From: an uncultured Gammaproteobacteria bacterium
Lineage (GTDB): Bacteria > Pseudomonadota > Gammaproteobacteria > PS1 > Pseudothioglobaceae
DNA: 64,000 nucleotides
Direction of reading: 5' to 3'
NCBI GenBank assembly: GCA_902512485.1
Contig: CABXJL010000001.1
Coordinates: 5,703-69,702 of the forward strand
Part shown: in pieces, positions 1 to 64,000 of the stretch
Numbering within the stretch: the first letter of the stretch is position 1
Layout of the letters: every line of letters begins with the position of its first letter
Notes under the pieces: generated by a model
What the model was told of the DNA's origin: nothing
Database searches by the model: none
The model's input: only the letters and a program-made list of their open reading frames with translations
Program-made: the position numbers and the translations under genes

Positions 1-2
1 TT

Positions 3-440
3 TTTAATCAATCCTCTCTATCAAACTTTATTATTGGTTGTTGGGAAGTCATCACAATAGATTCAGTTCAAGTTGGCAAAGTTAGTGGTCGATTAAGCAA
101 TGAACAACTGTATTCCCTTTCACGACAAATTAGTTCATCAAGTGCGAAATATATTGCTCTTTGTCTACATCACCCTCCCGTCTCATTGCAAAGCGATTGG
201 GATGATGAAATGTCGCTTGAAAATCCTGACGATTTGTTTGCTGTAATTGACCAATTCGACAACATTAAAGCTGTAATGTGGGGGCATGCTCATCAATGCT
301 CTGAATTCAATCGTGAAGGTGTGAAGTTGTTCTCCTGCCCCTCTACTGCACTTCAGTTTAATGGACAACCGGGTATTGGTTATAACCACTACACACTCAA
401 TGAAGATGGTGAAATTTATTGCAAGACGCAGTGGTTATGA
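3..440 (+). CDS. cpdA: Calcineurin-like metallophosphoesterase, CpdA/Icc-like cAMP phosphodiesterase (5' truncated by window edge)
   Basis: Frame is open from position 3 (FNQSSLSNFIIGCWEVITIDSVQVGKVSGRLSNEQL...). Contains HHPP, WGHAHQ and CPST motifs typical of CpdA. Confidence 0.75.
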   Translation, partial: FNQSSLSNFIIGCWEVITIDSVQVGKVSGRLSNEQLYSLSRQISSSSAKYIALCLHHPPVSLQSDWDDEMSLENPDDLFAVIDQFDNIKAVMWGHAHQCSEFNREGVKLFSCPSTALQFNGQPGIGYNHYTLNEDGEIYCKTQWL

Positions 441-566
441 CAAAAGACTAGACACAAATCAGAGTAATTTACGAACAACAAAAGAAGGCTTCATATTTCA
501 ATAGTAATTAAAACTCTTCATGTTAAGATGACTTGAATACTTTTTGTATTGGTACAATGTAGTGAA

Positions 567-1469
567 ATGGCAAAAAAACAAATAAAAGAAGAGAGACATA
601 AATTGGTTATTGCCATATCTTCCAGAGCACTATTTAATCTCGACCATTCACATAAGATCTTTAAGGAAGAAGGAATTGAAGCGTATGCAAGACATCAACA
701 GGAAAACGAAAACGCTATACTAGAGCCTGGTGTCGGCTTCACACTGGTTAAAAAACTACTCAAATTAGATAGTAAAAAGACTCCGATTGATGTCATTTTG
801 CTTTCCAGAAATAGTGCAGATACTGGATTAAGAATCTTTAACTCAATCGAGCATTATGGCTTAAATATATCTAAGGCAGCCTTCACTAGAGGAGAAAGCA
901 CTCATCCATTTGTTGGCGCCTTTAAGGCTGACTTGTTCCTTTCTAGTAATTACCATGATGTACAAAAAGCCCTACAATCTAGTTTTGCTGCAGCCTCTAT
1001 TGTTGAATCAAAGTCAGATAACATCCACCCATATCAACTCCGAATAGCTTTTGATGGTGATGCGGTTATTTTTTCTGACGAATCTGAAAAGATATTTCAA
1101 GAACATGGGCTCGAAGCTTTTCAAGAAAACGAAATAATGTCTGCAAATGTAGAACTTAAGGCTGGACCCTTTAAATCTTTTCTTGTTTCTTTGCAAAAAA
1201 TTCAGTCAACCTTTCCAGAAGAAAACAATCCCATTAGAACGGCTTTGGTTACGGCTAGATCTGCACCATCACACAAACGGGTAATCCACACGATGAGGGA
1301 ATGGGGTATTCGTATCGATGAGTCCTTTTTTCTTGGCGGGCTAGATAAAGGTATTTTCTTAAGAGAGTTTGCTGCCGACATCTTTTTTGATGACCAACAA
1401 CAGCACTGCAATTCAGCCTCTAAATATGTATCAACTGGTCATGTACCTAGCGGTATAAAGAACATATAA
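567..1469 (+). CDS. 5'-nucleotidase (cN-I-like family)
   Basis: AISSRALF, LRIAFDGDAV, LVTARSAP, IFFDDQ and GHVP motifs. ATG at 567 preferred over the TTG at 549. Confidence 0.85.
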   Translation: MAKKQIKEERHKLVIAISSRALFNLDHSHKIFKEEGIEAYARHQQENENAILEPGVGFTLVKKLLKLDSKKTPIDVILLSRNSADTGLRIFNSIEHYGLNISKAAFTRGESTHPFVGAFKADLFLSSNYHDVQKALQSSFAAASIVESKSDNIHPYQLRIAFDGDAVIFSDESEKIFQEHGLEAFQENEIMSANVELKAGPFKSFLVSLQKIQSTFPEENNPIRTALVTARSAPSHKRVIHTMREWGIRIDESFFLGGLDKGIFLREFAADIFFDDQQQHCNSASKYVSTGHVPSGIKNI

Positions 1470-1554
1470 GACATAAATATCATCTTCTACATTGCTTGAA
1501 CAGTAAAACGTATTTCATTGGTAAAATACCTGCAAACAATATAATACCTTAGTA

Positions 1555-2823
1555 ATGTCAAAAAAAATTCAAGCTATCCGAGGAATGAACGATCTCCTTC
1601 CGTCAGAGTCAAATCTCTGGTTGGCACTAGAAGAGACCATTAATCTGTTATTGATTTCCTACGGCTACAAATATTGCCGCACACCTATTGTTGAAAATAC
1701 TGAGACTTTCTCTCGAGCAATTGGAGAAGTGACCGATATTGTTGAAAAAGAGATGTACACCTGGAAAGATCTCAGCGGAGAATCCCTAACCTTAAGACCT
1801 GAAGCGACAGCTGGCATTGTGCGAATGATGATTGAACATAATTTACCGCGTGAAGGCATTCAAAAAGTTTTTTACCATGGCCCAATGTTTAGGCATGAGC
1901 GCCCTCAAAAAGGCAGATATCGTCAGTTTCATCAAGTTGATGTTGAAGTTTTTGGCACCTATGACGCCAAGATTGATGCCGAATTAATCGATATAACTAA
2001 TTCTCTCTGGAAGCTAATTGGAATTAATAATGCCAGTTTAGAAATTAACTCTTTAGGTTCAAGCGAGACTCGCTTATCCTATAAAAAGCTTCTACAGAAT
2101 TACTTTATTGACAATAAATCTCAACTAGACGAAGACAGCTTGCGACGGCTAACTACAAACCCGTTAAGAATATTAGATAGTAAGAACAGTGAAATGGAAG
2201 CTTTGATAGAAAGCGCACCAAAAATGATTGACCACCTTGATGATGAATCTGACGAACACTTCTCAGCGTTCAAAAATTATCTTGATTGTCTTGAAATACC
2301 ATATTCTATAAATCCGAGACTTGTAAGAGGACTGGATTACTACAATCGTACCGTTTTTGAATGGATTTCAAATGACTTAGGTGCTCAAGGAACTATCTGT
2401 GGGGGTGGCAGATATGATGGCTTGGTGGAAAAAATGGGTGGCAACCCAACCCCTGCTATAGGTTTTGCGATTGGTATTGAGAGACTCATCCTTCTCATCA
2501 AAGATCAACCTAATAAACTCCAAAAAAATAAACCACACCTGTATTTTGTTGCGCTAGGTGAAGGCGCTCAAACCACATCAATGAAGCTCTCTAGAGATAT
2601 ACATTCAGCTATGCCAGACATAATTATTACTAATGACATGAGCATGGGTAGCTTAAAAAACCAAATGAAAAAAGCAAACAAATCTAATGCAGACTTTGCT
2701 TTAATTTTAGGTGAAGAAGAATTATCAAACAATCAAATCAGCACTAAACCCCTAAAAGGGCAAGGTGACCAACAATTAATTAAGCTTGAGGGTATCATTC
2801 AACATCTTCAGGAGATATTATGA
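1555..2823 (+). CDS. hisS: Histidine--tRNA ligase
   Basis: IRGMND, LRPEATA, FRHERPQKGRYRQFHQ, LVRGLDYY, GGGRYDGL. Confidence 0.98.
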   Translation: MSKKIQAIRGMNDLLPSESNLWLALEETINLLLISYGYKYCRTPIVENTETFSRAIGEVTDIVEKEMYTWKDLSGESLTLRPEATAGIVRMMIEHNLPREGIQKVFYHGPMFRHERPQKGRYRQFHQVDVEVFGTYDAKIDAELIDITNSLWKLIGINNASLEINSLGSSETRLSYKKLLQNYFIDNKSQLDEDSLRRLTTNPLRILDSKNSEMEALIESAPKMIDHLDDESDEHFSAFKNYLDCLEIPYSINPRLVRGLDYYNRTVFEWISNDLGAQGTICGGGRYDGLVEKMGGNPTPAIGFAIGIERLILLIKDQPNKLQKNKPHLYFVALGEGAQTTSMKLSRDIHSAMPDIIITNDMSMGSLKNQMKKANKSNADFALILGEEELSNNQISTKPLKGQGDQQLIKLEGIIQHLQEIL

Positions 2824-3437
2824 AAAACTTTATCCAAGTCGACAATACAGAAGAAGAGCAGGTCGAACAAATTAAGAAATGGTGGAAGAGTAATGGTAAG
2901 CAAATCATAGCTGGTGCCGTTATTGGTCTTGCCGGCATATGGGGCTGGAATACTTATACAGAGTATCAAGATAATCAGTCCTTAAATGCAAGAAGTCTTT
3001 ACCTTAATTATGCTTCAGATTCTAACAATCTCGGAGCCTACGATAAATTAACTACAGATTTTTCTTCTAGCACCTACTCGGATCAAGCAATATTATTGAT
3101 GGCTAAGTATCTTTTTGACGCGGGAAGCTATGCCCAAGCTCTTGGCGTAATTAAACCTCTAATTAATAATACAAGTTCAGTAATTGCAAATTCGGCGGCT
3201 CTAAGAACAGCTTCTATTCACTTACAACTAGGACAACACGAGCAGGCACTTTCAATACTTGAGGGACAATCTGATGATGACTTTTCAGGCCTGGTTTATA
3301 ATCTAATGGGTGATATCTACTTAGACCTTGGCAACCGCACAGAGGCACAGAAATATTACAGCCTGGCAATCGATAATGTCACCGAAAACTCTAATTTAAC
3401 ACAATTAATTCAGATCAAACTCGACGATCTGAATTAA
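2820..3437 (+). CDS. yfgM: YfgM-family TPR membrane-anchored chaperone
   Basis: TEEEQVEQIKKWWK N-terminus, one TM helix, TPR-like helices, canonical position after hisS. Confidence 0.85.
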   Translation: MKNFIQVDNTEEEQVEQIKKWWKSNGKQIIAGAVIGLAGIWGWNTYTEYQDNQSLNARSLYLNYASDSNNLGAYDKLTTDFSSSTYSDQAILLMAKYLFDAGSYAQALGVIKPLINNTSSVIANSAALRTASIHLQLGQHEQALSILEGQSDDDFSGLVYNLMGDIYLDLGNRTEAQKYYSLAIDNVTENSNLTQLIQIKLDDLN

Positions 3438-3457
3438 TACAAATTCTTTGATTTGCT

Positions 3458-4849
3458 GTGAGTTACCCTGTCATTTCATTGGTTGGTCGTTCCAATGTAG
3501 GAAAATCTACCCTTTTTAATCGTCTGAGCAAATCCCGTCAAGCGCTTGTTTCAGATTTCGTAGGGCTAACCCGTGATCGTCAATATGCAACTATTCAGCT
3601 TGATGATGATATCAAGTGCACGATTATTGACACCGGTGGCCTAACTAATGACGATTCTCTGATAGACATCGGAATTCATGAGCAAGTTCTTAATGCACTT
3701 AACGAATCAGATGTTATTTTTTTTATTGTCAGCAATAAAGATGGTGTAACTTCATTAGACCTAGATATCTCTACTCAACTCAGAAAACTGAAGAAAAACA
3801 TCGTTCTAGTGTGTAATAAAGCTGAAGGCTTGGATCAAGCTTCAGCCGCTGAATTTTTTGAATTGGGTTTAGGGAAACCCGTCCTTATCTCAGCAGAACA
3901 TAATCAAGGAATCTCAGAATTGATCGGAGCCAGTATACCCTTGTTACCCCAAAGTTTTGATGAAGATAAAATGGAAGTTAAGGGTATAGCTGTAGCCGTA
4001 CTTGGTAGACCGAATGTTGGAAAATCTACACTAATTAACCGCATACTGGGTGAAGAAAGAGTTCTTGCTATTGATTTACCAGGAACCACTCGAGACACAA
4101 TATTTATTCCATTTGAGCGTGAAGGTGAACAGTACACTCTTATCGATACTGCAGGCATCAGGCGTAAACGCAGTGTCGATGAAAAGATTGAAAAATTTAG
4201 CATTATCAAAGCCATTGAGGCTCTAGAAGACTCTCATGTCGTCATTTTGGTTCTCGACGCACATGAGGGTGTTACTGAACAGGACGCAACCCTGCTTGGA
4301 ATGATTACCGAGAAAGGAAGATCCCTATTAATAGTCATCAACAAATGGGATGGTTTGGATGACTACCAAAAAAGTGAAGTAAAAAGAAAACTGGATGTCA
4401 AGCTTTCCTTTGTGAGCTACGCTTCTGTGCATTATATTTCAGCACTTCACGGTTCCGGAGTCGGTAAATTGTTTACCCACATTAAAAAATCCTTTGAACA
4501 CGCCGGCGCAAAGTTTTCAACCTCCTCACTTAACAAAATATTAGAAAACGCTAATATCAAACATCAAGCCCCAGCAGTTAGAGGAAGAAGGCCAAAACTA
4601 AAATATGTCCACCAATCTGATGTTTTTCCACCAACACTAACGATGCATGGTAATCATCTTCAAAGTATTCCTAAGGCCTATGAACAATTTTTAAAAAACT
4701 TTTTTATGGACGCACTCAAGCTTTCAAATACACCGATTAAGCTTGAATTTAAAAGTGGTAATAACCCGTTCAAGGATAAAAAAAATAAACTATCGGCACG
4801 TCAAGTTCAAAAAAGAAAGCGCCTAATGAAATTCGTTAAGAAAAAATAA
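3458..4849 (+). CDS. der: Ribosome biogenesis GTPase Der (EngA)
   Basis: Two tandem G domains (GRSNVGKS/DTGG/NKAE and GRPNVGKS/DTAG/NKWD) plus a KH-like C-terminus. Confidence 0.97.
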   Translation: MSYPVISLVGRSNVGKSTLFNRLSKSRQALVSDFVGLTRDRQYATIQLDDDIKCTIIDTGGLTNDDSLIDIGIHEQVLNALNESDVIFFIVSNKDGVTSLDLDISTQLRKLKKNIVLVCNKAEGLDQASAAEFFELGLGKPVLISAEHNQGISELIGASIPLLPQSFDEDKMEVKGIAVAVLGRPNVGKSTLINRILGEERVLAIDLPGTTRDTIFIPFEREGEQYTLIDTAGIRRKRSVDEKIEKFSIIKAIEALEDSHVVILVLDAHEGVTEQDATLLGMITEKGRSLLIVINKWDGLDDYQKSEVKRKLDVKLSFVSYASVHYISALHGSGVGKLFTHIKKSFEHAGAKFSTSSLNKILENANIKHQAPAVRGRRPKLKYVHQSDVFPPTLTMHGNHLQSIPKAYEQFLKNFFMDALKLSNTPIKLEFKSGNNPFKDKKNKLSARQVQKRKRLMKFVKKK

Positions 4850-4880
4850 TATAATCTTTAGAGAGATCTAAGAATAGAAA

Positions 4881-6515
<1,635 letters not shown>

Positions 6516-6591
6516 CTAAAACTAACAAAGTTTGAAATAGTTATGATACACAAATTTGTGTAGAATATGGGCACATCCAATTAAAGTAATC

Positions 6592-8313
6592 ATGATGGGT
6601 TATAGACAATTTCTAAAGCGACTCTTTCCATACATTAAAAATCACATAGGAAAGCTCGCCTTTACCTCTCTAATGATGGTTTTTGCTACCGCATTAGAGG
6701 CCTCAATCCCTGAAATAACGGGCCAAATCATCGACACTCTGTTTGCTGTAGAACGATCTAATGAAGAGGCTCTATTCTATTCGTTGACACTTTTTACAGT
6801 TATTGCGCTGAGCTCATTATTTGCTCTAACCTCAGTCAGCGCCAGCTCTTGGATCTCAAAAAAGGTCATCATGGATCTAAGGGTTGATATGTTTGCCAAA
6901 TTGTTAAAACTACCTAAGTCTTACTTTGATAAAAATACGACTGGTGGAACACTCTCTAAATTAACCTTTGATGTAGAACAAATCTCTGCTGCAGCTTCAA
7001 CTATATGGCTTGACTTTATCAAATCATCATTGACCGTCATTCTGTTAACAGGGTATTTGTTTTATAAAAACTACCTCTTAAGCCTCACACTTTTAGTGCT
7101 TCTGCCGCTGGTTTATCTAGCCGTCAAATTTTCAACCTCTCGGATGAGAAGTGGCTCTAAAAAGGTTCAAGACTCAATGGGAAAGATGACCCACCTTCTG
7201 GATGAAAATATTTCTGGTAGTGACCTCGTTAAAATCTATCACGCACAGGAAAACGAACAAAGTAAGTTTTTTAAACTCATCAACACAATTCGTCAACAGT
7301 ACTTTAAAGTTGACATGGCTGGTGGCCTTAATACCTCAATAGTTAACATACTTATAGGCTTATCACTAGCCTGTGTGGTTTTCCTGTCTTCAACCTACTT
7401 AATAATGAGCGCTGGTGACTTTCTTGCTTTCTTTACTGCAATGGGTATGCTGGTCAAACCAGCAAAGACTCTCATTAATATCAATAAACCATTGCAACGT
7501 GCAATAGTCGCTGCGAAAAGTGTCTTTACCTTAATTGACGAAAAATCTGAAATTAATGATGGCAATCAAATACTGGATTATGCGAAAGGTGACATCAATT
7601 TTGACAACGTCAGTTTTTCCTATGACGGAGAGAAGTCTCCACTAAAGAATATCAACTTAAGTATTAAGGCCGGAGAAACTATTGCCTTGGTTGGTAGCAC
7701 TGGAAGTGGCAAAACAACACTGGTAAACCTTTTAGCACGATTCTATCAACCAAGCAGTGGCAAGATAACGATAGACGAAACAAATATCGATGAATTTGAG
7801 TTAATCTCATTTAGATCTAATATTGCTTTTGTAGACCAACATGTTCGCTTATTTAATGACACAATTAAAGGCAATATTGCTTTCGGGCAACAAGATAGCA
7901 TGCCTCTAGAATCAGTTATCCATGCTGCCAAAATTTCAAATTCTGCTGAATTTATTGAAAAGTTGGATAATCAATTCGACACTGAAATCGGGGAAGATGG
8001 CATCACCCTATCGGGTGGCCAGCGTCAAAGACTCTCAATAGCGAGAGCTATTGCCAAAGACAGTCCTATTTTAATTCTTGATGAAGCAACCTCTGCACTT
8101 GACTCTGCAACAGAAAGGCTCGTTCAATCAGCAATCAACAAAATGCAGCAAGACCGAACAACAATCATTATTGCCCATCGTTTAAGCACTATCAAAAACG
8201 CTGACCGAATTATTGTTCTAAAAGAAGGCGAAATCGTTGAACAAGGATCACATAAGGAGTTAATTAATGCATCTGGTGAATATGCAAAGCTAAACCATGC
8301 ACAATCTCAGTAA
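6592..8313 (+). CDS. msbA: MsbA-like lipid A ABC exporter (fused permease/ATPase)
   Basis: N-terminal TM domain; GSTGSGKTT, LSGGQRQR, LILDEATSALD, IIAHRLST. Start at ATG 6592 (ORF track starts at 6556). Confidence 0.85.
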   Translation: MMGYRQFLKRLFPYIKNHIGKLAFTSLMMVFATALEASIPEITGQIIDTLFAVERSNEEALFYSLTLFTVIALSSLFALTSVSASSWISKKVIMDLRVDMFAKLLKLPKSYFDKNTTGGTLSKLTFDVEQISAAASTIWLDFIKSSLTVILLTGYLFYKNYLLSLTLLVLLPLVYLAVKFSTSRMRSGSKKVQDSMGKMTHLLDENISGSDLVKIYHAQENEQSKFFKLINTIRQQYFKVDMAGGLNTSIVNILIGLSLACVVFLSSTYLIMSAGDFLAFFTAMGMLVKPAKTLININKPLQRAIVAAKSVFTLIDEKSEINDGNQILDYAKGDINFDNVSFSYDGEKSPLKNINLSIKAGETIALVGSTGSGKTTLVNLLARFYQPSSGKITIDETNIDEFELISFRSNIAFVDQHVRLFNDTIKGNIAFGQQDSMPLESVIHAAKISNSAEFIEKLDNQFDTEIGEDGITLSGGQRQRLSIARAIAKDSPILILDEATSALDSATERLVQSAINKMQQDRTTIIIAHRLSTIKNADRIIVLKEGEIVEQGSHKELINASGEYAKLNHAQSQ

Positions 8314-8314
8314 T

Positions 8315-9394
8315 TTATAGGTTTTTATTTGCTACCAATCGATTTAAAGCTTTACCTGAGTTTAGAACCTCTCTTACTCTATCAGATGCTTCTAGCAGCG
8401 ATTTCGATTTCCTTAAATGCCAAAGAATCAGACTCGCCGAATATACCAGGCCATCATAAAACATACCCGACTCACCGGAAAGAGCAGAACGTCCTAAATC
8501 AACCACATACTCAGCTAACAAGTCTCTTTCTGTACCATCTTCAAATCTTTTGGGGATAGCGATAGCACGCAACTTACTATTAATTCCCAAGAGTTTAGGG
8601 TCTATCTCTACTCGATCTTTTTCGACACCTTTATGGTAGGAAATCATGAGCCCTTTTTGTCTAAGTGATGGCACAACACCTCCCTCAACGCCACGAATCA
8701 GTAGGCTACTATCAAGTCCTACTTTTTCACATAAAGCAGCATAAATAGGAGGATAAGCTTTATGAACATAACCCAAAATACAATGGGTATTTTCCCCTCT
8801 AAGAGGCCCAATCAATGTTTCCACTGTATTAAGAACAGTTCTTTTAACAACTTTATTTCTGAGTGGAACAAGGTCATGTAATGGTTTGCAATATTGATTT
8901 TGATCAACATAAGACCAGCCAATATTGCTATCCTCAATTCTGGCCTTTGATTCACTAACGGACGAATCTACATTTATACCCAAAGCTTGGTTAATGTGTC
9001 GATGAGTCAATCCGTATTTTGGAGAAACGGAGTCTAAGCCATGTATCAGCGTTGGTAGGCCGAGTTCTGCAAGCAGTGGTGGCAAGAAAGCTGAAATAGG
9101 AATGGAACGATTATAGCCACTATAAGGGTCACCTATATCTACTAGGTTTTCTACATCAATTTTCTGACAATCAGTAAACTTTAGTAAGGCTTCAAGAATG
9201 CCTATATTTTCTTCCATCGTTTCACGCTTCATTCTCAGCGCAATCAAAAAGATAGCAGCTTGAACCTCGTCTATTTCGCCACTAAGAATTGCACTCATGG
9301 CAGCTTCTGCCTCTTCCGTTTCTATGTTTTTACTGAGTTCAGGTCCAGTAGCAATCCTTTGAATAATTGAATGAATAAGGTTTTGTGTGTTCAT
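8315..9394 (-). CDS. Anthranilate phosphoribosyltransferase-like / glycosyltransferase family 3 protein (YbiB-like)
   Basis: N-terminal helical domain (QAAIFLIALRMKRET) as in TrpD/YbiB. Lacks the GTGGD PRPP-binding motif of true TrpD. Confidence 0.7.
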   Translation of the reverse strand: MNTQNLIHSIIQRIATGPELSKNIETEEAEAAMSAILSGEIDEVQAAIFLIALRMKRETMEENIGILEALLKFTDCQKIDVENLVDIGDPYSGYNRSIPISAFLPPLLAELGLPTLIHGLDSVSPKYGLTHRHINQALGINVDSSVSESKARIEDSNIGWSYVDQNQYCKPLHDLVPLRNKVVKRTVLNTVETLIGPLRGENTHCILGYVHKAYPPIYAALCEKVGLDSSLLIRGVEGGVVPSLRQKGLMISYHKGVEKDRVEIDPKLLGINSKLRAIAIPKRFEDGTERDLLAEYVVDLGRSALSGESGMFYDGLVYSASLILWHLRKSKSLLEASDRVREVLNSGKALNRLVANKNL

Positions 9395-9465
9395 TAATAA
9401 TCCTTATCTCGATATAGATATCAGTTTTTTTTAACTTAACTTTGAACTAAATCAACTAATAATAA

Positions 9466-10074
9466 TTAGAAAAGTGTCCATACGCGATTCTTATCAAGTT
9501 CGTTCCTGCATTGAGATAGTTGAGTCTTGTAGGTATTAGACTTTTTTTCAACATTTTTAGCAACATCAATAAGCCAGGCCTTTTTTTCATAAGTCTTATT
9601 GTTATAGCCACCATGACCTTCATGGTAAGCCAAATATTGACGGTAGGCATTTGTTTTGCTAATTTTAGAGCGCAACAAAGATTGATTTATATACCATCCA
9701 ACAAAGTCAACGGCGTCAGCAAAATTATCTCGTTTCGCTGACTTGTTTCCAGTTTTGAGTTGATACCATTCCCAGGTCGCTTTCTTGGCCTGGGTAAAGC
9801 CGAATGATGTTGTTGGTCTTGCTCCAGGTATTATTCCAAAAATCTTATTTCTTGGTGGTTTAGCGTTTGAGGCAAAGTGTGACTCTTGATAAATGATCGC
9901 TAACTGCAAGTGCATGGGGGCGCCCCATTTTTCCTCACTTTTCTTGACTGCCTGATACCAACTCACTTTCTCATCAAGTAAAGTACAAATATTAGTAACT
10001 TCTCTTGCCGGTGTCGAAAAACATCCCGAAAGGATCATTAAAATTGCCAAACCAAGAACAATTAGTTTTTTCAT
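9466..10074 (-). CDS. Lipoprotein with SLT/lysozyme-like transglycosylase domain
   Basis: Lipobox LSGC; AIIYQESHF (catalytic Glu motif), GFTQA, YLAYHEG. Confidence 0.75.
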   Translation of the reverse strand: MKKLIVLGLAILMILSGCFSTPAREVTNICTLLDEKVSWYQAVKKSEEKWGAPMHLQLAIIYQESHFASNAKPPRNKIFGIIPGARPTTSFGFTQAKKATWEWYQLKTGNKSAKRDNFADAVDFVGWYINQSLLRSKISKTNAYRQYLAYHEGHGGYNNKTYEKKAWLIDVAKNVEKKSNTYKTQLSQCRNELDKNRVWTLF

Positions 10075-10379
10075 TTATCCAAAAATACGTAATAAATAGT
10101 TATCAATTGTATCAACAACAATATAAAAAACATTCCTTTAATAGTTTGGTCAGTCAACGGTTTTGCTTCTTCACTCAATTTTTCAAGCTTAACATCAACT
10201 GCCACCAAACCTTTTTCAGAAGTTTCTACCTTATATTTGACCCGGGTATCGGCTTTTAATCGAGACTTGTTGTAAACATTTTTTTGGTGTACAAAATACT
10301 TTTCACCATCATCACCCGTAATAAATCCATAACCCTTTGTACCAAATTGAGCGACTATGCCCGTCATTTTTTTTGCCAT
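10071..10379 (-). CDS. Cold-shock domain protein with C-terminal transmembrane helix
   Basis: RNP1 KGYGFI and RNP2-like YFVHQ, then hydrophobic GMFFILLLIQLITIYYVFL. Confidence 0.85.
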   Translation of the reverse strand: MAKKMTGIVAQFGTKGYGFITGDDGEKYFVHQKNVYNKSRLKADTRVKYKVETSEKGLVAVDVKLEKLSEEAKPLTDQTIKGMFFILLLIQLITIYYVFLDK

Positions 10380-11035
10380 TATTCTCTCACTTTATGCAAA
10401 CAATAAGCTGCATTTTCAATATAATCCACGCCAGCACGTGCTAGCTTTAACCCATTCTCAATATCTTGAAAAGACTTTAATTCTTGATATTTAAAGGCCA
10501 TACTAAAAAGCGACTCAACTTCAGATTTATCAACTGAAAAAGGTGGGCCGCTCATCTGATGTTTCGGATAATGCAAAGTTACCAATAGTATCCGAACACC
10601 CAACGATATTATATCATTTAAATGTTTTACATATTTTTGTCTTAAATTTCGATCAAGTGCTATCAAGGATTTTCGGTCAAATACAGCTTTGACGTCACAT
10701 AAATGTTTAGAGGTCAATGAAAAGAAATCGCCGCAGTATATTTCTATATTTTTAGCACTATAAAGATCAAATTCACCAACCTGAGTGATTGTAAAATCTA
10801 GCCTATTTTCAAGAAAAAACTGCTTAATACCAATCTCACTAAGTTCAACACCAATGACAGAAAGACCTTGATCGAGCATGTAAATCATGTCAACACTTTT
10901 GCCACAAAGAGGGAAAAAAACTTTATCGCGAGGCTCAAGTTTGAGTAATCCTAAGTGCTCCTCTAGTTCCTGAGTAACAATATCAGAATGCCAATTAATT
11001 TCATTGTTTTCCCAGAACTCCAACCAGTTAGCCAT
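10379..11035 (-). CDS. tpm: Thiopurine S-methyltransferase
   Basis: VFFPLCGKSVD, GVELSE, GDFF, GPPFSV. Confidence 0.9.
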   Translation of the reverse strand: MANWLEFWENNEINWHSDIVTQELEEHLGLLKLEPRDKVFFPLCGKSVDMIYMLDQGLSVIGVELSEIGIKQFFLENRLDFTITQVGEFDLYSAKNIEIYCGDFFSLTSKHLCDVKAVFDRKSLIALDRNLRQKYVKHLNDIISLGVRILLVTLHYPKHQMSGPPFSVDKSEVESLFSMAFKYQELKSFQDIENGLKLARAGVDYIENAAYCLHKVRE

Positions 11036-11091
11036 TCCCAAACCTTGCTATAATATTCTCAGTGATATATTCTACCCAAGGAGCAAAATAA

Positions 11092-11760
11092 ATGAGGCCT
11101 GATATTGGCGACTGGTCTGAGCTTTTAGCAGCTGAAAAAGAGATGGATTATTTTCAATCTCTGTATTCTTTTCTTTACGACAATCAATCTAAAGAAATCT
11201 ATCCACCCAAAGAAAATTGGTATAAAGCCTTTGAATACTCAAGCTTTGAAAACACAAAGGTCATTATTCTTGGTCAAGACCCTTATCATGGCAACAATCA
11301 GGCAGAAGGACTTAGTTTTTCAGTCCCTAAAGGTGTCCCCATACCGCCTTCACTTAGGAATATTTATATAGAACTTGAAAGTGATATAGGAATTACCACA
11401 CCTCATCACGGTCATTTATCATACTGGGCAAAGCAAGGGGTTTTGTTACTGAATAGCGTCCTGACAGTTGAAAAAAACAGCCCTGCGTCGCATGCAAATC
11501 AGGGATGGGAAACTTTTACAGATAATGTTATTAAATTACTGAATGAAAAAAAACACAATTTAGTTTTTTTACTTTGGGGTGCTTATGCCGGAAAAAAAGC
11601 TGAATTAATTAATCCTGAAAGACATCTAGTTCTTAAAGCACCTCACCCTTCACCCTTTTCAGCAAATAAGGGTTTTTTTCGTTGTCAACACTTTTCTAAA
11701 GCCAACCAACATCTTCTTTCAACGAATCAGACGGCTATCGAATGGCAAATACCTTCATGA
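11092..11760 (+). CDS. ung: Uracil-DNA glycosylase
   Basis: GQDPYH, PPSLRNI, GVLLLN, HPSP. Confidence 0.97.
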   Translation: MRPDIGDWSELLAAEKEMDYFQSLYSFLYDNQSKEIYPPKENWYKAFEYSSFENTKVIILGQDPYHGNNQAEGLSFSVPKGVPIPPSLRNIYIELESDIGITTPHHGHLSYWAKQGVLLLNSVLTVEKNSPASHANQGWETFTDNVIKLLNEKKHNLVFLLWGAYAGKKAELINPERHLVLKAPHPSPFSANKGFFRCQHFSKANQHLLSTNQTAIEWQIPS

Positions 11761-12800
11761 AATTAATGATTGATGATTCTGTTTGGGGCTTTGAGAAAAT
11801 GTTCTCTGATTTTGGTGAAATTGTTACTCTTCCTGGACGACAGATTGATCGTCAAAGTCTCTTAGATTGTGACATATTGATAGTAAGATCGAGAACAAGG
11901 GTCGACAAAGAGCTACTCCAAGGAACTAAGGTTCAATTTGTTGGTTCAACAGTTGCCGGACTTGACCATATTGATGAAGCCTATTTGCTTGAAAACAATA
12001 TAACTTTCGCATCTGCTCAGGGCTGCAATGCCAATGCCGTTGCAGAATATGTGATCAGTGCTATTTCAAATTTAGCTCACGACTACAGTTTTGATTTATC
12101 TAAGAAAACACTAGGAATTATTGGTGTAGGCAATGTAGGAACTAGACTTGACTTTAAAGCAAAACAGCTCGGAATCACCACCCTTCTTAATGATCCACCT
12201 CGCCAGGAAATTGAGGGAAAAGAAGGGTTTGTAGATCTTAATACGGCTCTCAGTGCTGATATTGTGAGCTTTCATACACCGCTAACCTTTTCAGGCTCTC
12301 ACCCCACCCACAACCTACTAAGAGGTCATAATTTTGAGCTAATTACTCAAAACACTATCGTAATTAATACTGCTCGAGGAGGCATCATTGACGAAGACCT
12401 ATGGTTGAAAACTAAAACAAAAGCTAATTTAATCGACTGCTGGGAAGAAGAGCCCAACATTAACACTAAGCTCCAAAGTTCAGCCTACTGGGCAACTCCT
12501 CACATTGCAGGGCATTCAATAGATGCTAAATTTATGGGTAGCTATATGATTTATAAGGAATTATGTAAATTTACTAAGACTCCTTTGAAGAATAAATTCG
12601 AAAACCTTATAAATCCAACAGCAGTTACTATTAATGAAAATACACTTCACGAAACACTTAATGCAATATATCCATTCATTGATGACGATCTAGCAATAAA
12701 AGACATTTCAAAATTTGAGGACTACAGAAGGAATTACCCAGAGCGTTTTGAATGGCGACATTTTCAAACTCGATTTGATATTCCTAAGGCCAAAAAATAA
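11757..12800 (+). CDS. pdxB: Erythronate-4-phosphate dehydrogenase
   Basis: VRSRT, GCNANAVAEY, GVGNVG, NDPP, HTPL, TPHIAGHS. Start at ATG 11757 overlaps the ung stop (ATGA). Confidence 0.9.
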   Translation: MKLMIDDSVWGFEKMFSDFGEIVTLPGRQIDRQSLLDCDILIVRSRTRVDKELLQGTKVQFVGSTVAGLDHIDEAYLLENNITFASAQGCNANAVAEYVISAISNLAHDYSFDLSKKTLGIIGVGNVGTRLDFKAKQLGITTLLNDPPRQEIEGKEGFVDLNTALSADIVSFHTPLTFSGSHPTHNLLRGHNFELITQNTIVINTARGGIIDEDLWLKTKTKANLIDCWEEEPNINTKLQSSAYWATPHIAGHSIDAKFMGSYMIYKELCKFTKTPLKNKFENLINPTAVTINENTLHETLNAIYPFIDDDLAIKDISKFEDYRRNYPERFEWRHFQTRFDIPKAKK

Positions 12801-12822
12801 CCCATCTATTAATTCGAGAGTG

Positions 12823-13896
12823 TTAATTTATCGGTGAAGGTTTAGAAACTTGTTCCATTAACTCATTATTCCATTCACCATCAACAACAATATGAGCTGC
12901 AGCTCCAAGTAAAAATGCCTCAATCAAATTGTGACTTAGATAAGCATACAGCCCTGGTTGCTTAAATGTGTATATTGACGCTCCAGCTGAGCCTGCACCA
13001 ATAACCCAACTCTCTAAATTTGTTTGAGGTGGATCTGAAAAATTTCCTCGCTCCCAAACATAATCACCATGACCGCCTATTAGATGTGGGTAAGATTGAC
13101 GATTTGCTTGTTCGTGAATAAACAAAACTGTATCTCCTACATTTGCTTTTAAGGCATTTTCCCCAGTAAGAGATCCCACTTTACCGTTAAAAACAACATG
13201 AGATGGTTGTAGCGTTTTCATAACCTCTAGCTCCTCAATATATCCCTCAATTGGGGTGTTATATCTTTTATATTTCCCATTTTTATCTTTAGGGATATAA
13301 AAGTCTTGCTCACCTATATAAAATACTTTTGAATAATTAATTGCATTACCCTTATTATCTTTTAATCCATCACGTGGCAATACCATAATGGCTCCATTCA
13401 TCCCATGAACGACGTGCCATGGGACCATAGGTCCTCCAGGTGCACAGTGATATACAAAAACACCTGCCTTTGTGGCCTTGAATCTCAAGACCACTTTCTC
13501 CCCAGGTAACACTTTCGTTAATTCACCTCCTCCCATCGCTCCAGTGGATGCATGAAAGTCAATATTGTGCATCATAGAATTAGAGCTTGGATTTACAAGA
13601 GTTAGCTCCACATAATCATCCTGATGAACTACTATAAGGGGCCCTGGAACACTTCCATTAAAGGTTAGTGCATGTATATAAACTTCAGGAGCGATCTCAA
13701 TTTCCTTTTCCTCGATAACCATCTTAATCTGTACAATTTTTGGTAGACCTTCAGCAACCTGCATGTGCTCTGGCACTAAGGGAGGATTAACAAGTTCTTG
13801 AAATACTTTAGAAATTTCTACTGTATTGGCTAATGGGGCTTCAATTAAACAACATAAAGCACCAAGAGTGATTGCTTTCATTAAGTGACTAAACAT
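12823..13896 (-). CDS. nirK: Copper-containing nitrite reductase
   Basis: All Cu ligand motifs present: HNIDFH, YHCAP...[21 protein letters not shown]-terminal signal peptide. RBS GAAGGAG before ATG 13896. Confidence 0.95.
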
Positions 13897-13914
13897 AAGC
13901 TTCTCCTTCAATAT

Positions 13915-14055
13915 TTAACCAACAACTGATTCAACTGCTGGTAAGAGTTGTAGTAATGCTACTAATCCAACATACACAGTCACAAACATCAATCCCATTA
14001 TTCCTAAGCATACTCCTACTAATTTTGGTATGTCTTTTGATTCTTGGTTATTCAT
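13915..14055 (-). CDS. 46-aa single-TM micro-protein upstream of nirK (not in ORF track)
   Basis: Hand translation: MNNQESKDIPKLVGVCLGIMGLMFVTVYVGLVALLQLLPAVESVVG*. The ATG overlaps the stop of the upstream micro-ORF (ATGAATAA), and the stop lies just before the nirK RBS. Confidence 0.55.
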   Translation of the reverse strand: MNNQESKDIPKLVGVCLGIMGLMFVTVYVGLVALLQLLPAVESVVG

Positions 14056-14158
14056 ATTCGCTGTGTTTTCTAAATAATAAACTTACAAAAAATGCACCGG
14101 ATAAGAATATGCCGATACAGAATGCAGTCATAAATGTTGTATTAAATAGTATCTCCAT
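14048..14158 (-). CDS. 36-aa single-TM micro-protein
   Basis: MEILFNTTFMTAFCIGIFLSGAFFVSLLFRKHSEYE*: one hydrophobic helix followed by basic residues, translationally coupled to the next micro-ORF. Confidence 0.5.
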   Translation of the reverse strand: MEILFNTTFMTAFCIGIFLSGAFFVSLLFRKHSEYE

Positions 14159-14356
14159 AGTTTTATTTTTTAGTTGATAAATTGGAAAGTCCGGCACTGA
14201 CAATTTACGATTACAAAAAGAGAATTCAAAATAAATATCCAAAAGTCAGTGCCAAACACCATTAATGACACTAGAGACCAAAAAATTGTTTCACCCTCTC
14301 CCAACTAGATGGCAAAACTTGGTATTAGATTTCAATCTAACGTGCCATTGAGAAGT

Positions 14357-14398
14357 ATTATCGTAAGATCAATCAATAAATAAATTGATCTATGTCAA
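14357..14398 (-). promoter_or_regulatory. FNR/DNR-type class II promoter for the nirK unit
   Basis: TTGATCTATGTCAA at 14385-14398 is a 9/10 match to TTGAT-N4-ATCAA. GATAAT (-10-like) on the minus strand at 14362-14357 places the box at about -41.5. Confidence 0.75.
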
Positions 14399-14562
14399 GA
14401 AATACAAAAAATGTAATCGAAAGGGCTTATATGTATTTACAGCTGCTAATAATTATTAGCTAAAGCGCCTGAAAAATCTAACTGGTTTATATAGATTAAA
14501 TTGATAGAACTGCATTGTTTAATTTAATAAGATTATTTTAATTTGTGAGATAATAGATCAAT

Positions 14563-15288
14563 ATGAATGCTATACCCAACAATAAGCTTCAATATCTTAA
14601 GTTCCTGTCTGAATTACCACTATTTAATGATATTCAAGACCAAGAAATTGAATTATTACTTCCTTTAATCAAAGTAATAAACTACCAAAAAAGGGAAATG
14701 TTCTTTATTAATGTTGATAAGCGGCCTGGACTATACATAACGTTTGATGGGCAATTTAAACTGACAAAAGTCAATGAACGTGGCGATGAGATGATTATAA
14801 GAGTGGTGAGCAATGGAGAAGTTATCTCTCCAATGCATTTTTCACAGTATTATGAAGCTTCTGCTGAATTTATCAAAGATACTACCCTATTCTATCTTTC
14901 CGAATATACAGTCAATCAACTAGTTAAGGACAATTCCTCATTTGCAAAAAATATCATTAATATGTTGGCTGAAAATATTCAATCTCTTATGATGGCTGCA
15001 GAGGTATGGCGCTTAAAAAATACTAAAGAAAGATTGGGCTGGTTTTTAGCCTCTGCTAATACGAATAATTTGGGAAAGCTGCCAATCTCAAAATCCCTAC
15101 TAGCCTCCTATTTAGGAATGACGGCCGAATCTCTCTCAAGAGCACTTAAAAAACTTGGCGATGAAGGTATCAAGATTGAGCACAAAATGATTAAGCAAGA
15201 GACCGGAAAAGAGCTGTGTTCATACTGTGATAGAGTTATAGGCGTCAACTGCAATCTTTTTGGATCAAAGAATTGTCCACTTTTCTAA
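14563..15288 (+). CDS. Crp/Fnr-family transcriptional regulator with C-terminal Cys cluster
   Basis: cNMP-binding-like N-terminal domain; HTH LASYLGMTAESLSR (E--SR recognition helix); C-terminus CSYC...C...C. Divergent from nirK. Confidence 0.9.
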   Translation: MNAIPNNKLQYLKFLSELPLFNDIQDQEIELLLPLIKVINYQKREMFFINVDKRPGLYITFDGQFKLTKVNERGDEMIIRVVSNGEVISPMHFSQYYEASAEFIKDTTLFYLSEYTVNQLVKDNSSFAKNIINMLAENIQSLMMAAEVWRLKNTKERLGWFLASANTNNLGKLPISKSLLASYLGMTAESLSRALKKLGDEGIKIEHKMIKQETGKELCSYCDRVIGVNCNLFGSKNCPLF

Positions 15289-15310
15289 TGGTTGAATTTT
15301 CCCAGATAAT

Positions 15311-16183
15311 CTAGAGCACATAGTAAAGTGCCATGGGAAGCACAATCAAGCTACCAATATTACCAATCATTACGATAGAAGCTACAGTTTCTGGCTGTTG
15401 CTGGTACTTCTCAGCCATCATATGATTAAGGACCGCAGGTGGTAACACACTAAATAAGATGAGTTGCTGATAATGTAAATGTTCAAGTTCAATAAATTGA
15501 ATAACGGCTAAAGCAACTATCAAACCCACTACAGGACACAGAAAAGAACCCAAAACACCTAACTTCCAATCTCCAAAGTTAATTCCAATTAAACGCGTTC
15601 CTAATGTAAATAATAATAATGGTATTGCTGCTTGCCCTAATAAATCGATCATCTGAGTGAAAGGCAACCAAAGCTCAAAGTCAATAATATTTACAGACAA
15701 ACCTGCCAACGTTGCAATCAGAATTGGAGACCTAAATATGGACATGAAATTTGCATTTTTGGACAAAATATAAGCGCCAAAAGTGAAATGTAATAACATC
15801 TCAATAGCAAAAAGAACAACAGCTGCGCCAAGAGCAATCTCTCCAAATGCTAAAACTGTTAACGGTAAGCCAATATTGCCTGTATTGTTAAACATCATAG
15901 GTGGAACAAAGGTCTTAATATTTATATTTAAAGCCTTTGCAACGATCCAAGCAAGTATGCCCGAGCCTAAAATAACAATAACTCCAGATATTGCTAACAA
16001 CTGATAATTTTGAATCTGAAAGGACTCTTTTGATAATACTGAAAACATCAATGCTGGCAAAAAAATATTCATATTGATAGTATTTGCTGTTTCCATATTT
16101 GGCTGAAATTTAGTAGCATAGAAATAGCCCACTAAAACAATTGCTACCACTGGAAAAATAATGCCAAATATTTGATAAATCAT
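15311..16183 (-). CDS. AEC (auxin efflux carrier)-family membrane transporter
   Basis: ~10 TM helices, NTGNIGLPL motif, internal two-fold repeat. Confidence 0.8.
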   Translation of the reverse strand: MIYQIFGIIFPVVAIVLVGYFYATKFQPNMETANTINMNIFLPALMFSVLSKESFQIQNYQLLAISGVIVILGSGILAWIVAKALNINIKTFVPPMMFNNTGNIGLPLTVLAFGEIALGAAVVLFAIEMLLHFTFGAYILSKNANFMSIFRSPILIATLAGLSVNIIDFELWLPFTQMIDLLGQAAIPLLLFTLGTRLIGINFGDWKLGVLGSFLCPVVGLIVALAVIQFIELEHLHYQQLILFSVLPPAVLNHMMAEKYQQQPETVASIVMIGNIGSLIVLPMALYYVL

Positions 16184-16213
16184 TGAATATATCGGATTAA
16201 TAAAAGATAAATA

Positions 16214-16864
16214 TTAAGATGTAAGTATTAACACAATTAACTCTTTTGGGCCATGAACACCATATGCCAGAACCTGCTCTATATCGGCTGTTTTAGAGGG
16301 TCCAGAAATCAATAATGCGTTTGTTGGCATATTTTCTGACCAATGTTGAGTGGAAATAATTTGATCAAATGTTTCATAAATGGTGTCCTCATATACTAGG
16401 GCGATATGTATATTTGGAACCAGAGACATAAGTCGAGGTTCATGAGGTGTGGGATGTAAGACAATAGAACCACTCTCGGCTATTGCGCCAATTGTTGTTG
16501 TAATACTCGCATCAGTTTCATTGAAAAGTTTTTCGCTCCAGGACTCGTAAGACTCTTCATATTTTATAACTGCAATCTCATTATTTATATATTGAGATAT
16601 CTGTTTTGCAATACTTGTACCAATGAGTATGTTTTTAATACCTCTTTTAGGTAGTTCTACATTTAGCCAGTCGATTAGTTCTGCATCACTTAATACGTAG
16701 CTCTCAGCTCTGGCTGATTGAAGTTTTTCACTAAGTTTAGCAATCATTTCTTCTTTAGACCAGTGATACGTTTTCTTTGCTACATTAACTTTGACATGAC
16801 TTGTCTCATTAGCGTTATTTTTCAATCTCTCGAGGATTATTTCGCGACTGTTATTCATGATCAA
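16214..16864 (-). CDS. lutC: L-lactate utilisation protein LutC/LldG (LUD domain)
   Basis: ISGPSKTADIE, GVHGP. Confidence 0.9.
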   Translation of the reverse strand: MIMNNSREIILERLKNNANETSHVKVNVAKKTYHWSKEEMIAKLSEKLQSARAESYVLSDAELIDWLNVELPKRGIKNILIGTSIAKQISQYINNEIAVIKYEESYESWSEKLFNETDASITTTIGAIAESGSIVLHPTPHEPRLMSLVPNIHIALVYEDTIYETFDQIISTQHWSENMPTNALLISGPSKTADIEQVLAYGVHGPKELIVLILTS

Positions 16865-18272
16865 AACCTGCTTGATTCGCCAGCTCTTTTAAACTGTGTT
16901 TAGATGGTCTAGGAGTTATCCGGTATTTGCCCCATTTGCCCAACTTTTTTGGAGAAATAAAGTTAAGTTTGGTGGCAATCTTAGAAAAAATAGAGTAGAT
17001 AAATGGGCTACTATAAACTTGCTTCCAAATCTTCCAAGCCAATGATTCCAAAGGTTTTCGCTTACTTCTAGTGCCCTCAATAAGTTCGTTTGTATTGTTG
17101 CCTTCTACTGCCTCTGAACGTAACTTATTGATTAATTTAGGTAAAGGAATCTGGACTGGGCAGACTTCGCCACATGCGCCACACATTGTGCATAAAGAGG
17201 TGAGTTCGCCAAGCTGAGTAATGCCCTGTTTTTGAGGCTCTAGAGTTATACCTATCGGTCCAGGATAGACTGTCCCATAGGCATGACCACCTAATTGAGT
17301 ATATACTGGACAATGGTTTATACAGCTGCCGCAACGTATACACTTTAAAGTCTCTTGCATGTCATTATTTTGGTGTATTTTTGATCGCCCATTATCGAGT
17401 AAAACAAGGTGCATTGACTTAGGACCATCCTTTTCACCCTCTCGTCGTGGTGAAGAAATCATATTGAAATAAGTTGTGATTTCTTGGCCTGTGGCTGACT
17501 TTGTTAAAATATCGAGAAGTGGTGGTATATCACTGAGCTTTTCAACCACCTTTTCTATGCCAGTTACAGCGATATGAATAGGCGGAGCTGTGGTACACAT
17601 TCTACCGTTGCCTTCATTCTCCACCAAGCATAGTGTACCGGTTTCGGCAACAGCGAAATTTACGCCTGAAATTCCTGCATCAGCTTTTCTAAATCTTTCT
17701 CTCAATATTTTGCGAACTTGCTGTGTAATCAGGTCAACATCTTCTGTATATGGAAACTCGGGAAAGTGATCAAAAAATGCTTTTGAAATTTCTTTCCGAT
17801 TTTTATGTATTGCAGGCATGACGATATGTGAGGGTTTTTCGTTAGCTAGCTGGACAAGAAACTCTCCTAAATCTGTTTCTAGTATCTCAATTCCTTTATT
17901 ATCAAGAAATTCATTGAGTTCAATCTCCTCAGTTACCATTGATTTGCCTTTGACAACACTTTTAGCATTGGCGTCTTTCAGTATTTGATAGACAATATTG
18001 TTGGCCTCAAGGTCTGTTTCTGCCCAGTGAACTTTAATGTTATTTTTTTCTAAGTTTTCTTCAAGTTTTACAAGTAGTTCAGACAACTGAGCGACTGCAT
18101 GAGAGCGGATAGTTGAGGATATTTCTCTATCATTTTTGAGTTGTTTTTCATCTGGAAACTGATCTCTTCTCTTCTCCATCAAATAACTCATAGCTGAACG
18201 AAAATTTGTATGAAGTTGCTCATTACTGAGAGCTTCATCGATTCTATTTTCAAGTGATTTAATTTGCTGCAT
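16851..18272 (-). CDS. lutB: L-lactate utilisation Fe-S protein LutB/LldF
   Basis: KGKSM, ETDLGE, ENEGNGR, CIRCGSCINHCP, CTMCGACGEVCP. ATG 18272 chosen as start. Confidence 0.93.
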   Translation of the reverse strand: MQQIKSLENRIDEALSNEQLHTNFRSAMSYLMEKRRDQFPDEKQLKNDREISSTIRSHAVAQLSELLVKLEENLEKNNIKVHWAETDLEANNIVYQILKDANAKSVVKGKSMVTEEIELNEFLDNKGIEILETDLGEFLVQLANEKPSHIVMPAIHKNRKEISKAFFDHFPEFPYTEDVDLITQQVRKILRERFRKADAGISGVNFAVAETGTLCLVENEGNGRMCTTAPPIHIAVTGIEKVVEKLSDIPPLLDILTKSATGQEITTYFNMISSPRREGEKDGPKSMHLVLLDNGRSKIHQNNDMQETLKCIRCGSCINHCPVYTQLGGHAYGTVYPGPIGITLEPQKQGITQLGELTSLCTMCGACGEVCPVQIPLPKLINKLRSEAVEGNNTNELIEGTRSKRKPLESLAWKIWKQVYSSPFIYSIFSKIATKLNFISPKKLGKWGKYRITPRPSKHSLKELANQAGFDHE

Positions 18273-18999
18273 TGGTTCTATCCCAAAGAAATTGAGCAAT
18301 ATGTTGAGTTTTGAGTTTTGAGTTTTGCTTCTCCAGTGCCCCACCGATATTCATCAAGCAACCACAGTCCTGAGATACAACGCAAGAAGCGTTGGTTGCT
18401 TTTAAGATATCTGTCTTATCCTTTACCATAGAGCCAGAAATATCCCCCTGTTTGATGGCGAAAGTGCCACCAAAGCCACAACACTCTGGTTTTCTTTCCT
18501 GCTCTAATACTTCAACTTTTGAGAGTTGAGAAACTAAGCTCTCTATTCTGTCTGCAACCTTCATTTCATTTCTACAGGAACATGAGGTGTGGATTGCGAT
18601 TTTAGTGGGCTCTCCTAGGTCAGTTAGTTCTACATTTAGCTTATCCACAAGAAATTCTGTCAATTCATAAACTCTTTCTGCAACAGATAATGCCTTTTCA
18701 ATATCTGACTCGCCTTCAAACAATTCAGACCAATGATATTTGATCATTCCAGCGCAAGAACCTGAAGGGATTACAATCGGTATATCCTTTGGAAAACATT
18801 TCATTAGAGAGCGTGCTACCGGCAAAGCTTCCTTTCTGTAGCCCGAGTTAAAAGAGGGCTGGGCGCAGCAGGTCTGTTTGCCAGGATAAATGACCTTAAC
18901 TCCGGCATTTTTTAAGAGTTGCATTCCTGCTAGACCAGCTTTAGGATAAAAAAGGTCTACCAAACAGGTTCCCATGAAATAAACCTCATTACTAGACAT
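18259..18999 (-). CDS. lutA: L-lactate utilisation protein LutA/LldE (CCG domains)
   Basis: TCLVD, QTCCAQP, SGSC, ECCGFGGTF, DCGCLMNI. Confidence 0.92.
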   Translation of the reverse strand: MSSNEVYFMGTCLVDLFYPKAGLAGMQLLKNAGVKVIYPGKQTCCAQPSFNSGYRKEALPVARSLMKCFPKDIPIVIPSGSCAGMIKYHWSELFEGESDIEKALSVAERVYELTEFLVDKLNVELTDLGEPTKIAIHTSCSCRNEMKVADRIESLVSQLSKVEVLEQERKPECCGFGGTFAIKQGDISGSMVKDKTDILKATNASCVVSQDCGCLMNIGGALEKQNSKLKTQHIAQFLWDRTNAAN

Positions 19000-19007
19000 A
19001 GTTAAAT

Positions 19008-19769
19008 TTATTTAGTTTCGGATAAAACAGAGGAATGATGCAAAAACCGTTCTTGCCTTTCTTTATCTTTATCCATTGCTGATAAGGATTTATTGACAAA
19101 TGTCATATGAGTTTTTGCAGCTAACTTAGCGGCTTCACTATCACCTTTGATAATACTGTCCAGTATTAATTTATGTTGACTAGTTAAAGATTTCTCAATA
19201 CCTTTTATCGTGTACAAATACTTAAGATTGTTTTCTATGCTAGTCAACAATACATCATAAATACTTCGAGTGATATGGAGTAGAGCGATATTATGAGAAG
19301 CTTCTGTGATGCTTAAATGAAAATTAATATCCGCCAGTGCCGAACCTACATGGTCTTCACGTTTAAGGTGAAGCTCAACCATAGTGTCGTACTTTTCTTG
19401 AATGTTATCTTTTTCAGCATCACTAGCTCTAGAGGCGGCAAGGAAAGCGGCCTCAGAATCCAATGTATGTCTTAATTCCAATATGTCAAATTTAAATTCT
19501 GGGCGCTCTTTAAGAAGATTCATCAAGGGGTCAGATATCGAGGAATTTAAGGCAGATGTAACGTAAGTTCCACCACCCTGTTGCGATTTCAATAATCCTT
19601 TTGAGTTTAATATTTGTTTTGCTTCTCTCAATGTTGGTCTTGAGACTTCAAGTCTTTCTGCCAATACTCTTTCTGATGGAAGCTGAACGCCCTCCTGCAA
19701 AATCCCATCAGCGATCATGTCTTCTATCTGTTTGGATACAATTTCAGCAATTGTGGGCTTGCTTTTCAT
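19008..19769 (-). CDS. GntR/FadR-family regulator (LldR/PdhR/GlcC-like)
   Basis: LPSERVLAERLEVSRPTLREA HTH, QGGGTYV, FCD domain (FH...ASHN). First gene of the lut operon. Confidence 0.9.
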   Translation of the reverse strand: MKSKPTIAEIVSKQIEDMIADGILQEGVQLPSERVLAERLEVSRPTLREAKQILNSKGLLKSQQGGGTYVTSALNSSISDPLMNLLKERPEFKFDILELRHTLDSEAAFLAASRASDAEKDNIQEKYDTMVELHLKREDHVGSALADINFHLSITEASHNIALLHITRSIYDVLLTSIENNLKYLYTIKGIEKSLTSQHKLILDSIIKGDSEAAKLAAKTHMTFVNKSLSAMDKDKERQERFLHHSSVLSETK

Positions 19770-19775
19770 AACGAT

Positions 19776-20010
19776 ATTGGTCAGTCCAATTTATATAATT
19801 TATATTCTACTCTATCTGAAATCTTACCACCTATTCTCTTGAAGAAAATTTCAGTAATTATGGACCTACCTTCATATTGATATTGGTCAGTCCAATTAAA
19901 TAAATCAATATTCTACTCTATTTATTCATATATAGTAGCGTTAAATAGATTTATTTTTATTAATTTGACAATTAAAAATAATTAGTATATTATACATTGG
20001 ACTTACCAAT
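19776..20010. promoter_or_regulatory. Three LldR/PdhR-type operators plus a sigma70 promoter for the TRAP operon
   Basis: ATTGGTCAGTCCAAT at 19776-19790 and 19882-19896, ATTGGACTTACCAAT at 19996-20010. TTGACA (19965)-17 nt-TATTAT (19988) on the + strand lies directly upstream of the third site. Confidence 0.8.
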
Positions 20011-20080
20011 TTACCATTATAGAAATTATGGTTTATTTTAAGTGGAAATAATTAATTAATTGTTTAAAGGAGACAGTTCA

Positions 20081-21157
20081 ATGAAAATTAAATCACTAGT
20101 CAGTCTGGGTACTGCGGCATTGCTATCAATGAGTGTAGCAACAACTGCAGTTGCAGAAGACAGAGTATTACTTAAACTTCCTGTATGGTTTGGAACTCAC
20201 CTAACTGGTTTAGGTTCTTCACCATTGTTCTTTGCTGACACAGTTAACAAAGCTTCAAATGGTAGTGTAAAAGTTAGAATATATGAGCCTGGTAAATTAG
20301 TTGCCACTAAAGAAATGTTAGAATCAGTTTCTAATGGATCTGTTAATGCTGGTTGGGGTACGCCTGGTTACAATACCGGCTTGCTTGGTAAAAAAGCAGC
20401 TATATTCTCAGCCGTTCCGTTTGGACCTGAGGCGCCTGAATTTATGGCCTGGGTTTATTATGGCGGTGGCCGTGAATTGTGGCAGAAGCTTTATGATGAT
20501 GCTGGGTACGATGTTCACGCTATACCTTGTTCTATTATCGCTCCAGAAACTTCTGGTTGGTTTACTAAGGAAATCAATAGTGTAGCTGATCTAGATGGCC
20601 TGCGTATGCGTTTCTTCGGTTTAGGAGCTAACGTAATGGAGAAGTTAGGTGTTACAACTTCACTACTGGCAGCTGGAGATATCATGCCAGCACTTGAGAA
20701 GGGCGCGATTGATGCGACCGAGTTCTCAATGCCAGCTATCGATAAGCTCTTAGGCTTCCCTAAACTTTTAAAGCATAACTACTATCCTGGATGGCATCAG
20801 CCTTCTACCATGTTTGATTTAATCATTAATGGAGATACATGGCATGGTATGAGCGAAGCGCAGCAAGCAACAGTCGAGTCTGCCTGTAAAGCGACAATGC
20901 TTGACGGTCTTGCTTTGGGTGAGGCTATTCAATTCGACTACATGAAAGCCAACACTGAATCAGGAGTAACAAACCATTACTGGTCTGATGAAATGCTTGC
21001 CACGTTTGAAGAAAAGTGGCTTGAAGTTGTGGATGAATTAATCGCTGAGGATCCTGAGTTTGGTGAAATTTATGGCGCTCTAAATGAGTTCCGTGCAAAC
21101 TACAAGATCTGGCAAGAATGGATCTATTTACCACGTCCTTCTAAGCAAGGTAATTAG
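20081..21157 (+). CDS. dctP: TRAP substrate-binding protein (TakP-like, monocarboxylate/2-keto acid; probably lactate)
   Basis: Signal peptide; VPFGP, GLRMRFFGLGA, GAIDATEF, YYPGWHQP. RBS AAGGAG before ATG 20081. Confidence 0.88.
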   Translation: MKIKSLVSLGTAALLSMSVATTAVAEDRVLLKLPVWFGTHLTGLGSSPLFFADTVNKASNGSVKVRIYEPGKLVATKEMLESVSNGSVNAGWGTPGYNTGLLGKKAAIFSAVPFGPEAPEFMAWVYYGGGRELWQKLYDDAGYDVHAIPCSIIAPETSGWFTKEINSVADLDGLRMRFFGLGANVMEKLGVTTSLLAAGDIMPALEKGAIDATEFSMPAIDKLLGFPKLLKHNYYPGWHQPSTMFDLIINGDTWHGMSEAQQATVESACKATMLDGLALGEAIQFDYMKANTESGVTNHYWSDEMLATFEEKWLEVVDELIAEDPEFGEIYGALNEFRANYKIWQEWIYLPRPSKQGN

Positions 21158-21180
21158 TAGTAGTAATATTATTTTTCCCT

Positions 21181-21212
21181 AACAGCAGGGCCTAGGTCCT
21201 GCTGTTTTTTTT
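21181..21212 (+). terminator. Intrinsic terminator/attenuator after dctP
   Basis: AACAGCAGGGCC-TA-GGTCCTGCTGTT stem followed by a T-run. Confidence 0.8.
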
Positions 21213-21258
21213 GACTATAATTAAAGTTTAATAATTTCAAAAACATTAGATACAATTC

Positions 21259-21891
21259 ATGTCATATAATCCTAAAGATCTTTTCCCCGACCAACAAAAA
21301 GATAATGTTTATATACCAATTGTGTCATTCCTGACATCAATTGTTACAACAATCACAACCAAAACTGCCTGGATTAATTTGCTTGTAATGTTTACAATTT
21401 TGGTCCAGGTTACGCTCCGTTATGGCTTTCATGCTGGTGAGGCATGGGTTGATGAATTTATCTGGCATCTTTATGCTTTCTTTATGTTTGGGCTTTCATA
21501 CGCCATAACAACCGATTCCCACATTAGAGTCGATATAGCCCATATGAATTTCAGCAGAAGGAAACAACGCATTATTGAAGTGCTAGGCATTGTTTTTCTG
21601 ATTATGCCATTTACATTTATTATTTTTGATCATAGCGTTGGCTGGGTGCATCATTCTTTTGTGGCTAAGGAGTTCTCAGAAAATACAACAGGCCTGCCTT
21701 ATCGCTGGGTTGTTAAGTCCCTTTTGCCTATCTCACTGGTGCTGATTTTTATAGCCTCTTTGTCAGAATTAATTAAAAATATTGTCCTTTTGATTCATGG
21801 TGAAAATGTCACAGATAACCATTCAAGCGACAGTACTTCAGCCATTGGTCGCCTGTTTACTCCATCTATTACTAAACACAAGGAAGTTTAA
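21259..21891 (+). CDS. dctQ: TRAP small permease
   Basis: 4 TM helices, HIRVD motif, lies between dctP and dctM. Confidence 0.9.
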   Translation: MSYNPKDLFPDQQKDNVYIPIVSFLTSIVTTITTKTAWINLLVMFTILVQVTLRYGFHAGEAWVDEFIWHLYAFFMFGLSYAITTDSHIRVDIAHMNFSRRKQRIIEVLGIVFLIMPFTFIIFDHSVGWVHHSFVAKEFSENTTGLPYRWVVKSLLPISLVLIFIASLSELIKNIVLLIHGENVTDNHSSDSTSAIGRLFTPSITKHKEV

Positions 21892-21893
21892 TT

Positions 21894-23288
21894 ATGTTTT
21901 TTGAACCAGAATATTGGCTAGTTATTGCAATGTTTGTAACCTTTATTGCGCTAATCTTTACGGGCTTCCCTGTCGCTTGGGTATTAGCCGGTGTTGGCAT
22001 ACTTTTTGCCGGTGTTGGTTATATCACAGATATGCTGAACTGGACTTTTACGGGCCTTAATTACAAAGTCCTTGGAATGCTGCACGGCAGAATATTTGCC
22101 ATTATGTATAACTGGGTGCTGGTTGCTCTGCCTATGTTTATCTTTATGGGACTAATGCTGGAAAAATCTGGCGTAGCGGAACAAATGATGCGCTCTATGC
22201 AAAGATTGTTTGGAAATGTTAAGGGTGGTCTTGCTGTGACGGTTACTCTAATCGGAATTATTCTTGCTGCATCGACTGGAATCATTGGTGCTTCAGTTGT
22301 TTTGCTAGGTTTGATGTCTTTGCCGATTATGCTAAAGCAGAACTACGACAAACCGATTGCGTTGGGAACGATTGCTGCATCTGGCACATTGGGTATCCTA
22401 ATACCGCCCTCGATTATGCTTGTTATTATGGGTGATCAGCTCGCTGTTTCTGTTGTTGATCTATTTATGGGTGCTGTTTTTCCTGGTCTTATTCTAGGCA
22501 TTCTTTACATAGTATATATCTTTATTTTTGGAATCTTTAACCCAGAAAAAGTGCCTTTGGCTGCCGACCATAAACCAATAGGTTTGAAGGATGTATTGAG
22601 AGTAATGATTAATATACTACCCCCCGCGTTTCTTATTCTTGCAGTTCTAGGTTCTATCTTTATGGGTATTGCAACGGTAACTGAAGCTTCCGGTATTGGT
22701 GCTCTTGGATCAATGATTTTGACTATTGCATATAAGCGGTTCAATTTTGCGGTCTTGAAAGATGTTGTACTCAATACAATGAACACTTCTGCCTATATTT
22801 TTGGAATCTTTGTTGGTGCAACAATTTTCGCCCTTGTTTTAAGAGAGTGTGGTGGTGACCAATTTATTGAAGACGGTTTGAATAGTCTTGGGCTAGGTCC
22901 TTATGGTTTGATTATTGCCATACTTTGTATCATATTTCTTCTAGGTTTCTTCCTTGACTGGATTGAAATAAGTTTAATTATCTTACCTTTAATGGGACCA
23001 GTGGTCATGGGACTCGATCTTGCTGTGGACGGTTTTGGTGTTGTCAATAATCCAAATTTGGTTTGGTTTGCTTTATTGGTTGCAGTAACTCTGCAAACCT
23101 CTTTTCTTACACCGCCAGTCGGTTTTGCAATTTTTTATTTAAAGGGTGTCTGCCCACCGGGTATCAAGTTAACAGATATATACAAAGGTGTTGTTCCTTT
23201 TATTATTCTGCAATTAATCGCACTTAGTCTGGTTTTCATTTTCCCAGACCTAGTTACCTGGTTGCCAGCAAAGGTATATGCGCCATAG
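21894..23288 (+). CDS. dctM: TRAP large permease
   Basis: ALPMFIFMG, GTLGILIPPS, SFLTPPVG. Confidence 0.93.
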   Translation: MFFEPEYWLVIAMFVTFIALIFTGFPVAWVLAGVGILFAGVGYITDMLNWTFTGLNYKVLGMLHGRIFAIMYNWVLVALPMFIFMGLMLEKSGVAEQMMRSMQRLFGNVKGGLAVTVTLIGIILAASTGIIGASVVLLGLMSLPIMLKQNYDKPIALGTIAASGTLGILIPPSIMLVIMGDQLAVSVVDLFMGAVFPGLILGILYIVYIFIFGIFNPEKVPLAADHKPIGLKDVLRVMINILPPAFLILAVLGSIFMGIATVTEASGIGALGSMILTIAYKRFNFAVLKDVVLNTMNTSAYIFGIFVGATIFALVLRECGGDQFIEDGLNSLGLGPYGLIIAILCIIFLLGFFLDWIEISLIILPLMGPVVMGLDLAVDGFGVVNNPNLVWFALLVAVTLQTSFLTPPVGFAIFYLKGVCPPGIKLTDIYKGVVPFIILQLIALSLVFIFPDLVTWLPAKVYAP

Positions 23289-24056
23289 TTAATAAAAGTC
23301 CATCGAGTATATATATCTAGCTAGCATTGAAATAGACATTACTACAATTAGAATTCTAATAACTCTTGGATTAGCTTTTAGTAAATAATGAGTTCCGAAA
23401 AAAGAACCAATTAATTGACCTAGCATCATTATTAGTCCAATTAGAAAGGCTATGTGGCCGAAGCTAAAAAATACGATAAATCCAGCGATATTTGATGCAA
23501 AGTTAAGAGGTTTTGCCATGATTGTAGCTTGAATAATTTCAAGTTTTTTAAGCACAACTCCTGTCATAACAAAAAAGGATCCAGCTCCTGGGCCAAACAT
23601 ACCATCATAAAAACCAACTACAGGAATGGCATATTTTTCGAAGTTTTTATTAGATACTGAATCTTGAGTTACTACTTTAGGTTTTGGAGAAATAATAAAA
23701 TAAATTGCAATCACGACTAATACAATAGGTATTACAAATGAAAGAACTTGAGTATCAACGAACTGTACTATCACCCCACCAATTATTGAACCAATGAAAG
23801 ATGCAAGCATTAAGTACTTAATTGATTCCCAATTAAGCTTCTTTTTTCGAAATAGTAAAAAAGTCGCAATACCAGTTCCCATACTGCCTTGAAACTTATT
23901 GGTTCCAAGAACATATATTGGAGGAATGCCACTTAACAATAAAGCAGGAACTGCAAGCAAACCACCGCCTCCAACTAGAGTATCCAGAAAACCTGCCACC
24001 ATCCCAACTATAAATAAAAATAATAAAATTTCATAAGAGAAGTTAGCTAAATCCAT
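23289..24056 (-). CDS. TSUP / TauE-SafE family transporter
   Basis: AGFLDTLVGGGGL, GTNK, GFYDGMFGPGAG. Confidence 0.88.
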   Translation of the reverse strand: MDLANFSYEILLFLFIVGMVAGFLDTLVGGGGLLAVPALLLSGIPPIYVLGTNKFQGSMGTGIATFLLFRKKKLNWESIKYLMLASFIGSIIGGVIVQFVDTQVLSFVIPIVLVVIAIYFIISPKPKVVTQDSVSNKNFEKYAIPVVGFYDGMFGPGAGSFFVMTGVVLKKLEIIQATIMAKPLNFASNIAGFIVFFSFGHIAFLIGLIMMLGQLIGSFFGTHYLLKANPRVIRILIVVMSISMLARYIYSMDFY

Positions 24057-24061
24057 AATAA

Positions 24062-24859
24062 TTAATTACTCCAAATAGTTGGAAACCAATCTTCCCTTAA
24101 GCGTTCTCCATTTTTTTGATTAATATCGGGAAAATTAGGAGAAGTTCTTCCAGGACGCTGTCGATAACGCACATCATCACCAATCAAACGAAAAGAAAGC
24201 GTTCGACTCACCCTACCCACAGTATTGGCATTAGCACTATGTATTGTCTTAAAATTAAAAGCTACAACATCACCCGGCTCAATCGCCCATTGCTTAATTT
24301 CAAAATCACCATTTTCAATATTCGGCAAGTCCATGAATACTTCATCATCTTCATAAAAGCTCTCATTATTAGACCAGCTTGTTGGTCGAATTTCTTTTGA
24401 AAAGGAATGACTTCCAGCAGCACACTTCAATGAGACACTTTGTTCTCTTAATTCAAGTGGCATCCAAAAACTTACGGTTTGAAGACCATCAACACAGTAA
24501 TAAGGCATATCTTGATGCCAGGGAGTAGCAACACCAGAACTTGCTTCTTTATAAAAAAAATGATCATGAAAAAACTGTATTGACTTAGACCCTGTCAAAT
24601 CCGCAGCATAAGAACCTAAAGGTGAATTAAAAACAAAGTCTTGATACTCTGCAATGCGTTGCGAATTACAAAAATCTTCCATAAACTGTCCTTGGTAACT
24701 GTCCTGCTTATGAATTAAGGCACTTTCACTGGGATTATTGATATGAAATTCAGCACCCCTTCTAAGAATTTCAATCCAATCTTTAAAAACACCTCGCAAT
24801 AAAACGACACCGTCATTATTAAAGCTTTTGATTTCAGTTCTAGTAATGGCCTTGGTCAT
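24062..24859 (-). CDS. Phytanoyl-CoA dioxygenase (PhyH)-family Fe(II)/2OG oxygenase
   Basis: TPWHQD (HxD), GSH, PGDVVAF..KTIHSA. Confidence 0.85.
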   Translation of the reverse strand: MTKAITRTEIKSFNNDGVVLLRGVFKDWIEILRRGAEFHINNPSESALIHKQDSYQGQFMEDFCNSQRIAEYQDFVFNSPLGSYAADLTGSKSIQFFHDHFFYKEASSGVATPWHQDMPYYCVDGLQTVSFWMPLELREQSVSLKCAAGSHSFSKEIRPTSWSNNESFYEDDEVFMDLPNIENGDFEIKQWAIEPGDVVAFNFKTIHSANANTVGRVSRTLSFRLIGDDVRYRQRPGRTSPNFPDINQKNGERLREDWFPTIWSN

Positions 24860-25018
24860 ATTCTTTGTTTGAATAATTTAACAATATAAGATCGTTTTTT
24901 ACTAAGCATATGATAATCAGTAAAGTTTTAAATTGAGAAGATAAATACAATAATTTATACACAGTTATAGAATAATCTTAAACAACTGTATTATTACTAT
25001 AATTTTTAGCTTCGTTAA

Positions 25019-25693
25019 TTGATAATGAAACTTTTTTCTCTTGCCTTATCCATCAAAAAAATTCCTAAAGTTACTTGGAGTTCAGAAGATGCCTTCAATC
25101 TAAAGCCTAAACCACTAACCTTAATATTTTTAGTGTTTGGATTGTTTTTGTTTGGGCTAGGAGAGAGCCTCCTTATTACCAGTAGTGCTGGCGTTACTCC
25201 TTACACAGTTCTTGCACAGGGTATTTCAAACCTCTCGGGCTGGTCTATTGGCTTGTCAACCTTCGTTATCAGTATTTTTGTACTATTGATGTGGATTCCG
25301 CTTAAACAAAAACCTGGGATGGGAACCATCCTCAACGCTTTTATTATCGCCTTAACAATTGAATTCTCTATTGATTATTTGCCTTATCCAGAGACTTATC
25401 CGATGCAGATTTTACAAGTTGTAGTTGGCGTCCTTATTATTGGAATTGGTAGCGGATTTTATCTCATAGCAAACCTAGGCGCTGGTCCCAGAGACGGATT
25501 AATGATTGGGTTACAAAAAAAGACCAACTTGCCTATTTATTCAATTCGTACAATCATTGAAGTTAGTGTTGTAATTGTAGGTTGGTTAATGGGAGGTGTT
25601 GTAGGACTGGGAACTGCCATCTTTGCGTTTGGCATAGGTCCATCTGTTTCACTTGGGCTTTCTATAGTTGGCAAAAGCTCAAAAACGATTTAA
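25019..25693 (+). CDS. YczE/YitT-like membrane protein
   Basis: Multi-TM with GVTP, GTILN, LGAGPRDGLM, GGVVGLGT. Confidence 0.8.
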   Translation: MIMKLFSLALSIKKIPKVTWSSEDAFNLKPKPLTLIFLVFGLFLFGLGESLLITSSAGVTPYTVLAQGISNLSGWSIGLSTFVISIFVLLMWIPLKQKPGMGTILNAFIIALTIEFSIDYLPYPETYPMQILQVVVGVLIIGIGSGFYLIANLGAGPRDGLMIGLQKKTNLPIYSIRTIIEVSVVIVGWLMGGVVGLGTAIFAFGIGPSVSLGLSIVGKSSKTI

Positions 25694-25694
25694 T

Positions 25695-26462
25695 TTAGAT
25701 AAAACGAATATCCTCTAAAAACGGAAAATTTTTCCGGGTCTTGGAGACCATTGAAATATCAATATCGCAACTCTCATATTCCGTTGTCTTATCTGTTTGT
25801 AACAACACTTCACCTAAAGGATCAATTACCATTGAAGAGCCGTTGTATTTTAAGCCAACACCGTCTTTACCAATTCGATTAACTCCGACAATGAAGCATT
25901 GATTCTCAATTGCCCTTGCTATTAACAATTTTTGCCAATGCATTTCACGAGTATGTGGCCAATTAGCAACAACAAAAATTACCTCAACCTCTTCAGCAAT
26001 TTGACGAAAAATTTCAGGAAAACGTAAGTCATAGCAAATAAACACTGAACAAGCGACTCCGTCTAATTCAAATTTAATAGTTTCATTACCTGAAGCAAAA
26101 TACTTGCCTTCATTGGCATAATTAAAAGGATGTAATTTTGAGTATTTTGCTACCTCTTTACCGTGACTATCAAACGCAAGAGCAATATTGTGAGCTTTTT
26201 CGTTTGTTTTCTTTTCACTGGAACCAGCAACTATATTAATTTGGTTATTTAATGCAAATTGTTGTAGCGCTTGATAAGTTTTGCCATTCGGAAGTTCAGC
26301 GTACTTACCTACATCAGCAATAAAACCAGTATTAAAGACCTCGGGAAGAACAACGACATCGCAAGCGTCTGCCTTCGCTTGAAGTACGAATTTTTCCACC
26401 CGCTCAAGATTCTTTTCAATATCTTGCCAAACAATATTTAAAGAGATAGTAGCAACTTTCAT
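25695..26462 (-). CDS. Carbon-nitrogen hydrolase (nitrilase superfamily, YafV/omega-amidase-like)
   Basis: Catalytic triad motifs LPEVF, YSKLH, ICYDLRFPE; ARAIENQ. Confidence 0.88.
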   Translation of the reverse strand: MKVATISLNIVWQDIEKNLERVEKFVLQAKADACDVVVLPEVFNTGFIADVGKYAELPNGKTYQALQQFALNNQINIVAGSSEKKTNEKAHNIALAFDSHGKEVAKYSKLHPFNYANEGKYFASGNETIKFELDGVACSVFICYDLRFPEIFRQIAEEVEVIFVVANWPHTREMHWQKLLIARAIENQCFIVGVNRIGKDGVGLKYNGSSMVIDPLGEVLLQTDKTTEYESCDIDISMVSKTRKNFPFLEDIRFI

Positions 26463-26556
26463 CTGTTCTATTAAAAAAACGGTTCATTGAATTATAGACC
26501 AATTAAAAAGCATTCAAAGATGATTAAACAAGACACAAAAGCGATAAAATCAGAGC

Positions 26557-27009
26557 ATGGACAAAATAGTTATTCAAAGAGAGGATTTCGATTTAACAAC
26601 CGAAGTCAGTCATACGCGTAGCAACAACGCCCAGATTGGCGCCATTGTAAGCTTTATCGGTACCGTTAGAGACCTGCACCCTAATTCCATTACCAGTATG
26701 ACGCTTGAACATTATCCAGAGATGACTGAAAAATCACTTAAATCAATAGTCAAAGAGTCGAGAAATCGCTGGAATCTGCAAAACGTCACTATTATTCACC
26801 GCATTGGAAAACTAAAAGTTAATGATCAAATTGTTCTAGTTGTGACAACAAGCGAACACCGTCAAGCGGCTTTTGAATCATGCCATTTTATTATGGATTA
26901 TTTAAAAACAGACGCACCTTTTTGGAAAAAAGAATCGACAGAGCAAAAAGAGGAGTGGGTTGAATCACGAGAAAGTGATAACGAACAAAAAAAACTCTGG
27001 CAGTCCTAA
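26557..27009 (+). CDS. moaE: Molybdopterin synthase catalytic subunit
   Basis: GAIVSFIGTVR, LEHYPEM, HRIG, MDYLKTDAPFWKKE. Confidence 0.95.
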   Translation: MDKIVIQREDFDLTTEVSHTRSNNAQIGAIVSFIGTVRDLHPNSITSMTLEHYPEMTEKSLKSIVKESRNRWNLQNVTIIHRIGKLKVNDQIVLVVTTSEHRQAAFESCHFIMDYLKTDAPFWKKESTEQKEEWVESRESDNEQKKLWQS

Positions 27010-27584
27010 AGATTAAAGTCTTCAGGTCGATTTATATTGGTTAAAACTTCCAAATGACTCGAAACATCTATTCTTTCTATACTCTGTTGACGATACCAAT
27101 GAGCCATCTTGCGACCACCCTCTTCTAAAAAATCTTCCAAACTTTTTTCCAGTTTAGTTTTCATCAGCGCAAATGTTGCATGCATGATCGACCCATCGTG
27201 AGCAACACAAATATCTGCTTTCGATACCTCCATCTTCTCGATCAGTGAATCGATTAGCGAAACATCAACCAAAGGACTATCGCAAGGAAGCACCAAAAGA
27301 TAAGGTGTCGAGCATACTTTTAGCGCCTTAGAGATACCGGCCAAAGGTCCTTGAAAGCCTTTCAAGTCATCTCTAATCACTTTACCGAAATTAACGTATT
27401 CTTCAATATTTCGGTTTGCACTTATAAGAATTTGACTAACTTTAGGTTTAACAACATTAACAACATGAGCTATCAATGGAAGTTCACGAAAAACAATAAG
27501 TCCCTTATCCTCGCCATCCATTCTTGACGCTTTGCCACCTGCTAAAACAACTACTGTTACCTCATTTTTGGAAATTTTTTTCAC
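27006..27584 (-). CDS. mobA: Molybdenum cofactor guanylyltransferase
   Basis: LAGGKASRM..DKG, GPLAG, PCDSP, NINRPED. Confidence 0.93.
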   Translation of the reverse strand: MKKISKNEVTVVVLAGGKASRMDGEDKGLIVFRELPLIAHVVNVVKPKVSQILISANRNIEEYVNFGKVIRDDLKGFQGPLAGISKALKVCSTPYLLVLPCDSPLVDVSLIDSLIEKMEVSKADICVAHDGSIMHATFALMKTKLEKSLEDFLEEGGRKMAHWYRQQSIERIDVSSHLEVLTNINRPEDFNL

Positions 27585-27656
27585 TTAAAGACCATTCATT
27601 TTTCAAGTTAATTATAAGTAGAAAATTTACTTGCAATTGTATAATGCTTAGATTGA

Positions 27657-28940
27657 ATGCTAAAACCATCAAACCTAATGAATAATCAAGCAGTTAACTG
27701 CGACTCTCCTGTTTTTAATCAGTCATTACTGAGTGCTGATGAAGCCTTGGAGTTTTTGCTAGATGCCTCTACTACTCCAGAAAAAAAAGAATCGGTTTCA
27801 CTTGATAATTCACTGGGTAGGATTTTAGCTTGTGATATTCACTCCACAATAAACGTTCCAGGTTTCGATAACAGCGCTATGGATGGTTATGCAATTGCGC
27901 TAAATGATAATCAATTATTACAGAAAAATCTTAGTTTCGATATTGTCGATAGAATTGCTGCAGGCTCGACCGGCAATGAATTGAACAAAGGTTGTGCTGC
28001 AAGAATCTTTACTGGAGCACCAATTCCTAAAGGTGCTAATACCGTTATTATGCAAGAAGAGTGTGAAGTTTCAGAGGATGGAACTCAGATTACTATTACA
28101 AGAGCTATAAAACTAAATGAAAATATTCGACCAACCGGAAACGATATCGTTAAAGACGATGTTATTCTTAGTTCTGGAAAACAAATTCAGCCACAGGATA
28201 TTTCCTTAGCTTCCTCGGTAGGTGTTGGAGAACTCACCGTTTATAAAAAAATCAAGGTTGGAGTGTTTTTTACTGGTGACGAATTAGTTGAGCCAGGTAT
28301 TCCTCTGTCTTCCGGACAAATATACAATTCCAATCGCTATGCTCTTGTCGCTCTTCTTGGGCAAGTTGGCTGTGAAGTTATTAATTTGGGAAATATTGAA
28401 GATAAATTTAGTGCAACTTGCGACGCCTTAGAAGCATTAGAGAGTCAATGCGATTTGATTATGACGACAGGTGGTGTCTCTGTTGGAGAAGAAGATCACG
28501 TTAAACCCGCTGTAGAAAGCCTTGGAGAACTAAATTTATGGAAAATTCGTATGAAACCAGGCAAACCCTTGGCTTATGGAAAAGTAAAACAAACTCCCTT
28601 CATTGGATTGCCTGGCAACCCTGTTTCAAGCTTTGTAACCTTTTGCATATTTTCTTTGCCATTCATAAAAAAAATGCAGGGTAACAATAACTATCAATCT
28701 AAAATAATAAAAGTGAAAGCAAATTTTGAATGTAAACGTGCCAAACCAAGACGTGAGTATGCACGTGCACGTATTGATCACTCAGAAAGTACACCGGTTG
28801 CTAACCTCTATCCTAAACAAGGTTCAGATGTATTAAGCTCAGTAGTTTGGGCTGATGGTCTAGTAGAAATTCCAGAAAACAAAACTTTTGAAGTAGGTGA
28901 GTTGCTCAATTACTATCCTTTAAGTGAGCTAACACGATGA
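27657..28940 (+). CDS. moeA: Molybdopterin molybdotransferase
   Basis: [41 protein letters not shown]. Confidence 0.96.
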
Positions 28941-29416
28941 GTAAATTAACCCACATTAACGACAATGGTGACGCCCAAATGGTCGATGTTTCGGATAAAA
29001 ATAACACTGCTCGTGAGGCTAAAGCTGGTGCGGTCGTTCTAATGAAACCAAAAACACTGGAATTGATTGTTTCTGGTTCTCACAAAAAGGGTGATGTACT
29101 TGCTGTTGCCAGAGTCGCTGGTATTCAGGCTGCAAAAAAATGTTCGGAGCTAATTCCACTTTGTCACCCTCTGATGCTTTCCAAAGTTAGCATTGAACTC
29201 ACTCCTAACCTAGAAAAATCCTGTATTGAAATCATAGCGACAGCGAAACTTAATGGTAAAACAGGTGTTGAAATGGAAGCCTTAACTGCGGCAAGTGTTT
29301 CAGCTTTAACTATTTACGATATGTGTAAAGCAGTTGATCGATTTATGAAAATAGATAGCGTTCAATTATTAGAAAAGAAAGGTGGCAAGTCGGGCCATTG
29401 GAAACTGGAATCATGA
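28937..29416 (+). CDS. moaC: Cyclic pyranopterin monophosphate synthase
   Basis: [33 protein letters not shown]. Confidence 0.97.
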
Positions 29417-30408
29417 ATCAAATAATTGATCCCTTTAACCGTCATATTACTTATTTACGGGTCTCAGTAACGGATCATTGCAACTATCGATGTCATTACT
29501 GTCGTGATGAAGACCATCAAACACACACTACGCGTTCTGAAGTTCTTTCTTTTGAAGAAATTGTCAAAATTGTCGGCCTATTTGCCGAACTAGGTGTAAC
29601 AAAAGTTCGACTCACAGGTGGCGAGCCTTTACTCCGTAAAGATATTCTTGACTTGACGAGAATGTTAGGAGATATTCCGGGCTTAACTGACATACCTCTT
29701 TCAACCAACGCCCATCTTCTGTCATCATTGGCTGGAAAACTAAAAAGTCATGGTATTAATAGGGTCAACATTTCAATTGACTCTCTTATTCCTGAGCGTT
29801 TTAAAGAGATTACTCGAGATGGTGACTTAGCGAGAGTTATTAAAGGCATCGATGCAGCAATTGCTGCTGAAATGAGTCCAATTAAACTTAATATGGTAGT
29901 AATGAAAGGTGTCAATGATGAAGAAATTGAGGCAATGATTGATTTTGCAATTTGTCGAGGAGTAGATATTCGTTTCATAGAAACCATGCCTATAGGACTT
30001 GCTGGCATTAAAGCCATTGATAGACACTATAGTGAACAAGAAATTCTTGAAAGAGTTTATAAAAAGTATGGTAACAAGCTTATTGCCAAGAAATCTAGGC
30101 AAACAGACGGTCCTGCCAAAACCATGCTGATTGAAGGAACAAATACAAGTGTTGCAACAATTTCAGCAGTTTCTAATCATTTTTGCGGTAGCTGTAACCG
30201 TGTCAGATTGACCGCTAAAGGAGACTTAATTCTTTGTCTTGGACAGAAAGATTCTGTTTCTCTTCGTGATGCTGTTCGCTCAAAAATGAATAACGCAGAA
30301 ATCAAGAATTTGATTATCAATACCATTACAAAAAAACCAGAGAAGCACTTCTTTAGCTCTAATATTGATAATATCAGCAACCGACAAATGGTGGAGATTG
30401 GTGGATGA
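29413..30408 (+). CDS. moaA: GTP 3',8-cyclase (radical SAM)
   Basis: [23 protein letters not shown]...C, terminal IGG. ATG 29413 overlaps the moaC stop. Confidence 0.96.
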
Positions 30409-30641
30409 AAATTCTCTATTTTGCTTCACTAAAAGAAAATTTAAATACAGCTGATGACGAAATCAATGTTGTATCACCAGTCTCTATTTCATCAATAAAA
30501 AAACAACTGATTGAGAAATATGGTAAACAACACTTTCCTGACAATATCTTGTGCGCAGTCAATCATGAAATGGCCAATGAAAGCACTAAAGTTTGTGAAA
30601 GCGATGAAGTTGCATTTTTTCCACCTGTGACAGGAGGTTAA
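30405..30641 (+). CDS. moaD: Molybdopterin synthase sulfur carrier
   Basis: ILYFA...DEVAFFPPVTGG (C-terminal GG). Confidence 0.95.
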   Translation: MKILYFASLKENLNTADDEINVVSPVSISSIKKQLIEKYGKQHFPDNILCAVNHEMANESTKVCESDEVAFFPPVTGG

Positions 30642-30649
30642 AGGGTTAT

Positions 30650-31180
30650 ATGAGCGAAAATACTATCAAAATTGGATTTCTCACTATTTCAGATAGGGCT
30701 TCTCGTGGCGTTTATGAAGATATTAGCGGTCCTGCGATGCAAGAGTGGATTTCAAAGGCAGTAACAAACCCCTATGAGACAGTTTCAAGAATCATTGAAG
30801 ATGAGCAGCCTGTAATCGAAAAAACCCTTATCGAAATGAGTGATACTCTTGGCTGCAATGTAATTCTTACCACTGGTGGAACTGGTCCAACTACCAGAGA
30901 TGTAACGCCTGAGGCTACCCAATCTGTTTGTGAAAGAATCTTTGATGGTTTTGCCGAGCAAATGAGAAAAGTGTCTCTTCGCACTGTACCGACTGCCATT
31001 CTATCTCGTCAAATTGCTGGAACTAGAGGCAATAGTCTAATTATTAACCTGCCAGGAAAGCCTGTGGCTATTGCTGTATGTCTTAGTGCAGTGTTCTTGG
31101 CAGTGCCTAAATGCCTAGAGTTACTAGATAATTCAAAGTTGCAAATAAATAGAGATTTTGTCGAGAAAGATTTTAGTTAG
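30650..31180 (+). CDS. mog: Molybdopterin adenylyltransferase
   Basis: SDRASRGVYEDISGP, TTGGTGP..RDVTPEAT, AILSRQ, NLPGKP. Confidence 0.95.
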   Translation: MSENTIKIGFLTISDRASRGVYEDISGPAMQEWISKAVTNPYETVSRIIEDEQPVIEKTLIEMSDTLGCNVILTTGGTGPTTRDVTPEATQSVCERIFDGFAEQMRKVSLRTVPTAILSRQIAGTRGNSLIINLPGKPVAIAVCLSAVFLAVPKCLELLDNSKLQINRDFVEKDFS

Positions 31181-31200
31181 AGTTTTTCTCTAAATTATAA

Positions 31201-31295
31201 GCGCAGCATAAGGAGTGTCTTGATTGCTTCAGCAATGAGAAAATAACCATAAAATCCAAATTACATTTGATGTGTGAGGGAGGGTTTATTAATGT
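31201..31295 (+). repeat. Island-boundary repeat, copy 1 (intact)
   Basis: 31201-31276 aligns with 54206-54281 (GTCTTGATTGCTTCAGCAATRAGAAAATAACCA...TTTGATGTGTG). 31268-31295 aligns with 54634-54660 (TGATGTGTGAGGGAGGG(T)TTATTAATGT). Confidence 0.85.
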
Positions 31296-31471
31296 AGTGG
31301 CAAAACTATCTTTACAATAGTGCCTTTTTTAGAGGATTCAATCAACAAAGACCCATCATGAAGTTCAATAATTTTTTTGGCGATTGCTAGCCCAAGTCCT
31401 GAGCCAATATCTGGGACATCGCTGCCTCGAGTAAACCTGTCGAATAGTTTTGGTATCTTGCAATCATCAAT
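31289..31471 (-). pseudogene. C-terminal remnant of a sensor histidine kinase (HATPase_c)
   Basis: Hand translation: IDDCKIPKLFDRFTRGSDVPDIGSGLGLAIAKKIIELHDGSLLIESSKKGTIVKIVLPLH* (F box and G2 box). In-frame stop just upstream, no start codon or N-terminal domains. Confidence 0.8.
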
Positions 31472-31558
31472 AACACAGGCAGGAGAATTGCCTTAATCAG
31501 TAAAAAAATCACTTTAATTAGAATGACTTATAAAGGAGTCGATTGCAAGATGCCAAAA

Positions 31559-31966
31559 CTATCCATAATGATTCATTAAATCAGCAATTCTCTTTAAAAA
31601 AATTGCGTGTTCACAAGCTTCCTCTGATGAATAAACTTCGTCCAGCATTTCTACCGGCTTTCCACGAATTCCAGATGCAATACCTATCTTGTATTGCTCA
31701 AACATACGGATACAAACACTAACATACTTTCCAGCCATAGGAGCCCTTCTCATCTTGTCTAGTATCGTTCTAAGTTCATGGCTATGCTCAACTGCTGCGC
31801 GTCCATTAGTTGGTGCGTTACCAACTGGACTATTTCTATGTTCAGCAATTAAACGACGACGAGATTCATCGTCGAATAACAGTGGCATCACATACGTTCT
31901 AGTAATATAGTCATCAGTTTCAGTATGTGATACATTCTCTATAACACCTTTAGTTTTATCTAACAT
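31559..31966 (-). CDS. dmfA1: N,N-dimethylformamidase small subunit homologue
   Basis: IAEHRNSPVG...HSHEL...RAPMAGKY...YSSEEACEHAIFLKRIADL parallels the Paracoccus DMFase small subunit as recalled (EEHAANPFG...QPTFGKY...TEEEAMHAVFLRRIED). Adjacent to the large subunit. Confidence 0.8.
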   Translation of the reverse strand: MLDKTKGVIENVSHTETDDYITRTYVMPLLFDDESRRRLIAEHRNSPVGNAPTNGRAAVEHSHELRTILDKMRRAPMAGKYVSVCIRMFEQYKIGIASGIRGKPVEMLDEVYSSEEACEHAIFLKRIADLMNHYG

Positions 31967-31994
31967 TATTTAATCCTCATTATTTCATTTATTA

Positions 31995-32363
31995 TTAGTG
32001 GTTACGACAAGGTACTGATTCTCCACGCTCTTCTTTCAAGCGAACAGCCTCTGCCTGAGCTTCTTCAGTTGTGTTAAAAACTTTATCTTCAAATAATATA
32101 AGTGGCTTAGCTCTATCAGCATTTAACTGTCCAACACACCATTCCTTTCCTTCAACGGTACAAACCACCACATAAGCTCCCGCAATTGGTCCGTAGCGCC
32201 TATTATTTAGCGTAAATAAACACTTCGCCAAATCATTGACTTTATCCTCATCAAGAGTACTAATAACAGATTCCTCTAAATCATTAAAGGGTTTTGTACT
32301 TGTACCAAGAACAGATTTCCCTGTTGGTGGATCCATCATGTCTGTATGTTTATTAATAGTCAT
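31995..32363 (-). CDS. Second, divergent DMFase small-subunit-like protein
   Basis: RRYGPIAGAYVVVCTVEGKEWCVGQLNADRAKPLILFEDKVFNTTEEA aligns with RRAPMAGKYVSVCIRMFEQYKIGIASGIRGKPVEMLDEVYSSEEA of the neighbouring gene. RBS GGAGG. Confidence 0.6.
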   Translation of the reverse strand: MTINKHTDMMDPPTGKSVLGTSTKPFNDLEESVISTLDEDKVNDLAKCLFTLNNRRYGPIAGAYVVVCTVEGKEWCVGQLNADRAKPLILFEDKVFNTTEEAQAEAVRLKEERGESVPCRNH

Positions 32364-32385
32364 TTTAAATTTCCTCCATTTTCTA

Positions 32386-34764
32386 TTATGGCAATGGATC
32401 CTCTTTTAGGAAACCTCTAATTGCATTTTCTGTAATTCGAGAAACATTGTTGTTGTAATTGTTATGAGAAAGACTTCCACACCAAGATAGAGAACCAGGC
32501 GCAAATACTGCGCCACCATTATCTGTCTTGTAATAAATCATATCTGCCCTTACCATAGGGTTTTCTGTACCACCTCCATGGTAACCGCGAACAGAAAAGT
32601 GAATTTCTTCATTAACTTGCAACATTAAATTGGTATGACCTTCTGAGTGAGCTAATAAGTATGCATCGTGAGGGGTGCCAAACTCTATATCATAACGGTC
32701 CAGTTCCAAACCTGCTGCGCCACCACCAACTAGACCAAAGTCACCAATCTTCTCACCATTTCCAACACCTTCCATAATCCAAGCTGTTTCAGGTCTTTCG
32801 CTGTCCTTATCTCGAACATAGTAGGAAGAAACATCAAATCCATACGCAGTAAAAGTTAATCCACATAGTTTGCTTGGTATTCTTCCTCTAGCTCTCCACA
32901 TGCCACCAAATTTACCATCAAAGGCATTGTTATATTCACCAGGGTTTGCTGTCCAAGCTCTTGTTCCAGCTTCACCTTTACGAACCTCTATAATGTTTGA
33001 ATTGTCTGGGTGGTATTCACTACACCAGTAAAAACCGTTAGCACCCAAATAAATCCATCTTCCACCATCTTGTTGATATTTTTCATATGCTGCAAACATT
33101 TTTTCTGAAGTATATTCTGGGTGACTCCCTGTCAATACAGTTTGATATTTATTTAATAAACCTACACCTTCTCTATTTAAATCTTCATCAGTATGAATAT
33201 CAAAATCAAAGTTTTTTTCTTCCAACCAATCTATAAGGTGTAGATCACCGTTAAGCTGCCAAAGTGATGGCGATAACCAGTGACGATATTTTGGTCGCAT
33301 ATTTAATATTGGTCTCAGCCTTGATGAATAACAAACACCACTTCCATCTGAATGTAACGAATAGGTCGACAAACCATACTCTCTATGCTCATTTAAGTAC
33401 AAATCAGCTGCAGTCATAACTGGCACTTTCCCTGCCAATAATTCTGCAACAACACAGTTTGTACATAAATTATCGTTTGAATATGCCATATAGGCATTTG
33501 TTGGAAGAATAAATGCTAGTTTCGAAGTTGTTGTACCTCTTGGAGGACGAACAACGAAAGGTATATAATCTTCAGTTTCAGGAGAATCCTCGCCTCCAAT
33601 TCTTAGACGTGCAGCATAAATACCGCTTTTTAAGTTATCTGGAATTTTTAATTCAAAATCAACTTCCCAACGAGCATCATCAATATCATCATCATGGAAA
33701 TGAATAGCTCCATATTCTTCTGGTTTGTGATGATAGACAATCTCATCCCCCGTCCAGTTAAAACCTGTCATACCGCGAACTGGCATATTAACGATAAAGC
33801 CATCCAATCGAGTTGTCGAGGTATCAACAATAAAAGTTGAAGCTATATTATTTGAAATGTTTGCATGAAAATCCCAAGCACCTACAACATCGTCTCTTAA
33901 TCCTGCTTGACAACTCTTATATCCTCGAGCTAAAGACTCAATCTCAGCCTTACTTAAGGCTCTTCTAGACAATCTTGGTCGATCAATTTTTCCATTATAG
34001 GTATGAACTTGTTCAGGTAATTCGATTGGTTCAGCTGCTTCCTTAAAATGACCACCAAAAATGTGCCTTCCAGATCTTTCATGTTTTGTGCTAGCAGCCA
34101 TCAAAAATGGTGCGTCATTAATACCAGGCTTTAAACTATTGATTGATTCGACTACAGCAGTAGTTTCCTCAGATGGATGCAATATACCCTGACCAAGACC
34201 TCCATTAGTAGAAGTTACAACGGGCTCTTGATATAAGGTTACTTTACCTGTTCTTGAATCGTAACTAACAGCAGCGAGATACCAAACTTTACGTAAAAGT
34301 TTTTTATCGCTTGAAAGCTTCATAACTTGACCACTACCGTCACCTATTTCTACTGTCAAACAGTTATTCTCATCAATAAACAGTCCATATCCACTTTTCG
34401 TTTCTTCAACCCATTTAGTTAGAATTCCTTGACGCCCTTTTTGCGGTGTACCAAGTCCTTCAATCGGAGTTGTAGGAAAGATATAACATTGAAGTGTAAA
34501 ACTCTCTACATTTAGGCGATCATCTTGGGGAACAACGATGTAGGAACCACCGTGTATTCTTTGATTTCTCCCTGGATAATTTTTGTTACATTCAGCTTGA
34601 ACCTCTTCTTCCTTGTAACCAGGCCCTTCAGGGTTTGTATCTCCATGTATTAAACGAACAATTTGAGTTTCATATACTTCGTTTTCTTCAGAGTTAATAT
34701 AAAATTGTATGTTATCCCCAGGACAAACAGAGTATTTGTCGCTATAACCAGTAATTCTTAACAT
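32386..34764 (-). CDS. dmfA2: N,N-dimethylformamidase large (catalytic) subunit homologue
   Basis: VRLIHGDTNPEGPGYKEE, LamG-like region, YMAYSN, YGLSTY, DLHLIDWL, LTGSHPEY, GLVGGGAAGLELDR, VRADM, WCGSL..NNVS. The 2-Tyr/1-Glu iron ligands and the adjacent His appear conserved. Confidence 0.92.
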   Translation of the reverse strand: MLRITGYSDKYSVCPGDNIQFYINSEENEVYETQIVRLIHGDTNPEGPGYKEEEVQAECNKNYPGRNQRIHGGSYIVVPQDDRLNVESFTLQCYIFPTTPIEGLGTPQKGRQGILTKWVEETKSGYGLFIDENNCLTVEIGDGSGQVMKLSSDKKLLRKVWYLAAVSYDSRTGKVTLYQEPVVTSTNGGLGQGILHPSEETTAVVESINSLKPGINDAPFLMAASTKHERSGRHIFGGHFKEAAEPIELPEQVHTYNGKIDRPRLSRRALSKAEIESLARGYKSCQAGLRDDVVGAWDFHANISNNIASTFIVDTSTTRLDGFIVNMPVRGMTGFNWTGDEIVYHHKPEEYGAIHFHDDDIDDARWEVDFELKIPDNLKSGIYAARLRIGGEDSPETEDYIPFVVRPPRGTTTSKLAFILPTNAYMAYSNDNLCTNCVVAELLAGKVPVMTAADLYLNEHREYGLSTYSLHSDGSGVCYSSRLRPILNMRPKYRHWLSPSLWQLNGDLHLIDWLEEKNFDFDIHTDEDLNREGVGLLNKYQTVLTGSHPEYTSEKMFAAYEKYQQDGGRWIYLGANGFYWCSEYHPDNSNIIEVRKGEAGTRAWTANPGEYNNAFDGKFGGMWRARGRIPSKLCGLTFTAYGFDVSSYYVRDKDSERPETAWIMEGVGNGEKIGDFGLVGGGAAGLELDRYDIEFGTPHDAYLLAHSEGHTNLMLQVNEEIHFSVRGYHGGGTENPMVRADMIYYKTDNGGAVFAPGSLSWCGSLSHNNYNNNVSRITENAIRGFLKEDPLP

Positions 34765-34803
34765 AATATTTCCTTAATTTTTATTAATTAAAAGTTAAAT
34801 TGA

Positions 34804-36798
34804 TTAGGACTCTTCGCCCTCGATATCTTCATCCTTTTTTTCGCCTTTTCTATAATCACCAAGTAGGTTTTTAATATTGCCAATCTCATTTGGAGACATA
34901 CCAATTTCGTCAAGAAGATGATCAATAAACGGTACTTGTGCTCTGTAGCGCATAGCTGCATTCACTATATTGTCAGGCAAACCCGCCCCACCATTAGCAG
35001 GCCCTACAAAATCAGGATTAGTACTATTTGAGTTAAATCCTGGCATACCATTTAATTCGTAAATTTTTATATCATCAATATTTTCCATTGGCTTGACTGC
35101 CTCTCGAATAATTGAATCAAGATTTCTCGCTAACTCCATTCTAAGATCACTTTGCCTACTCTCATCACTACGAGCGTTTTCTGCTTCATTAAGCATCAAC
35201 TTACCAGCGGCATCAATCTCATAGCGTAGTTTGCTAGCCAGAGAAGCATGTTTTTCGGCTTGCTCCCTCTCTTGGGCAGCCTCTTTTTCAGCTCTAGCAA
35301 GGGTAGTAATTTGAATTGCCTCACTTTCCCCTTCCATTTCTGCACTTATTAATTGCAACTTCTTGTTACGTTCTGCAATCTCGACTTCTTGTGCTGAAAG
35401 AACTTGTTCTTCTGCAACAACTACTTCGGCTCTAGCTTGTTCTTTACTTTCCACTGCATTTAATACTTCTACAGTTTTAGCTATAACCTCAAGTTCACGA
35501 TTCTTCTCTTCTATTTCAAGATTTTTTCTCTTGTGAATTTCTGAAGCTTGAGCTTGTTGATCGTTTTCTATTCGCGTTATTTCTATGATTCGTTGCTGTT
35601 CTATCTCTAATTTTTTCACCTCTTCTTGGGCCTTTATTTGAGCCTCTTCAGCTTCTACATAACGATCTGACTCTACCTTAAGAACCTCAGCCTTTTGTTT
35701 AGCTCTTTGAGATGATATCTCTTCTTCCTGTTTGAGCCTTGCAAACTCATTTTCCTTTTTAATTTCCAAGGATCTAATTTCAGCCTCAAGATTCTTTTCT
35801 TTAATATCAATCTCTGTTTGCCTCTCAATCTCATTTCGAAGTTTTTTACGCTCCTCAATCTGGAGAGTTAACTCATGTTCACGCAATGAGCGTTCAACTT
35901 CAATAGTATCTTGTTGTTGGATGCGAGCCTTCTCAACATCTTCTGCAGATTGAATTCTTGCTTCTTCAGCTAAACGCTCCTGTCTTGCAGTCTCAACAGC
36001 CATTTCGGTAGTTTCTTTATCTCGCTGCTTAGCAATTTCGCGTTCTTGTAGCAACCTGGAGAATTCCCTCGCCTGATCAATTTCAAGTGCTTTTTGTTCT
36101 GCCTCTAAATTCTTAGTTCTAATCCTTATAGCAGTATCTTGCTCAATATCATTACGTTTTTTCTTTCCAGCCTCAATTTGCTCTGTTAATTGCGTAAGAC
36201 CCTCAGCGTCAAACGCATTAGATGGGTCAAATACCTCTAGGCCGGCTTGATCAACGCTGGTCAATGACACAGCCTCAAGTTCAAGACCTGTTGAACCTAA
36301 AGATTCAGCAACAATTCCCTTAACCGCTTTGATATATTCACCACGTTTTTCTTGAATCTCTTCCATAGACATCTTCGCAGCAACAATACCCAGCGCATCT
36401 ACAAAACGACCTTGCACTAAATCTCTTAAACTTTCAGGCTCCATCGTTCTTTTACCTAGTGTCCCCGCTGCAATTGATACAGCCTCTTTTGATGGTGTAA
36501 CGCGGACATAAAATTCTGCAACTATTTCAACACGCATACGATTTTTTGTAATAAAAGCTTTATCGCCGCCTCGTTTTACCTCTATGCGTAAGGTACGCAT
36601 CCCAACAGCAGTTATATTGTGAATGATTGGCAATACAAAAGCACCGCCACTAATCACAACTTTTTCGCCACGTAGTCCAGTTCTTACAAAAGAAACTTCT
36701 TTAGATGATCTTCGATACAACCAATGCAGCAAATATACAAAAATCGCTATTGCTAATGCTGTCAATATAATAGTTGCAATGATATCTGCGCCAGTCAT
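34804..36798 (-). CDS. Flotillin-family (SPFH/Band 7) protein, YqiK-like
   Basis: N-terminal TM; FVRTGLRGEKVVISGGAFVLPIIH; LELEAVSLT; NAFDAEGL; long E/A/K/Q-rich coiled coil; flotillin C-terminus (IIREAVKPMENIDDIKI). Confidence 0.92.
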   Translation of the reverse strand: MTGADIIATIILTALAIAIFVYLLHWLYRRSSKEVSFVRTGLRGEKVVISGGAFVLPIIHNITAVGMRTLRIEVKRGGDKAFITKNRMRVEIVAEFYVRVTPSKEAVSIAAGTLGKRTMEPESLRDLVQGRFVDALGIVAAKMSMEEIQEKRGEYIKAVKGIVAESLGSTGLELEAVSLTSVDQAGLEVFDPSNAFDAEGLTQLTEQIEAGKKKRNDIEQDTAIRIRTKNLEAEQKALEIDQAREFSRLLQEREIAKQRDKETTEMAVETARQERLAEEARIQSAEDVEKARIQQQDTIEVERSLREHELTLQIEERKKLRNEIERQTEIDIKEKNLEAEIRSLEIKKENEFARLKQEEEISSQRAKQKAEVLKVESDRYVEAEEAQIKAQEEVKKLEIEQQRIIEITRIENDQQAQASEIHKRKNLEIEEKNRELEVIAKTVEVLNAVESKEQARAEVVVAEEQVLSAQEVEIAERNKKLQLISAEMEGESEAIQITTLARAEKEAAQEREQAEKHASLASKLRYEIDAAGKLMLNEAENARSDESRQSDLRMELARNLDSIIREAVKPMENIDDIKIYELNGMPGFNSNSTNPDFVGPANGGAGLPDNIVNAAMRYRAQVPFIDHLLDEIGMSPNEIGNIKNLLGDYRKGEKKDEDIEGEES

Positions 36799-36823
36799 AA
36801 TTCTTTCTCCTTAATTTATATAC

Positions 36824-37537
36824 CTATTTTTTATTGTCTTCTATTCTTGCCTGGGTATCATTCATAGCAGCTCTATATATGACAAACCCAAAAATTATTT
36901 TGTTTAAAAAGTCAGTTAGGTTGTAAATAATATTAAGACTATTTACATCTACTCCACCACCAAGATTATTAATAAAATAGCCAAGTGGGTAAATCGCCCA
37001 ACCAATAGTAAGGATCAATCTCAATCCATTAAATGCTTGATGTGATGCCTCATTGCCACTCTCTATGTTGGAGCGGCTTGCTTCACCCATATAAAGTTCA
37101 CCAAGAATATAAAGCCAACCAACGACACCAATAATAAAACCTAATGTTGCACTCATATAGCCCGCAGCACCTAAAAATTCACCTATCACCATTACCAGAG
37201 TTCCAATTAGTAATCGCCAAAATAGTGCCGATGAGACTTTTGTGACTGCAGTCAAAATTACATAAAACAGTACAACTTGCATAGTATGTGTAAGTATCCA
37301 ATCTAAATATCTAAGGATAATTGGAGCCGTCCCCGTTTCAACCCACATTATTTTGACATAGTGGTAGAAAACAGCTGACACCAACATCGTAACGCCTAAT
37401 AGTGTCATTGTCGTGTGCCATCTATCATGAACCTTGGATCTTTCAAGTAGAAAGAAGATCGTAGCACCTATCATTGCCATGGATAAAAGCCAAAATGTGC
37501 CGCCTACAATGTCAGTTGGTAATAATGTAGTGTTCAT
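36824..37537 (-). CDS. Microbial rhodopsin of the proteorhodopsin clade, DTL motif (flotillin-associated rhodopsin, FArhodopsin)
   Basis: 7 TM helices; helix C RYLDWILTHTMQVVLF (D-T-L at GPR 97/101/108); helix F GWAIYP; helix G DFLNKIIFG with the retinal-binding Lys. Lies 25 bp upstream of flotillin. Confidence 0.92.
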   Translation of the reverse strand: MNTTLLPTDIVGGTFWLLSMAMIGATIFFLLERSKVHDRWHTTMTLLGVTMLVSAVFYHYVKIMWVETGTAPIILRYLDWILTHTMQVVLFYVILTAVTKVSSALFWRLLIGTLVMVIGEFLGAAGYMSATLGFIIGVVGWLYILGELYMGEASRSNIESGNEASHQAFNGLRLILTIGWAIYPLGYFINNLGGGVDVNSLNIIYNLTDFLNKIIFGFVIYRAAMNDTQARIEDNKK

Positions 37538-37653
37538 AGAAATCCCTGGTTATAAATTCTGTATTAATTAATTAATTATTTATTTATTCGTTCATTCAAA
37601 AAACTTTGCCAATATTTAGCTCTATTAAATAGTCTCTATTAAAGGCGTTTATA

Positions 37654-37736
37654 GAGTTTGGACAACCGAAAGAAAGTTTTTTAGTAAATAATTGATCTAA
37701 ATACTAACAATCTTTTAATTTCAGTTATCCAAACTC
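37654..37736 (-). other. Long mRNA stem-loop between the SBP gene and the rhodopsin
   Basis: Minus strand: GAGUUUGGAUAACUGAAA pairs with UUUCGGUUGUCCAAACUC (both DNA mismatches are G-U), plus an inner AAAG/UUAGUA...UACUAA/CUUU stem. Confidence 0.7.
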
Positions 37737-37758
37737 AATTAAAACAACTCTTAATTAA

Positions 37759-38931
37759 TTAAGAGTCTGGATCATATTCCTCTGGATCAGCAGGTCTTAA
37801 GAAGAAGTTGTCAACGTAGTCCTTACCGCCCCAAACTTCAACACCTGGGTTGTACCACAAGGTAGAGTTACGATCACAATCAGTTCCCATCATTGCTTCA
37901 ACATCGTCATATCCAATTGTTAAAGGTGGTACTAAGATTGATTGAATCTTAGGTCCTTGACCCTGTAAAGTACGCATCATGATGTTCCAACCAAGCTCAA
38001 TATCATCACCTGGAGGCCATGTCTGAATAGCACCACTAATATAATCAGGGTTATTACGCCAGTAACATAGAGCACCAATTTCACCACCAATTGACATTGG
38101 AGGAATGTCTCGTCCTGACTGTAATACTGCTGCTAAAACACCAGTTTCACCAGAAGACTGAACTGCAATTCCATCAAGCTGTCCAGGGTGTGTAGCTAAC
38201 CACTTCTGAGTCTCAGCTTGACCAACTTGTGATGTCCACATATGCGCAATCTGACCTGTAACTTTAATATCAGGATATCTAGATAATCCATCTAAAACAC
38301 CAGCATTTTGTGAATCTGATGCTGAAAATCCAGGAATACCTTCAATTACAAGAACATTACCCTTTCCATCAATCTCTTCAGCCATCCATGTTCCAACATC
38401 AAATCCAGCCTGATGGTAGTTCACTGATGAATTTATTGAAAGTGGTGAAGTTGTATATCCAGTAAATGAAAATACTGGAACACCTCTATCAAAGGCATAC
38501 TTAATTGCTTGATTCAATGCAGTCGGGTTGGAGCAACAAATAATTATTGCATCCACACCTTGATCAACGAGTTGTCTGATCTGTTGAATCTGTAATGCAT
38601 CCTTAAGGTTTGACTGTGTAACAATGATGTCATTAAGCAAACCGAGCTCTTGCCATTTTGGTTTTATGACATCCATCAAACGTGCCATTGCACCTTTACG
38701 CCAGGTATTTCCAGCATAAGTACTAGCATAACCTACAGTCCATGGAGGTGAACGTTCACTTTTCCAATCTCTAAACGCACTATCATCAAGTGGCTGAATT
38801 GGATCCATCAAATCCATGTTATAAACCCTATCCCGAATATCCTGTGGGATTTCATCAAGTCCTGCAATGGCCATCGACGTAAATCCGAATGACAACATAC
38901 AAGCCATGACTAGTTTTAATAGTTTTTTCAT
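37759..38931 (-). CDS. Periplasmic binding protein type I (sugar-ABC/RbsB-like fold)
   Basis: Signal peptide; GNTWR, QIQQIRQLVDQGVDAIII, GKGNVLVIEGIPG. RBS AGGAG. Confidence 0.88.
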   Translation of the reverse strand: MKKLLKLVMACMLSFGFTSMAIAGLDEIPQDIRDRVYNMDLMDPIQPLDDSAFRDWKSERSPPWTVGYASTYAGNTWRKGAMARLMDVIKPKWQELGLLNDIIVTQSNLKDALQIQQIRQLVDQGVDAIIICCSNPTALNQAIKYAFDRGVPVFSFTGYTTSPLSINSSVNYHQAGFDVGTWMAEEIDGKGNVLVIEGIPGFSASDSQNAGVLDGLSRYPDIKVTGQIAHMWTSQVGQAETQKWLATHPGQLDGIAVQSSGETGVLAAVLQSGRDIPPMSIGGEIGALCYWRNNPDYISGAIQTWPPGDDIELGWNIMMRTLQGQGPKIQSILVPPLTIGYDDVEAMMGTDCDRNSTLWYNPGVEVWGGKDYVDNFFLRPADPEEYDPDS

Positions 38932-39042
38932 TTTGATTTGTCTCCTATTTATTTATAGTCAAGCGTTATTGCTTGTTCTATTCACCTTAGAAAATGACTT
39001 GTTTTATTACGGTTCCGCACATTTTAAACATAATTACATAGC

Positions 39043-39143
39043 CTAAAGTATGTCTAAGTATATCACAATGCATACATTAGTCAACTAAAGTATGTATTTA
39101 TTTTATAATAATATTATAAGTATGTATTTAGTGTAAAGTATGC
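39043..39143. promoter_or_regulatory. Array of AAGTATG boxes in the divergent promoter (candidate response-regulator sites)
   Basis: AAGTATG at 39046, 39088, 39118 and 39136; AAGTATA at 39056; inverted CATAC at 39071. Confidence 0.6.
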
Positions 39144-39217
39144 AGCCCTATTAATATATTTGCTTAAAAAATACTGTACAATCAAGTGTTATCTTTAACA
39201 AAAATTCAACTATTTGA

Positions 39218-39913
39218 GTGATAAAAGCTATGGAAAACAAAAAGGATAGTAGACCAATAAAATATAAAATTGTTATAGCCGATGACCACGCCCTAGTTAG
39301 AGGTGGTTTAGAATTAGTCGTTAAAATGGCTGTACCCAATGCCGAAATATTTCAAGCAAATAGTTTTGATGAGACAATAAATGTACTTAATTCAAATTTC
39401 TCAATTGATTTAGTTTTACTTGATTTAATGATGCCTGGAATGTGGCATGACAGTATTCAAAGTATTACTTCACAATTTCCTGATGTACCCATAGTAATCG
39501 TTTCTGTAAAAGAGGACTTTGATTCAATTCATAACTCAATTTCTTTAGGGGCTTCTGGATTTATACCTAAAACTTCTGCACCGGAAGTGACTATAAGTGC
39601 TATCCAGCTTGTTCTGGCGGGTGGTGTCTACATACCGCCACATGTTTTGAAACCAAGAGCCGATCCTATTCAACATGATGAAAAATTAGATGATTTGGAT
39701 AGTGTTAAACGCTTGTCTAAAAGGCAAAAAGAAGTTCTTGGTAATATCAGTCTCGGTAGATCGAACCAGGATATTGCTGACGAATTAGGTTTGACTATTC
39801 CAACAATTAAAATGCATGTTTCAGCCATTTTTAAAAAACTAAATGTTAAAAATAGAACTGAAGCTGTATCTATTTATTCTAATTTAGAAAAAGTTTCAGA
39901 TTTACACTCCTAG
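39218..39913 (+). CDS. NarL/FixJ-family response regulator (REC + LuxR HTH)
   Basis: IADDHALVR, LLDLMMP, GASGFIPK, LSKRQKEVL...SNQDIA...TIKMHVSAIFKKL. Confidence 0.93.
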   Translation: MIKAMENKKDSRPIKYKIVIADDHALVRGGLELVVKMAVPNAEIFQANSFDETINVLNSNFSIDLVLLDLMMPGMWHDSIQSITSQFPDVPIVIVSVKEDFDSIHNSISLGASGFIPKTSAPEVTISAIQLVLAGGVYIPPHVLKPRADPIQHDEKLDDLDSVKRLSKRQKEVLGNISLGRSNQDIADELGLTIPTIKMHVSAIFKKLNVKNRTEAVSIYSNLEKVSDLHS

Positions 39914-39925
39914 ATTTATGTAAGT

Positions 39926-41203
39926 TTGCTACTCATTATTATGGCAACTAAACCTTTACAATTACTTTCATACATGTTCAATATTTTTTTTTCTATCAAC
40001 TATAAATTGTGCCATGAATATCTAAAAAAAATACTCATTCCATTTTTTTTAGTCTTACTTCTTAATATTCCTAGCCTTAGCCTGAATATTGCTCATGCAG
40101 ATGAAGAAAACTACTGGAAGCAAAATGTTAACATTTTTAATTTTTCGTGTACGGACGGTGATATAGATTGCTGGATTGATGATAGAAATGCACTAGAAAA
40201 ATTACCGCTAGTAGAATATGCGCCTTTGAAAGCCTCTGAAGTTAATAAAAAACATCATATATGCGTCTCATTTCCACATCTCAAAGACTCTTATTGGGTT
40301 GGAGTGGCTTATGGAATTATTTCTGAAGGAAGACGCCTAGGACAAAAAATAACATTATTCGAAGCTGGAGGATATACAAATCTGGCAACACAATTAAACC
40401 AAGTTGATGACTGTTTGACTAATAATGGTGAAGCTTTAATTATTGGACCAATTTCAAGTAACGGCAACGCAAGACAGATTGACTTGATCAGGGCTAAAGG
40501 AATCCCAGTAGTTGTCCTTGTCACTGGAATTAATACAGAAGTAGATGCAAACTCGCTTCAAAGTTTTGTCAATATGGGTTATACCTCTTGTAAATGGGTT
40601 GCAGACCAAGAAAAACTTAATGATGGAAAGACCAACATTGTATGGTTTCCAGGACCGCCTGGAGCTGGCTGGTCTATAGCCTCTCACCAAGGATGTCTTA
40701 GTGCTCTAGAGAGAACTAATATTAGAATATTAGAAACTAATTGGGGTGATACTGGAAAAGCAATTCAATTACAATTAGTTGAGGAAACACTACTGAATCA
40801 TGCCTCAGGCCCTGAACCCGATTTTAAATACATTGTAGGAACGGGCACCACAATTGAAGCTGCTGTTGGGGCTCTTAGGGCCAGAAAGCTTGGTAATAAA
40901 ATCAAACTGGTATCCACATATTACACACCTGGAATAGATATGTTTATAAAACGCGGTCTAATTTCAATGGCACCTTCGGACCAAATGATTTCACAAGCAA
41001 CAATTGCTGTCGACCAAGCAGTAAGACTTCTTGAAGGAAAAAACATGGCAACCTCAGGAAGACCGGAATTTAATAACACTGGTCGTGTTACAGAACATGT
41101 TCAACAACAAATATTGATTGTAACTCCTGATATATCAGATCAATTCAACTCATCTACAACACTAGCACCAAAAGGCTGGTTTCCAATATTTTCAGTGGAT
41201 TAA
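39926..41203 (+). CDS. torT: TorT-like periplasmic sensor/binding protein
   Basis: ICVSFPHLKDSYW...YG...LFEAGGYTNLATQLNQVDDC, PGPPGAGW, WGDTGK and DQAVRLLEG match TorT-family signatures. True start uncertain (39941 or 39974 possible). Confidence 0.75.
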   Translation: MLLIIMATKPLQLLSYMFNIFFSINYKLCHEYLKKILIPFFLVLLLNIPSLSLNIAHADEENYWKQNVNIFNFSCTDGDIDCWIDDRNALEKLPLVEYAPLKASEVNKKHHICVSFPHLKDSYWVGVAYGIISEGRRLGQKITLFEAGGYTNLATQLNQVDDCLTNNGEALIIGPISSNGNARQIDLIRAKGIPVVVLVTGINTEVDANSLQSFVNMGYTSCKWVADQEKLNDGKTNIVWFPGPPGAGWSIASHQGCLSALERTNIRILETNWGDTGKAIQLQLVEETLLNHASGPEPDFKYIVGTGTTIEAAVGALRARKLGNKIKLVSTYYTPGIDMFIKRGLISMAPSDQMISQATIAVDQAVRLLEGKNMATSGRPEFNNTGRVTEHVQQQILIVTPDISDQFNSSTTLAPKGWFPIFSVD

Positions 41204-41233
41204 TGATGTCAATAATAATATAAAGAAAAAAGC

Positions 41234-42787
41234 ATGTCACAACCCAATATCCCTTTGTTGAAGCTTCAGACTATTTCTAAACAGTTTTTTGGTTCCGCTG
41301 TTCTTGAAAATATAAATTTTGACCTCTATCCTGGAGAAGTTCATGCGATCTTTGGACAAAATGGTGCTGGCAAATCTACCTTAATTCAAATTGTTACTGG
41401 AGACATTCAACCATCAAGTGGCAAAATAATTCTTAATAATGAGGAATTGAAGATTCATTCTGTACATAAAGCCAGAGAGTTAGGCATTAGTGCGGTCTTT
41501 CAAGAATTTTCGTTAGTTCCACAACTCACAGTTGAAGAAAATTTATTCCTGGGATCAAACACCTCAAAAGGTTTTTTTCTTGACAAAAAAAAGTTGCACA
41601 AAATAGCATGCCAAACCTTGGAACAACTTGAATTTTCTATCAAAGCTGAAGAGAAGATAATCAATTTATCACATGCAGAAAAAAGAATGGTTGAGATTGC
41701 TAAAGCTTTTCATACTAAACCATCAATTATGTTACTAGACGAACCAACAGCTTCATTGGCTGAAAATGAAACAAATCAGCTTTTTTCAATGATAGAAATT
41801 CTAAAAAAAGAAGGTATTGGGATTATCTATATTACACATCGAATGAATGAGATTTATAAAATTGCTGATCGTATTACAATTCTTCAAGATGGTCATGTTG
41901 TTAATACAGATCTGGTAACTAATATTAACGAACAAAAATTAGTAGAATTAGCAACCGGTCGAAATATTACCAGTTTTTTTCCAGAAATAAAAAAACAACC
42001 TGGCAAAAAACTACTTGACATAAAAAACTTGAATATAAGCAATAGTTTTATTCAAGATGTTTCAATGAATGTAAAGTCAGGAGAAGTTGTTGGCCTTGCA
42101 GGACTTGCTGGTTCAGGTAAGTCTGCAATTGGACGTGCTTGCTTTGGTATAAATAAAATTACAGCTGGCACAATTAGCTACTTGGATGATGTTATATATG
42201 ATAGTTCAAAACAAATTAATGATCTTACTCCACGATCAATGATTGATAGAGGAATGCTATATTTACCCTCTGATAGGAGGGCAGAAGGTCTTGTCATGGA
42301 ACAAAATATTAGAGAAAACATTTCTTTGCCTTCACTAGGTCTACCTAAATTTTCTAGTGGCTTTATTGTAAATAGAAAAATTGAAAAGGATATTGTAGAA
42401 AAAATCGGAGAACGCCTTAACTTTAACGCTCAAGGCATTGAAAACAAAATGGAACAACTCTCTGGCGGAACTCAGCAAAAGGTAATGCTTGCGAAAAGTT
42501 TTGCTCGTGATGTCCAACTTTTTATTCTGGATGAACCAACTGTCGGTGTTGATATTGGAACTCGTGTCGCAATTTACGAAATAATAAAAGAATTTTGTGA
42601 GTCTGGAGGAGCCGTAATGCTGATCTCTTCAGACCTCTCAGAATTAGTAAATTTATCACATAGAATTTACATTATTAGTGAAAAAAATGAGTGTGTTGAA
42701 TTCAATGCTGAAGATTGTAATGAACATCTCATACAATATTACTTTCATAACTCTAGAGTTGAAACAGCTCAAGCCTCCTTAGCTTGA
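41234..42787 (+). CDS. Sugar-type (CUT2) ABC ATPase with two NBDs
   Basis: GQNGAGKST, LDEPT, YITHR; second NBD LSGGTQQKV, LDEPTVGVD, ISSDL. Confidence 0.92.
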   Translation: MSQPNIPLLKLQTISKQFFGSAVLENINFDLYPGEVHAIFGQNGAGKSTLIQIVTGDIQPSSGKIILNNEELKIHSVHKARELGISAVFQEFSLVPQLTVEENLFLGSNTSKGFFLDKKKLHKIACQTLEQLEFSIKAEEKIINLSHAEKRMVEIAKAFHTKPSIMLLDEPTASLAENETNQLFSMIEILKKEGIGIIYITHRMNEIYKIADRITILQDGHVVNTDLVTNINEQKLVELATGRNITSFFPEIKKQPGKKLLDIKNLNISNSFIQDVSMNVKSGEVVGLAGLAGSGKSAIGRACFGINKITAGTISYLDDVIYDSSKQINDLTPRSMIDRGMLYLPSDRRAEGLVMEQNIRENISLPSLGLPKFSSGFIVNRKIEKDIVEKIGERLNFNAQGIENKMEQLSGGTQQKVMLAKSFARDVQLFILDEPTVGVDIGTRVAIYEIIKEFCESGGAVMLISSDLSELVNLSHRIYIISEKNECVEFNAEDCNEHLIQYYFHNSRVETAQASLA

Positions 42788-44838
42788 ATTAAGTGCGAAA
42801 GCATAGCTCGAAACTTTGCCGGCTGAATTGGTTTTAGTAACACCGGAAAACCCTGATCAATAATACTTTGTACGTGATTTCGTTCTACATCACCTGTCAT
42901 AATGACACATGGAATTGAAGCCTGTAATTTTTCTTGAATTAAATAAGTAATATCAATACCAGAAGCATCACCAGGTAAACGATTATCTGCCAAAATAATA
43001 TCTGGATTATCGTATGGATTTTTTTTAATTAAATTCATAACTTCATCTTTATTCCTTGCAGTTTTGACCTTGCAGCCCCATGATTCTAAGAGCTGCTTAG
43101 TTGCCTTTAAAACATCGATATCATCTTCAACTAAAAGAATATTTATCCCTGATAAGTTCATAATATTCAGAAAAATTTCAGATTGATTTTTATCAGCTTT
43201 ATTTTCAGCAAGATCAACACTAACAGAGAAGCAAGAGCCATTTCCAAGACTTGATTTACTATCAATCGTATGTTCTAAACTATCAGCTAAACGTTTTGCG
43301 AGAGCGAGACCAAGGCCTAGACCTTTGCCTCTATCACGCTCCTTATTTTCAACTTGATAAAAGTCCTCATAAATCAGTGACATCTGATCATCAGAAATTC
43401 CACAACCAGTATCCCAAACCTCAATTGAAACCTTGTCGCCCCTCTTTCTGCAACCTATCAATACCGAACCTTTATTAGTATAGCGAATAGCGTTAGACAT
43501 AAAATTTCCCAATATACGTTCCAGCAAAGCTGGATCACTTCTAACATAAAGACTTGATGGAACAATTCTAAAATCTAATTCTTTGTCTTTGGCAAGAGGC
43601 AGGAATGACTGAAAGATACTAATCAAAATGTTATTCACTGAAAAAATTTCATGTCTTGGTTTTATTGCACCTACCTCTAATTCCGACACATCAAGAAGAG
43701 CATTTAACAACCTTGCTGTTGAGATTGAGACAGAGTTTATATCTTCAATAATGCGAAGTATTTCCTTATCCTTAACTTTCGATTGCAATGCAGCAATATA
43801 CATTTGCATCGCATTTAAAGGTTGACGCAAGTCATGGCTCGCTGAAGCTAAGAAAACTGACTTGGCTTTGTTTGCTCTTTCGGCGTCAAATTTAGCTTTC
43901 TGTAGACCCTCTCCTTGCTCCCACAAATCTTTTTTGAGTCTATTAAAGCTGCGCCCCATCCTGCCTAGTTCGTCCTCTCTTAATAGGATGTTTTGTTCAT
44001 CTTCAATTTCCTCTACCTTATGCAAAGGGGTATATCTATTGATTGAGTCTGTTAGTAATTGCAGGGGTTTTGAAATATTCATTCTAACAATGACTAACAC
44101 CATCGTGACAACAAATAGCAAAGCTATAAGGGAGGTTATAACGATATAACTAAGAGCAATACGCTCTACATAGGTTATTTTTGATTTGGAAGCAAAAATT
44201 ATTTCTTCTAATTCAGTATTTACTTTGCTAGCTTGCAATAGTAGAAGATCTTCAGTAGAGGAGATCTCCTTAAGATCGCTCATATCAATGGTGAGAATTC
44301 TAATATTTTTTTCTGCAAATAAATTATTAACTACCAACCGATAATATATTTGGTTTATCTTTCTTAGTTCATAAAGCTCAGAAAGTAATTTTTCCTGATG
44401 CGATGAAATTATATCTATATCAGCTTTTGCTTCAGAATTTACTATCTTTATAAAAGACTCTGTATCAGCTATAGATTTCTTCAGTTTTTGATTAGCTATT
44501 AAAAATTCTGTTCGAATAGTATCGTTTGATAATAATTGATTGTATTTATCATAAAAACTCGTTTTTTCAGAGTCTTGGTTTACTATTTGACTAACAGTAA
44601 TAAATAGTTCTTTTACGCTTATACTTTGCTTATAAACATTTTCATCGATTGAGTTGACTGATTCAATTAAAGGGATAGTAATTGATGACATTTGTTTCGT
44701 CTCATCACCTACCGTATATACTTGAGTAAAGGCAACAAGCGCAACTGCAATAAAACCAAAAACCTCAATGACCAATAGAGCTAATATTTTCTGATTAAGG
44801 GATAGTTTATTAAAAAAATTTTGATTGGCTGTTTCCAT
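42769..44838 (-). CDS. Hybrid sensor histidine kinase (2 TM, periplasmic helical domain, HAMP, HisKA, HATPase, REC)
   Basis: SHDLRQPL, NFMSNAIRYT, DTGCGI, GLGLGL; receiver VEDD...ADNRL...KP; HAMP DELGRMGRSFN. Confidence 0.93.
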   Translation of the reverse strand: METANQNFFNKLSLNQKILALLVIEVFGFIAVALVAFTQVYTVGDETKQMSSITIPLIESVNSIDENVYKQSISVKELFITVSQIVNQDSEKTSFYDKYNQLLSNDTIRTEFLIANQKLKKSIADTESFIKIVNSEAKADIDIISSHQEKLLSELYELRKINQIYYRLVVNNLFAEKNIRILTIDMSDLKEISSTEDLLLLQASKVNTELEEIIFASKSKITYVERIALSYIVITSLIALLFVVTMVLVIVRMNISKPLQLLTDSINRYTPLHKVEEIEDEQNILLREDELGRMGRSFNRLKKDLWEQGEGLQKAKFDAERANKAKSVFLASASHDLRQPLNAMQMYIAALQSKVKDKEILRIIEDINSVSISTARLLNALLDVSELEVGAIKPRHEIFSVNNILISIFQSFLPLAKDKELDFRIVPSSLYVRSDPALLERILGNFMSNAIRYTNKGSVLIGCRKRGDKVSIEVWDTGCGISDDQMSLIYEDFYQVENKERDRGKGLGLGLALAKRLADSLEHTIDSKSSLGNGSCFSVSVDLAENKADKNQSEIFLNIMNLSGINILLVEDDIDVLKATKQLLESWGCKVKTARNKDEVMNLIKKNPYDNPDIILADNRLPGDASGIDITYLIQEKLQASIPCVIMTGDVERNHVQSIIDQGFPVLLKPIQPAKFRAMLSHLIQAKEA

Positions 44839-44939
44839 CTTTTTATAGTACTTCCTTAATGTTTTAGCTTGCTATTAACGGGCAATGTCAAATAATTAAC
44901 AAAGATTTGTTGTATAGCGCTCTTGAAGATATGCAGACA

Positions 44940-45956
44940 TTAATTTTTTGCCTGTGAAAGCATCTGTTGACGGAAATATTCAGCGCCAATAGCGACAATT
45001 AACAATACTCCGATGACAACCATTTGTAGATATGAGCCGACCCTCATAAGATTCATGCCGTTTTGTATTAATATAATAAAAAAGGCACCCAATACAACAT
45101 TCTGTACACGCCCAACACCGCCAAGTAAACTAACTCCTCCGATTGCACAAGCCGCTATTGATAGTAAAGGATAATTAGCACCAATATTTGGCTCACCAGT
45201 TTCAAGTCGGGCTGTAATGAGTAATGCCGCAATACTTGTAACTAGTGCAGACAAAACATAAGCACTGACAATATAGACCCTTGTGTTTATACCTGAAAGC
45301 TCAGCCGCTCTTAAATTACCACCTATGGCATAAAAATACCTACCCATCTTGGTCAGGTTGATAAAAATATAAATCAAAAAAATAAAAAATAGAGTTACCC
45401 AAATAGTTATTGATAAACCAAATAATGTTCCATATCCAAAAATATTAGTAAAAGATTCAGGCGCGCCATAAACTGGTATTCCACCAGTAATAGTCAGCGC
45501 TAAACCAAAAATAATTGAAGACATTCCCAGTGTCATTATGAATGGAGGTACACGGAAAAAAGCTACACCTATACCATTCACGAAACCAATAGAAGCACCA
45601 ACAAAAAGACCTGCTAAACACCCTATAGTAATCGCCTCCCAACCAGAGCCATAACCTGACCACAAGGCAACCATTGTCATTGAAGCGACAACAGAAGTCA
45701 TTGCAAGGATCACACCAACAGAAAAGTCCAAGCCAGCGGTTAACATCACAATCATTTGAGCCATAGCAACCAAAATAAGATCAGTTGAATGCCTTGCAAC
45801 ACCCAAAATATTGTTTGGTGTCAAAAAATTATCACTCGCAAATGAGAAAGTTATTAAGGCTATTCCTAGAAACCAGGGAAGCACACCAGCTTTTACAAAT
45901 AAAGCAGAAATGTATTGCTTTAGATCTAAATTAATTCTATCTATTTGATTGTCCAC
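44940..45956 (-). CDS. CUT2 ABC permease (RbsC-like)
   Basis: GLDFSVG, VPPFIMTLG, GRYFYAIGGNLRAAELSGI, IGGVSLLGG. Confidence 0.92.
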   Translation of the reverse strand: MDNQIDRINLDLKQYISALFVKAGVLPWFLGIALITFSFASDNFLTPNNILGVARHSTDLILVAMAQMIVMLTAGLDFSVGVILAMTSVVASMTMVALWSGYGSGWEAITIGCLAGLFVGASIGFVNGIGVAFFRVPPFIMTLGMSSIIFGLALTITGGIPVYGAPESFTNIFGYGTLFGLSITIWVTLFFIFLIYIFINLTKMGRYFYAIGGNLRAAELSGINTRVYIVSAYVLSALVTSIAALLITARLETGEPNIGANYPLLSIAACAIGGVSLLGGVGRVQNVVLGAFFIILIQNGMNLMRVGSYLQMVVIGVLLIVAIGAEYFRQQMLSQAKN

Positions 45957-46094
45957 CTAAAATTGCTCCAATTACAAAATCCAGATAAGACTATTTTTTT
46001 AGAAAAGTAGCTTATTAGATCAAGCTATAGCCTTATTTCTTCAACACATTGTACCTCAAGAAAGTTTGTTTTTAAATGCAATTATGGATATTAA

Positions 46095-46119
46095 TACATA
46101 CTATTGACTATAGTATGTA
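46095..46119. promoter_or_regulatory. Palindrome in the second divergent promoter sharing the AGTATG core
   Basis: TACATACTAT-tgact-ATAGTATGTA (perfect 10-bp arms). Confidence 0.6.
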
Positions 46120-46242
46120 ATAGTAGTAAACTGTACCTATACTTTTGGATGTTTTTTGCAGAGGATTAATTTATATCGATTACAATCAAAAAAAATTGTA
46201 AATATTATTTATGTTTTTGTACAAACTCAAGGATTTGTTTAG

Positions 46243-48444
46243 GTGGAAATTATAGAACAAGACTTATCAAATGAAAATGTTTCAAATAATTCAGAAGCAT
46301 CAAAGGCATTCCCTGGTGAACTTTATGTCAAGAATGTTCATAAATCATTTGGAGTTACTAAAGCTTTAGCTGATGTCAGCTTTACCGGCTATTTTGGTGA
46401 AATACATGCAATTATTGGAGGAAATGGTTGCGGAAAAAGTACCCTTGCCAAAGTTTTAGCAGGTGTTTTACCAATTGATTCTGGAAAAGTATCCATTAAT
46501 GGTGCCCACCCTTCTACTCCTAGAGAATCACATGATCTTGGTGTTGCCATGGTATTTCAAGAAGTCCTTGTATCTGATGAAGCATCTATAGTTGATAATT
46601 TATTTATCGGAGTTGACGGTTTCTTTTCTAAAAACTTGTCTGAAAAAGAAAAACAAAATAAAACCAGAGAATTGATGAGTGAGCTTGCTGATGAAGATAT
46701 TGATCCATTAATGCCGGCTGGAAATTTACCCCTTAGTACCAAAGCATGGATAACAATTGCTAGAAGTTTGTTAAGAGATCCCGATGTTTTAATTCTTGAC
46801 GAATCAACTGCTGCTTTGGATTTTGATTCAACTGAAAGACTTTTTGAAAAAATGCGAGAATTACGTGATAAGGGCGCAGCAGTGATCATTGTATCTCACC
46901 GTATAGCTGAACTAGTCAGAATAAGCGATCGCTGCACTGTTATGCGTGACGGTATTGATGTTGGAGTGCTAGAAAAAGAGGAGGTAACGGAAAAGAACCT
47001 ATTACGTTTAATGACTGGAAAAGAGCAAAAGACTGACAAAACTAAAGAGGAAGCACATCAAACAAAATATTCACAGGTTTCTCTTAAAGCAATGAATATG
47101 CAAGTTTGGCCTGACAGTGAAAGATCGGATTTTGAATTACGTAAAGGGGAAATCGTAGGAATCACCGGATTAGATGGCCATGGGCAAGATGATTTTGTTC
47201 GAATACTGGCTGGTGTCGCTAATGCTCACGATGGTTTCACTGAAGTGGACATTGATCATGGTCATAAGTACTACACAATCAAGAATCTTGAAGACGCAAT
47301 CAAACATGATATTGAATTTGTTTCAGGTGACCGCAAACGAGAAGGAATTCTTCCAAACTTAAGTATTGTTGAAAATTTAGGTATTTCCATGTACCACAAA
47401 TTCAGCAAAATCCCTGGTGTACGTTTCTTAGACTGGGGAGCTATAAATGATGTTGTTGATTGGGAGGTTGAACGACTGGCAATCAAAACTGGCCCCAAGG
47501 AGAACTTAATCACTTCCTTAAGTGGAGGTAACCAACAAAAAGTTATGTTGGGAAGAGCTTTTGCAACGCAACCCAAGACATTAGTCTTACTTGATCCTGC
47601 AAGAGGAATTGACCTACAAACTAAGTTGGACCTTTACAAGCAATTAAGAGAATTTGCTGATGATGGTAATTCAGTAATCTATATGTCAAGTGAGCTTGAA
47701 GAGTTTATTGGCTTCTGTTCTCGGGTAGTTGTTTTTCGTAATGGAAGCATTTTTGAAACGTTTACAGATACGCAAATTAATGCCGATGGAATCCTTGAGT
47801 CTATGTTTGGTCATCGTCAAAACGCCAGTCCCGAAAAAAAATCAAATAATCAATATAGTGATAAAAAGCAAGATACAACTAAGTTAAATAATGAAGCTAA
47901 AAAGAACCAGCCTGACAATAAATTGGAGCATGAAGTGAAAAAACATAACGTAAGTAAATACTTTGAAAAAAAGACAGAAAAGATAAATCCAGCAAGCGTA
48001 ACTAAAAAAGATTTCTCTGCTAAAGACGAAGAGCAATTTAATAATATTTTGAGTTCAACCGAGAAAAACAACAAGAGAAAAAATTATGAGGAAAAGGAAC
48101 AAATTGATCCAACTCCAGAACTTAACGAGTATTCAGAAAATGATTCAAAAAAGTTTGCAGATCTCATAGCATCAGGTGAACAGTTAATAAAAAACAAGGG
48201 AAACAGGAGTTATCGAAATAAGAATAATAACGAAGGCTATTCAGATACTGATGAAAAATTATTCAATAAATACATATCCCTATCTCAGGATAAAAAAAAT
48301 GATCGGAACCCCGATGAAATTAATACCAATAAGAAGGAAGAAAAACATTCACTAAATCAAGAAAATAACACATCTGGCTCAAAAACTTTTGAATATAACG
48401 AAAAAGATGTTGCGCAATTCGAAAAACTCATGTCAAAAAAATGA
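46243..48444 (+). CDS. CUT2 ABC ATPase with a ~200-aa charged low-complexity C-terminal tail
   Basis: GGNGCGKST, LILDEST, VSHR; second NBD LSGGNQQKV with degenerate Walker motifs (GLDGHGQ, LLDPARG); K/N/E-rich tail after about residue 525. Confidence 0.9.
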   Translation: MEIIEQDLSNENVSNNSEASKAFPGELYVKNVHKSFGVTKALADVSFTGYFGEIHAIIGGNGCGKSTLAKVLAGVLPIDSGKVSINGAHPSTPRESHDLGVAMVFQEVLVSDEASIVDNLFIGVDGFFSKNLSEKEKQNKTRELMSELADEDIDPLMPAGNLPLSTKAWITIARSLLRDPDVLILDESTAALDFDSTERLFEKMRELRDKGAAVIIVSHRIAELVRISDRCTVMRDGIDVGVLEKEEVTEKNLLRLMTGKEQKTDKTKEEAHQTKYSQVSLKAMNMQVWPDSERSDFELRKGEIVGITGLDGHGQDDFVRILAGVANAHDGFTEVDIDHGHKYYTIKNLEDAIKHDIEFVSGDRKREGILPNLSIVENLGISMYHKFSKIPGVRFLDWGAINDVVDWEVERLAIKTGPKENLITSLSGGNQQKVMLGRAFATQPKTLVLLDPARGIDLQTKLDLYKQLREFADDGNSVIYMSSELEEFIGFCSRVVVFRNGSIFETFTDTQINADGILESMFGHRQNASPEKKSNNQYSDKKQDTTKLNNEAKKNQPDNKLEHEVKKHNVSKYFEKKTEKINPASVTKKDFSAKDEEQFNNILSSTEKNNKRKNYEEKEQIDPTPELNEYSENDSKKFADLIASGEQLIKNKGNRSYRNKNNNEGYSDTDEKLFNKYISLSQDKKNDRNPDEINTNKKEEKHSLNQENNTSGSKTFEYNEKDVAQFEKLMSKK

Positions 48445-48491
48445 ATCATAAGTATATAGGGAAAATTTAACTAACAGTTCTACTAAAGACA

Positions 48492-50687
48492 ATGGAATTA
48501 ATTGAAACACAAAAACCAAAATCAAGTCCAAGTACCTATCTTATAGTTCCGATAGTTATTTTCTTTTTGCTGTTTATATTTGCTACTCTTAGAGGACCTT
48601 ACTTAATCTCCAGTACTGGCTTTGGAGCATTAATAATTGTTGTAGCTCCTCTAATTTTGGCTACCTATGCATTAACTATAATTGTAATGGCTGGACGTGC
48701 AAGTGTTGATTTATCAATTGGCCCACTAATTAGTTTTGTTAATGTAGGAATGATTCAATTAATTGGGTTGGGCTTTATGGAATCACCAATTGCTCTTTTC
48801 GCATATGCGATAGGTGTTGGTGTCGCATATCAAGTATTTATGGCTCTAATTATTGTTTTTGTTAGAGTGCAACCCATTATTGTTTCATTAAGTGGATATC
48901 TTTCATTGGTCGGCTTAAATCTTATAATAATGCCGCGTGCTGGTGGTTTGGCCCCTGACTGGATGTATGATTGGGGCGCAGGAATTAATATTGTTTCACC
49001 CGTTCTAATTATATTAATAGTCGCAACAGCAGCATGGTATTTACTTGCCCAAACAGCTTTTTGGGGTAATCTAAAAATGATGGGATCTGATGAGCGAGCA
49101 ACATATACAAGCGGTGTAAATGTTAATTTAGTTCGTATTGGAGCACACGCAATTGGTGGTGTTTATGCCGGACTTGCTGCTATAACTTTCACTTCATTAA
49201 TTAGTTCTGGCGATCCCACTCAAGGAACAACCTACACTCTAATGGCTGTTACGGCTCTTGTACTAGGTGGAGCAAATTTAGCGGGAGGACGTGGAAGTGC
49301 CTTTGGAGCTTTACTTGGATCTCTGAATATATTTTTGATTACATATTCACTTTCAACATTTAACTTTGGCAAGATGCAAGCTTTTATAACCGATATGTCG
49401 TATGGCGTTATGTTGGTTGTATCGTTATTAATTAGTCTTGCGATACCATTTATGCAAAAACGTGCTCGAGGCCTATCACCAGGATTGGTTTTTTTAGTAC
49501 TTGGAATCATTACACTTGGGGTTGCAGTCCATGCTGCAATGGATCAATCAATGGGAATTAAAAGATTTGCAGCGTTTGTAGCTTCAACAGAAACTGAAGA
49601 TCCTTTATCAGCAGGAACAATTATATTGTTTGGAGTTGTTGGTATAGCTGTTCTCTCTTATATAATCAAGACACTATTCAAGCACATTAGTGCTTCAATG
49701 ATTGGTTTTATTATCGTATTAATCATAACTGCTTTCGGCTTAATATTTAACCCGGACACACCAACTGAATCCTTTATAGCCTCAACCAATCTAAAGACTA
49801 TTGGACTCGATTATTACTCGATGAGTGTTTTTGGATTAGAATCAATTTCACAGTCGTCATCAACGTACTTTTCATTTAATGCACTTGCAAACTCCACATA
49901 TACCTTAATTGGAATAATTGGTGTAGTTTTATTCACATCATTGATTATTCTTATTATGCTTCCTGAAACAAAGGTCCAGACTAAAAGAACTGCAACAATT
50001 TTATTTATTTGCACTATACCGATTATTGCTATAGGTGCATTATTCTTTGAAAATGCCAATCAAGGCTATTTAGCTAGCAATTTCTCTGGTGAAACTTACG
50101 CCATTCTTTTGGTTACCGCGCTATTATTTACTATTACTATTCCTTTGGTAAAGACAAAAATAAACAACGTCAACAACCTATTTATAGGTGCTATATCGAT
50201 ATTAGCTTTAATTGTTGTGTATTTCTTTGCAACCGATAGTACCCCTATCCATGAGGTTGCAAGCACTAGCATTGTAGTTGCAGGTCAGGTACTCGATTAT
50301 ACAGATCCTATTATCCAAACTGGAATAGAGCCTATAGCAACACAAATTATCGAATATGCTGGACCTATGAGAGTCAATACAAATGCTCAAAGTATGACTA
50401 TTGTTTCAGAGATTACATATTGTATTTTTATGGTTGTTTTACTGCACATATTTTTGCGACTTGCAATGGGAGAAACTAGCTTTAGAAGTTTTTGGAAATA
50501 TTGGCATATAGCTACCTTTGCTGTGATTGCTTGGAGTGGTTTGTTTTATGCAATAGGCGTTCCATTGTGGCAAATAATTGTGGTCATTGCAATTGCAATT
50601 ATTTCGGCACCGAATGTTATGCACATAATTAGTACCTACATAATAGGTGAACATAGAGATGATGCGATTAAAAAATGGGAAGGATAA
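48492..50687 (+). CDS. CUT2 ABC permease with ~400-aa extra C-terminal membrane region
   Basis: First ~320 aa are RbsC-like (VDLSIGP, VQPIIVSL, GSDERATYTSGV, LVLGGANLAGGRG), followed by many further hydrophobic helices. Confidence 0.82.
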   Translation: MELIETQKPKSSPSTYLIVPIVIFFLLFIFATLRGPYLISSTGFGALIIVVAPLILATYALTIIVMAGRASVDLSIGPLISFVNVGMIQLIGLGFMESPIALFAYAIGVGVAYQVFMALIIVFVRVQPIIVSLSGYLSLVGLNLIIMPRAGGLAPDWMYDWGAGINIVSPVLIILIVATAAWYLLAQTAFWGNLKMMGSDERATYTSGVNVNLVRIGAHAIGGVYAGLAAITFTSLISSGDPTQGTTYTLMAVTALVLGGANLAGGRGSAFGALLGSLNIFLITYSLSTFNFGKMQAFITDMSYGVMLVVSLLISLAIPFMQKRARGLSPGLVFLVLGIITLGVAVHAAMDQSMGIKRFAAFVASTETEDPLSAGTIILFGVVGIAVLSYIIKTLFKHISASMIGFIIVLIITAFGLIFNPDTPTESFIASTNLKTIGLDYYSMSVFGLESISQSSSTYFSFNALANSTYTLIGIIGVVLFTSLIILIMLPETKVQTKRTATILFICTIPIIAIGALFFENANQGYLASNFSGETYAILLVTALLFTITIPLVKTKINNVNNLFIGAISILALIVVYFFATDSTPIHEVASTSIVVAGQVLDYTDPIIQTGIEPIATQIIEYAGPMRVNTNAQSMTIVSEITYCIFMVVLLHIFLRLAMGETSFRSFWKYWHIATFAVIAWSGLFYAIGVPLWQIIVVIAIAIISAPNVMHIISTYIIGEHRDDAIKKWEG

Positions 50688-50720
50688 AAGTGGATATTCT
50701 AACTACCAAGTGGAGTCAAA

Positions 50721-52139
50721 ATGAAAACTAGCAGAATGGGAAAAGCTGCGTTCTCTTTTTATAAATGGCTTGGCTTTGTTATCGCTGTAATTATCTCAGC
50801 AATTAGTGCTGTACTCGGTTACCTTGAAGGCACACCTTCACAACTGATAATACTTTATACAGTTGCAATTTTTGGTTCTATTCTATGGGGTTGGTACCAC
50901 CTATCTGTACGCTGGAAATACAATGAAGATGAAAAAACTGGCTTAGCAGTAGAACAGTTGGATGAAGAAATAGCTGAAGATAGCGAATACCATGAAAGCT
51001 ATATTAGCTATCTCATAAAAAGCAATAAATTTGCTATTATAGGAATTCTGGCAATGATTATTGCTTTTGTTGCCTTGGCTTTTGCTATGGACAATTTTTT
51101 CGAGTGGCGAAATGTTCTCTCATTAGTAGTATTTTTCTTAACACTCTTAATACTCATCATCACAAACTCCTTTGCTAAAAATAACAAAAGTGCTCTGATG
51201 GGTTTGGCGGTTCTTATTGGACTGTTTATTATGGGTTCACTGATTGTTGATGGTTTTATTTCAACTTTAAATCTTAAATCAATGCTGCTTTTTGCTTCAT
51301 TCCTTGGACTTGCTTGTATTGGACAAACCCTTGTGGTCTTACTAGGCGGTTTGGATTTGTCAGTAAGCTTTGTAATAGGTGCTGCAAATATTGGTTTGAT
51401 GTATTTAATCAATCTTGGAATACCTCCATCGATCTGCATCATAGCAGTATTAATGCTTGGTATAGGTGTTGGACTCATTAACGGCTTGTTAAGTTTTCGA
51501 CTACAAGGGCAAGCATTAATACTAACTCTAGGCGTCGGTTTCATTATAACTGGGCTAGTTCAAGCTTTGACTACTATTGGTTCAGATTTTGGTGGAAGTG
51601 TTTTTGGAGTAGTACCTAAATGGTTGTCTAATATCGCTGCAACAAATGGTACTATTTTTGGCATTAGCATTCCTCCAATCGTAGTGATTTGGGTAATACT
51701 GGCAATAGTATTAATAGTTGCACTAAAAAATACAACTTGGGGTAGAAATTTATATGCCGTAGGAGGAAATCGTACTACGGCAGCTCGTTTATCAATTTCA
51801 GAACGAACTTACTGGGTAGGTGTTTTTACAATTGGTGGGTTTGTTTCTGCACTAACAGGAATTTTACTTCTAGGTTGGAGTGGTGGTGGATTTGTTGGTG
51901 TAGGTGGTCCATATCTATTCCAAACAATAGCAGCTGTTGTAGTTGGAGGCACTTCATTACTTGGAGGTAAAGGTGGATATGGCTTTACAGTAATAGGTGT
52001 TCTGGTTTTACAAGTACTTTCATCATTTCTTGTCGGTATTGGTTTGAGTTATGAAGGACAACAATTTGTATTTGGATTACTGATTCTTCCAATGGTGGCT
52101 TTGTATGCGAGATCACCGCATATACGGACCCAAATTTAG
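50721..52139 (+). CDS. CUT2 ABC permease with N-terminal extension
   Basis: GQTLVVLLGGLDLS, GRNLYAVGGN, VVVGGTSLLGG; ~150 extra N-terminal residues. Confidence 0.88.
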   Translation: MKTSRMGKAAFSFYKWLGFVIAVIISAISAVLGYLEGTPSQLIILYTVAIFGSILWGWYHLSVRWKYNEDEKTGLAVEQLDEEIAEDSEYHESYISYLIKSNKFAIIGILAMIIAFVALAFAMDNFFEWRNVLSLVVFFLTLLILIITNSFAKNNKSALMGLAVLIGLFIMGSLIVDGFISTLNLKSMLLFASFLGLACIGQTLVVLLGGLDLSVSFVIGAANIGLMYLINLGIPPSICIIAVLMLGIGVGLINGLLSFRLQGQALILTLGVGFIITGLVQALTTIGSDFGGSVFGVVPKWLSNIAATNGTIFGISIPPIVVIWVILAIVLIVALKNTTWGRNLYAVGGNRTTAARLSISERTYWVGVFTIGGFVSALTGILLLGWSGGGFVGVGGPYLFQTIAAVVVGGTSLLGGKGGYGFTVIGVLVLQVLSSFLVGIGLSYEGQQFVFGLLILPMVALYARSPHIRTQI

Positions 52140-52208
52140 ATAAAGACAAACGCCCAAAGGAGACTACTATTTTGATAACAAAAATAAATTTAAAGGATAC
52201 CAATAGCA

Positions 52209-54140
52209 ATGACTGAAGTTATCAACTGGATATTTATATTTCTAGGACTATACTGGGCTTTTTGTTTATTTTGGGGTGTTAGGGCTTCACGACAAATAAC
52301 TTCAACTGACGATTATTTTTTATCTAGCAGAAATACCTCTCCTTGGGTTTTTGCACTTGCTGCGACTGCAATTTCTTTGGCTGGCTGGATATTTATTGCT
52401 CACCCAGGATTAGTATTTAGAGATGGTTTTCAATTTGCCAATACATCATTTATTACAATCGTAGTGGCTATTTCCGGAGTTGTGTTACTTAAAAGACAAT
52501 GGATGCTAGGAAAACGTTTTGGATACACCACATCTGGAGAAATGTTAACGGCTTACTATAAAGGAGATAGCTTACGAATTATTTCAGTTGGAATCGCACT
52601 TCTATTTGGAATACCTTTTGTGGCAATGCTATATGGAGCCTCTGGATTCCTAATTAGCGAATTAACAGATGGTATGATGTCACGAAATTTTGCTATGTGG
52701 ACTCTATCTAGCTTTGTACTTTTATATTCAATTATGGGAGGCATGCAAGCAATTTTAAAAATTGCAGTAGTGCAATTTGTTTTATTTGTTCTAGGAATGA
52801 TATTGCTTGCTCTGTTCGCTCTAGACCTAGTTGGTGGTTTTGACTCATTAAATAAAGGACTGGCAAATATTGCACAAGATGTCTCAAGTCACCTAGGAAA
52901 AACCAAAGGTATGGGAGGGGGTAATTTCCCAGGATACTTTGCAATACCGGGTGTCATCCAATTTACAGATGGGATAGGTATCGAAATACCAAAAGGTGGA
53001 CCATGGACATCGATAATGATATTAACTTTTATGCTTTCCGTTATGGGAATTCAGTCTTCACCATCATTTACCATGTTGGGATTTACAAGTCGCTCTCCAA
53101 AAGGTTTTGCAATCAATCAAATATGGGGAGCAGCAGCAGCTGTAGGAATTATCTTGTTCGTATTTTCAATAATTATAGGCGTCAGTGCAAACCTTCTAGG
53201 TGCAAATGCTGAGGTGAATAAAGCTGGTCTCGCAATTGTTAATTATTTACCTGAAATTTCAAAACAACAACATACAGAATTAGTTGTTCACTTTATAAAA
53301 CTTGTAGGAAATAGTTCACCATGGTTAGTCGGTTTTCTTGCCGTTTGTGCCGTTGCCTCTCTTCAAGCAACAGCAACATCTTTCATGTCGACTACTGGCA
53401 ATATTTTATCGCGTGATATTTATGTTCACTACTTTCAAAAAGACTCTGATGATAAAAAACAGATAGGAGTTGCTAGATTGTTTACCGGCTTGGTTTTCTT
53501 AAGTGGGATGTTATTAGCTTCATTCTCTATGGAGGCAACCCTTCTTCTTGGTAGTTTAGCCATAGCTTGCTCTTTTCAACTTTGGCCATCATTGCTAGGT
53601 GCTACATGGTTGCCATGGATTAACCGAGGTGGTGCAATAGCAGGATTGAGTATTGGTCTTATAGCAGTTATTTTGACTGAGCCGCTTGGACAAAAACTTA
53701 CAGGAGGAGCAATACCCTGGGGAGTTTGGCCTTGGAATATACACTCTGCAGTATGGGGGATGTTTTTTAATATTGTAATTTGTATGATTATTTCACTCAT
53801 GGCTGTAAATGACCCTGAAAAAGAACATAGGCAAACTTTTCATAACTTTTTTCAAAAACATAGCGAAATTAAATCAAGTGATCGTTGGGCAAAGCCTATT
53901 GGAGCACTTCTGCTAATGATTTGGATGTTTTTTGCGATTGGCCCAGGCTCTGTATTTGGGAATATGGCATTCGGTGAGCCCAATACTGGCTATGATCAAT
54001 GGCTCTTAGGAATGCCGTCCATTTGGGCATGGCAAATAATATGGTGGTCTCTTGGTGTTGGTGTAGTCTGGTTTCTGGCAAACAAATTAAGAATGTCCGT
54101 AGAGCCCGAAATAGAAATCAAAGCTATTTCTGAGAATTAA
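52209..54140 (+). CDS. Sodium:solute symporter (SSS) family transporter
   Basis: DDYFLSSR, YSIMGGMQA, about 13-15 TM helices, SRDIY. Substrate not determinable. Confidence 0.85.
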   Translation: MTEVINWIFIFLGLYWAFCLFWGVRASRQITSTDDYFLSSRNTSPWVFALAATAISLAGWIFIAHPGLVFRDGFQFANTSFITIVVAISGVVLLKRQWMLGKRFGYTTSGEMLTAYYKGDSLRIISVGIALLFGIPFVAMLYGASGFLISELTDGMMSRNFAMWTLSSFVLLYSIMGGMQAILKIAVVQFVLFVLGMILLALFALDLVGGFDSLNKGLANIAQDVSSHLGKTKGMGGGNFPGYFAIPGVIQFTDGIGIEIPKGGPWTSIMILTFMLSVMGIQSSPSFTMLGFTSRSPKGFAINQIWGAAAAVGIILFVFSIIIGVSANLLGANAEVNKAGLAIVNYLPEISKQQHTELVVHFIKLVGNSSPWLVGFLAVCAVASLQATATSFMSTTGNILSRDIYVHYFQKDSDDKKQIGVARLFTGLVFLSGMLLASFSMEATLLLGSLAIACSFQLWPSLLGATWLPWINRGGAIAGLSIGLIAVILTEPLGQKLTGGAIPWGVWPWNIHSAVWGMFFNIVICMIISLMAVNDPEKEHRQTFHNFFQKHSEIKSSDRWAKPIGALLLMIWMFFAIGPGSVFGNMAFGEPNTGYDQWLLGMPSIWAWQIIWWSLGVGVVWFLANKLRMSVEPEIEIKAISEN

Positions 54141-54205
54141 AGAACGACTTTCTATTTTAATATTAGATTATATTAAGCGCTTAGCTCATCAACGAACGAA
54201 GTGAG

Positions 54206-54281
54206 GCGTAGTAGAAAGAGAGTCTTGATTGCTTCAGCAATAAGAAAATAACCACAAAGTCCAAATTTCGTTTGATGTGTG
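54206..54281 (+). repeat. Island-boundary repeat, copy 2 (left part)
   Basis: Aligns without gaps to 31201-31276 with about 10 substitutions. Contains the hairpin TCTT(G)ATTGCT-TC-AGCAATAAGA. Confidence 0.85.
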
Positions 54282-54342
54282 GGGATAGAGTTTTTTTTGA
54301 GCTATAATTAAATTTCTTTAATAATATTTCTAGGAGTGAAAA

Positions 54343-54636
54343 ATGATTTATGTAATTGTTAAGTGTCCGTGTCATGAAGAAGGAGCATCGAAGCTTATTG
54401 ATTGGGCACACAGTGACGATGGATTGTCATTGACAAGGACACACAAGGGATTTAAGCATATCGAACTTTTGGCTGGTGAAGATAACAAGACAATGTGGTT
54501 ATACGAACAATGGGAGACAAAAGAGGACCATCAAGCATATCTAAATTTTCGAATGGAAAATGGATTTGAAAACTTTATGGGAGAAATATTGGAAGGTGAA
54601 TTGTCAATCAATTATCTTTCCAACTGCGGAGCATGA
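54343..54636 (+). CDS. Antibiotic biosynthesis monooxygenase (ABM) / putative quinol monooxygenase
   Basis: 97 aa, LYEQWETKEDHQAYLNFR. RBS AGGAG. Confidence 0.8.
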   Translation: MIYVIVKCPCHEEGASKLIDWAHSDDGLSLTRTHKGFKHIELLAGEDNKTMWLYEQWETKEDHQAYLNFRMENGFENFMGEILEGELSINYLSNCGA

Positions 54637-54660
54637 TGTGTGAGGGAGGGTTATTAATGT
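54634..54660 (+). repeat. Island-boundary repeat, copy 2 (right part, separated by the ABM gene)
   Basis: TGATGTGTGAGGGAGGGTTATTAATGT matches 31268-31295 with one indel. Confidence 0.8.
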
Positions 54661-54699
54661 TTTCAAGCAATTAAAGCCGATACGTCTTACTAGCAATTG

Positions 54700-55479
54700 T
54701 CAATTAAAAAGCATACTTACTGCCTTTACTTTTGTTTCATTGTTTGGGGAAATTTTTCCATCAGGCATAAAAATTGAGTTTTCAAAGCCCACTCTAATTT
54801 TTCCACCAAGTTTTATAGCGCTCTTAATACAGCTCACTTCTTCTTTACCAAATGCACAAATAGCCCAATCAGCTTTTATATCATTTGCTTTAGCTCTGTC
54901 TAGAAAGGGCTGGATATTACTTGGTGAACTGATTTTACCTGTGTAGTGACCAATTACAAACAAGCACCAAACCCCCTGTTTTGAGAGTCCAGATTTATCA
55001 AGCGCCACAGCAAGCAAGTCAACATCTTCAGGACCATAGAGGATGTGTTGAATCTTTACTCCTTTTTCACTGAGGTATTGATAAATTTTTATGTCCTCTT
55101 GTATTGGTCGAAATGATGGAATCATTTCACGAATGCCAATTGAGATACCAGGAGTGCTAACATCATAGGCAAGTTTTCGCATATCTTCTGGTGTGTATCT
55201 TCCAACAGCCTCTGTTGTAATTTGAAGGTGCATCTCAGGAACAACCCCTTCTAACTCAGCCAATGCCTCTTTATAAAGCCCCGAGTCTAGCACATGAAGG
55301 CCGTTTTTATCCCGCACGTGAAAATGTATCGCATCAGCACCAGCAATGTAGCAATTTTTAGCTGTGTTTACGATCTCAGAAATTGAAAGTGGCACTGCAG
55401 GATGGTCTTTTTTCATTTTTCTTGAGCCGTTCGGCGAGACCATGAGTTTTGGTAATTCTATTGGCTGGTAAAACGACAC
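54700..55479 (-). CDS. Beta-keto acid cleavage enzyme family (BKACE/DUF849, Kce-like)
   Basis: SPNGSR, IHFHVRD (HxH), ITTE, RVGFENS. Confidence 0.87.
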   Translation of the reverse strand: MSFYQPIELPKLMVSPNGSRKMKKDHPAVPLSISEIVNTAKNCYIAGADAIHFHVRDKNGLHVLDSGLYKEALAELEGVVPEMHLQITTEAVGRYTPEDMRKLAYDVSTPGISIGIREMIPSFRPIQEDIKIYQYLSEKGVKIQHILYGPEDVDLLAVALDKSGLSKQGVWCLFVIGHYTGKISSPSNIQPFLDRAKANDIKADWAICAFGKEEVSCIKSAIKLGGKIRVGFENSIFMPDGKISPNNETKVKAVSMLFN

Positions 55480-55528
55480 TTTCCTCTCCTTTATTTACGT
55501 TAAATTATCAATAACATGCACATACAAA

Positions 55529-56998
55529 TTAAACAATGTTTAATTCGTTTAGCTTATTTTTTATAAACTCATTTAAATCAGAGCCTAGTGGACAAGTTTC
55601 AAGAATAAACCTATCAGGCCTTACAATAATTGCCTTGGCATTATAATAATTTAATAGGTCCGCCAAGCCTACAACTTGATGGCCGTAAAAAGATTTAATT
55701 TTACTCTTTAGTTTATTATCTTTTAGCTCTGAATCCAAAAGCAAAACTGGCTGCTTTGCAAACTTCAAGTCTAGTCTTGTGCCATTATTCATTGTTAGTT
55801 GTGGGAAAGGTTTTCCTCTATTCTTATCTGATTTTTTGCCAAGACCAGGGCCAAGTTCTGGCTGAATTGATTTCATACTCATAGTTCCATCAGAATTTTC
55901 GGAAATATTATTTGTAATTTTTGAAGTACTAATATCGTTAATAAACTCACCCATTCTCATTGTTGTTTGAATGTATTCTTTAACATTTGAAAACCTTTCT
56001 GATTGATATGTATCGAGCAGTTTTTCATTATGACCATTTTTTAAACAAAGACTAATCTTCCAAGCTAGATTTGAAGCATCTCTAATTCCAGCACACATAC
56101 CTTGTCCCATAAATGGAGGCATTAAGTGTGCAGCATCACCTACTAAAAAAATACGTCCCGATCTCCATTTCATAGCTATAGCAGATTGAAAAGTGTAAAT
56201 TGTTTTTCTTTCTAACTCTGCCTCGTATGGCTGTAGCCATGGTTTTAAAAAATTCCAAATATATTTGTCAGATAAGATTTCTTTTTCATCCTCATGATCA
56301 TGAATAGCAAACTCCCAGCGCCTTCTTCTTCCAACATTTCGACAGTAGGTTGCTGGTCTTTTTGAATTTGAGTACTGAATAGTTCTATCAGCCAATTTAT
56401 TATTATCATGTTTTAAAATTAAATCAACTACAGACCACTTCTGATTAAACCCAAGGTTTACAAGCTTATTTCCCATTTGCTCCCTAGTCGCTGATCCGGC
56501 ACCATCACAACCTATAACGTAGCTTGATTCTACTGAATGAAGTTTATTAGTCTGTCTGTCTTCAAACACTATTTCTACATGATTATCGATATTTTTTATT
56601 TTTAAAACTATTGCATTCTGTCTTATAGAAACTTTTTTAAAGTCTTTTAATCTTCTACGAAGCTGCCTTTCTAAGTCAGGTTGATGAAATCTATAACTTG
56701 GATACCAACCATTAATCGTTCGAGATCGAGGACGCGGCCAATCCAGCACTACTTCATCGTCTGCATTTACAAACTTAGTTCCTTTGTTAATAATTGTATA
56801 TCTTGCAAGCCTTTCTGAAATTCCAATAGACTGAAAAATACGCATAACTTCATCATCAAAATGAACCGCTCTAGGAAGATTAAAAATACTTTTTTCACGC
56901 TCTAGAATTAATATAGAAAGTCCATTCAGCGCTAATAGATTAGCTATAGTTCCACCTACTGGACCAAGTCCCACTATAACAACATCATATGATTTCAT
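55529..56998 (-). CDS. FAD-dependent aromatic hydroxylase, MhpA-like
   Basis: GLGPVG, PRAVHFDDEVMR, FHQPDLE, GCDGA, GDAAHLMPPFMGQGMCAGIRDASNLAWK. Confidence 0.88.
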   Translation of the reverse strand: MKSYDVVIVGLGPVGGTIANLLALNGLSILILEREKSIFNLPRAVHFDDEVMRIFQSIGISERLARYTIINKGTKFVNADDEVVLDWPRPRSRTINGWYPSYRFHQPDLERQLRRRLKDFKKVSIRQNAIVLKIKNIDNHVEIVFEDRQTNKLHSVESSYVIGCDGAGSATREQMGNKLVNLGFNQKWSVVDLILKHDNNKLADRTIQYSNSKRPATYCRNVGRRRRWEFAIHDHEDEKEILSDKYIWNFLKPWLQPYEAELERKTIYTFQSAIAMKWRSGRIFLVGDAAHLMPPFMGQGMCAGIRDASNLAWKISLCLKNGHNEKLLDTYQSERFSNVKEYIQTTMRMGEFINDISTSKITNNISENSDGTMSMKSIQPELGPGLGKKSDKNRGKPFPQLTMNNGTRLDLKFAKQPVLLLDSELKDNKLKSKIKSFYGHQVVGLADLLNYYNAKAIIVRPDRFILETCPLGSDLNEFIKNKLNELNIV

Positions 56999-57026
56999 GT
57001 ATTTATATTAAACGAGCCTTAGTTTG

Positions 57027-58001
57027 TCATTGTTTTTTAACCACCTGAGAGTATAACCAAGGACAGTCCACCAATAATGGCGCTTGCTTGCCTTCTAGTG
57101 CTGTTTCTAATCTTTTTGAACGAAACATAAGTCTCTCTTCATCGGAAAGATAGAGTCGCTCATGTCCCCAAAAACTAGGACCTTCAAAGGTTTCTATAGG
57201 ATCCCATGATGACGGATCAATGATTCGACCTCCCCATCCATTCTCAACAAAAAAACCAGAAGGTGTGTGTGAATAAAAAGACGTCATATAATCGTTGCTG
57301 TGTCTTCCCAATGTATAAGCAATTGCATTATCTTGATATTGTAATAAATCATATCCTTGGCCAACATCATCAAGACTGTTGTATTCAATCATGAAGTGAT
57401 GAAAGCCTGTCTTCCCTGAGCCAAAAAATGCAAAACTATGGTGACGGCCATTTACATGAAAGAAGCATAATGAAATTGGTGTATTACTGTAATCACTAAT
57501 TTTAAAATCTAAAATATCGCGATAAAAAGGTATCAATAATTCTACATCTTGCACATGAATAACTGCGTGTCCCATGCCAAATGCTCCAGTTTTAAAGCCT
57601 GAAATAGGTCGTCCAGGAACAAATGGGTCAGTATCCTTCATTGGCTTATAAACAAGCTCAATTCGATTTCCTTGGGGGTCTTTAAAATAAATTAAATCTT
57701 CTACAAAGCGCTTGTCAGAAAAATCTGATTTACCGTAGAATACTGGTATATCAATTGCCTCAAGTCTTTCTGCATAGACCTGTAAGTCTTCCTTAAACTC
57801 AACCTCCCAGCCCATAAAAGCCAAACCTTCATCTTCATTTTTTGTGACTGCTAGGCGCTGTTTTTGATCATCCATTCTAAAACTCAGTGCGCCATTTCCT
57901 CTATCTACCAGTTGCATGCCGAGATATTTTTGAGAATATTCAGACCAATCATTGAGTTTGTTTGAGTTAACTCCAATATAACTAAGGGCGTTTATAGTCA
58001 T
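57027..58001 (-). CDS. Type I (VOC) extradiol ring-cleavage dioxygenase, BphC/HsaC-like
   Basis: FRMDD, DPQGNRIE, GMGHAV, RHHS, FHHFMIE, LGRHSND.MTSFY, FFVENGWGG. RBS GGAGG before ATG 58001. Confidence 0.9.
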   Translation of the reverse strand: MTINALSYIGVNSNKLNDWSEYSQKYLGMQLVDRGNGALSFRMDDQKQRLAVTKNEDEGLAFMGWEVEFKEDLQVYAERLEAIDIPVFYGKSDFSDKRFVEDLIYFKDPQGNRIELVYKPMKDTDPFVPGRPISGFKTGAFGMGHAVIHVQDVELLIPFYRDILDFKISDYSNTPISLCFFHVNGRHHSFAFFGSGKTGFHHFMIEYNSLDDVGQGYDLLQYQDNAIAYTLGRHSNDYMTSFYSHTPSGFFVENGWGGRIIDPSSWDPIETFEGPSFWGHERLYLSDEERLMFRSKRLETALEGKQAPLLVDCPWLYSQVVKKQ

Positions 58002-58020
58002 TCCAATAGCCTCCAATAAA

Positions 58021-58053
58021 AAGAGCTCTCAATGTCAACCAAAGAGAGCTCTT
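58021..58053 (-). terminator. Stem-loop after dctP (terminator or mRNA stabiliser)
   Basis: AAGAGCTCTC-13 nt-GAGAGCTCTT followed by TTTAT on the minus strand. Confidence 0.65.
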
Positions 58054-58069
58054 AGTATTATATTATTTA

Positions 58070-59092
58070 TCAGCCATCGATGCTAGTTATGATTTCTTTT
58101 GCTCTTTTAAGAACTGCATCACCATCTAGACCTTTACCTTTCATTTCATCTAACCAGTCTGCTTCGATTGGTGCTAATACAGACTTAAATCTTTGAAGAC
58201 TAGCTTCTGAAACTTCAGACATTACATGTCCATCAAGTCCTGCAATTTCGGCTTTAAGTTTTGTATTTTGAGCATCAATCAGTGATGCTGCCCAGTCGCC
58301 AAAAGCGTGGCCACTGTTGTTGTCAATCACTTCTTTAAGATTATCAGGAAGACTGTTATATTTATCTTCATTCATAATCAAACCAAAAGTTGCATTAGTA
58401 ATGTTTACCTCTGTGTGATATTTGGTAACTTCAAACAATTTAAATGAGCCAACTGCAGTGTAAGGAAAAGGGGTTCCATCTACTACGCCTTTTTGAAGGG
58501 CTTCGTAAGTTCCTGGTGCAGGCACTGACACTCCAGTTGCACCCAGCTTAGCAAGAATAGTTCCAGCTATTTTACTTGGTACTCTCATTTTCAAACCTTT
58601 CAAGTCACCAACCTCAAGTACATTTTTATCCTTCATATGGAACTGATATGCAGGGTTAGAGTGAAGCCCTACAAGCTTAATTCCATCCATTTCTTTATCA
58701 AGATACCCTTCTTCATATAGCGTATTAAGCGCTTTTGATCCGGCTTTTGATGTCCTGGTTAAAAATGGCAACTCAACAACTGAACTTAGAGGAAATTGAC
58801 CTCCAATATATCCTAGAACGGTCCATGACATATCAGCAATTCCGCCTTTCACAATATCATATTGCTTTGGTGGTCCACCTAAAACACCTCCAGCATATAC
58901 CTTAACCTCAAGCCCTCCATTTGACTCTGCATTTACTTTATCTGCCCAGGCACTCAAAATTTTGCTTGCAATAAATGCACCTCCTGGCTCAAAAGTTGCT
59001 AATTTAATTTTTATAGGTTCAGCTATAGCTGAACCTGCAAATGCTAGAGAAAACACACCCAACATAAGCAACTTTACTATTTTTTTAAACAT
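58070..59092 (-). CDS. dctP: TRAP substrate-binding protein
   Basis: Signal peptide; DLKGLKMRVP, YEALQKGVVDG. Confidence 0.9.
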   Translation of the reverse strand: MFKKIVKLLMLGVFSLAFAGSAIAEPIKIKLATFEPGGAFIASKILSAWADKVNAESNGGLEVKVYAGGVLGGPPKQYDIVKGGIADMSWTVLGYIGGQFPLSSVVELPFLTRTSKAGSKALNTLYEEGYLDKEMDGIKLVGLHSNPAYQFHMKDKNVLEVGDLKGLKMRVPSKIAGTILAKLGATGVSVPAPGTYEALQKGVVDGTPFPYTAVGSFKLFEVTKYHTEVNITNATFGLIMNEDKYNSLPDNLKEVIDNNSGHAFGDWAASLIDAQNTKLKAEIAGLDGHVMSEVSEASLQRFKSVLAPIEADWLDEMKGKGLDGDAVLKRAKEIITSIDG

Positions 59093-59120
59093 AATATTCT
59101 CCTATATATTTTTTCTAATA

Positions 59121-59978
59121 TTAATCATGAATTATTTCATCATTAATTTCATTTGATAGTATCCCAATATCTGAGATCTCTATCTCTACCTTATCTCCCT
59201 GCTTCATAAAAACAGGTGGATTTCTTTTTGCGCCAACACCTCCAGGCGTTCCTGTGACTAAAACATCTCCAGCACGCCATGGTAGGGCCTTGGAAACGTA
59301 AGAAATCAACAAAGGAATGTCAAAAATAAGCTGGCTTAGATTCGCGCTTTGCATTATCTTTCCATTCAATCTAGTTTGAAGTGAAAGTGCCTTATAGTCG
59401 GGCACGTTTTCAGCTAGAACCATATGCGGGCCAAAACCCCCAGTTTTTTGGAAGTTCTTGCCCATGCCAAATTGTCTTGTATGTTGTTGCCAATCACGAA
59501 TAGTGCCGTCGTTATAACAAGAGAATCCAACAATGTGCTTTAAGGCATCCTCTTCCTTAACATGAGTCCCTGCTTCACCCATGATCACTGCAAGTTCGCC
59601 TTCAAAATCTAGATGAGTAGAAGCTAGTGGTCTCTGAATGTACTGTAAATGTGCTGTTTGACTGTCTGGGAAGCGATGAAAGATAACTGGGTTTTCTTCA
59701 ATAGTTCTATTTGTCTCTACAACGTGTTTATGATAGTTAAGCCCCACACAAATAATTTTTCCTGGATTTGGAATAACCGGAAGTAGTTTTGTTTCGTTAT
59801 AATTAATTTTTCCAGGGTTTTCTAAAGCGTATTTTTTTGCTTCTGGAATTCCGTTCTTTGAAATTAAATCCTTCAATGTCCTGGCACCAAGCACTTTATC
59901 TGTAAGGTCAGTTATGGTATTTTCATCAGTGACACCGTAACGAGGACTGTCTTTTAAGTTGAAAGAAATGAATTTCAT
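59121..59978 (-). CDS. Fumarylacetoacetate hydrolase family protein
   Basis: KIICVGLNY, DFEGEL, YNDGTIRD, GKNF, TGTPGGVG. Confidence 0.92.
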   Translation of the reverse strand: MKFISFNLKDSPRYGVTDENTITDLTDKVLGARTLKDLISKNGIPEAKKYALENPGKINYNETKLLPVIPNPGKIICVGLNYHKHVVETNRTIEENPVIFHRFPDSQTAHLQYIQRPLASTHLDFEGELAVIMGEAGTHVKEEDALKHIVGFSCYNDGTIRDWQQHTRQFGMGKNFQKTGGFGPHMVLAENVPDYKALSLQTRLNGKIMQSANLSQLIFDIPLLISYVSKALPWRAGDVLVTGTPGGVGAKRNPPVFMKQGDKVEIEISDIGILSNEINDEIIHD

Positions 59979-60001
59979 AATCGTTTATTTTTTTGTAAAT
60001 T

Positions 60002-60050
60002 GAATGGTAAACCATTCTAAATTAAAAATCAATATTATTTTCGAAAATAA
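60002..60050. promoter_or_regulatory. Candidate GntR operators in the divergent promoter
   Basis: Perfect palindrome TTATTTTCGAAAATAA (60035-60050) and inverted repeat GAATGGT-AA-ACCATTC (60002-60017). Confidence 0.55.
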
Positions 60051-60127
60051 ATATATTTTTAATAATATTGTTATTTTTAACATTATTATTTATACTTAAA
60101 GCTAAGTAAGTCACAAGAGTTTAGTAA

Positions 60128-60850
60128 ATGCAAACATTCAAAATTGATCCATCTGAATTTAAATCTCAACATGAAAACGGAAGCCTTTCTCGAGCAGAAT
60201 CTGCTTATGTGATTCTTCAAAGTGCTATCTTAAAAGGCTTACTTAATCCTGGACAGAAGCTAGATTTTGAGACACTTCAAACTGAAATTGGTTATAGCTC
60301 TGGCACAATAAGGGAGGCCCTTACACAGCTTAAGTCAGATGGATTAGTAAAGAGTGAAGTTCGTCGTGGCTATTTTGTGGCTGAGGTTTCTCTTAAGGAG
60401 TTTTTAGAAATAACAGAGTTAAGGTGCATTCTAGAGCCACTGGCATTATCTAAGTCAATTGCTGAAGGCGATGATGAATGGGAATCAAATTTAGTTCTTG
60501 CCCACCACAAGCTTTCAAAAATTGAAAGAGGGTCAGACAAAAGTACAAGTCTGCCTAGTTATGAGTGGCCATCAGTTCACAAAAATTTTCATGAGGCCCT
60601 GGTTAGTGCCTGTCCCTCCAAAAACCTGCTAAGCATGAGAGAATCTCTTTTCAAACAATCAGAAAGATACAGGTTTCTAGCTGCAACTATGCGAACTCAT
60701 AAAAGAGATCCAATTATAGAACATCTAGAAATATTTCAGGCTACGCTTGATAGAAATGCAGAGTTAGCAAGTAAATTAATTACTGATCATTTGAATCACA
60801 CTAGTGAGCATTTACGGGAAATACTTGTAAACAAGCAACTAATTCTCTAG
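60128..60850 (+). CDS. GntR-family regulator (FCD domain)
   Basis: LNPGQKL...TIREAL..L..DGLV...RGYFV; FH.ALV.AC; EHLEIF. Confidence 0.9.
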   Translation: MQTFKIDPSEFKSQHENGSLSRAESAYVILQSAILKGLLNPGQKLDFETLQTEIGYSSGTIREALTQLKSDGLVKSEVRRGYFVAEVSLKEFLEITELRCILEPLALSKSIAEGDDEWESNLVLAHHKLSKIERGSDKSTSLPSYEWPSVHKNFHEALVSACPSKNLLSMRESLFKQSERYRFLAATMRTHKRDPIIEHLEIFQATLDRNAELASKLITDHLNHTSEHLREILVNKQLIL

Positions 60851-60870
60851 ATTCAAAGCAACCTAATTTT

Positions 60871-61362
60871 ATGCAAAACATAATAAAAAAAATAGTCGAC
60901 CTGTCTGCAATAGTGGCTTGCATAGTATTGTTCTTATTAGCAGTATTAACTTTTTTTGATGTTTTTGGAAGGCGATTTTTAAATTCACCAGTTACTGGCA
61001 CCATTGAAATTGTCCAAATTGGAATGGCTATGGTAGCGTTTTTTGCAATGCCAAGAACTTTTTATTTAAATGCACACGTCTCTGCAGACTTTATTAACAA
61101 TATATCAATAAGAAAATTTGAAATTTTCATTTTAGTTTTTAGATTCTTATTGATGCTTATTATGATGTCGCTCTTGGCCTATGCAACCTTACTTAGTGCA
61201 AACTCATTTTTCCAAGACGGAAGATCAACTATTGAACTTGAATTATATTTTTATCCATTTTTCTATCTTATTGCTTTTGGCCTGTTGATTAGCGTCATAG
61301 CTATTATCTTCTGGTTTTTGAAGTCTATTTCTGAAAAAAAATCTGAATGGAGAGCTCTTTAA
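60871..61362 (+). CDS. dctQ: TRAP small permease
   Basis: 4 TM helices, DVFGR, HVSAD. Confidence 0.85.
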   Translation: MQNIIKKIVDLSAIVACIVLFLLAVLTFFDVFGRRFLNSPVTGTIEIVQIGMAMVAFFAMPRTFYLNAHVSADFINNISIRKFEIFILVFRFLLMLIMMSLLAYATLLSANSFFQDGRSTIELELYFYPFFYLIAFGLLISVIAIIFWFLKSISEKKSEWRAL

Positions 61363-62681
61363 TGGATTTAGATATAGAATCATTAATTAATGGCGGTTTA
61401 GCTTTTGCCACCGTATTGGCATTAATGGCTCTGAATGTTCCAGTCGGTATTTCAATGTTGTTTGTTGGTTTTGTTGGCTTTGCATTAATTTCAGGCTTTG
61501 ATCCTGCAATTGTTGTGCTGGGATTTGCTCCTTATGAATCTGTCTCAAAATACTCTCTATCTGTAATGCCGCTTTTTGTATTAATGGGAAATCTTGCAAA
61601 CAGTGCTAACTTATCAAAAAACTTATATGATGCTGCATATGCTATAGTTGGTCATTATAAGGGTGGACTTGCAATGTCTACTATTGGTGCTTGTGCTGGT
61701 TTTGGAATGATCTGTGGATCTTCCATTGCAACAGCAGCTACGATGGCTCAAATGGCGGGGCCTGAAATGAAAAGACATGGCTATAGTGATGCTTTAGCAA
61801 GTGGTTCAATTGCCTCTGGTGGAACGCTGGGCATTATCATTCCTCCTAGCGTTATGTTGGTGATTTACGCCTACTTAACTGAGCAATCTATTCAGGCGCT
61901 TTTCTTTGCGGCCTTAATTCCTGGATTGATTGCAGTCGTTTTATATATGATTGCAATTCGTGTTTATCTTTATATATACCCAGATGAAGGTGGTAGTGGA
62001 AAAAAAATGCCTCTAGATGAAAGGGTTTCTGCTATTAAAAAGGTGCTTCCAGTCTTTGTTATATTTGCAATCATAATGTCTGGTTTATATCTAGGGTTTT
62101 TTACAGCAACTGAAAGTGCGGCTGTTGGTGTCATGTTGGTAATTCTACTACTAATGCTTAGAGGCGACCTAACAATAAAACTTTTAAAAGATGCAACCTG
62201 GGCTACAATTAGAACTGCTGGCTCTTTATATCTTATTGTCGCTGGAGCAGCTGTATTTAATTTTTTGATAACTGTTACAGGTCTTCCCTTTACTGTAGTT
62301 GAGTATATAAATTTTTTAGATCTTAGTCCTTTAGGGATAATGCTTGTTATATGCATTATTTATCTAATTCTAGGAGCACTTATGGACTCTCTAGCCATGT
62401 TGTTTCTAACTATACCTGTCTTCTACCCTGTAATAGTTTCTGCCGGTATTGATCCCATTTGGTTTGGAATATTTGCTATTATTGTTGTTGAATTTGGTTT
62501 GGTGTCACCCCCAGTTGGTATGAACTTGTTTGTAATAAAAGGCGTTATGAAAGACACACCACTTAAAACAGTATGGTTTGGAACAATTCCTTTTTTAATT
62601 ACTGATGTGATTCGAATTGCTTTACTTCTTGCTTTTCCTGCATTATGTTTATATCTTCCTAGCTTAATGTATAGCCAATAA
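61362..62681 (+). CDS. dctM: TRAP large permease
   Basis: MPLFVLMG, GSSIATAATM, GGTLGIIIPPS, SPPVGMNLFV. ATG coupled to the dctQ stop (TAATG). Confidence 0.92.
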   Translation: MDLDIESLINGGLAFATVLALMALNVPVGISMLFVGFVGFALISGFDPAIVVLGFAPYESVSKYSLSVMPLFVLMGNLANSANLSKNLYDAAYAIVGHYKGGLAMSTIGACAGFGMICGSSIATAATMAQMAGPEMKRHGYSDALASGSIASGGTLGIIIPPSVMLVIYAYLTEQSIQALFFAALIPGLIAVVLYMIAIRVYLYIYPDEGGSGKKMPLDERVSAIKKVLPVFVIFAIIMSGLYLGFFTATESAAVGVMLVILLLMLRGDLTIKLLKDATWATIRTAGSLYLIVAGAAVFNFLITVTGLPFTVVEYINFLDLSPLGIMLVICIIYLILGALMDSLAMLFLTIPVFYPVIVSAGIDPIWFGIFAIIVVEFGLVSPPVGMNLFVIKGVMKDTPLKTVWFGTIPFLITDVIRIALLLAFPALCLYLPSLMYSQ

Positions 62682-62705
62682 AATTAACTTTATTAAGGAG
62701 CATTT

Positions 62706-64000
62706 GTGGCTAAAATTAAAAACATACTTTTCATCATGGCAGATCAATTGAGATGGGATTATTTGTCTTGCTATGGCCATCCAAATCTTAAAACTCCAAA
62801 TATTGATAGGTTAGCAAGCAAAGGTGTTCTTTTTGAATCTGCCTTTGTTCAATCTCCGGTATGCGGCCCTTCTCGAGCAAGTACCTATACTGGCAGAACT
62901 GTTTTTAGTCATGGCTCTACTTCAAATCAAGTCCCCTTGCCAATTGGCGAGCTAACTATTGGTGACTACTTAAGGGGGCATGGAATGAGAGTAGGCGTGG
63001 TTGGTAAAACCCACATGGAACCAGACATTGATGGAATGGAACGACTTGGTATTACCAAAGAAACAGAAATAGGACTAATTGTAAGTGAGCCAGGTTTTGA
63101 CCCCTATGAACGAGATGACGGTCTTCACCCAGACAATCAAGTACAACATAATAAGACGCTTTCATATAATCAGTGGCTAAACAAGCTTGGGTACGAAGGA
63201 GAGAACCCTTGGGACTTGTGGGCTAATTCTGCTGAAGGAGAGAATGGGGAAATATTGAGTGGATGGAAACTAAGAAACTCGAATAAACCATCAAGGATTG
63301 CTGAAGAGCACTCGGAAACTGCCTACATGACCAATAAGGCGATTGAATATATTGAAGATTCTGGAAACGGACCATGGTTTCTTCATTTATCATACATTAA
63401 ACCACATTGGCCATATATAGCACCAGCGCCATATCATAATATGTATTCAGAAAGTCAATTCTCCCCTCTCCATAGAAATGACTCTGAAAAAAAAGATGCA
63501 CACCCTATTTACCAGGCATTTATGAATACCGAAGTTTCTAAAACTTTTTCTAGAAAGGAGGTTCGCGAAACAGTAATTACTGGATACATGGGGCTAATTA
63601 AACAAATTGATGATAATTTAGGAAGGCTCTTTAAGTTTCTCGAAAAAAATGGAAAAATGGATGACACAATGATTGTATTTACATCTGACCATGGTGATTA
63701 TCTTGGTGACCACTGGCTTGGTGAAAAAGAATTTTTTCATGAAGAATGCGTTAAAGTTCCTTTGATCATCTATGACCCTAGTGAAACTGCAGATATATCA
63801 AGAGGGAACAGAAATAAAAAATTAGTTGAAGCAATCGACCTACTACCAACCTTTTTAGATGCTACTGAAAATACTTCTAGTCAGCATCGTCTAGAGGGAA
63901 AATCATTACTGCCAATACTAAGAGGAAATGATGAAAAAAAATGGCGGGATGCCGTCTTTAGTGAAATAGATTATGCCTTTTATCATCAAAGAAAATTTCT
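62706..64000 (+). CDS. Formylglycine-dependent sulfatase / phosphonate monoester hydrolase family (3' truncated by window edge; not in ORF track)
   Basis: GTG after AAGGAG; MAKIKNILFIMADQLRWDYLSCYGHPNLKTPNIDRL...SPVCGPSRASTYTGR (CxPxR), GKTH, KPHWP, TSDHGDYLGDH. Confidence 0.9.
   Translation, partial: MAKIKNILFIMADQLRWDYLSCYGHPNLKTPNIDRLASKGVLFESAFVQSPVCGPSRASTYTGRTVFSHGSTSNQVPLPIGELTIGDYLRGHGMRVGVVGKTHMEPDIDGMERLGITKETEIGLIVSEPGFDPYERDDGLHPDNQVQHNKTLSYNQWLNKLGYEGENPWDLWANSAEGENGEILSGWKLRNSNKPSRIAEEHSETAYMTNKAIEYIEDSGNGPWFLHLSYIKPHWPYIAPAPYHNMYSESQFSPLHRNDSEKKDAHPIYQAFMNTEVSKTFSRKEVRETVITGYMGLIKQIDDNLGRLFKFLEKNGKMDDTMIVFTSDHGDYLGDHWLGEKEFFHEECVKVPLIIYDPSETADISRGNRNKKLVEAIDLLPTFLDATENTSSQHRLEGKSLLPILRGNDEKKWRDAVFSEIDYAFYHQRKF

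Follow-up and report, generated by a model that had tools for sequence, protein, structure and literature searches.

Results

Six genes of a published Pseudothioglobus island

The window (the whole 64-kb stretch of DNA that was analysed) contains six co-directional open reading frames on the minus strand at 31559-38931, given here from the 5' gene onwards:

37759-38931, minus strand: periplasmic solute-binding protein (SBP), CUT2-type, 390 aa (Pfam Peripla_BP_4, 7e-36)
36824-37537, minus strand: FArhodopsin, 237 aa (Pfam Bac_rhodopsin, 9e-31)
34804-36798, minus strand: flotillin, 664 aa (Pfam Band_7 + Flot, 5e-30)
32386-34764, minus strand: DMFase-type large (beta) subunit, 792 aa (Pfam DMFA2_C, 4e-96)
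31995-32363, minus strand: alpha', a diverged paralogue of the DMFase small subunit, 122 aa (BLASTP)
31559-31966, minus strand: alpha, the DMFase small subunit, 135 aa (match to 6lvb_B)

The initial annotation had described this interval, this order and the four short spacings, all of which were reproduced in the ORF listing: from the SBP gene through FAR, flotillin, the large subunit and the 122-aa protein to the 135-aa protein, the gaps are 221, 25, 39, 22 and 28 bp. The motifs resembling Shine-Dalgarno sequences that it saw ahead of the last four genes are also there (AAGGAG for flotillin, AAGGA for the large subunit, GGAGGA for the 122-aa protein and GAGGA for the 135-aa protein), and another such motif, AGGAG, precedes the SBP gene. 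The SBP has a signal-peptide-like N-terminus and belongs to a sugar-type family, with scores far under every NCBIfam cut-off.

The same six genes, in the same order, are Pseudothioglobus-cds10 to cds15 of the FAR cluster of the Pseudothioglobus SAG AG-313-D08, with the SBP as cds10 and the flotillin as cds12 (Haro-Moreno et al., 2023, mSystems, PMC10308929, Table S2). Their lengths are identical or nearly so (390, 235/237, 665/664, 792, 122 and 135 aa), the same upstream genes recur (regulator, TorT-like protein, kinase, ABC and symporter), and the two clusters show strain-level sequence differences only; related loci are 84-97% identical at the protein level. All six genes are marked in that table as common to SAR11, HIMB59 and Pseudothioglobus. 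The stretch is therefore the already published flotillin-associated rhodopsin (FAR) island of Pseudothioglobus, and the gene linkage is not new. In the published account the two small proteins are hypothetical and FAR function is tied to neither the amidase nor the transporters (PMC10308929); a deletion variant of the island has been published as well. Our additions are the amidase residues and small subunits, the co-occurrence of the genes, a wider set of hosts, and divergent lineages without DMFase.

The rhodopsin and its flotillin

FAR has the seven-transmembrane fold of type-1 microbial rhodopsins (PF01036, E = 9e-31, residues 14-225). An atypical rhodopsin of DTT/DTL type beside a flotillin had been proposed previously, and a DTL motif was indeed found (D79, T83 and L90), read off the sequence together with H84, E120 and K213. 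The flotillin gene lies directly 3' on the same strand, after a 25-bp spacer. FAR is about 90% identical to published PsFAR-type sequences, and its N-terminus is of the same type as in the published Pseudothioglobus FARs. PsFAR, a Pseudothioglobus FArhodopsin, was studied by cryo-EM and had no retinal bound; H84 and E120 are the bulky pair that fills its retinal pocket, mutagenesis is also described, and the structure has no reported channel or sensor feature and no obvious flotillin-binding adaptation (Kovalev et al., 2025, bioRxiv 10.1101/2025.04.29.651185). H84, E120 and K213 occupy identical residue numbers in PsFAR and in the window's FAR, which is likened by these residues to a protein that alone has been shown by experiment to be retinal-free.

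The reading as an ordinary light-driven pump was rejected on account of H84 and E120, PsFAR binding no retinal. In five chromosome-scale genomes (Arenicellales, Rhodobiaceae and Poriferihabitaceae), FAR is the only PF01036 match, and a companion proteorhodopsin, described in 2023, is thus not universal; the window's own genome, 54% complete, has one such match, and four FAR-positive Pseudothioglobus genomes also have a proteorhodopsin-type match. Because H84 and E120 are as in retinal-free PsFAR, and because FAR is the sole rhodopsin in the five genomes, we consider it very unlikely that the window's rhodopsin would be phototrophic. Its earlier assignment to solute catabolism instead of phototrophy is supported by the same two observations, by the transport and catabolism genes that make up the cluster, and by the shared presence or absence of FAR and DMFase in the lysine-retaining clade. 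The rhodopsin representatives P0178, P0157, P0167, P0184 and P0218 were dropped, having either no flotillin link (virus- or eukaryote-like or unrelated contexts) or contigs that were too short.

The flotillin consists of an N-terminal hydrophobic anchor (residues 5-27, followed by RRSSK), an SPFH/Band_7 domain, a long middle region and a C-terminal Flot domain. It is not a FloT orthologue, since its score of 29.7 with the NCBIfam FloT equivalog is far under the cut-off of 700. A homology search with this protein was filled by sequences at least 97% identical and gave no diversity. Genes for SPFH proteins and flotillins are found in operons with an integral-membrane partner, as in NfeD-FloT/YqiK and HflK/C-FtsH. 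Here too, a membrane-protein gene lies directly upstream at a very short spacer, and Band_7 and Flot domains combine with an N-terminal anchor in the flotillin. Unlike in those systems, the putative partner has a seven-transmembrane opsin fold and is neither an NfeD protein nor a protease.

A predicted DMFase-type amidase with two small-subunit paralogues

The large subunit matches 6lvb_A over its full length (E = 9.7e-191, residues 3-792 against 5-760). In alignments to DMFase chains, with the numbering checked against the Y440A and E521A mutant chains, Y399, Y440, E521, H519, N547, E657 and F693 are all conserved. In the DMFase of Paracoccus sp. DMF, Y399, Y440 and E521 are the iron ligands, H519, N547 and E657 are catalytic and F693 is a gating residue (PDB 6LVB; Arya et al., 2020, PMC7686228). 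Neither of the two small proteins (135 and 122 aa) has a Pfam match. The 135-aa protein aligns with the DMFase small subunit 6lvb_B (E = 5.8e-5, residues 40-130), and the 122-aa protein aligns in turn with the 135-aa protein (BLASTP 9e-9, 36% over 59 aa); almost every related locus has alpha' beside its large subunit. On the strength of these alignments, the 792-, 135- and 122-aa proteins make up a predicted DMFase-type mononuclear-Fe amidase with its catalytic residues intact and with two small-subunit paralogues.

The Paracoccus enzyme likewise has a large and a small subunit, the latter being needed for its activity. The enzyme of the window differs from it in the extra small-subunit paralogue alpha' (122 aa), in large-subunit insertions close to residues 100-106 and 225-245, and in a leucine in place of Y656; its host is a marine oligotroph, whereas Paracoccus is a solvent degrader. 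The gating F693, conserved here, is replaced in the N-acetyl-beta-Phe acylase 8HUY, which only suggests that the substrate may be a small formamide.

Candidate regulatory signals and RNA-library contigs

Three non-coding features accompany the six genes:

38932-39217, minus strand: divergent regulatory region upstream of the SBP gene
37654-37736, minus strand: long stem-loop just past the SBP stop codon, without a T-tract
31477-31493, minus strand: terminator-like hairpin 3' of the last gene, from a pattern match only

The regulatory region contains a promoter-like site (TTGACT-N16/17-TATACT at 39084-39057) flanked by five AAGTATG/CATACTT boxes. Of the 25 AAGTATR boxes in the window, five fall within 39046-39142, and six related loci have the boxes and promoter-like site at conserved positions ahead of their SBP gene. 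A related palindrome is found at 46097-46119, upstream of the ABC operon. Counts of promoter and terminator patterns in the region do not exceed shuffle expectation, and the promoter-like site is used here only as a site conserved in relatives. The SBP-FAR intergenic region folds at -44.3 kcal/mol (z = -3.4), and a hairpin is kept at the stem-loop position in seven loci, with changes on both sides of the stem in 5/7 pairs; it is possibly an intercistronic stabiliser or an attenuator.

Contigs from the RNA libraries of four studies extend over all six genes and span the SBP-FAR, FAR-flotillin, beta-alpha' and alpha'-alpha junctions, although such assembled contigs can neither prove a single transcript nor exclude contaminating DNA, and their ends and strand are not inferable. 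No listed RNA contig crosses the flotillin-DMFase junction, which is not evidence of separate transcription. In runs X9 and X10 the SBP gene has a far greater contig depth than the DNA downstream of it, a hint only.

Neighbouring sensor and transporter genes

Beyond the regulatory region lie the following genes:

39218-39913, plus strand: LuxR/NarL-type response regulator (Response_reg + GerE)
39926-41203, plus strand: TorT-like periplasmic sensor-binding protein, 425 aa (NF008185)
41234-42787, plus strand: ABC ATPase of a small ABC set, 517 aa
42769-44838, minus strand: hybrid kinase (best matches to the NahK/ErcS and TorS families, all under cut-offs)
44940-45956, minus strand: RbsC-like ABC permease, 338 aa
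46243-52139, plus strand: large ABC set, with an ATPase of 733 aa and two oversized permeases of 731 and 472 aa
52209-54140, plus strand: Na+/solute symporter, 643 aa

The TorT-like protein scores 283.8 bits with NF008185, over the cut-off of 200, and 217.6 with TIGR02955, under the cut-off of 310. As in TorT/TorS/TorR, a TorT-like protein adjoins a hybrid kinase and a response regulator; unlike in that system, the regulator is of the LuxR/NarL and not the OmpR type, and the kinase is far under the TorS-model cut-offs. The annotated part of the island showed no TMAO reductase genes, and DMFase is the sole enzyme that remains in the island in this window. Orthologues of the large ABC set lie immediately ahead of FAR in other lineages, and an orthologue of the symporter (61% identity) follows flotillin there. 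Towards the right border of the island, the region 54300-58000 has no match in four complete congeners.

Co-occurrence across lineages

Loci with a lysine-retaining FAR were fetched via DMFase, and unbiased co-occurrence comes only from genome searches within families. These found DMFase on the same contig in 9/9 FAR genomes of Thioglobaceae and a FAR/DMFase overlap of 5/6 in a Pelagibacteraceae sample, and three 99%-complete congeners that carry the left flank lack both FAR and DMFase. Among lysine-retaining FARs, FAR and DMFase appear or vanish together. Wherever the upstream flank is long enough, DMFase loci of at least 75% identity always have FAR and flotillin ahead of them on that strand, a pattern that covers at least ten families. 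Between flotillin and DMFase, most other taxa have one to four further genes, in varying order. Nothing was found in Pfam or NCBIfam for a 129-aa protein of the cluster or for a 135-aa ORF that follows flotillin in one locus (L082).

The lysine-less loci are different. DMFase is found in none of the 36 lysine-less FAR-flotillin loci, 17 of which have at least 5 kb downstream, and this rules it out as a universal partner of FAR. What these loci keep, in this order, is the SBP, the ABC ATPase, two permeases, FAR, flotillin and the Na+/solute symporter, with 10-26 bp between permease and FAR; orthologues of the window's SBP (53-63% identity) head the array. These transporter families also border FAR in Arenicellales, Njordibacter, Rhizobiaceae and others; in SAR11 the permeases are not directly ahead of it. 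The ABC-FAR-flotillin-symporter order persists down to about 30% FAR identity in marine, lake, peat and soil metagenomes (lysine-less FARs occurring in the last two) and in genomes of 3-5 Mb that are not streamlined; large genomes with the FAR cluster include Arenicellales, Rhodobiaceae, Poriferihabitaceae and Njordibacter. Conversely, one locus (L080) has a DMFase alpha/beta/alpha' set at 74% identity and an ABC set; the 10 kb on each flank contain neither FAR nor flotillin. The association of FAR, flotillin and DMFase that the initial annotation had suggested checking thus stands in the lysine-retaining clade and fails in the divergent lineages, where FAR-flotillin pairs occur without DMFase.

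Only about a quarter of Pseudothioglobus species carry the island, which is found in just a few percent of the Pelagibacteraceae sampled. It has moved between Alpha- and Gammaproteobacteria, and its enzyme content varies by lineage.

Discussion

We would give an even chance to the reading in which the stretch is the promoter-proximal operon of a dispensable Pseudothioglobus FAR island for solute uptake and catabolism, apparently regulated by its substrate, and in which FAR and flotillin belong with the transporters. In such a system, the TorT-like binding protein, the hybrid kinase and the LuxR-type regulator would sense a small periplasmic solute, and this sensing would turn on the box-flanked promoter ahead of the SBP gene together with the divergent ABC operon. 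The solute would then be taken up by the SBP-dependent ABC importer and the symporter. Flotillin would build an assembly of the SPFH type at the cytoplasmic side of the membrane, with a retinal-free FAR pentamer as its integral-membrane partner, as NfeD or FtsH are for other SPFH proteins. Without any need of light, the two may organise the transporters in a microdomain or stabilise them there. In the cytoplasm, the amidase would split an imported small N-substituted formamide into amine and formate. This enzyme would have joined the module in the lysine-retaining, mainly marine clade, and the loss of the other cluster enzymes in Pseudothioglobus would have brought it directly behind flotillin. 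Because the amidase is absent from the lysine-less loci, the transporters are invariant and FAR is like PsFAR, FAR-flotillin looks like a light-independent module of the uptake system and DMFase like a clade-specific downstream enzyme.

The initial annotation had suggested that FAR and flotillin may be dedicated partners of the amidase in a scaffolded membrane module that would sense, channel or export its substrate or products (amine, formate, H+). The 39 bp that separate flotillin from the large subunit, and the place of DMFase as the only enzyme left in the window's island, agree with such a role, as do the joint presence and absence in Thioglobaceae and Pelagibacteraceae and the FAR and flotillin genes upstream of all close DMFase loci with enough flank. 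However, the idea sits badly with the 36 lysine-less loci without DMFase, with the L080 set that has neither FAR nor flotillin, with the variable genes between flotillin and DMFase, and with a PsFAR structure for which no channel or sensor feature is reported (bioRxiv 10.1101/2025.04.29.651185); we judge it quite improbable that FAR-flotillin serves the amidase specifically. It is also unlikely that the FAR-flotillin, transport and amidase genes are unrelated cargo hitch-hiking on a mobile flexible island, their tight spacing being a product of streamlining. The patchiness of the island, its passage between Alpha- and Gammaproteobacteria and its lineage-dependent enzymes are what such a process would leave, but neutral cargo would not be expected to keep its gene order, and the ABC-FAR-flotillin-symporter order survives to about 30% FAR identity, including in unstreamlined genomes.

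The published hypothesis has FAR aid the genome's proteorhodopsin, for instance as a hetero-oligomer, in harvesting light in the dim lower photic zone. It draws on marine SAGs that bear FAR as well as proteorhodopsin and on clusters whose read recruitment peaks in the lower photic zone (PMC10308929), and the proteorhodopsin-type matches in four FAR-positive Pseudothioglobus genomes are in line with it. Against it stand the failure of PsFAR to bind retinal (bioRxiv 10.1101/2025.04.29.651185), the five chromosome-scale genomes in which FAR is the sole rhodopsin-family gene, and the lysine-less FARs of peat and soil, and we find it highly implausible.

The reading of FAR-flotillin as part of the uptake system can be carried one step further, to a proposal that we put forward as tentative and rather doubtful: FAR-flotillin may be a light-independent accessory of the binding-protein-dependent ABC importer and Na+/solute symporter, in which an opsin fold has been repurposed to act as the membrane client of an SPFH scaffold or to nucleate it, the scaffold organising or regulating nutrient uptake. 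In the lysine-retaining marine clade it would feed a formamide-type iron amidase. If true, small N-alkylformamides would form a natural pool in the sea, from which SAR11, Pseudothioglobus and bacteria associated with sponges would draw nitrogen and one-carbon units. FArhodopsins are abundant in some of the ocean's most numerous bacteria. The question of what they do is redirected by FAR being the sole rhodopsin of large genomes that are probably sponge-associated, by its invariant neighbours being transporter genes, and by the apparently intact DMFase-type amidase that is inherited with it throughout the lysine-retaining clade. The results also lead to complete genomes of what may be cultures, namely Ca. 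Pseudothioglobus Uisw_041, Ca. Pelagibacter Uisw_094 and Ca. Njordibacter Uisw_039. The FAR problem is now open to ordinary biochemistry.

A published cluster, correctly observed

The genes under study form one co-directional run, and the following features are needed to discuss it:

31559-38931, minus strand: six open reading frames of 390, 237, 664, 792, 122 and 135 aa
37654-37736: long stem-loop after the stop codon of the solute-binding protein (SBP) gene, z = -3.4
Upstream of the SBP gene: TTGACT-N16/17-TATACT promoter-like site, flanked by five AAGTATG/CATACTT boxes
46097-46119: related palindrome, 5' of a divergent ABC operon

Spacers measure, in gene order, 221, 25, 39, 22 and 28 bp, and Shine-Dalgarno-like motifs lie 5' of the SBP, flotillin, large-subunit, 122-aa and 135-aa genes. 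Pfam assigns Peripla_BP_4 to the 390-aa SBP, Bac_rhodopsin to the 237-aa protein, Band_7 and Flot to the 664-aa flotillin, and DMFA2_C with a Laminin_G_3-like domain to the 792-aa large subunit of an N,N-dimethylformamidase (DMFase); the 122- and 135-aa proteins gave no Pfam match. The initial annotation had described the cluster correctly. This is not a new system. The linkage of a flotillin-associated rhodopsin (FAR), flotillin and DMFase is already known, having been published by Haro-Moreno et al. 2023 (PMC10308929). In their Table S2, SAG AG-313-D08 carries SBP (390 aa), rhodopsin (235), flotillin (665), N,N-dimethylformamidase (792) and two hypothetical proteins (122 and 135) in an order identical to ours, all six marked as common to SAR11, HIMB59 and Pseudothioglobus. 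The table also holds a LuxR regulator, a TorT-like protein, a hybrid kinase, ABC genes and a symporter, whose counterparts occupy 39218-54140 of the window, and the main text names dimethylformamidase as a cluster gene and regards flotillin and the last three genes as conserved and potentially co-transcribed. It proposes no functional link between DMFase and FAR, and among the literature matches listed it is the only paper in which dimethylformamidase appears together with rhodopsin or SAR11. The value of our analysis lies in comparative results that sharpen an open question.

Regulation, expression and borders of the island

The 425-aa neighbour, which scores above the cut-off of one NCBIfam TorT model (NF008185) and below that of another (TIGR02955), stands beside the hybrid kinase and the LuxR-type regulator. 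In both of its divergent promoter regions (39046-39142 and 46097-46144) the island has clustered AAGTATG/CATACTT boxes, which may be sites for this regulator; five of the 25 boxes in the 64-kb window fall within the 97 bp of the former region. The position of promoter and boxes upstream of the SBP gene is kept in six related loci, where the surrounding sequence has diverged; the stem-loop downstream of the SBP gene is kept in relatives as a structure and not as a sequence. All six genes are covered by contigs assembled from four RNA libraries, which come from four studies; in runs X9 and X10 the depth over the SBP gene is far above that of the genes downstream. They span the SBP-FAR, FAR-flotillin, large subunit-122-aa and 122-aa-135-aa junctions, and none of the pieces listed bridges flotillin and the large subunit. 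Such contigs can neither prove a single transcript nor exclude DNA.

At one border, where a spacer separates the last gene of the island from a MogA-like flanking gene, an element of about 40 bp (31251-31296) looks like a REP-like intergenic repeat, with many copies in complete Pseudothioglobus genomes (about 12 in one of them, G034). On the symporter side, the stretch 54300-58000 matched no DNA in any of four complete congeneric genomes, including G041, which bears the FAR island, so the variable region extends past the island.

The amidase and the rhodopsin

Over its full length, the 792-aa protein aligns with the large subunit of Paracoccus DMFase (6LVB, E 1e-190) and also matches N-acetyl-(R)-beta-phenylalanine acylase (8HUY, E 5e-124). 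Using the residue roles of Arya et al. 2020 (PMC7686228), in a numbering verified by the Y440A and E521A mutant chains, the alignments show that it keeps Y399, Y440 and E521 as iron ligands, the essential residues H519, N547 and E657, and F693, the gating residue. The last is replaced in the acylase, and its retention here is a weak hint of a small substrate of the formamide type. The small subunit of the DMFase is the 135-aa protein (6lvb_B, E 5.8e-5), without which the Paracoccus large subunit is inactive (Arya et al. 2020, PMC7686228), and the 122-aa protein is a paralogue of it (BLASTP 9e-9). The enzyme is probably composed of alpha (135 aa), beta (792 aa) and alpha' (122 aa), a form that has not been reported for the DMFase already characterised. 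A second DMFase-type large subunit, 40% identical, is found elsewhere in two Pseudothioglobus genomes (G024:C10:10801-13065 and G055:C93:153-2417).

The rhodopsin begins with MNTTLLPTDIVGGTFWLLS, an N-terminus of the type of Pseudothioglobus FArhodopsins, and carries D79, T83 and L90 (DTL) together with H84, E120 and K213. The solved structure of the Pseudothioglobus protein PsFAR has no retinal bound, as its pocket is occupied by H84 and E120, and binding was regained only in the double mutant (Kovalev et al. 2025, bioRxiv 10.1101/2025.04.29.651185); judged by direct sequence correspondence, the window rhodopsin is of this kind. Marine FARs had been reported only in SAR11, HIMB59 and Pseudothioglobus, always alongside proteorhodopsin, which FAR was hypothesized to complement in dim light (PMC10308929). 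Yet in five chromosome-scale genomes of 2.7-5.3 Mb with lysine-retaining FAR clusters, that is, with K213 kept (three Arenicellales, one Rhodobiaceae and one Poriferihabitaceae; L014, L017, L019, L022 and L032 in genomes G124 and G126-G129), the cluster FAR is the only PF01036 match. Together with the cryo-EM result, these genomes argue against a FAR role that needs a proteorhodopsin partner. In a 94%-complete Pseudothioglobus genome (G046), the query used gave a FAR match at 84% identity and no proteorhodopsin-type match. Three further contexts (L085 and L086 with protein P0178, L087 with P0157) hold rhodopsin-like proteins without the Schiff-base lysine near XRN exonuclease, protein kinase and RNase H genes; they contain no flotillin and look viral or eukaryotic.

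DMFase accompanies FAR in one clade only

A large-subunit scan of one genome per prokaryotic species gave 315 relatives, and the best 80 loci were probed by tblastn with all six window proteins. Among these 80, every DMFase locus of at least 75% identity whose upstream flank is long enough is preceded on the same strand by FAR and flotillin. These loci belong to Pseudothioglobus, SAR11, Njordibacter, Chromatiales, Arenicellales, Poriferihabitaceae, Rhodobiaceae, Rhizobiaceae, Hyphomicrobiales, Aestuariivirga and Acetobacteraceae, with several loci on chromosome-scale assemblies (2.7-5.3 Mb). As these loci had been selected through DMFase, unbiased genome searches were added. Nine of 122 Thioglobaceae species genomes have FAR and 11 have DMFase, on the same contig as FAR in 9/9, the two extra DMFase genes being cut by contig ends. 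In a sample of 251 Pelagibacteraceae genomes each gene occurs in six and both in five, about 4.4 kb apart on one contig. Within the lysine-retaining clade, FAR and DMFase have therefore been gained and lost together. Neither was found in three 99%-complete Pseudothioglobus genomes that have the left flank; a deletion variant lacking the whole cluster is already published. Three short contigs that binning had placed in Dehalococcoidia, Flavobacteriales and Methanobacteriota (L010, L011, L044; DMFase identity 78-88%) have neighbours of Pseudothioglobus or SAR11 FAR-island type, and their taxonomy is probably binning contamination. The island is also present in the complete RefSeq genomes Ca. Pseudothioglobus Uisw_041, Ca. 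Njordibacter Uisw_039 and Ca. Pelagibacter Uisw_094 (L005, L012, L026), which, if they are cultures, would allow experiments on a family that has been called uncultivated.

The picture is different outside this clade. When FAR was compared with 1.8 billion representative proteins, its relatives included lysine-less ones, among them P0154, P0179 and P0207, on whose contigs ABC-importer genes precede FAR and flotillin (permeases in two, an unannotated cut gene in one). An alignment of these proteins, used to scan metagenome contigs, recovered 36 lysine-less loci from seawater, lakes, peat and soil; none of the 36, 17 of which continue for 5 kb or more downstream of FAR, holds a DMFase large or small subunit. 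What they keep is the order SBP (53-63% identical to the window SBP), ABC ATPase, two permeases, FAR, flotillin and Na+/solute symporter; close by are genes for a 129-aa protein, an alpha/beta-hydrolase and an Fe-alcohol dehydrogenase. In the lysine-retaining clade FAR has neighbours from the same families, and between flotillin and DMFase lie one to four genes, in variable order:

Arenicellales: flotillin, 129-aa protein, hydrolase, MBL-fold hydrolase, symporter, beta, alpha', alpha
SAR11: flotillin, 129-aa protein, hydrolase, alpha, beta, alpha', symporter

In the window, DMFase abuts flotillin because the 129-aa protein, hydrolase, MBL-fold protein and dehydrogenase are missing. Conversely, one locus (L080) carries a 74%-identical set of alpha, beta and alpha' adjoining a TorT-like SBP and ABC genes, with FAR and flotillin absent within 10 kb on either side. 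DMFase is not a general partner of FAR-flotillin.

The initial annotation had assigned the rhodopsin to solute catabolism and not phototrophy, a general conclusion that our data support. Co-occurrence of FAR and DMFase stands in the lysine-retaining clade and breaks down in the lysine-less loci, and the amidase-specific role it suggested for FAR and flotillin is not supported. The range of FAR now reaches beyond "streamlined" genomes. The best-supported reading is that of a dispensable uptake and catabolism island, apparently regulated by its substrate. In it, a retinal-free FAR and flotillin would make up a membrane module that works independently of light and is linked to uptake through the ABC and symporter proteins, a physical role that we infer from synteny and by analogy with other SPFH systems, and the DMFase-type enzyme would act as the downstream hydrolase in the lysine-retaining clade.

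Follow-up and report, generated by a model that had tools for sequence, protein, structure and literature searches.

What does a rhodopsin do that retains the Schiff-base lysine but lacks the residues of a proton pump? The question is raised by a gene at positions 36824-37537 of a 64,000-nucleotide stretch of DNA (hereafter, the window) from an uncultured gammaproteobacterium of the family Pseudothioglobaceae. The original prediction, made from the sequence alone, had proposed that the gene encodes a rhodopsin that is not a normal proton pump, with an altered retinal pocket that might accommodate a small polar ligand or a non-retinal aldehyde.

Identity of the rhodopsin gene

The gene is a single intact open reading frame (Table 1). 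Its product matches the Pfam family Bac_rhodopsin (E 9e-31), and the top PDB match obtained with phmmer was 9r21, a 'flotillin-associated rhodopsin' (E 1.8e-138, residues 1-237), thus bearing out that the gene encodes a rhodopsin. The second match was 9r23, the H84V/E120G mutant of the same protein (PsFAR), while true proteorhodopsins (PRs) scored only E 1e-65 and weaker. An AlphaFold (AF2) model built from an alignment of 63 homologues (pLDDT 89.8) shows seven transmembrane (TM) helices and, together with the Pfam match, assigns the protein to the seven-helix fold of the proteorhodopsin family. The model superimposes on 9r21 chain A with a TM score of 0.95 and 88% sequence identity; identity to the pump PsPR is 47%. 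NCBIfam held no useful model for the protein or for the small open reading frames.

Flotillin-associated rhodopsins, also known as FArhodopsins (FARs), were named as a clade by Haro-Moreno et al. (2023, PMC10308929), who described the motifs DTT in Pelagibacterales, DNI in HIMB59 and DTL in Pseudothioglobus. In the window protein, the DTE motif of the pumps is replaced by DTL (D79, T83, L90). A maximum likelihood tree of 76 sequences, with 8 PRs of the genus as the sole PR outgroup, set every FAR-type sequence apart from these PRs (support 100/100) and placed the window protein within the genus FAR subclade. Its identity to the genus PRs (44-49%) agrees with membership in a separate FAR clade. 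A flotillin gene lies on the same strand, 25 nt downstream. Furthermore, the family is marked by a bulky residue at the site of the retinal polyene and by Glu, or else a compensating Trp, at the site of the ring; the window protein has H84 and E120 there. The original prediction did not recognise that this family had already been named and solved.

Other assignments were considered. The attributes of a proteorhodopsin pump are a carboxylate donor (E108 in GPR numbering), the helix-B His (H75) and an open pocket (V102/G138), and the window protein has L90, F57, H84 and E120 instead. A sensory rhodopsin is expected to carry a retinal chromophore and to have a cognate transducer gene nearby; here the pocket is plugged, and no transducer-type (MCP/HAMP) domain was detected in the neighbouring island genes scanned. 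Xenorhodopsin, prompted by the DTL motif, was rejected because the helix-G Asp (D209) is kept. The window gene is a typical representative of the published FArhodopsins, of the Pseudothioglobus DTL type, and a paralogue of proteorhodopsin. The family, its linkage to flotillin, the two plug residues and the absence of retinal binding have all been published, and the object belongs to a kind already described and structurally solved.

Residues were called from an HMMER alignment to proteorhodopsin 4jq6, which had no gaps, and from a MAFFT alignment with sequences of the genus (8 PRs and 5 additional FARs), GPR numbering being local numbering plus 18 throughout. Both alignments confirmed every residue call of the original prediction. 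R76, D79, T83, D209 and K213 are kept (GPR R94, D97, T101, D227 and K231). The changes are F57 for the helix-B His (H75), H84-T85 for Val-Pro (V102-P103), Q87 at the tuning site (GPR 105), L90 for the Glu donor (E108) and E120 for Gly (G138). All 8 genus PRs carry A54/H57/V84/P85/L87/E90/G120, and the six genus FARs carry S54/F57/H84/(T/S)85/Q87/L90/E120, with D209 and K213 identical in 6/6. Because the pattern is uniform across genus FARs as opposed to genus PRs, it is, as judged from the alignments, a fixed family signature rather than an outcome of chance.

A survey of the 116 closest homologues (50-97% identity) showed a bulky residue at position 84 in 110/116 (H in 61, F in 27, R in 16 and Q in 6), and Glu (98) or Gln (10) at position 120 in 108/116. 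K213 was present in 115 of the 116, and K213, D79, D209 and R76 were each found in 114-116. Additional features of the survey were as follows. The helix-C Pro is retained in 101/116 homologues and the helix-B His in 80/116; loss of both (T/S85, F57) occurs only in a Pseudothioglobus-type subgroup that includes the window gene. Arg84 is always paired with Glu120 (16/16 homologues), which suggests a salt-bridged plug in such proteins. A few homologues combine Q84 or H84 with G120.

The retinal pocket

The structure and mutants of the Pseudothioglobus orthologue PsFAR have been described by Kovalev et al. (2025, bioRxiv 10.1101/2025.04.29.651185; later in Structure according to PMC12379486). PsFAR was colourless despite excess all-trans retinal, and its cryo-EM map at 2.5 Å showed a cofactor-free pentamer in which the side chain of H84 lies at the polyene position and that of E120 at the position of the beta-ionone ring, with K213 apparently hydrogen-bonded to S54, D79 and D209 (Kovalev et al. 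2025). Single mutations did not restore retinal binding; only the H84V/E120G double mutant bound retinal (498 nm), and its photocycle was almost bistable and devoid of proton transport (Kovalev et al. 2025). The failure of the double mutant to pump is consistent with the missing proton donor.

The window FAR resembles PsFAR (PDB 9r21) over its full, equal length, at the identity and TM score given above; both belong to the same genus-level clade and have a flotillin neighbour, and residues S54, F57, R76, D79, T83, H84, Q87, E120, D209 and K213 are identical. The two proteins differ by 28 substitutions, none of them at plug residues; L90, H59 and T85 in the window FAR correspond to M90, Y59 and S85 in PsFAR. 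All retinal-exclusion residues of PsFAR are thus present except at the donor site, where Leu and Met are both non-protonatable. S54 is found in the window FAR and in all genus FARs. Residue 59 is encoded by 37361-37363, and is His in 3/6 genus FARs and Tyr in the other 3/6.

By analogy with PsFAR, the window FAR is predicted neither to bind retinal nor to pump, a transfer made by residue identity from measurements on a protein with 28 differences (M90 versus L90 included) that was produced in E. coli without flotillin. The view that the protein is not a normal proton pump thus gains support from the colourless PsFAR, its retinal-free map and the lack of proton transport in H84V/E120G, and the proposed alteration of the pocket is borne out by the occupation of polyene and ring space by H84 and E120 in PsFAR.

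Compared with proteorhodopsin pumps (PsPR 9r22, GPR 7b03, BPR 4jq6/4kly), the protein shares the fold, the counterion Asp pair, the Arg and the Schiff-base Lys. Unlike them, it has no carboxylate donor (L90), helix-B His (F57) or helix-C Pro (T85), and H84 and E120 occupy its pocket. Rhodopsin folds without a chromophore are also found in Rh-noK, in Lys-less haloarchaeal opsins and in Lys-less freshwater FARs; unlike these proteins, in which the Lys has been lost, the window FAR keeps the Lys and would exclude retinal sterically.

The original prediction had also pointed out the absence of blh and crt genes from the window. As regards crtB (PF00494), the absence extends to the entire assembly (996 kb, 54% complete) and to five genus genomes (G007, G020, G041, G003 and G024; three of them complete, including the PR-bearing G007 and G020), in a search whose control matched in 8/14 genomes. 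Since complete PR-bearing genomes also lack crtB, nothing about FAR can be read from the missing crt genes, and the observation carries little weight. The search for blh (PF15461) gave zero matches in the window's own assembly and in five relatives, but its control never matched either, so that it does not count as a validated negative. Judging from these gene contents, cells of the genus may rely on an external supply of retinal.

The flotillin gene pair and the accessory island

The flotillin encoded downstream of FAR has an N-terminal TM helix, an SPFH/Band_7 domain, a long coiled coil and a C-terminal Flot domain (Pfam matches: Flot, 4.7e-30; Band_7, 1.2e-13). Because a terminator scan detected no terminator-like site in the 25-nt spacer between the genes, co-transcription of FAR and flotillin is likely; a single transcript has been described for the pair (PMC10308929). 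A flotillin of this type was found in 9/43 genus genomes, and all nine have an adjoining FAR-class rhodopsin on the same contig. In all six diverse lineages fetched (59-82% identity), the flotillin gene comes immediately after FAR.

Residues 1-215 of the flotillin (36154-36798), which comprise the TM helix and the SPFH part, keep 99-100% identity over more than 120 distinct 90%-identity clusters, and the coiled coil is far less conserved. Complex prediction of FAR with flotillin residues 1-215 returned a score of 0.00 and no verdict from the tool, and weighs neither way. According to Kovalev et al. (2025), the FAR surface shows no obvious adaptation for flotillin.

The genes around the pair match the published description of the Pseudothioglobus FAR cluster, which includes a LuxR regulator, a hybrid kinase, an N,N-dimethylformamidase and a flotillin neighbour, along with the DTL motif and a Gln tuning site (PMC10308929). 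The window FAR shares with that clade the DTL motif, the Gln tuning site, the same-strand flotillin downstream and an island with LuxR, hybrid kinase and dimethylformamidase (DMFase) genes. The DMFase large-subunit family is also found near FAR-flotillin in loci L015, L017 and L022. ABC transporter genes are located on the far side of FAR, with the LuxR-type regulator and the hybrid kinase, and the solute-binding protein gene upstream of FAR has the same arrangement in L015 and L016. Large ABC permeases are usually found in front of the pair in the six lineages fetched, whose neighbourhoods also contain DMFase genes, a sodium:solute symporter and an alpha/beta hydrolase.

Two different DMF_alpha-type subunits, of 122 and 135 aa, are encoded behind one DMFase large subunit (31559-32363). 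The smaller had no match in the local Pfam copy; the larger is 57% identical to an L022 product that carries PF26354. Both small-subunit types recur beside FAR-flotillin in other lineages (L015, L017, L022).

Table 1. Location of the FAR gene, its neighbours and the island borders in the window
Feature	Coordinates	Strand	Basis
Left direct repeat copy, ~80 nt, at left island edge	31212..31295	+	Sequence comparison
DMFase small subunit homologue, 135 aa	31559..31966	-	6lvb_B (DMFase small subunit), E 5.8e-5
DMFase small-subunit-like protein (DMF_alpha type), 122 aa	31995..32363	-	79% identity to L015 product with PF26354 DMF_alpha
N,N-dimethylformamidase large-subunit-like protein, 792 aa	32386..34764	-	Pfam DMFA2_C, 4.2e-96
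Flotillin, 664 aa	34804..36798	-	Pfam
FAR stop-flotillin start spacer, 25 nt, with strong AAGGAGA ribosome-binding site	36799..36823	-	Sequence
FArhodopsin gene, 237 aa	36824..37537	-	DTL motif D79/T83/L90; plug H84 and E120; K213, S54, F57, Q87
AT-rich spacer upstream of FAR, 221 nt	37538..37758	-	No Rfam family, no strong promoter consensus
Periplasmic solute-binding protein, upstream of FAR, co-directional	37759..38931	-	Peripla_BP_4, 7.1e-36
LuxR-type response regulator	39218..39913	+	Domain scan
Hybrid histidine kinase	42769..44838	-	Domain scan
Right repeat copy (head 54218-54282, tail 54632-54660), split by 361-bp single-gene cassette	54218..54660	+	Sequence comparison

An Rfam scan of positions 31000-40000 gave no match, and a promoter scan did not score above shuffled sequences.

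The FAR-flotillin pair lies in an accessory island of about 23 kb, whose right border is only approximate. In the complete FAR-less genomes G007, G041 and G047, similarity to the window stops at ~31,160, and the complete FAR-bearing genome G020 is syntenic with the window from 31.5 to 54.1 kb (to 54,118). The direct repeat found at the island edges, with roughly 22.9 kb between its two copies, is multi-copy in genus genomes, with about a dozen copies at 69-102 kb in G047. The repeat copies and the split cassette suggest a variable region resembling a cassette array. A simple empty site was not found by the left flank in the three FAR-less complete genomes, where neither a repeat copy nor DNA or protein similarity was detected within 4 kb. 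According to a published long-read study, the entire FAR cluster has been deleted in a population of Pseudothioglobus.

Role of a retinal-free rhodopsin

The best explanation, which we hold with considerable confidence, is that the window gene encodes a retinal-free, non-pumping FArhodopsin that acts as a light-independent structural partner of flotillin; the role is the part that we infer. Structural partnership appears to be the likeliest role because the gene pairing is invariant and co-transcription is likely. FAR would be "blind", although its seven-helix fold and its Arg/Asp/Asp/Lys core are kept: H84 would fill the space of the polyene and E120 that of the beta-ionone ring, K213 would form no Schiff base but be fixed in place by S54, D79 and D209, and Leu would stand at the position of the cytoplasmic proton donor. 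Made presumably from one transcript with flotillin, FAR would be a light-independent structural membrane partner of the flotillin scaffold, probably as a pentamer. The two proteins might then organise a membrane microdomain that serves the ABC importer of the island and amide catabolism of the dimethylformamidase type. A purely structural role does not fully account for the fact that nearly all marine FARs have kept K213, D79 and D209.

A relevant issue is whether FAR works together with a true proteorhodopsin. PR was present in every FAR-bearing SAG studied by Haro-Moreno et al. (2023, PMC10308929). The window's own assembly (996 kb, 54% complete) departs from that description, as one rhodopsin only, and no companion PR, was found in it. 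Also at odds with the 2023 report are 5/9 FAR- and flotillin-bearing genomes of the genus (G000, G017, G024, G045 and G050), one of them 94% complete, in which no PR was found; the probability of such a count is ~0.011 if incompleteness alone hid PR. PR was detected in the other four (G003, G016, G020 and G042), and is not commoner in FAR-bearing (4/9) than in FAR-less genomes (5/19; Fisher p 0.41). PR itself is accessory in the genus. As these are mutually related draft genomes, and PR could sit in regions that assemble poorly, the counts provide a modest hint, not proof, that FAR may do without a companion proteorhodopsin.

The counts, along with the recurrence of DMFase and ABC genes near FAR-flotillin in distant lineages, hint at a bolder version of the structural partnership. 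In this version, FAR would be independent of both PR and light, and would be the dedicated core, or else a client, of a flotillin assembly organising the importer and the DMFase-type enzyme for the use of natural formamides or amides. We regard this proposal as tentative and rather unlikely.

The hypothesis put forward in the 2023 paper is that FAR is an accessory subunit of the proton pump, which would form hetero-oligomers or flotillin rafts with a true PR and would tune or stabilise pumping in dim light. The pentamers of FAR and PR are indeed alike (Kovalev et al. 2025), helices D-E are very similar in the alignment of genus FARs and genus PRs, and the constant presence of PR in the SAGs studied (PMC10308929) fits well. 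However, five of the nine FAR-bearing genus genomes lack a detectable PR, at the probability and with the caveat of related drafts given above, and PR is not commoner where FAR is present. We therefore consider an accessory role in pumping improbable.

Another possibility is the one contemplated in the original prediction, namely that FAR is a chemoreceptor-like seven-helix protein in which H84, E120 and the free Lys bind a polar ligand or a non-retinal aldehyde. Conservation of K213, D79, D209 and R76 in nearly all homologues (114-116/116) would be understandable on these grounds, and PsFAR does have small water-filled cavities near E120, a flexible residue in the map (Kovalev et al. 2025). 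Besides, the PsFAR structure was obtained from E. coli, a host that may lack a native ligand, and other stimuli or carotenoid derivatives have been mentioned as possible (PMC10308929). Against this, H84 is well ordered and hydrogen-bonded in PsFAR, and occupies the channel beside the Lys; the residual cavities are fragmented, and no extra density was reported (Kovalev et al. 2025). The Lys is missing from most freshwater FARs (PMC10308929), and the island genes scanned do not include a transducer-type gene. A ligand site made by His and Glu is thus unsupported, as these side chains behave as a plug in PsFAR, and we view such a receptor as very improbable.

That FAR might be a light-independent channel or transporter of amidase products or substrates such as amines and formate, for instance via the central pore of the pentamer, hardly deserves credence. 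In its favour, dimethylformamidase-type genes, ABC permeases and a sodium:solute symporter are consistently found with FAR, and the pore-lining residue Y59 of PsFAR is H59 in the window FAR; against it, the central opening of PsFAR is narrowed rather than widened, the cytoplasmic half of every protomer is hydrophobic (Kovalev et al. 2025), and the island already has dedicated transporters.

The discovery value of the window FAR is small, as the family has been published and a structure is available for an orthologue with 88% identity within the genus. The locus does add a clean FAR example, with the whole island on one contig. The question for the field is the role of a conserved, abundant, retinal-free rhodopsin beside flotillin in streamlined marine bacteria. 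If FAR does not need a companion PR, the hypothesis that it is a "helper of the pump" would be weakened.
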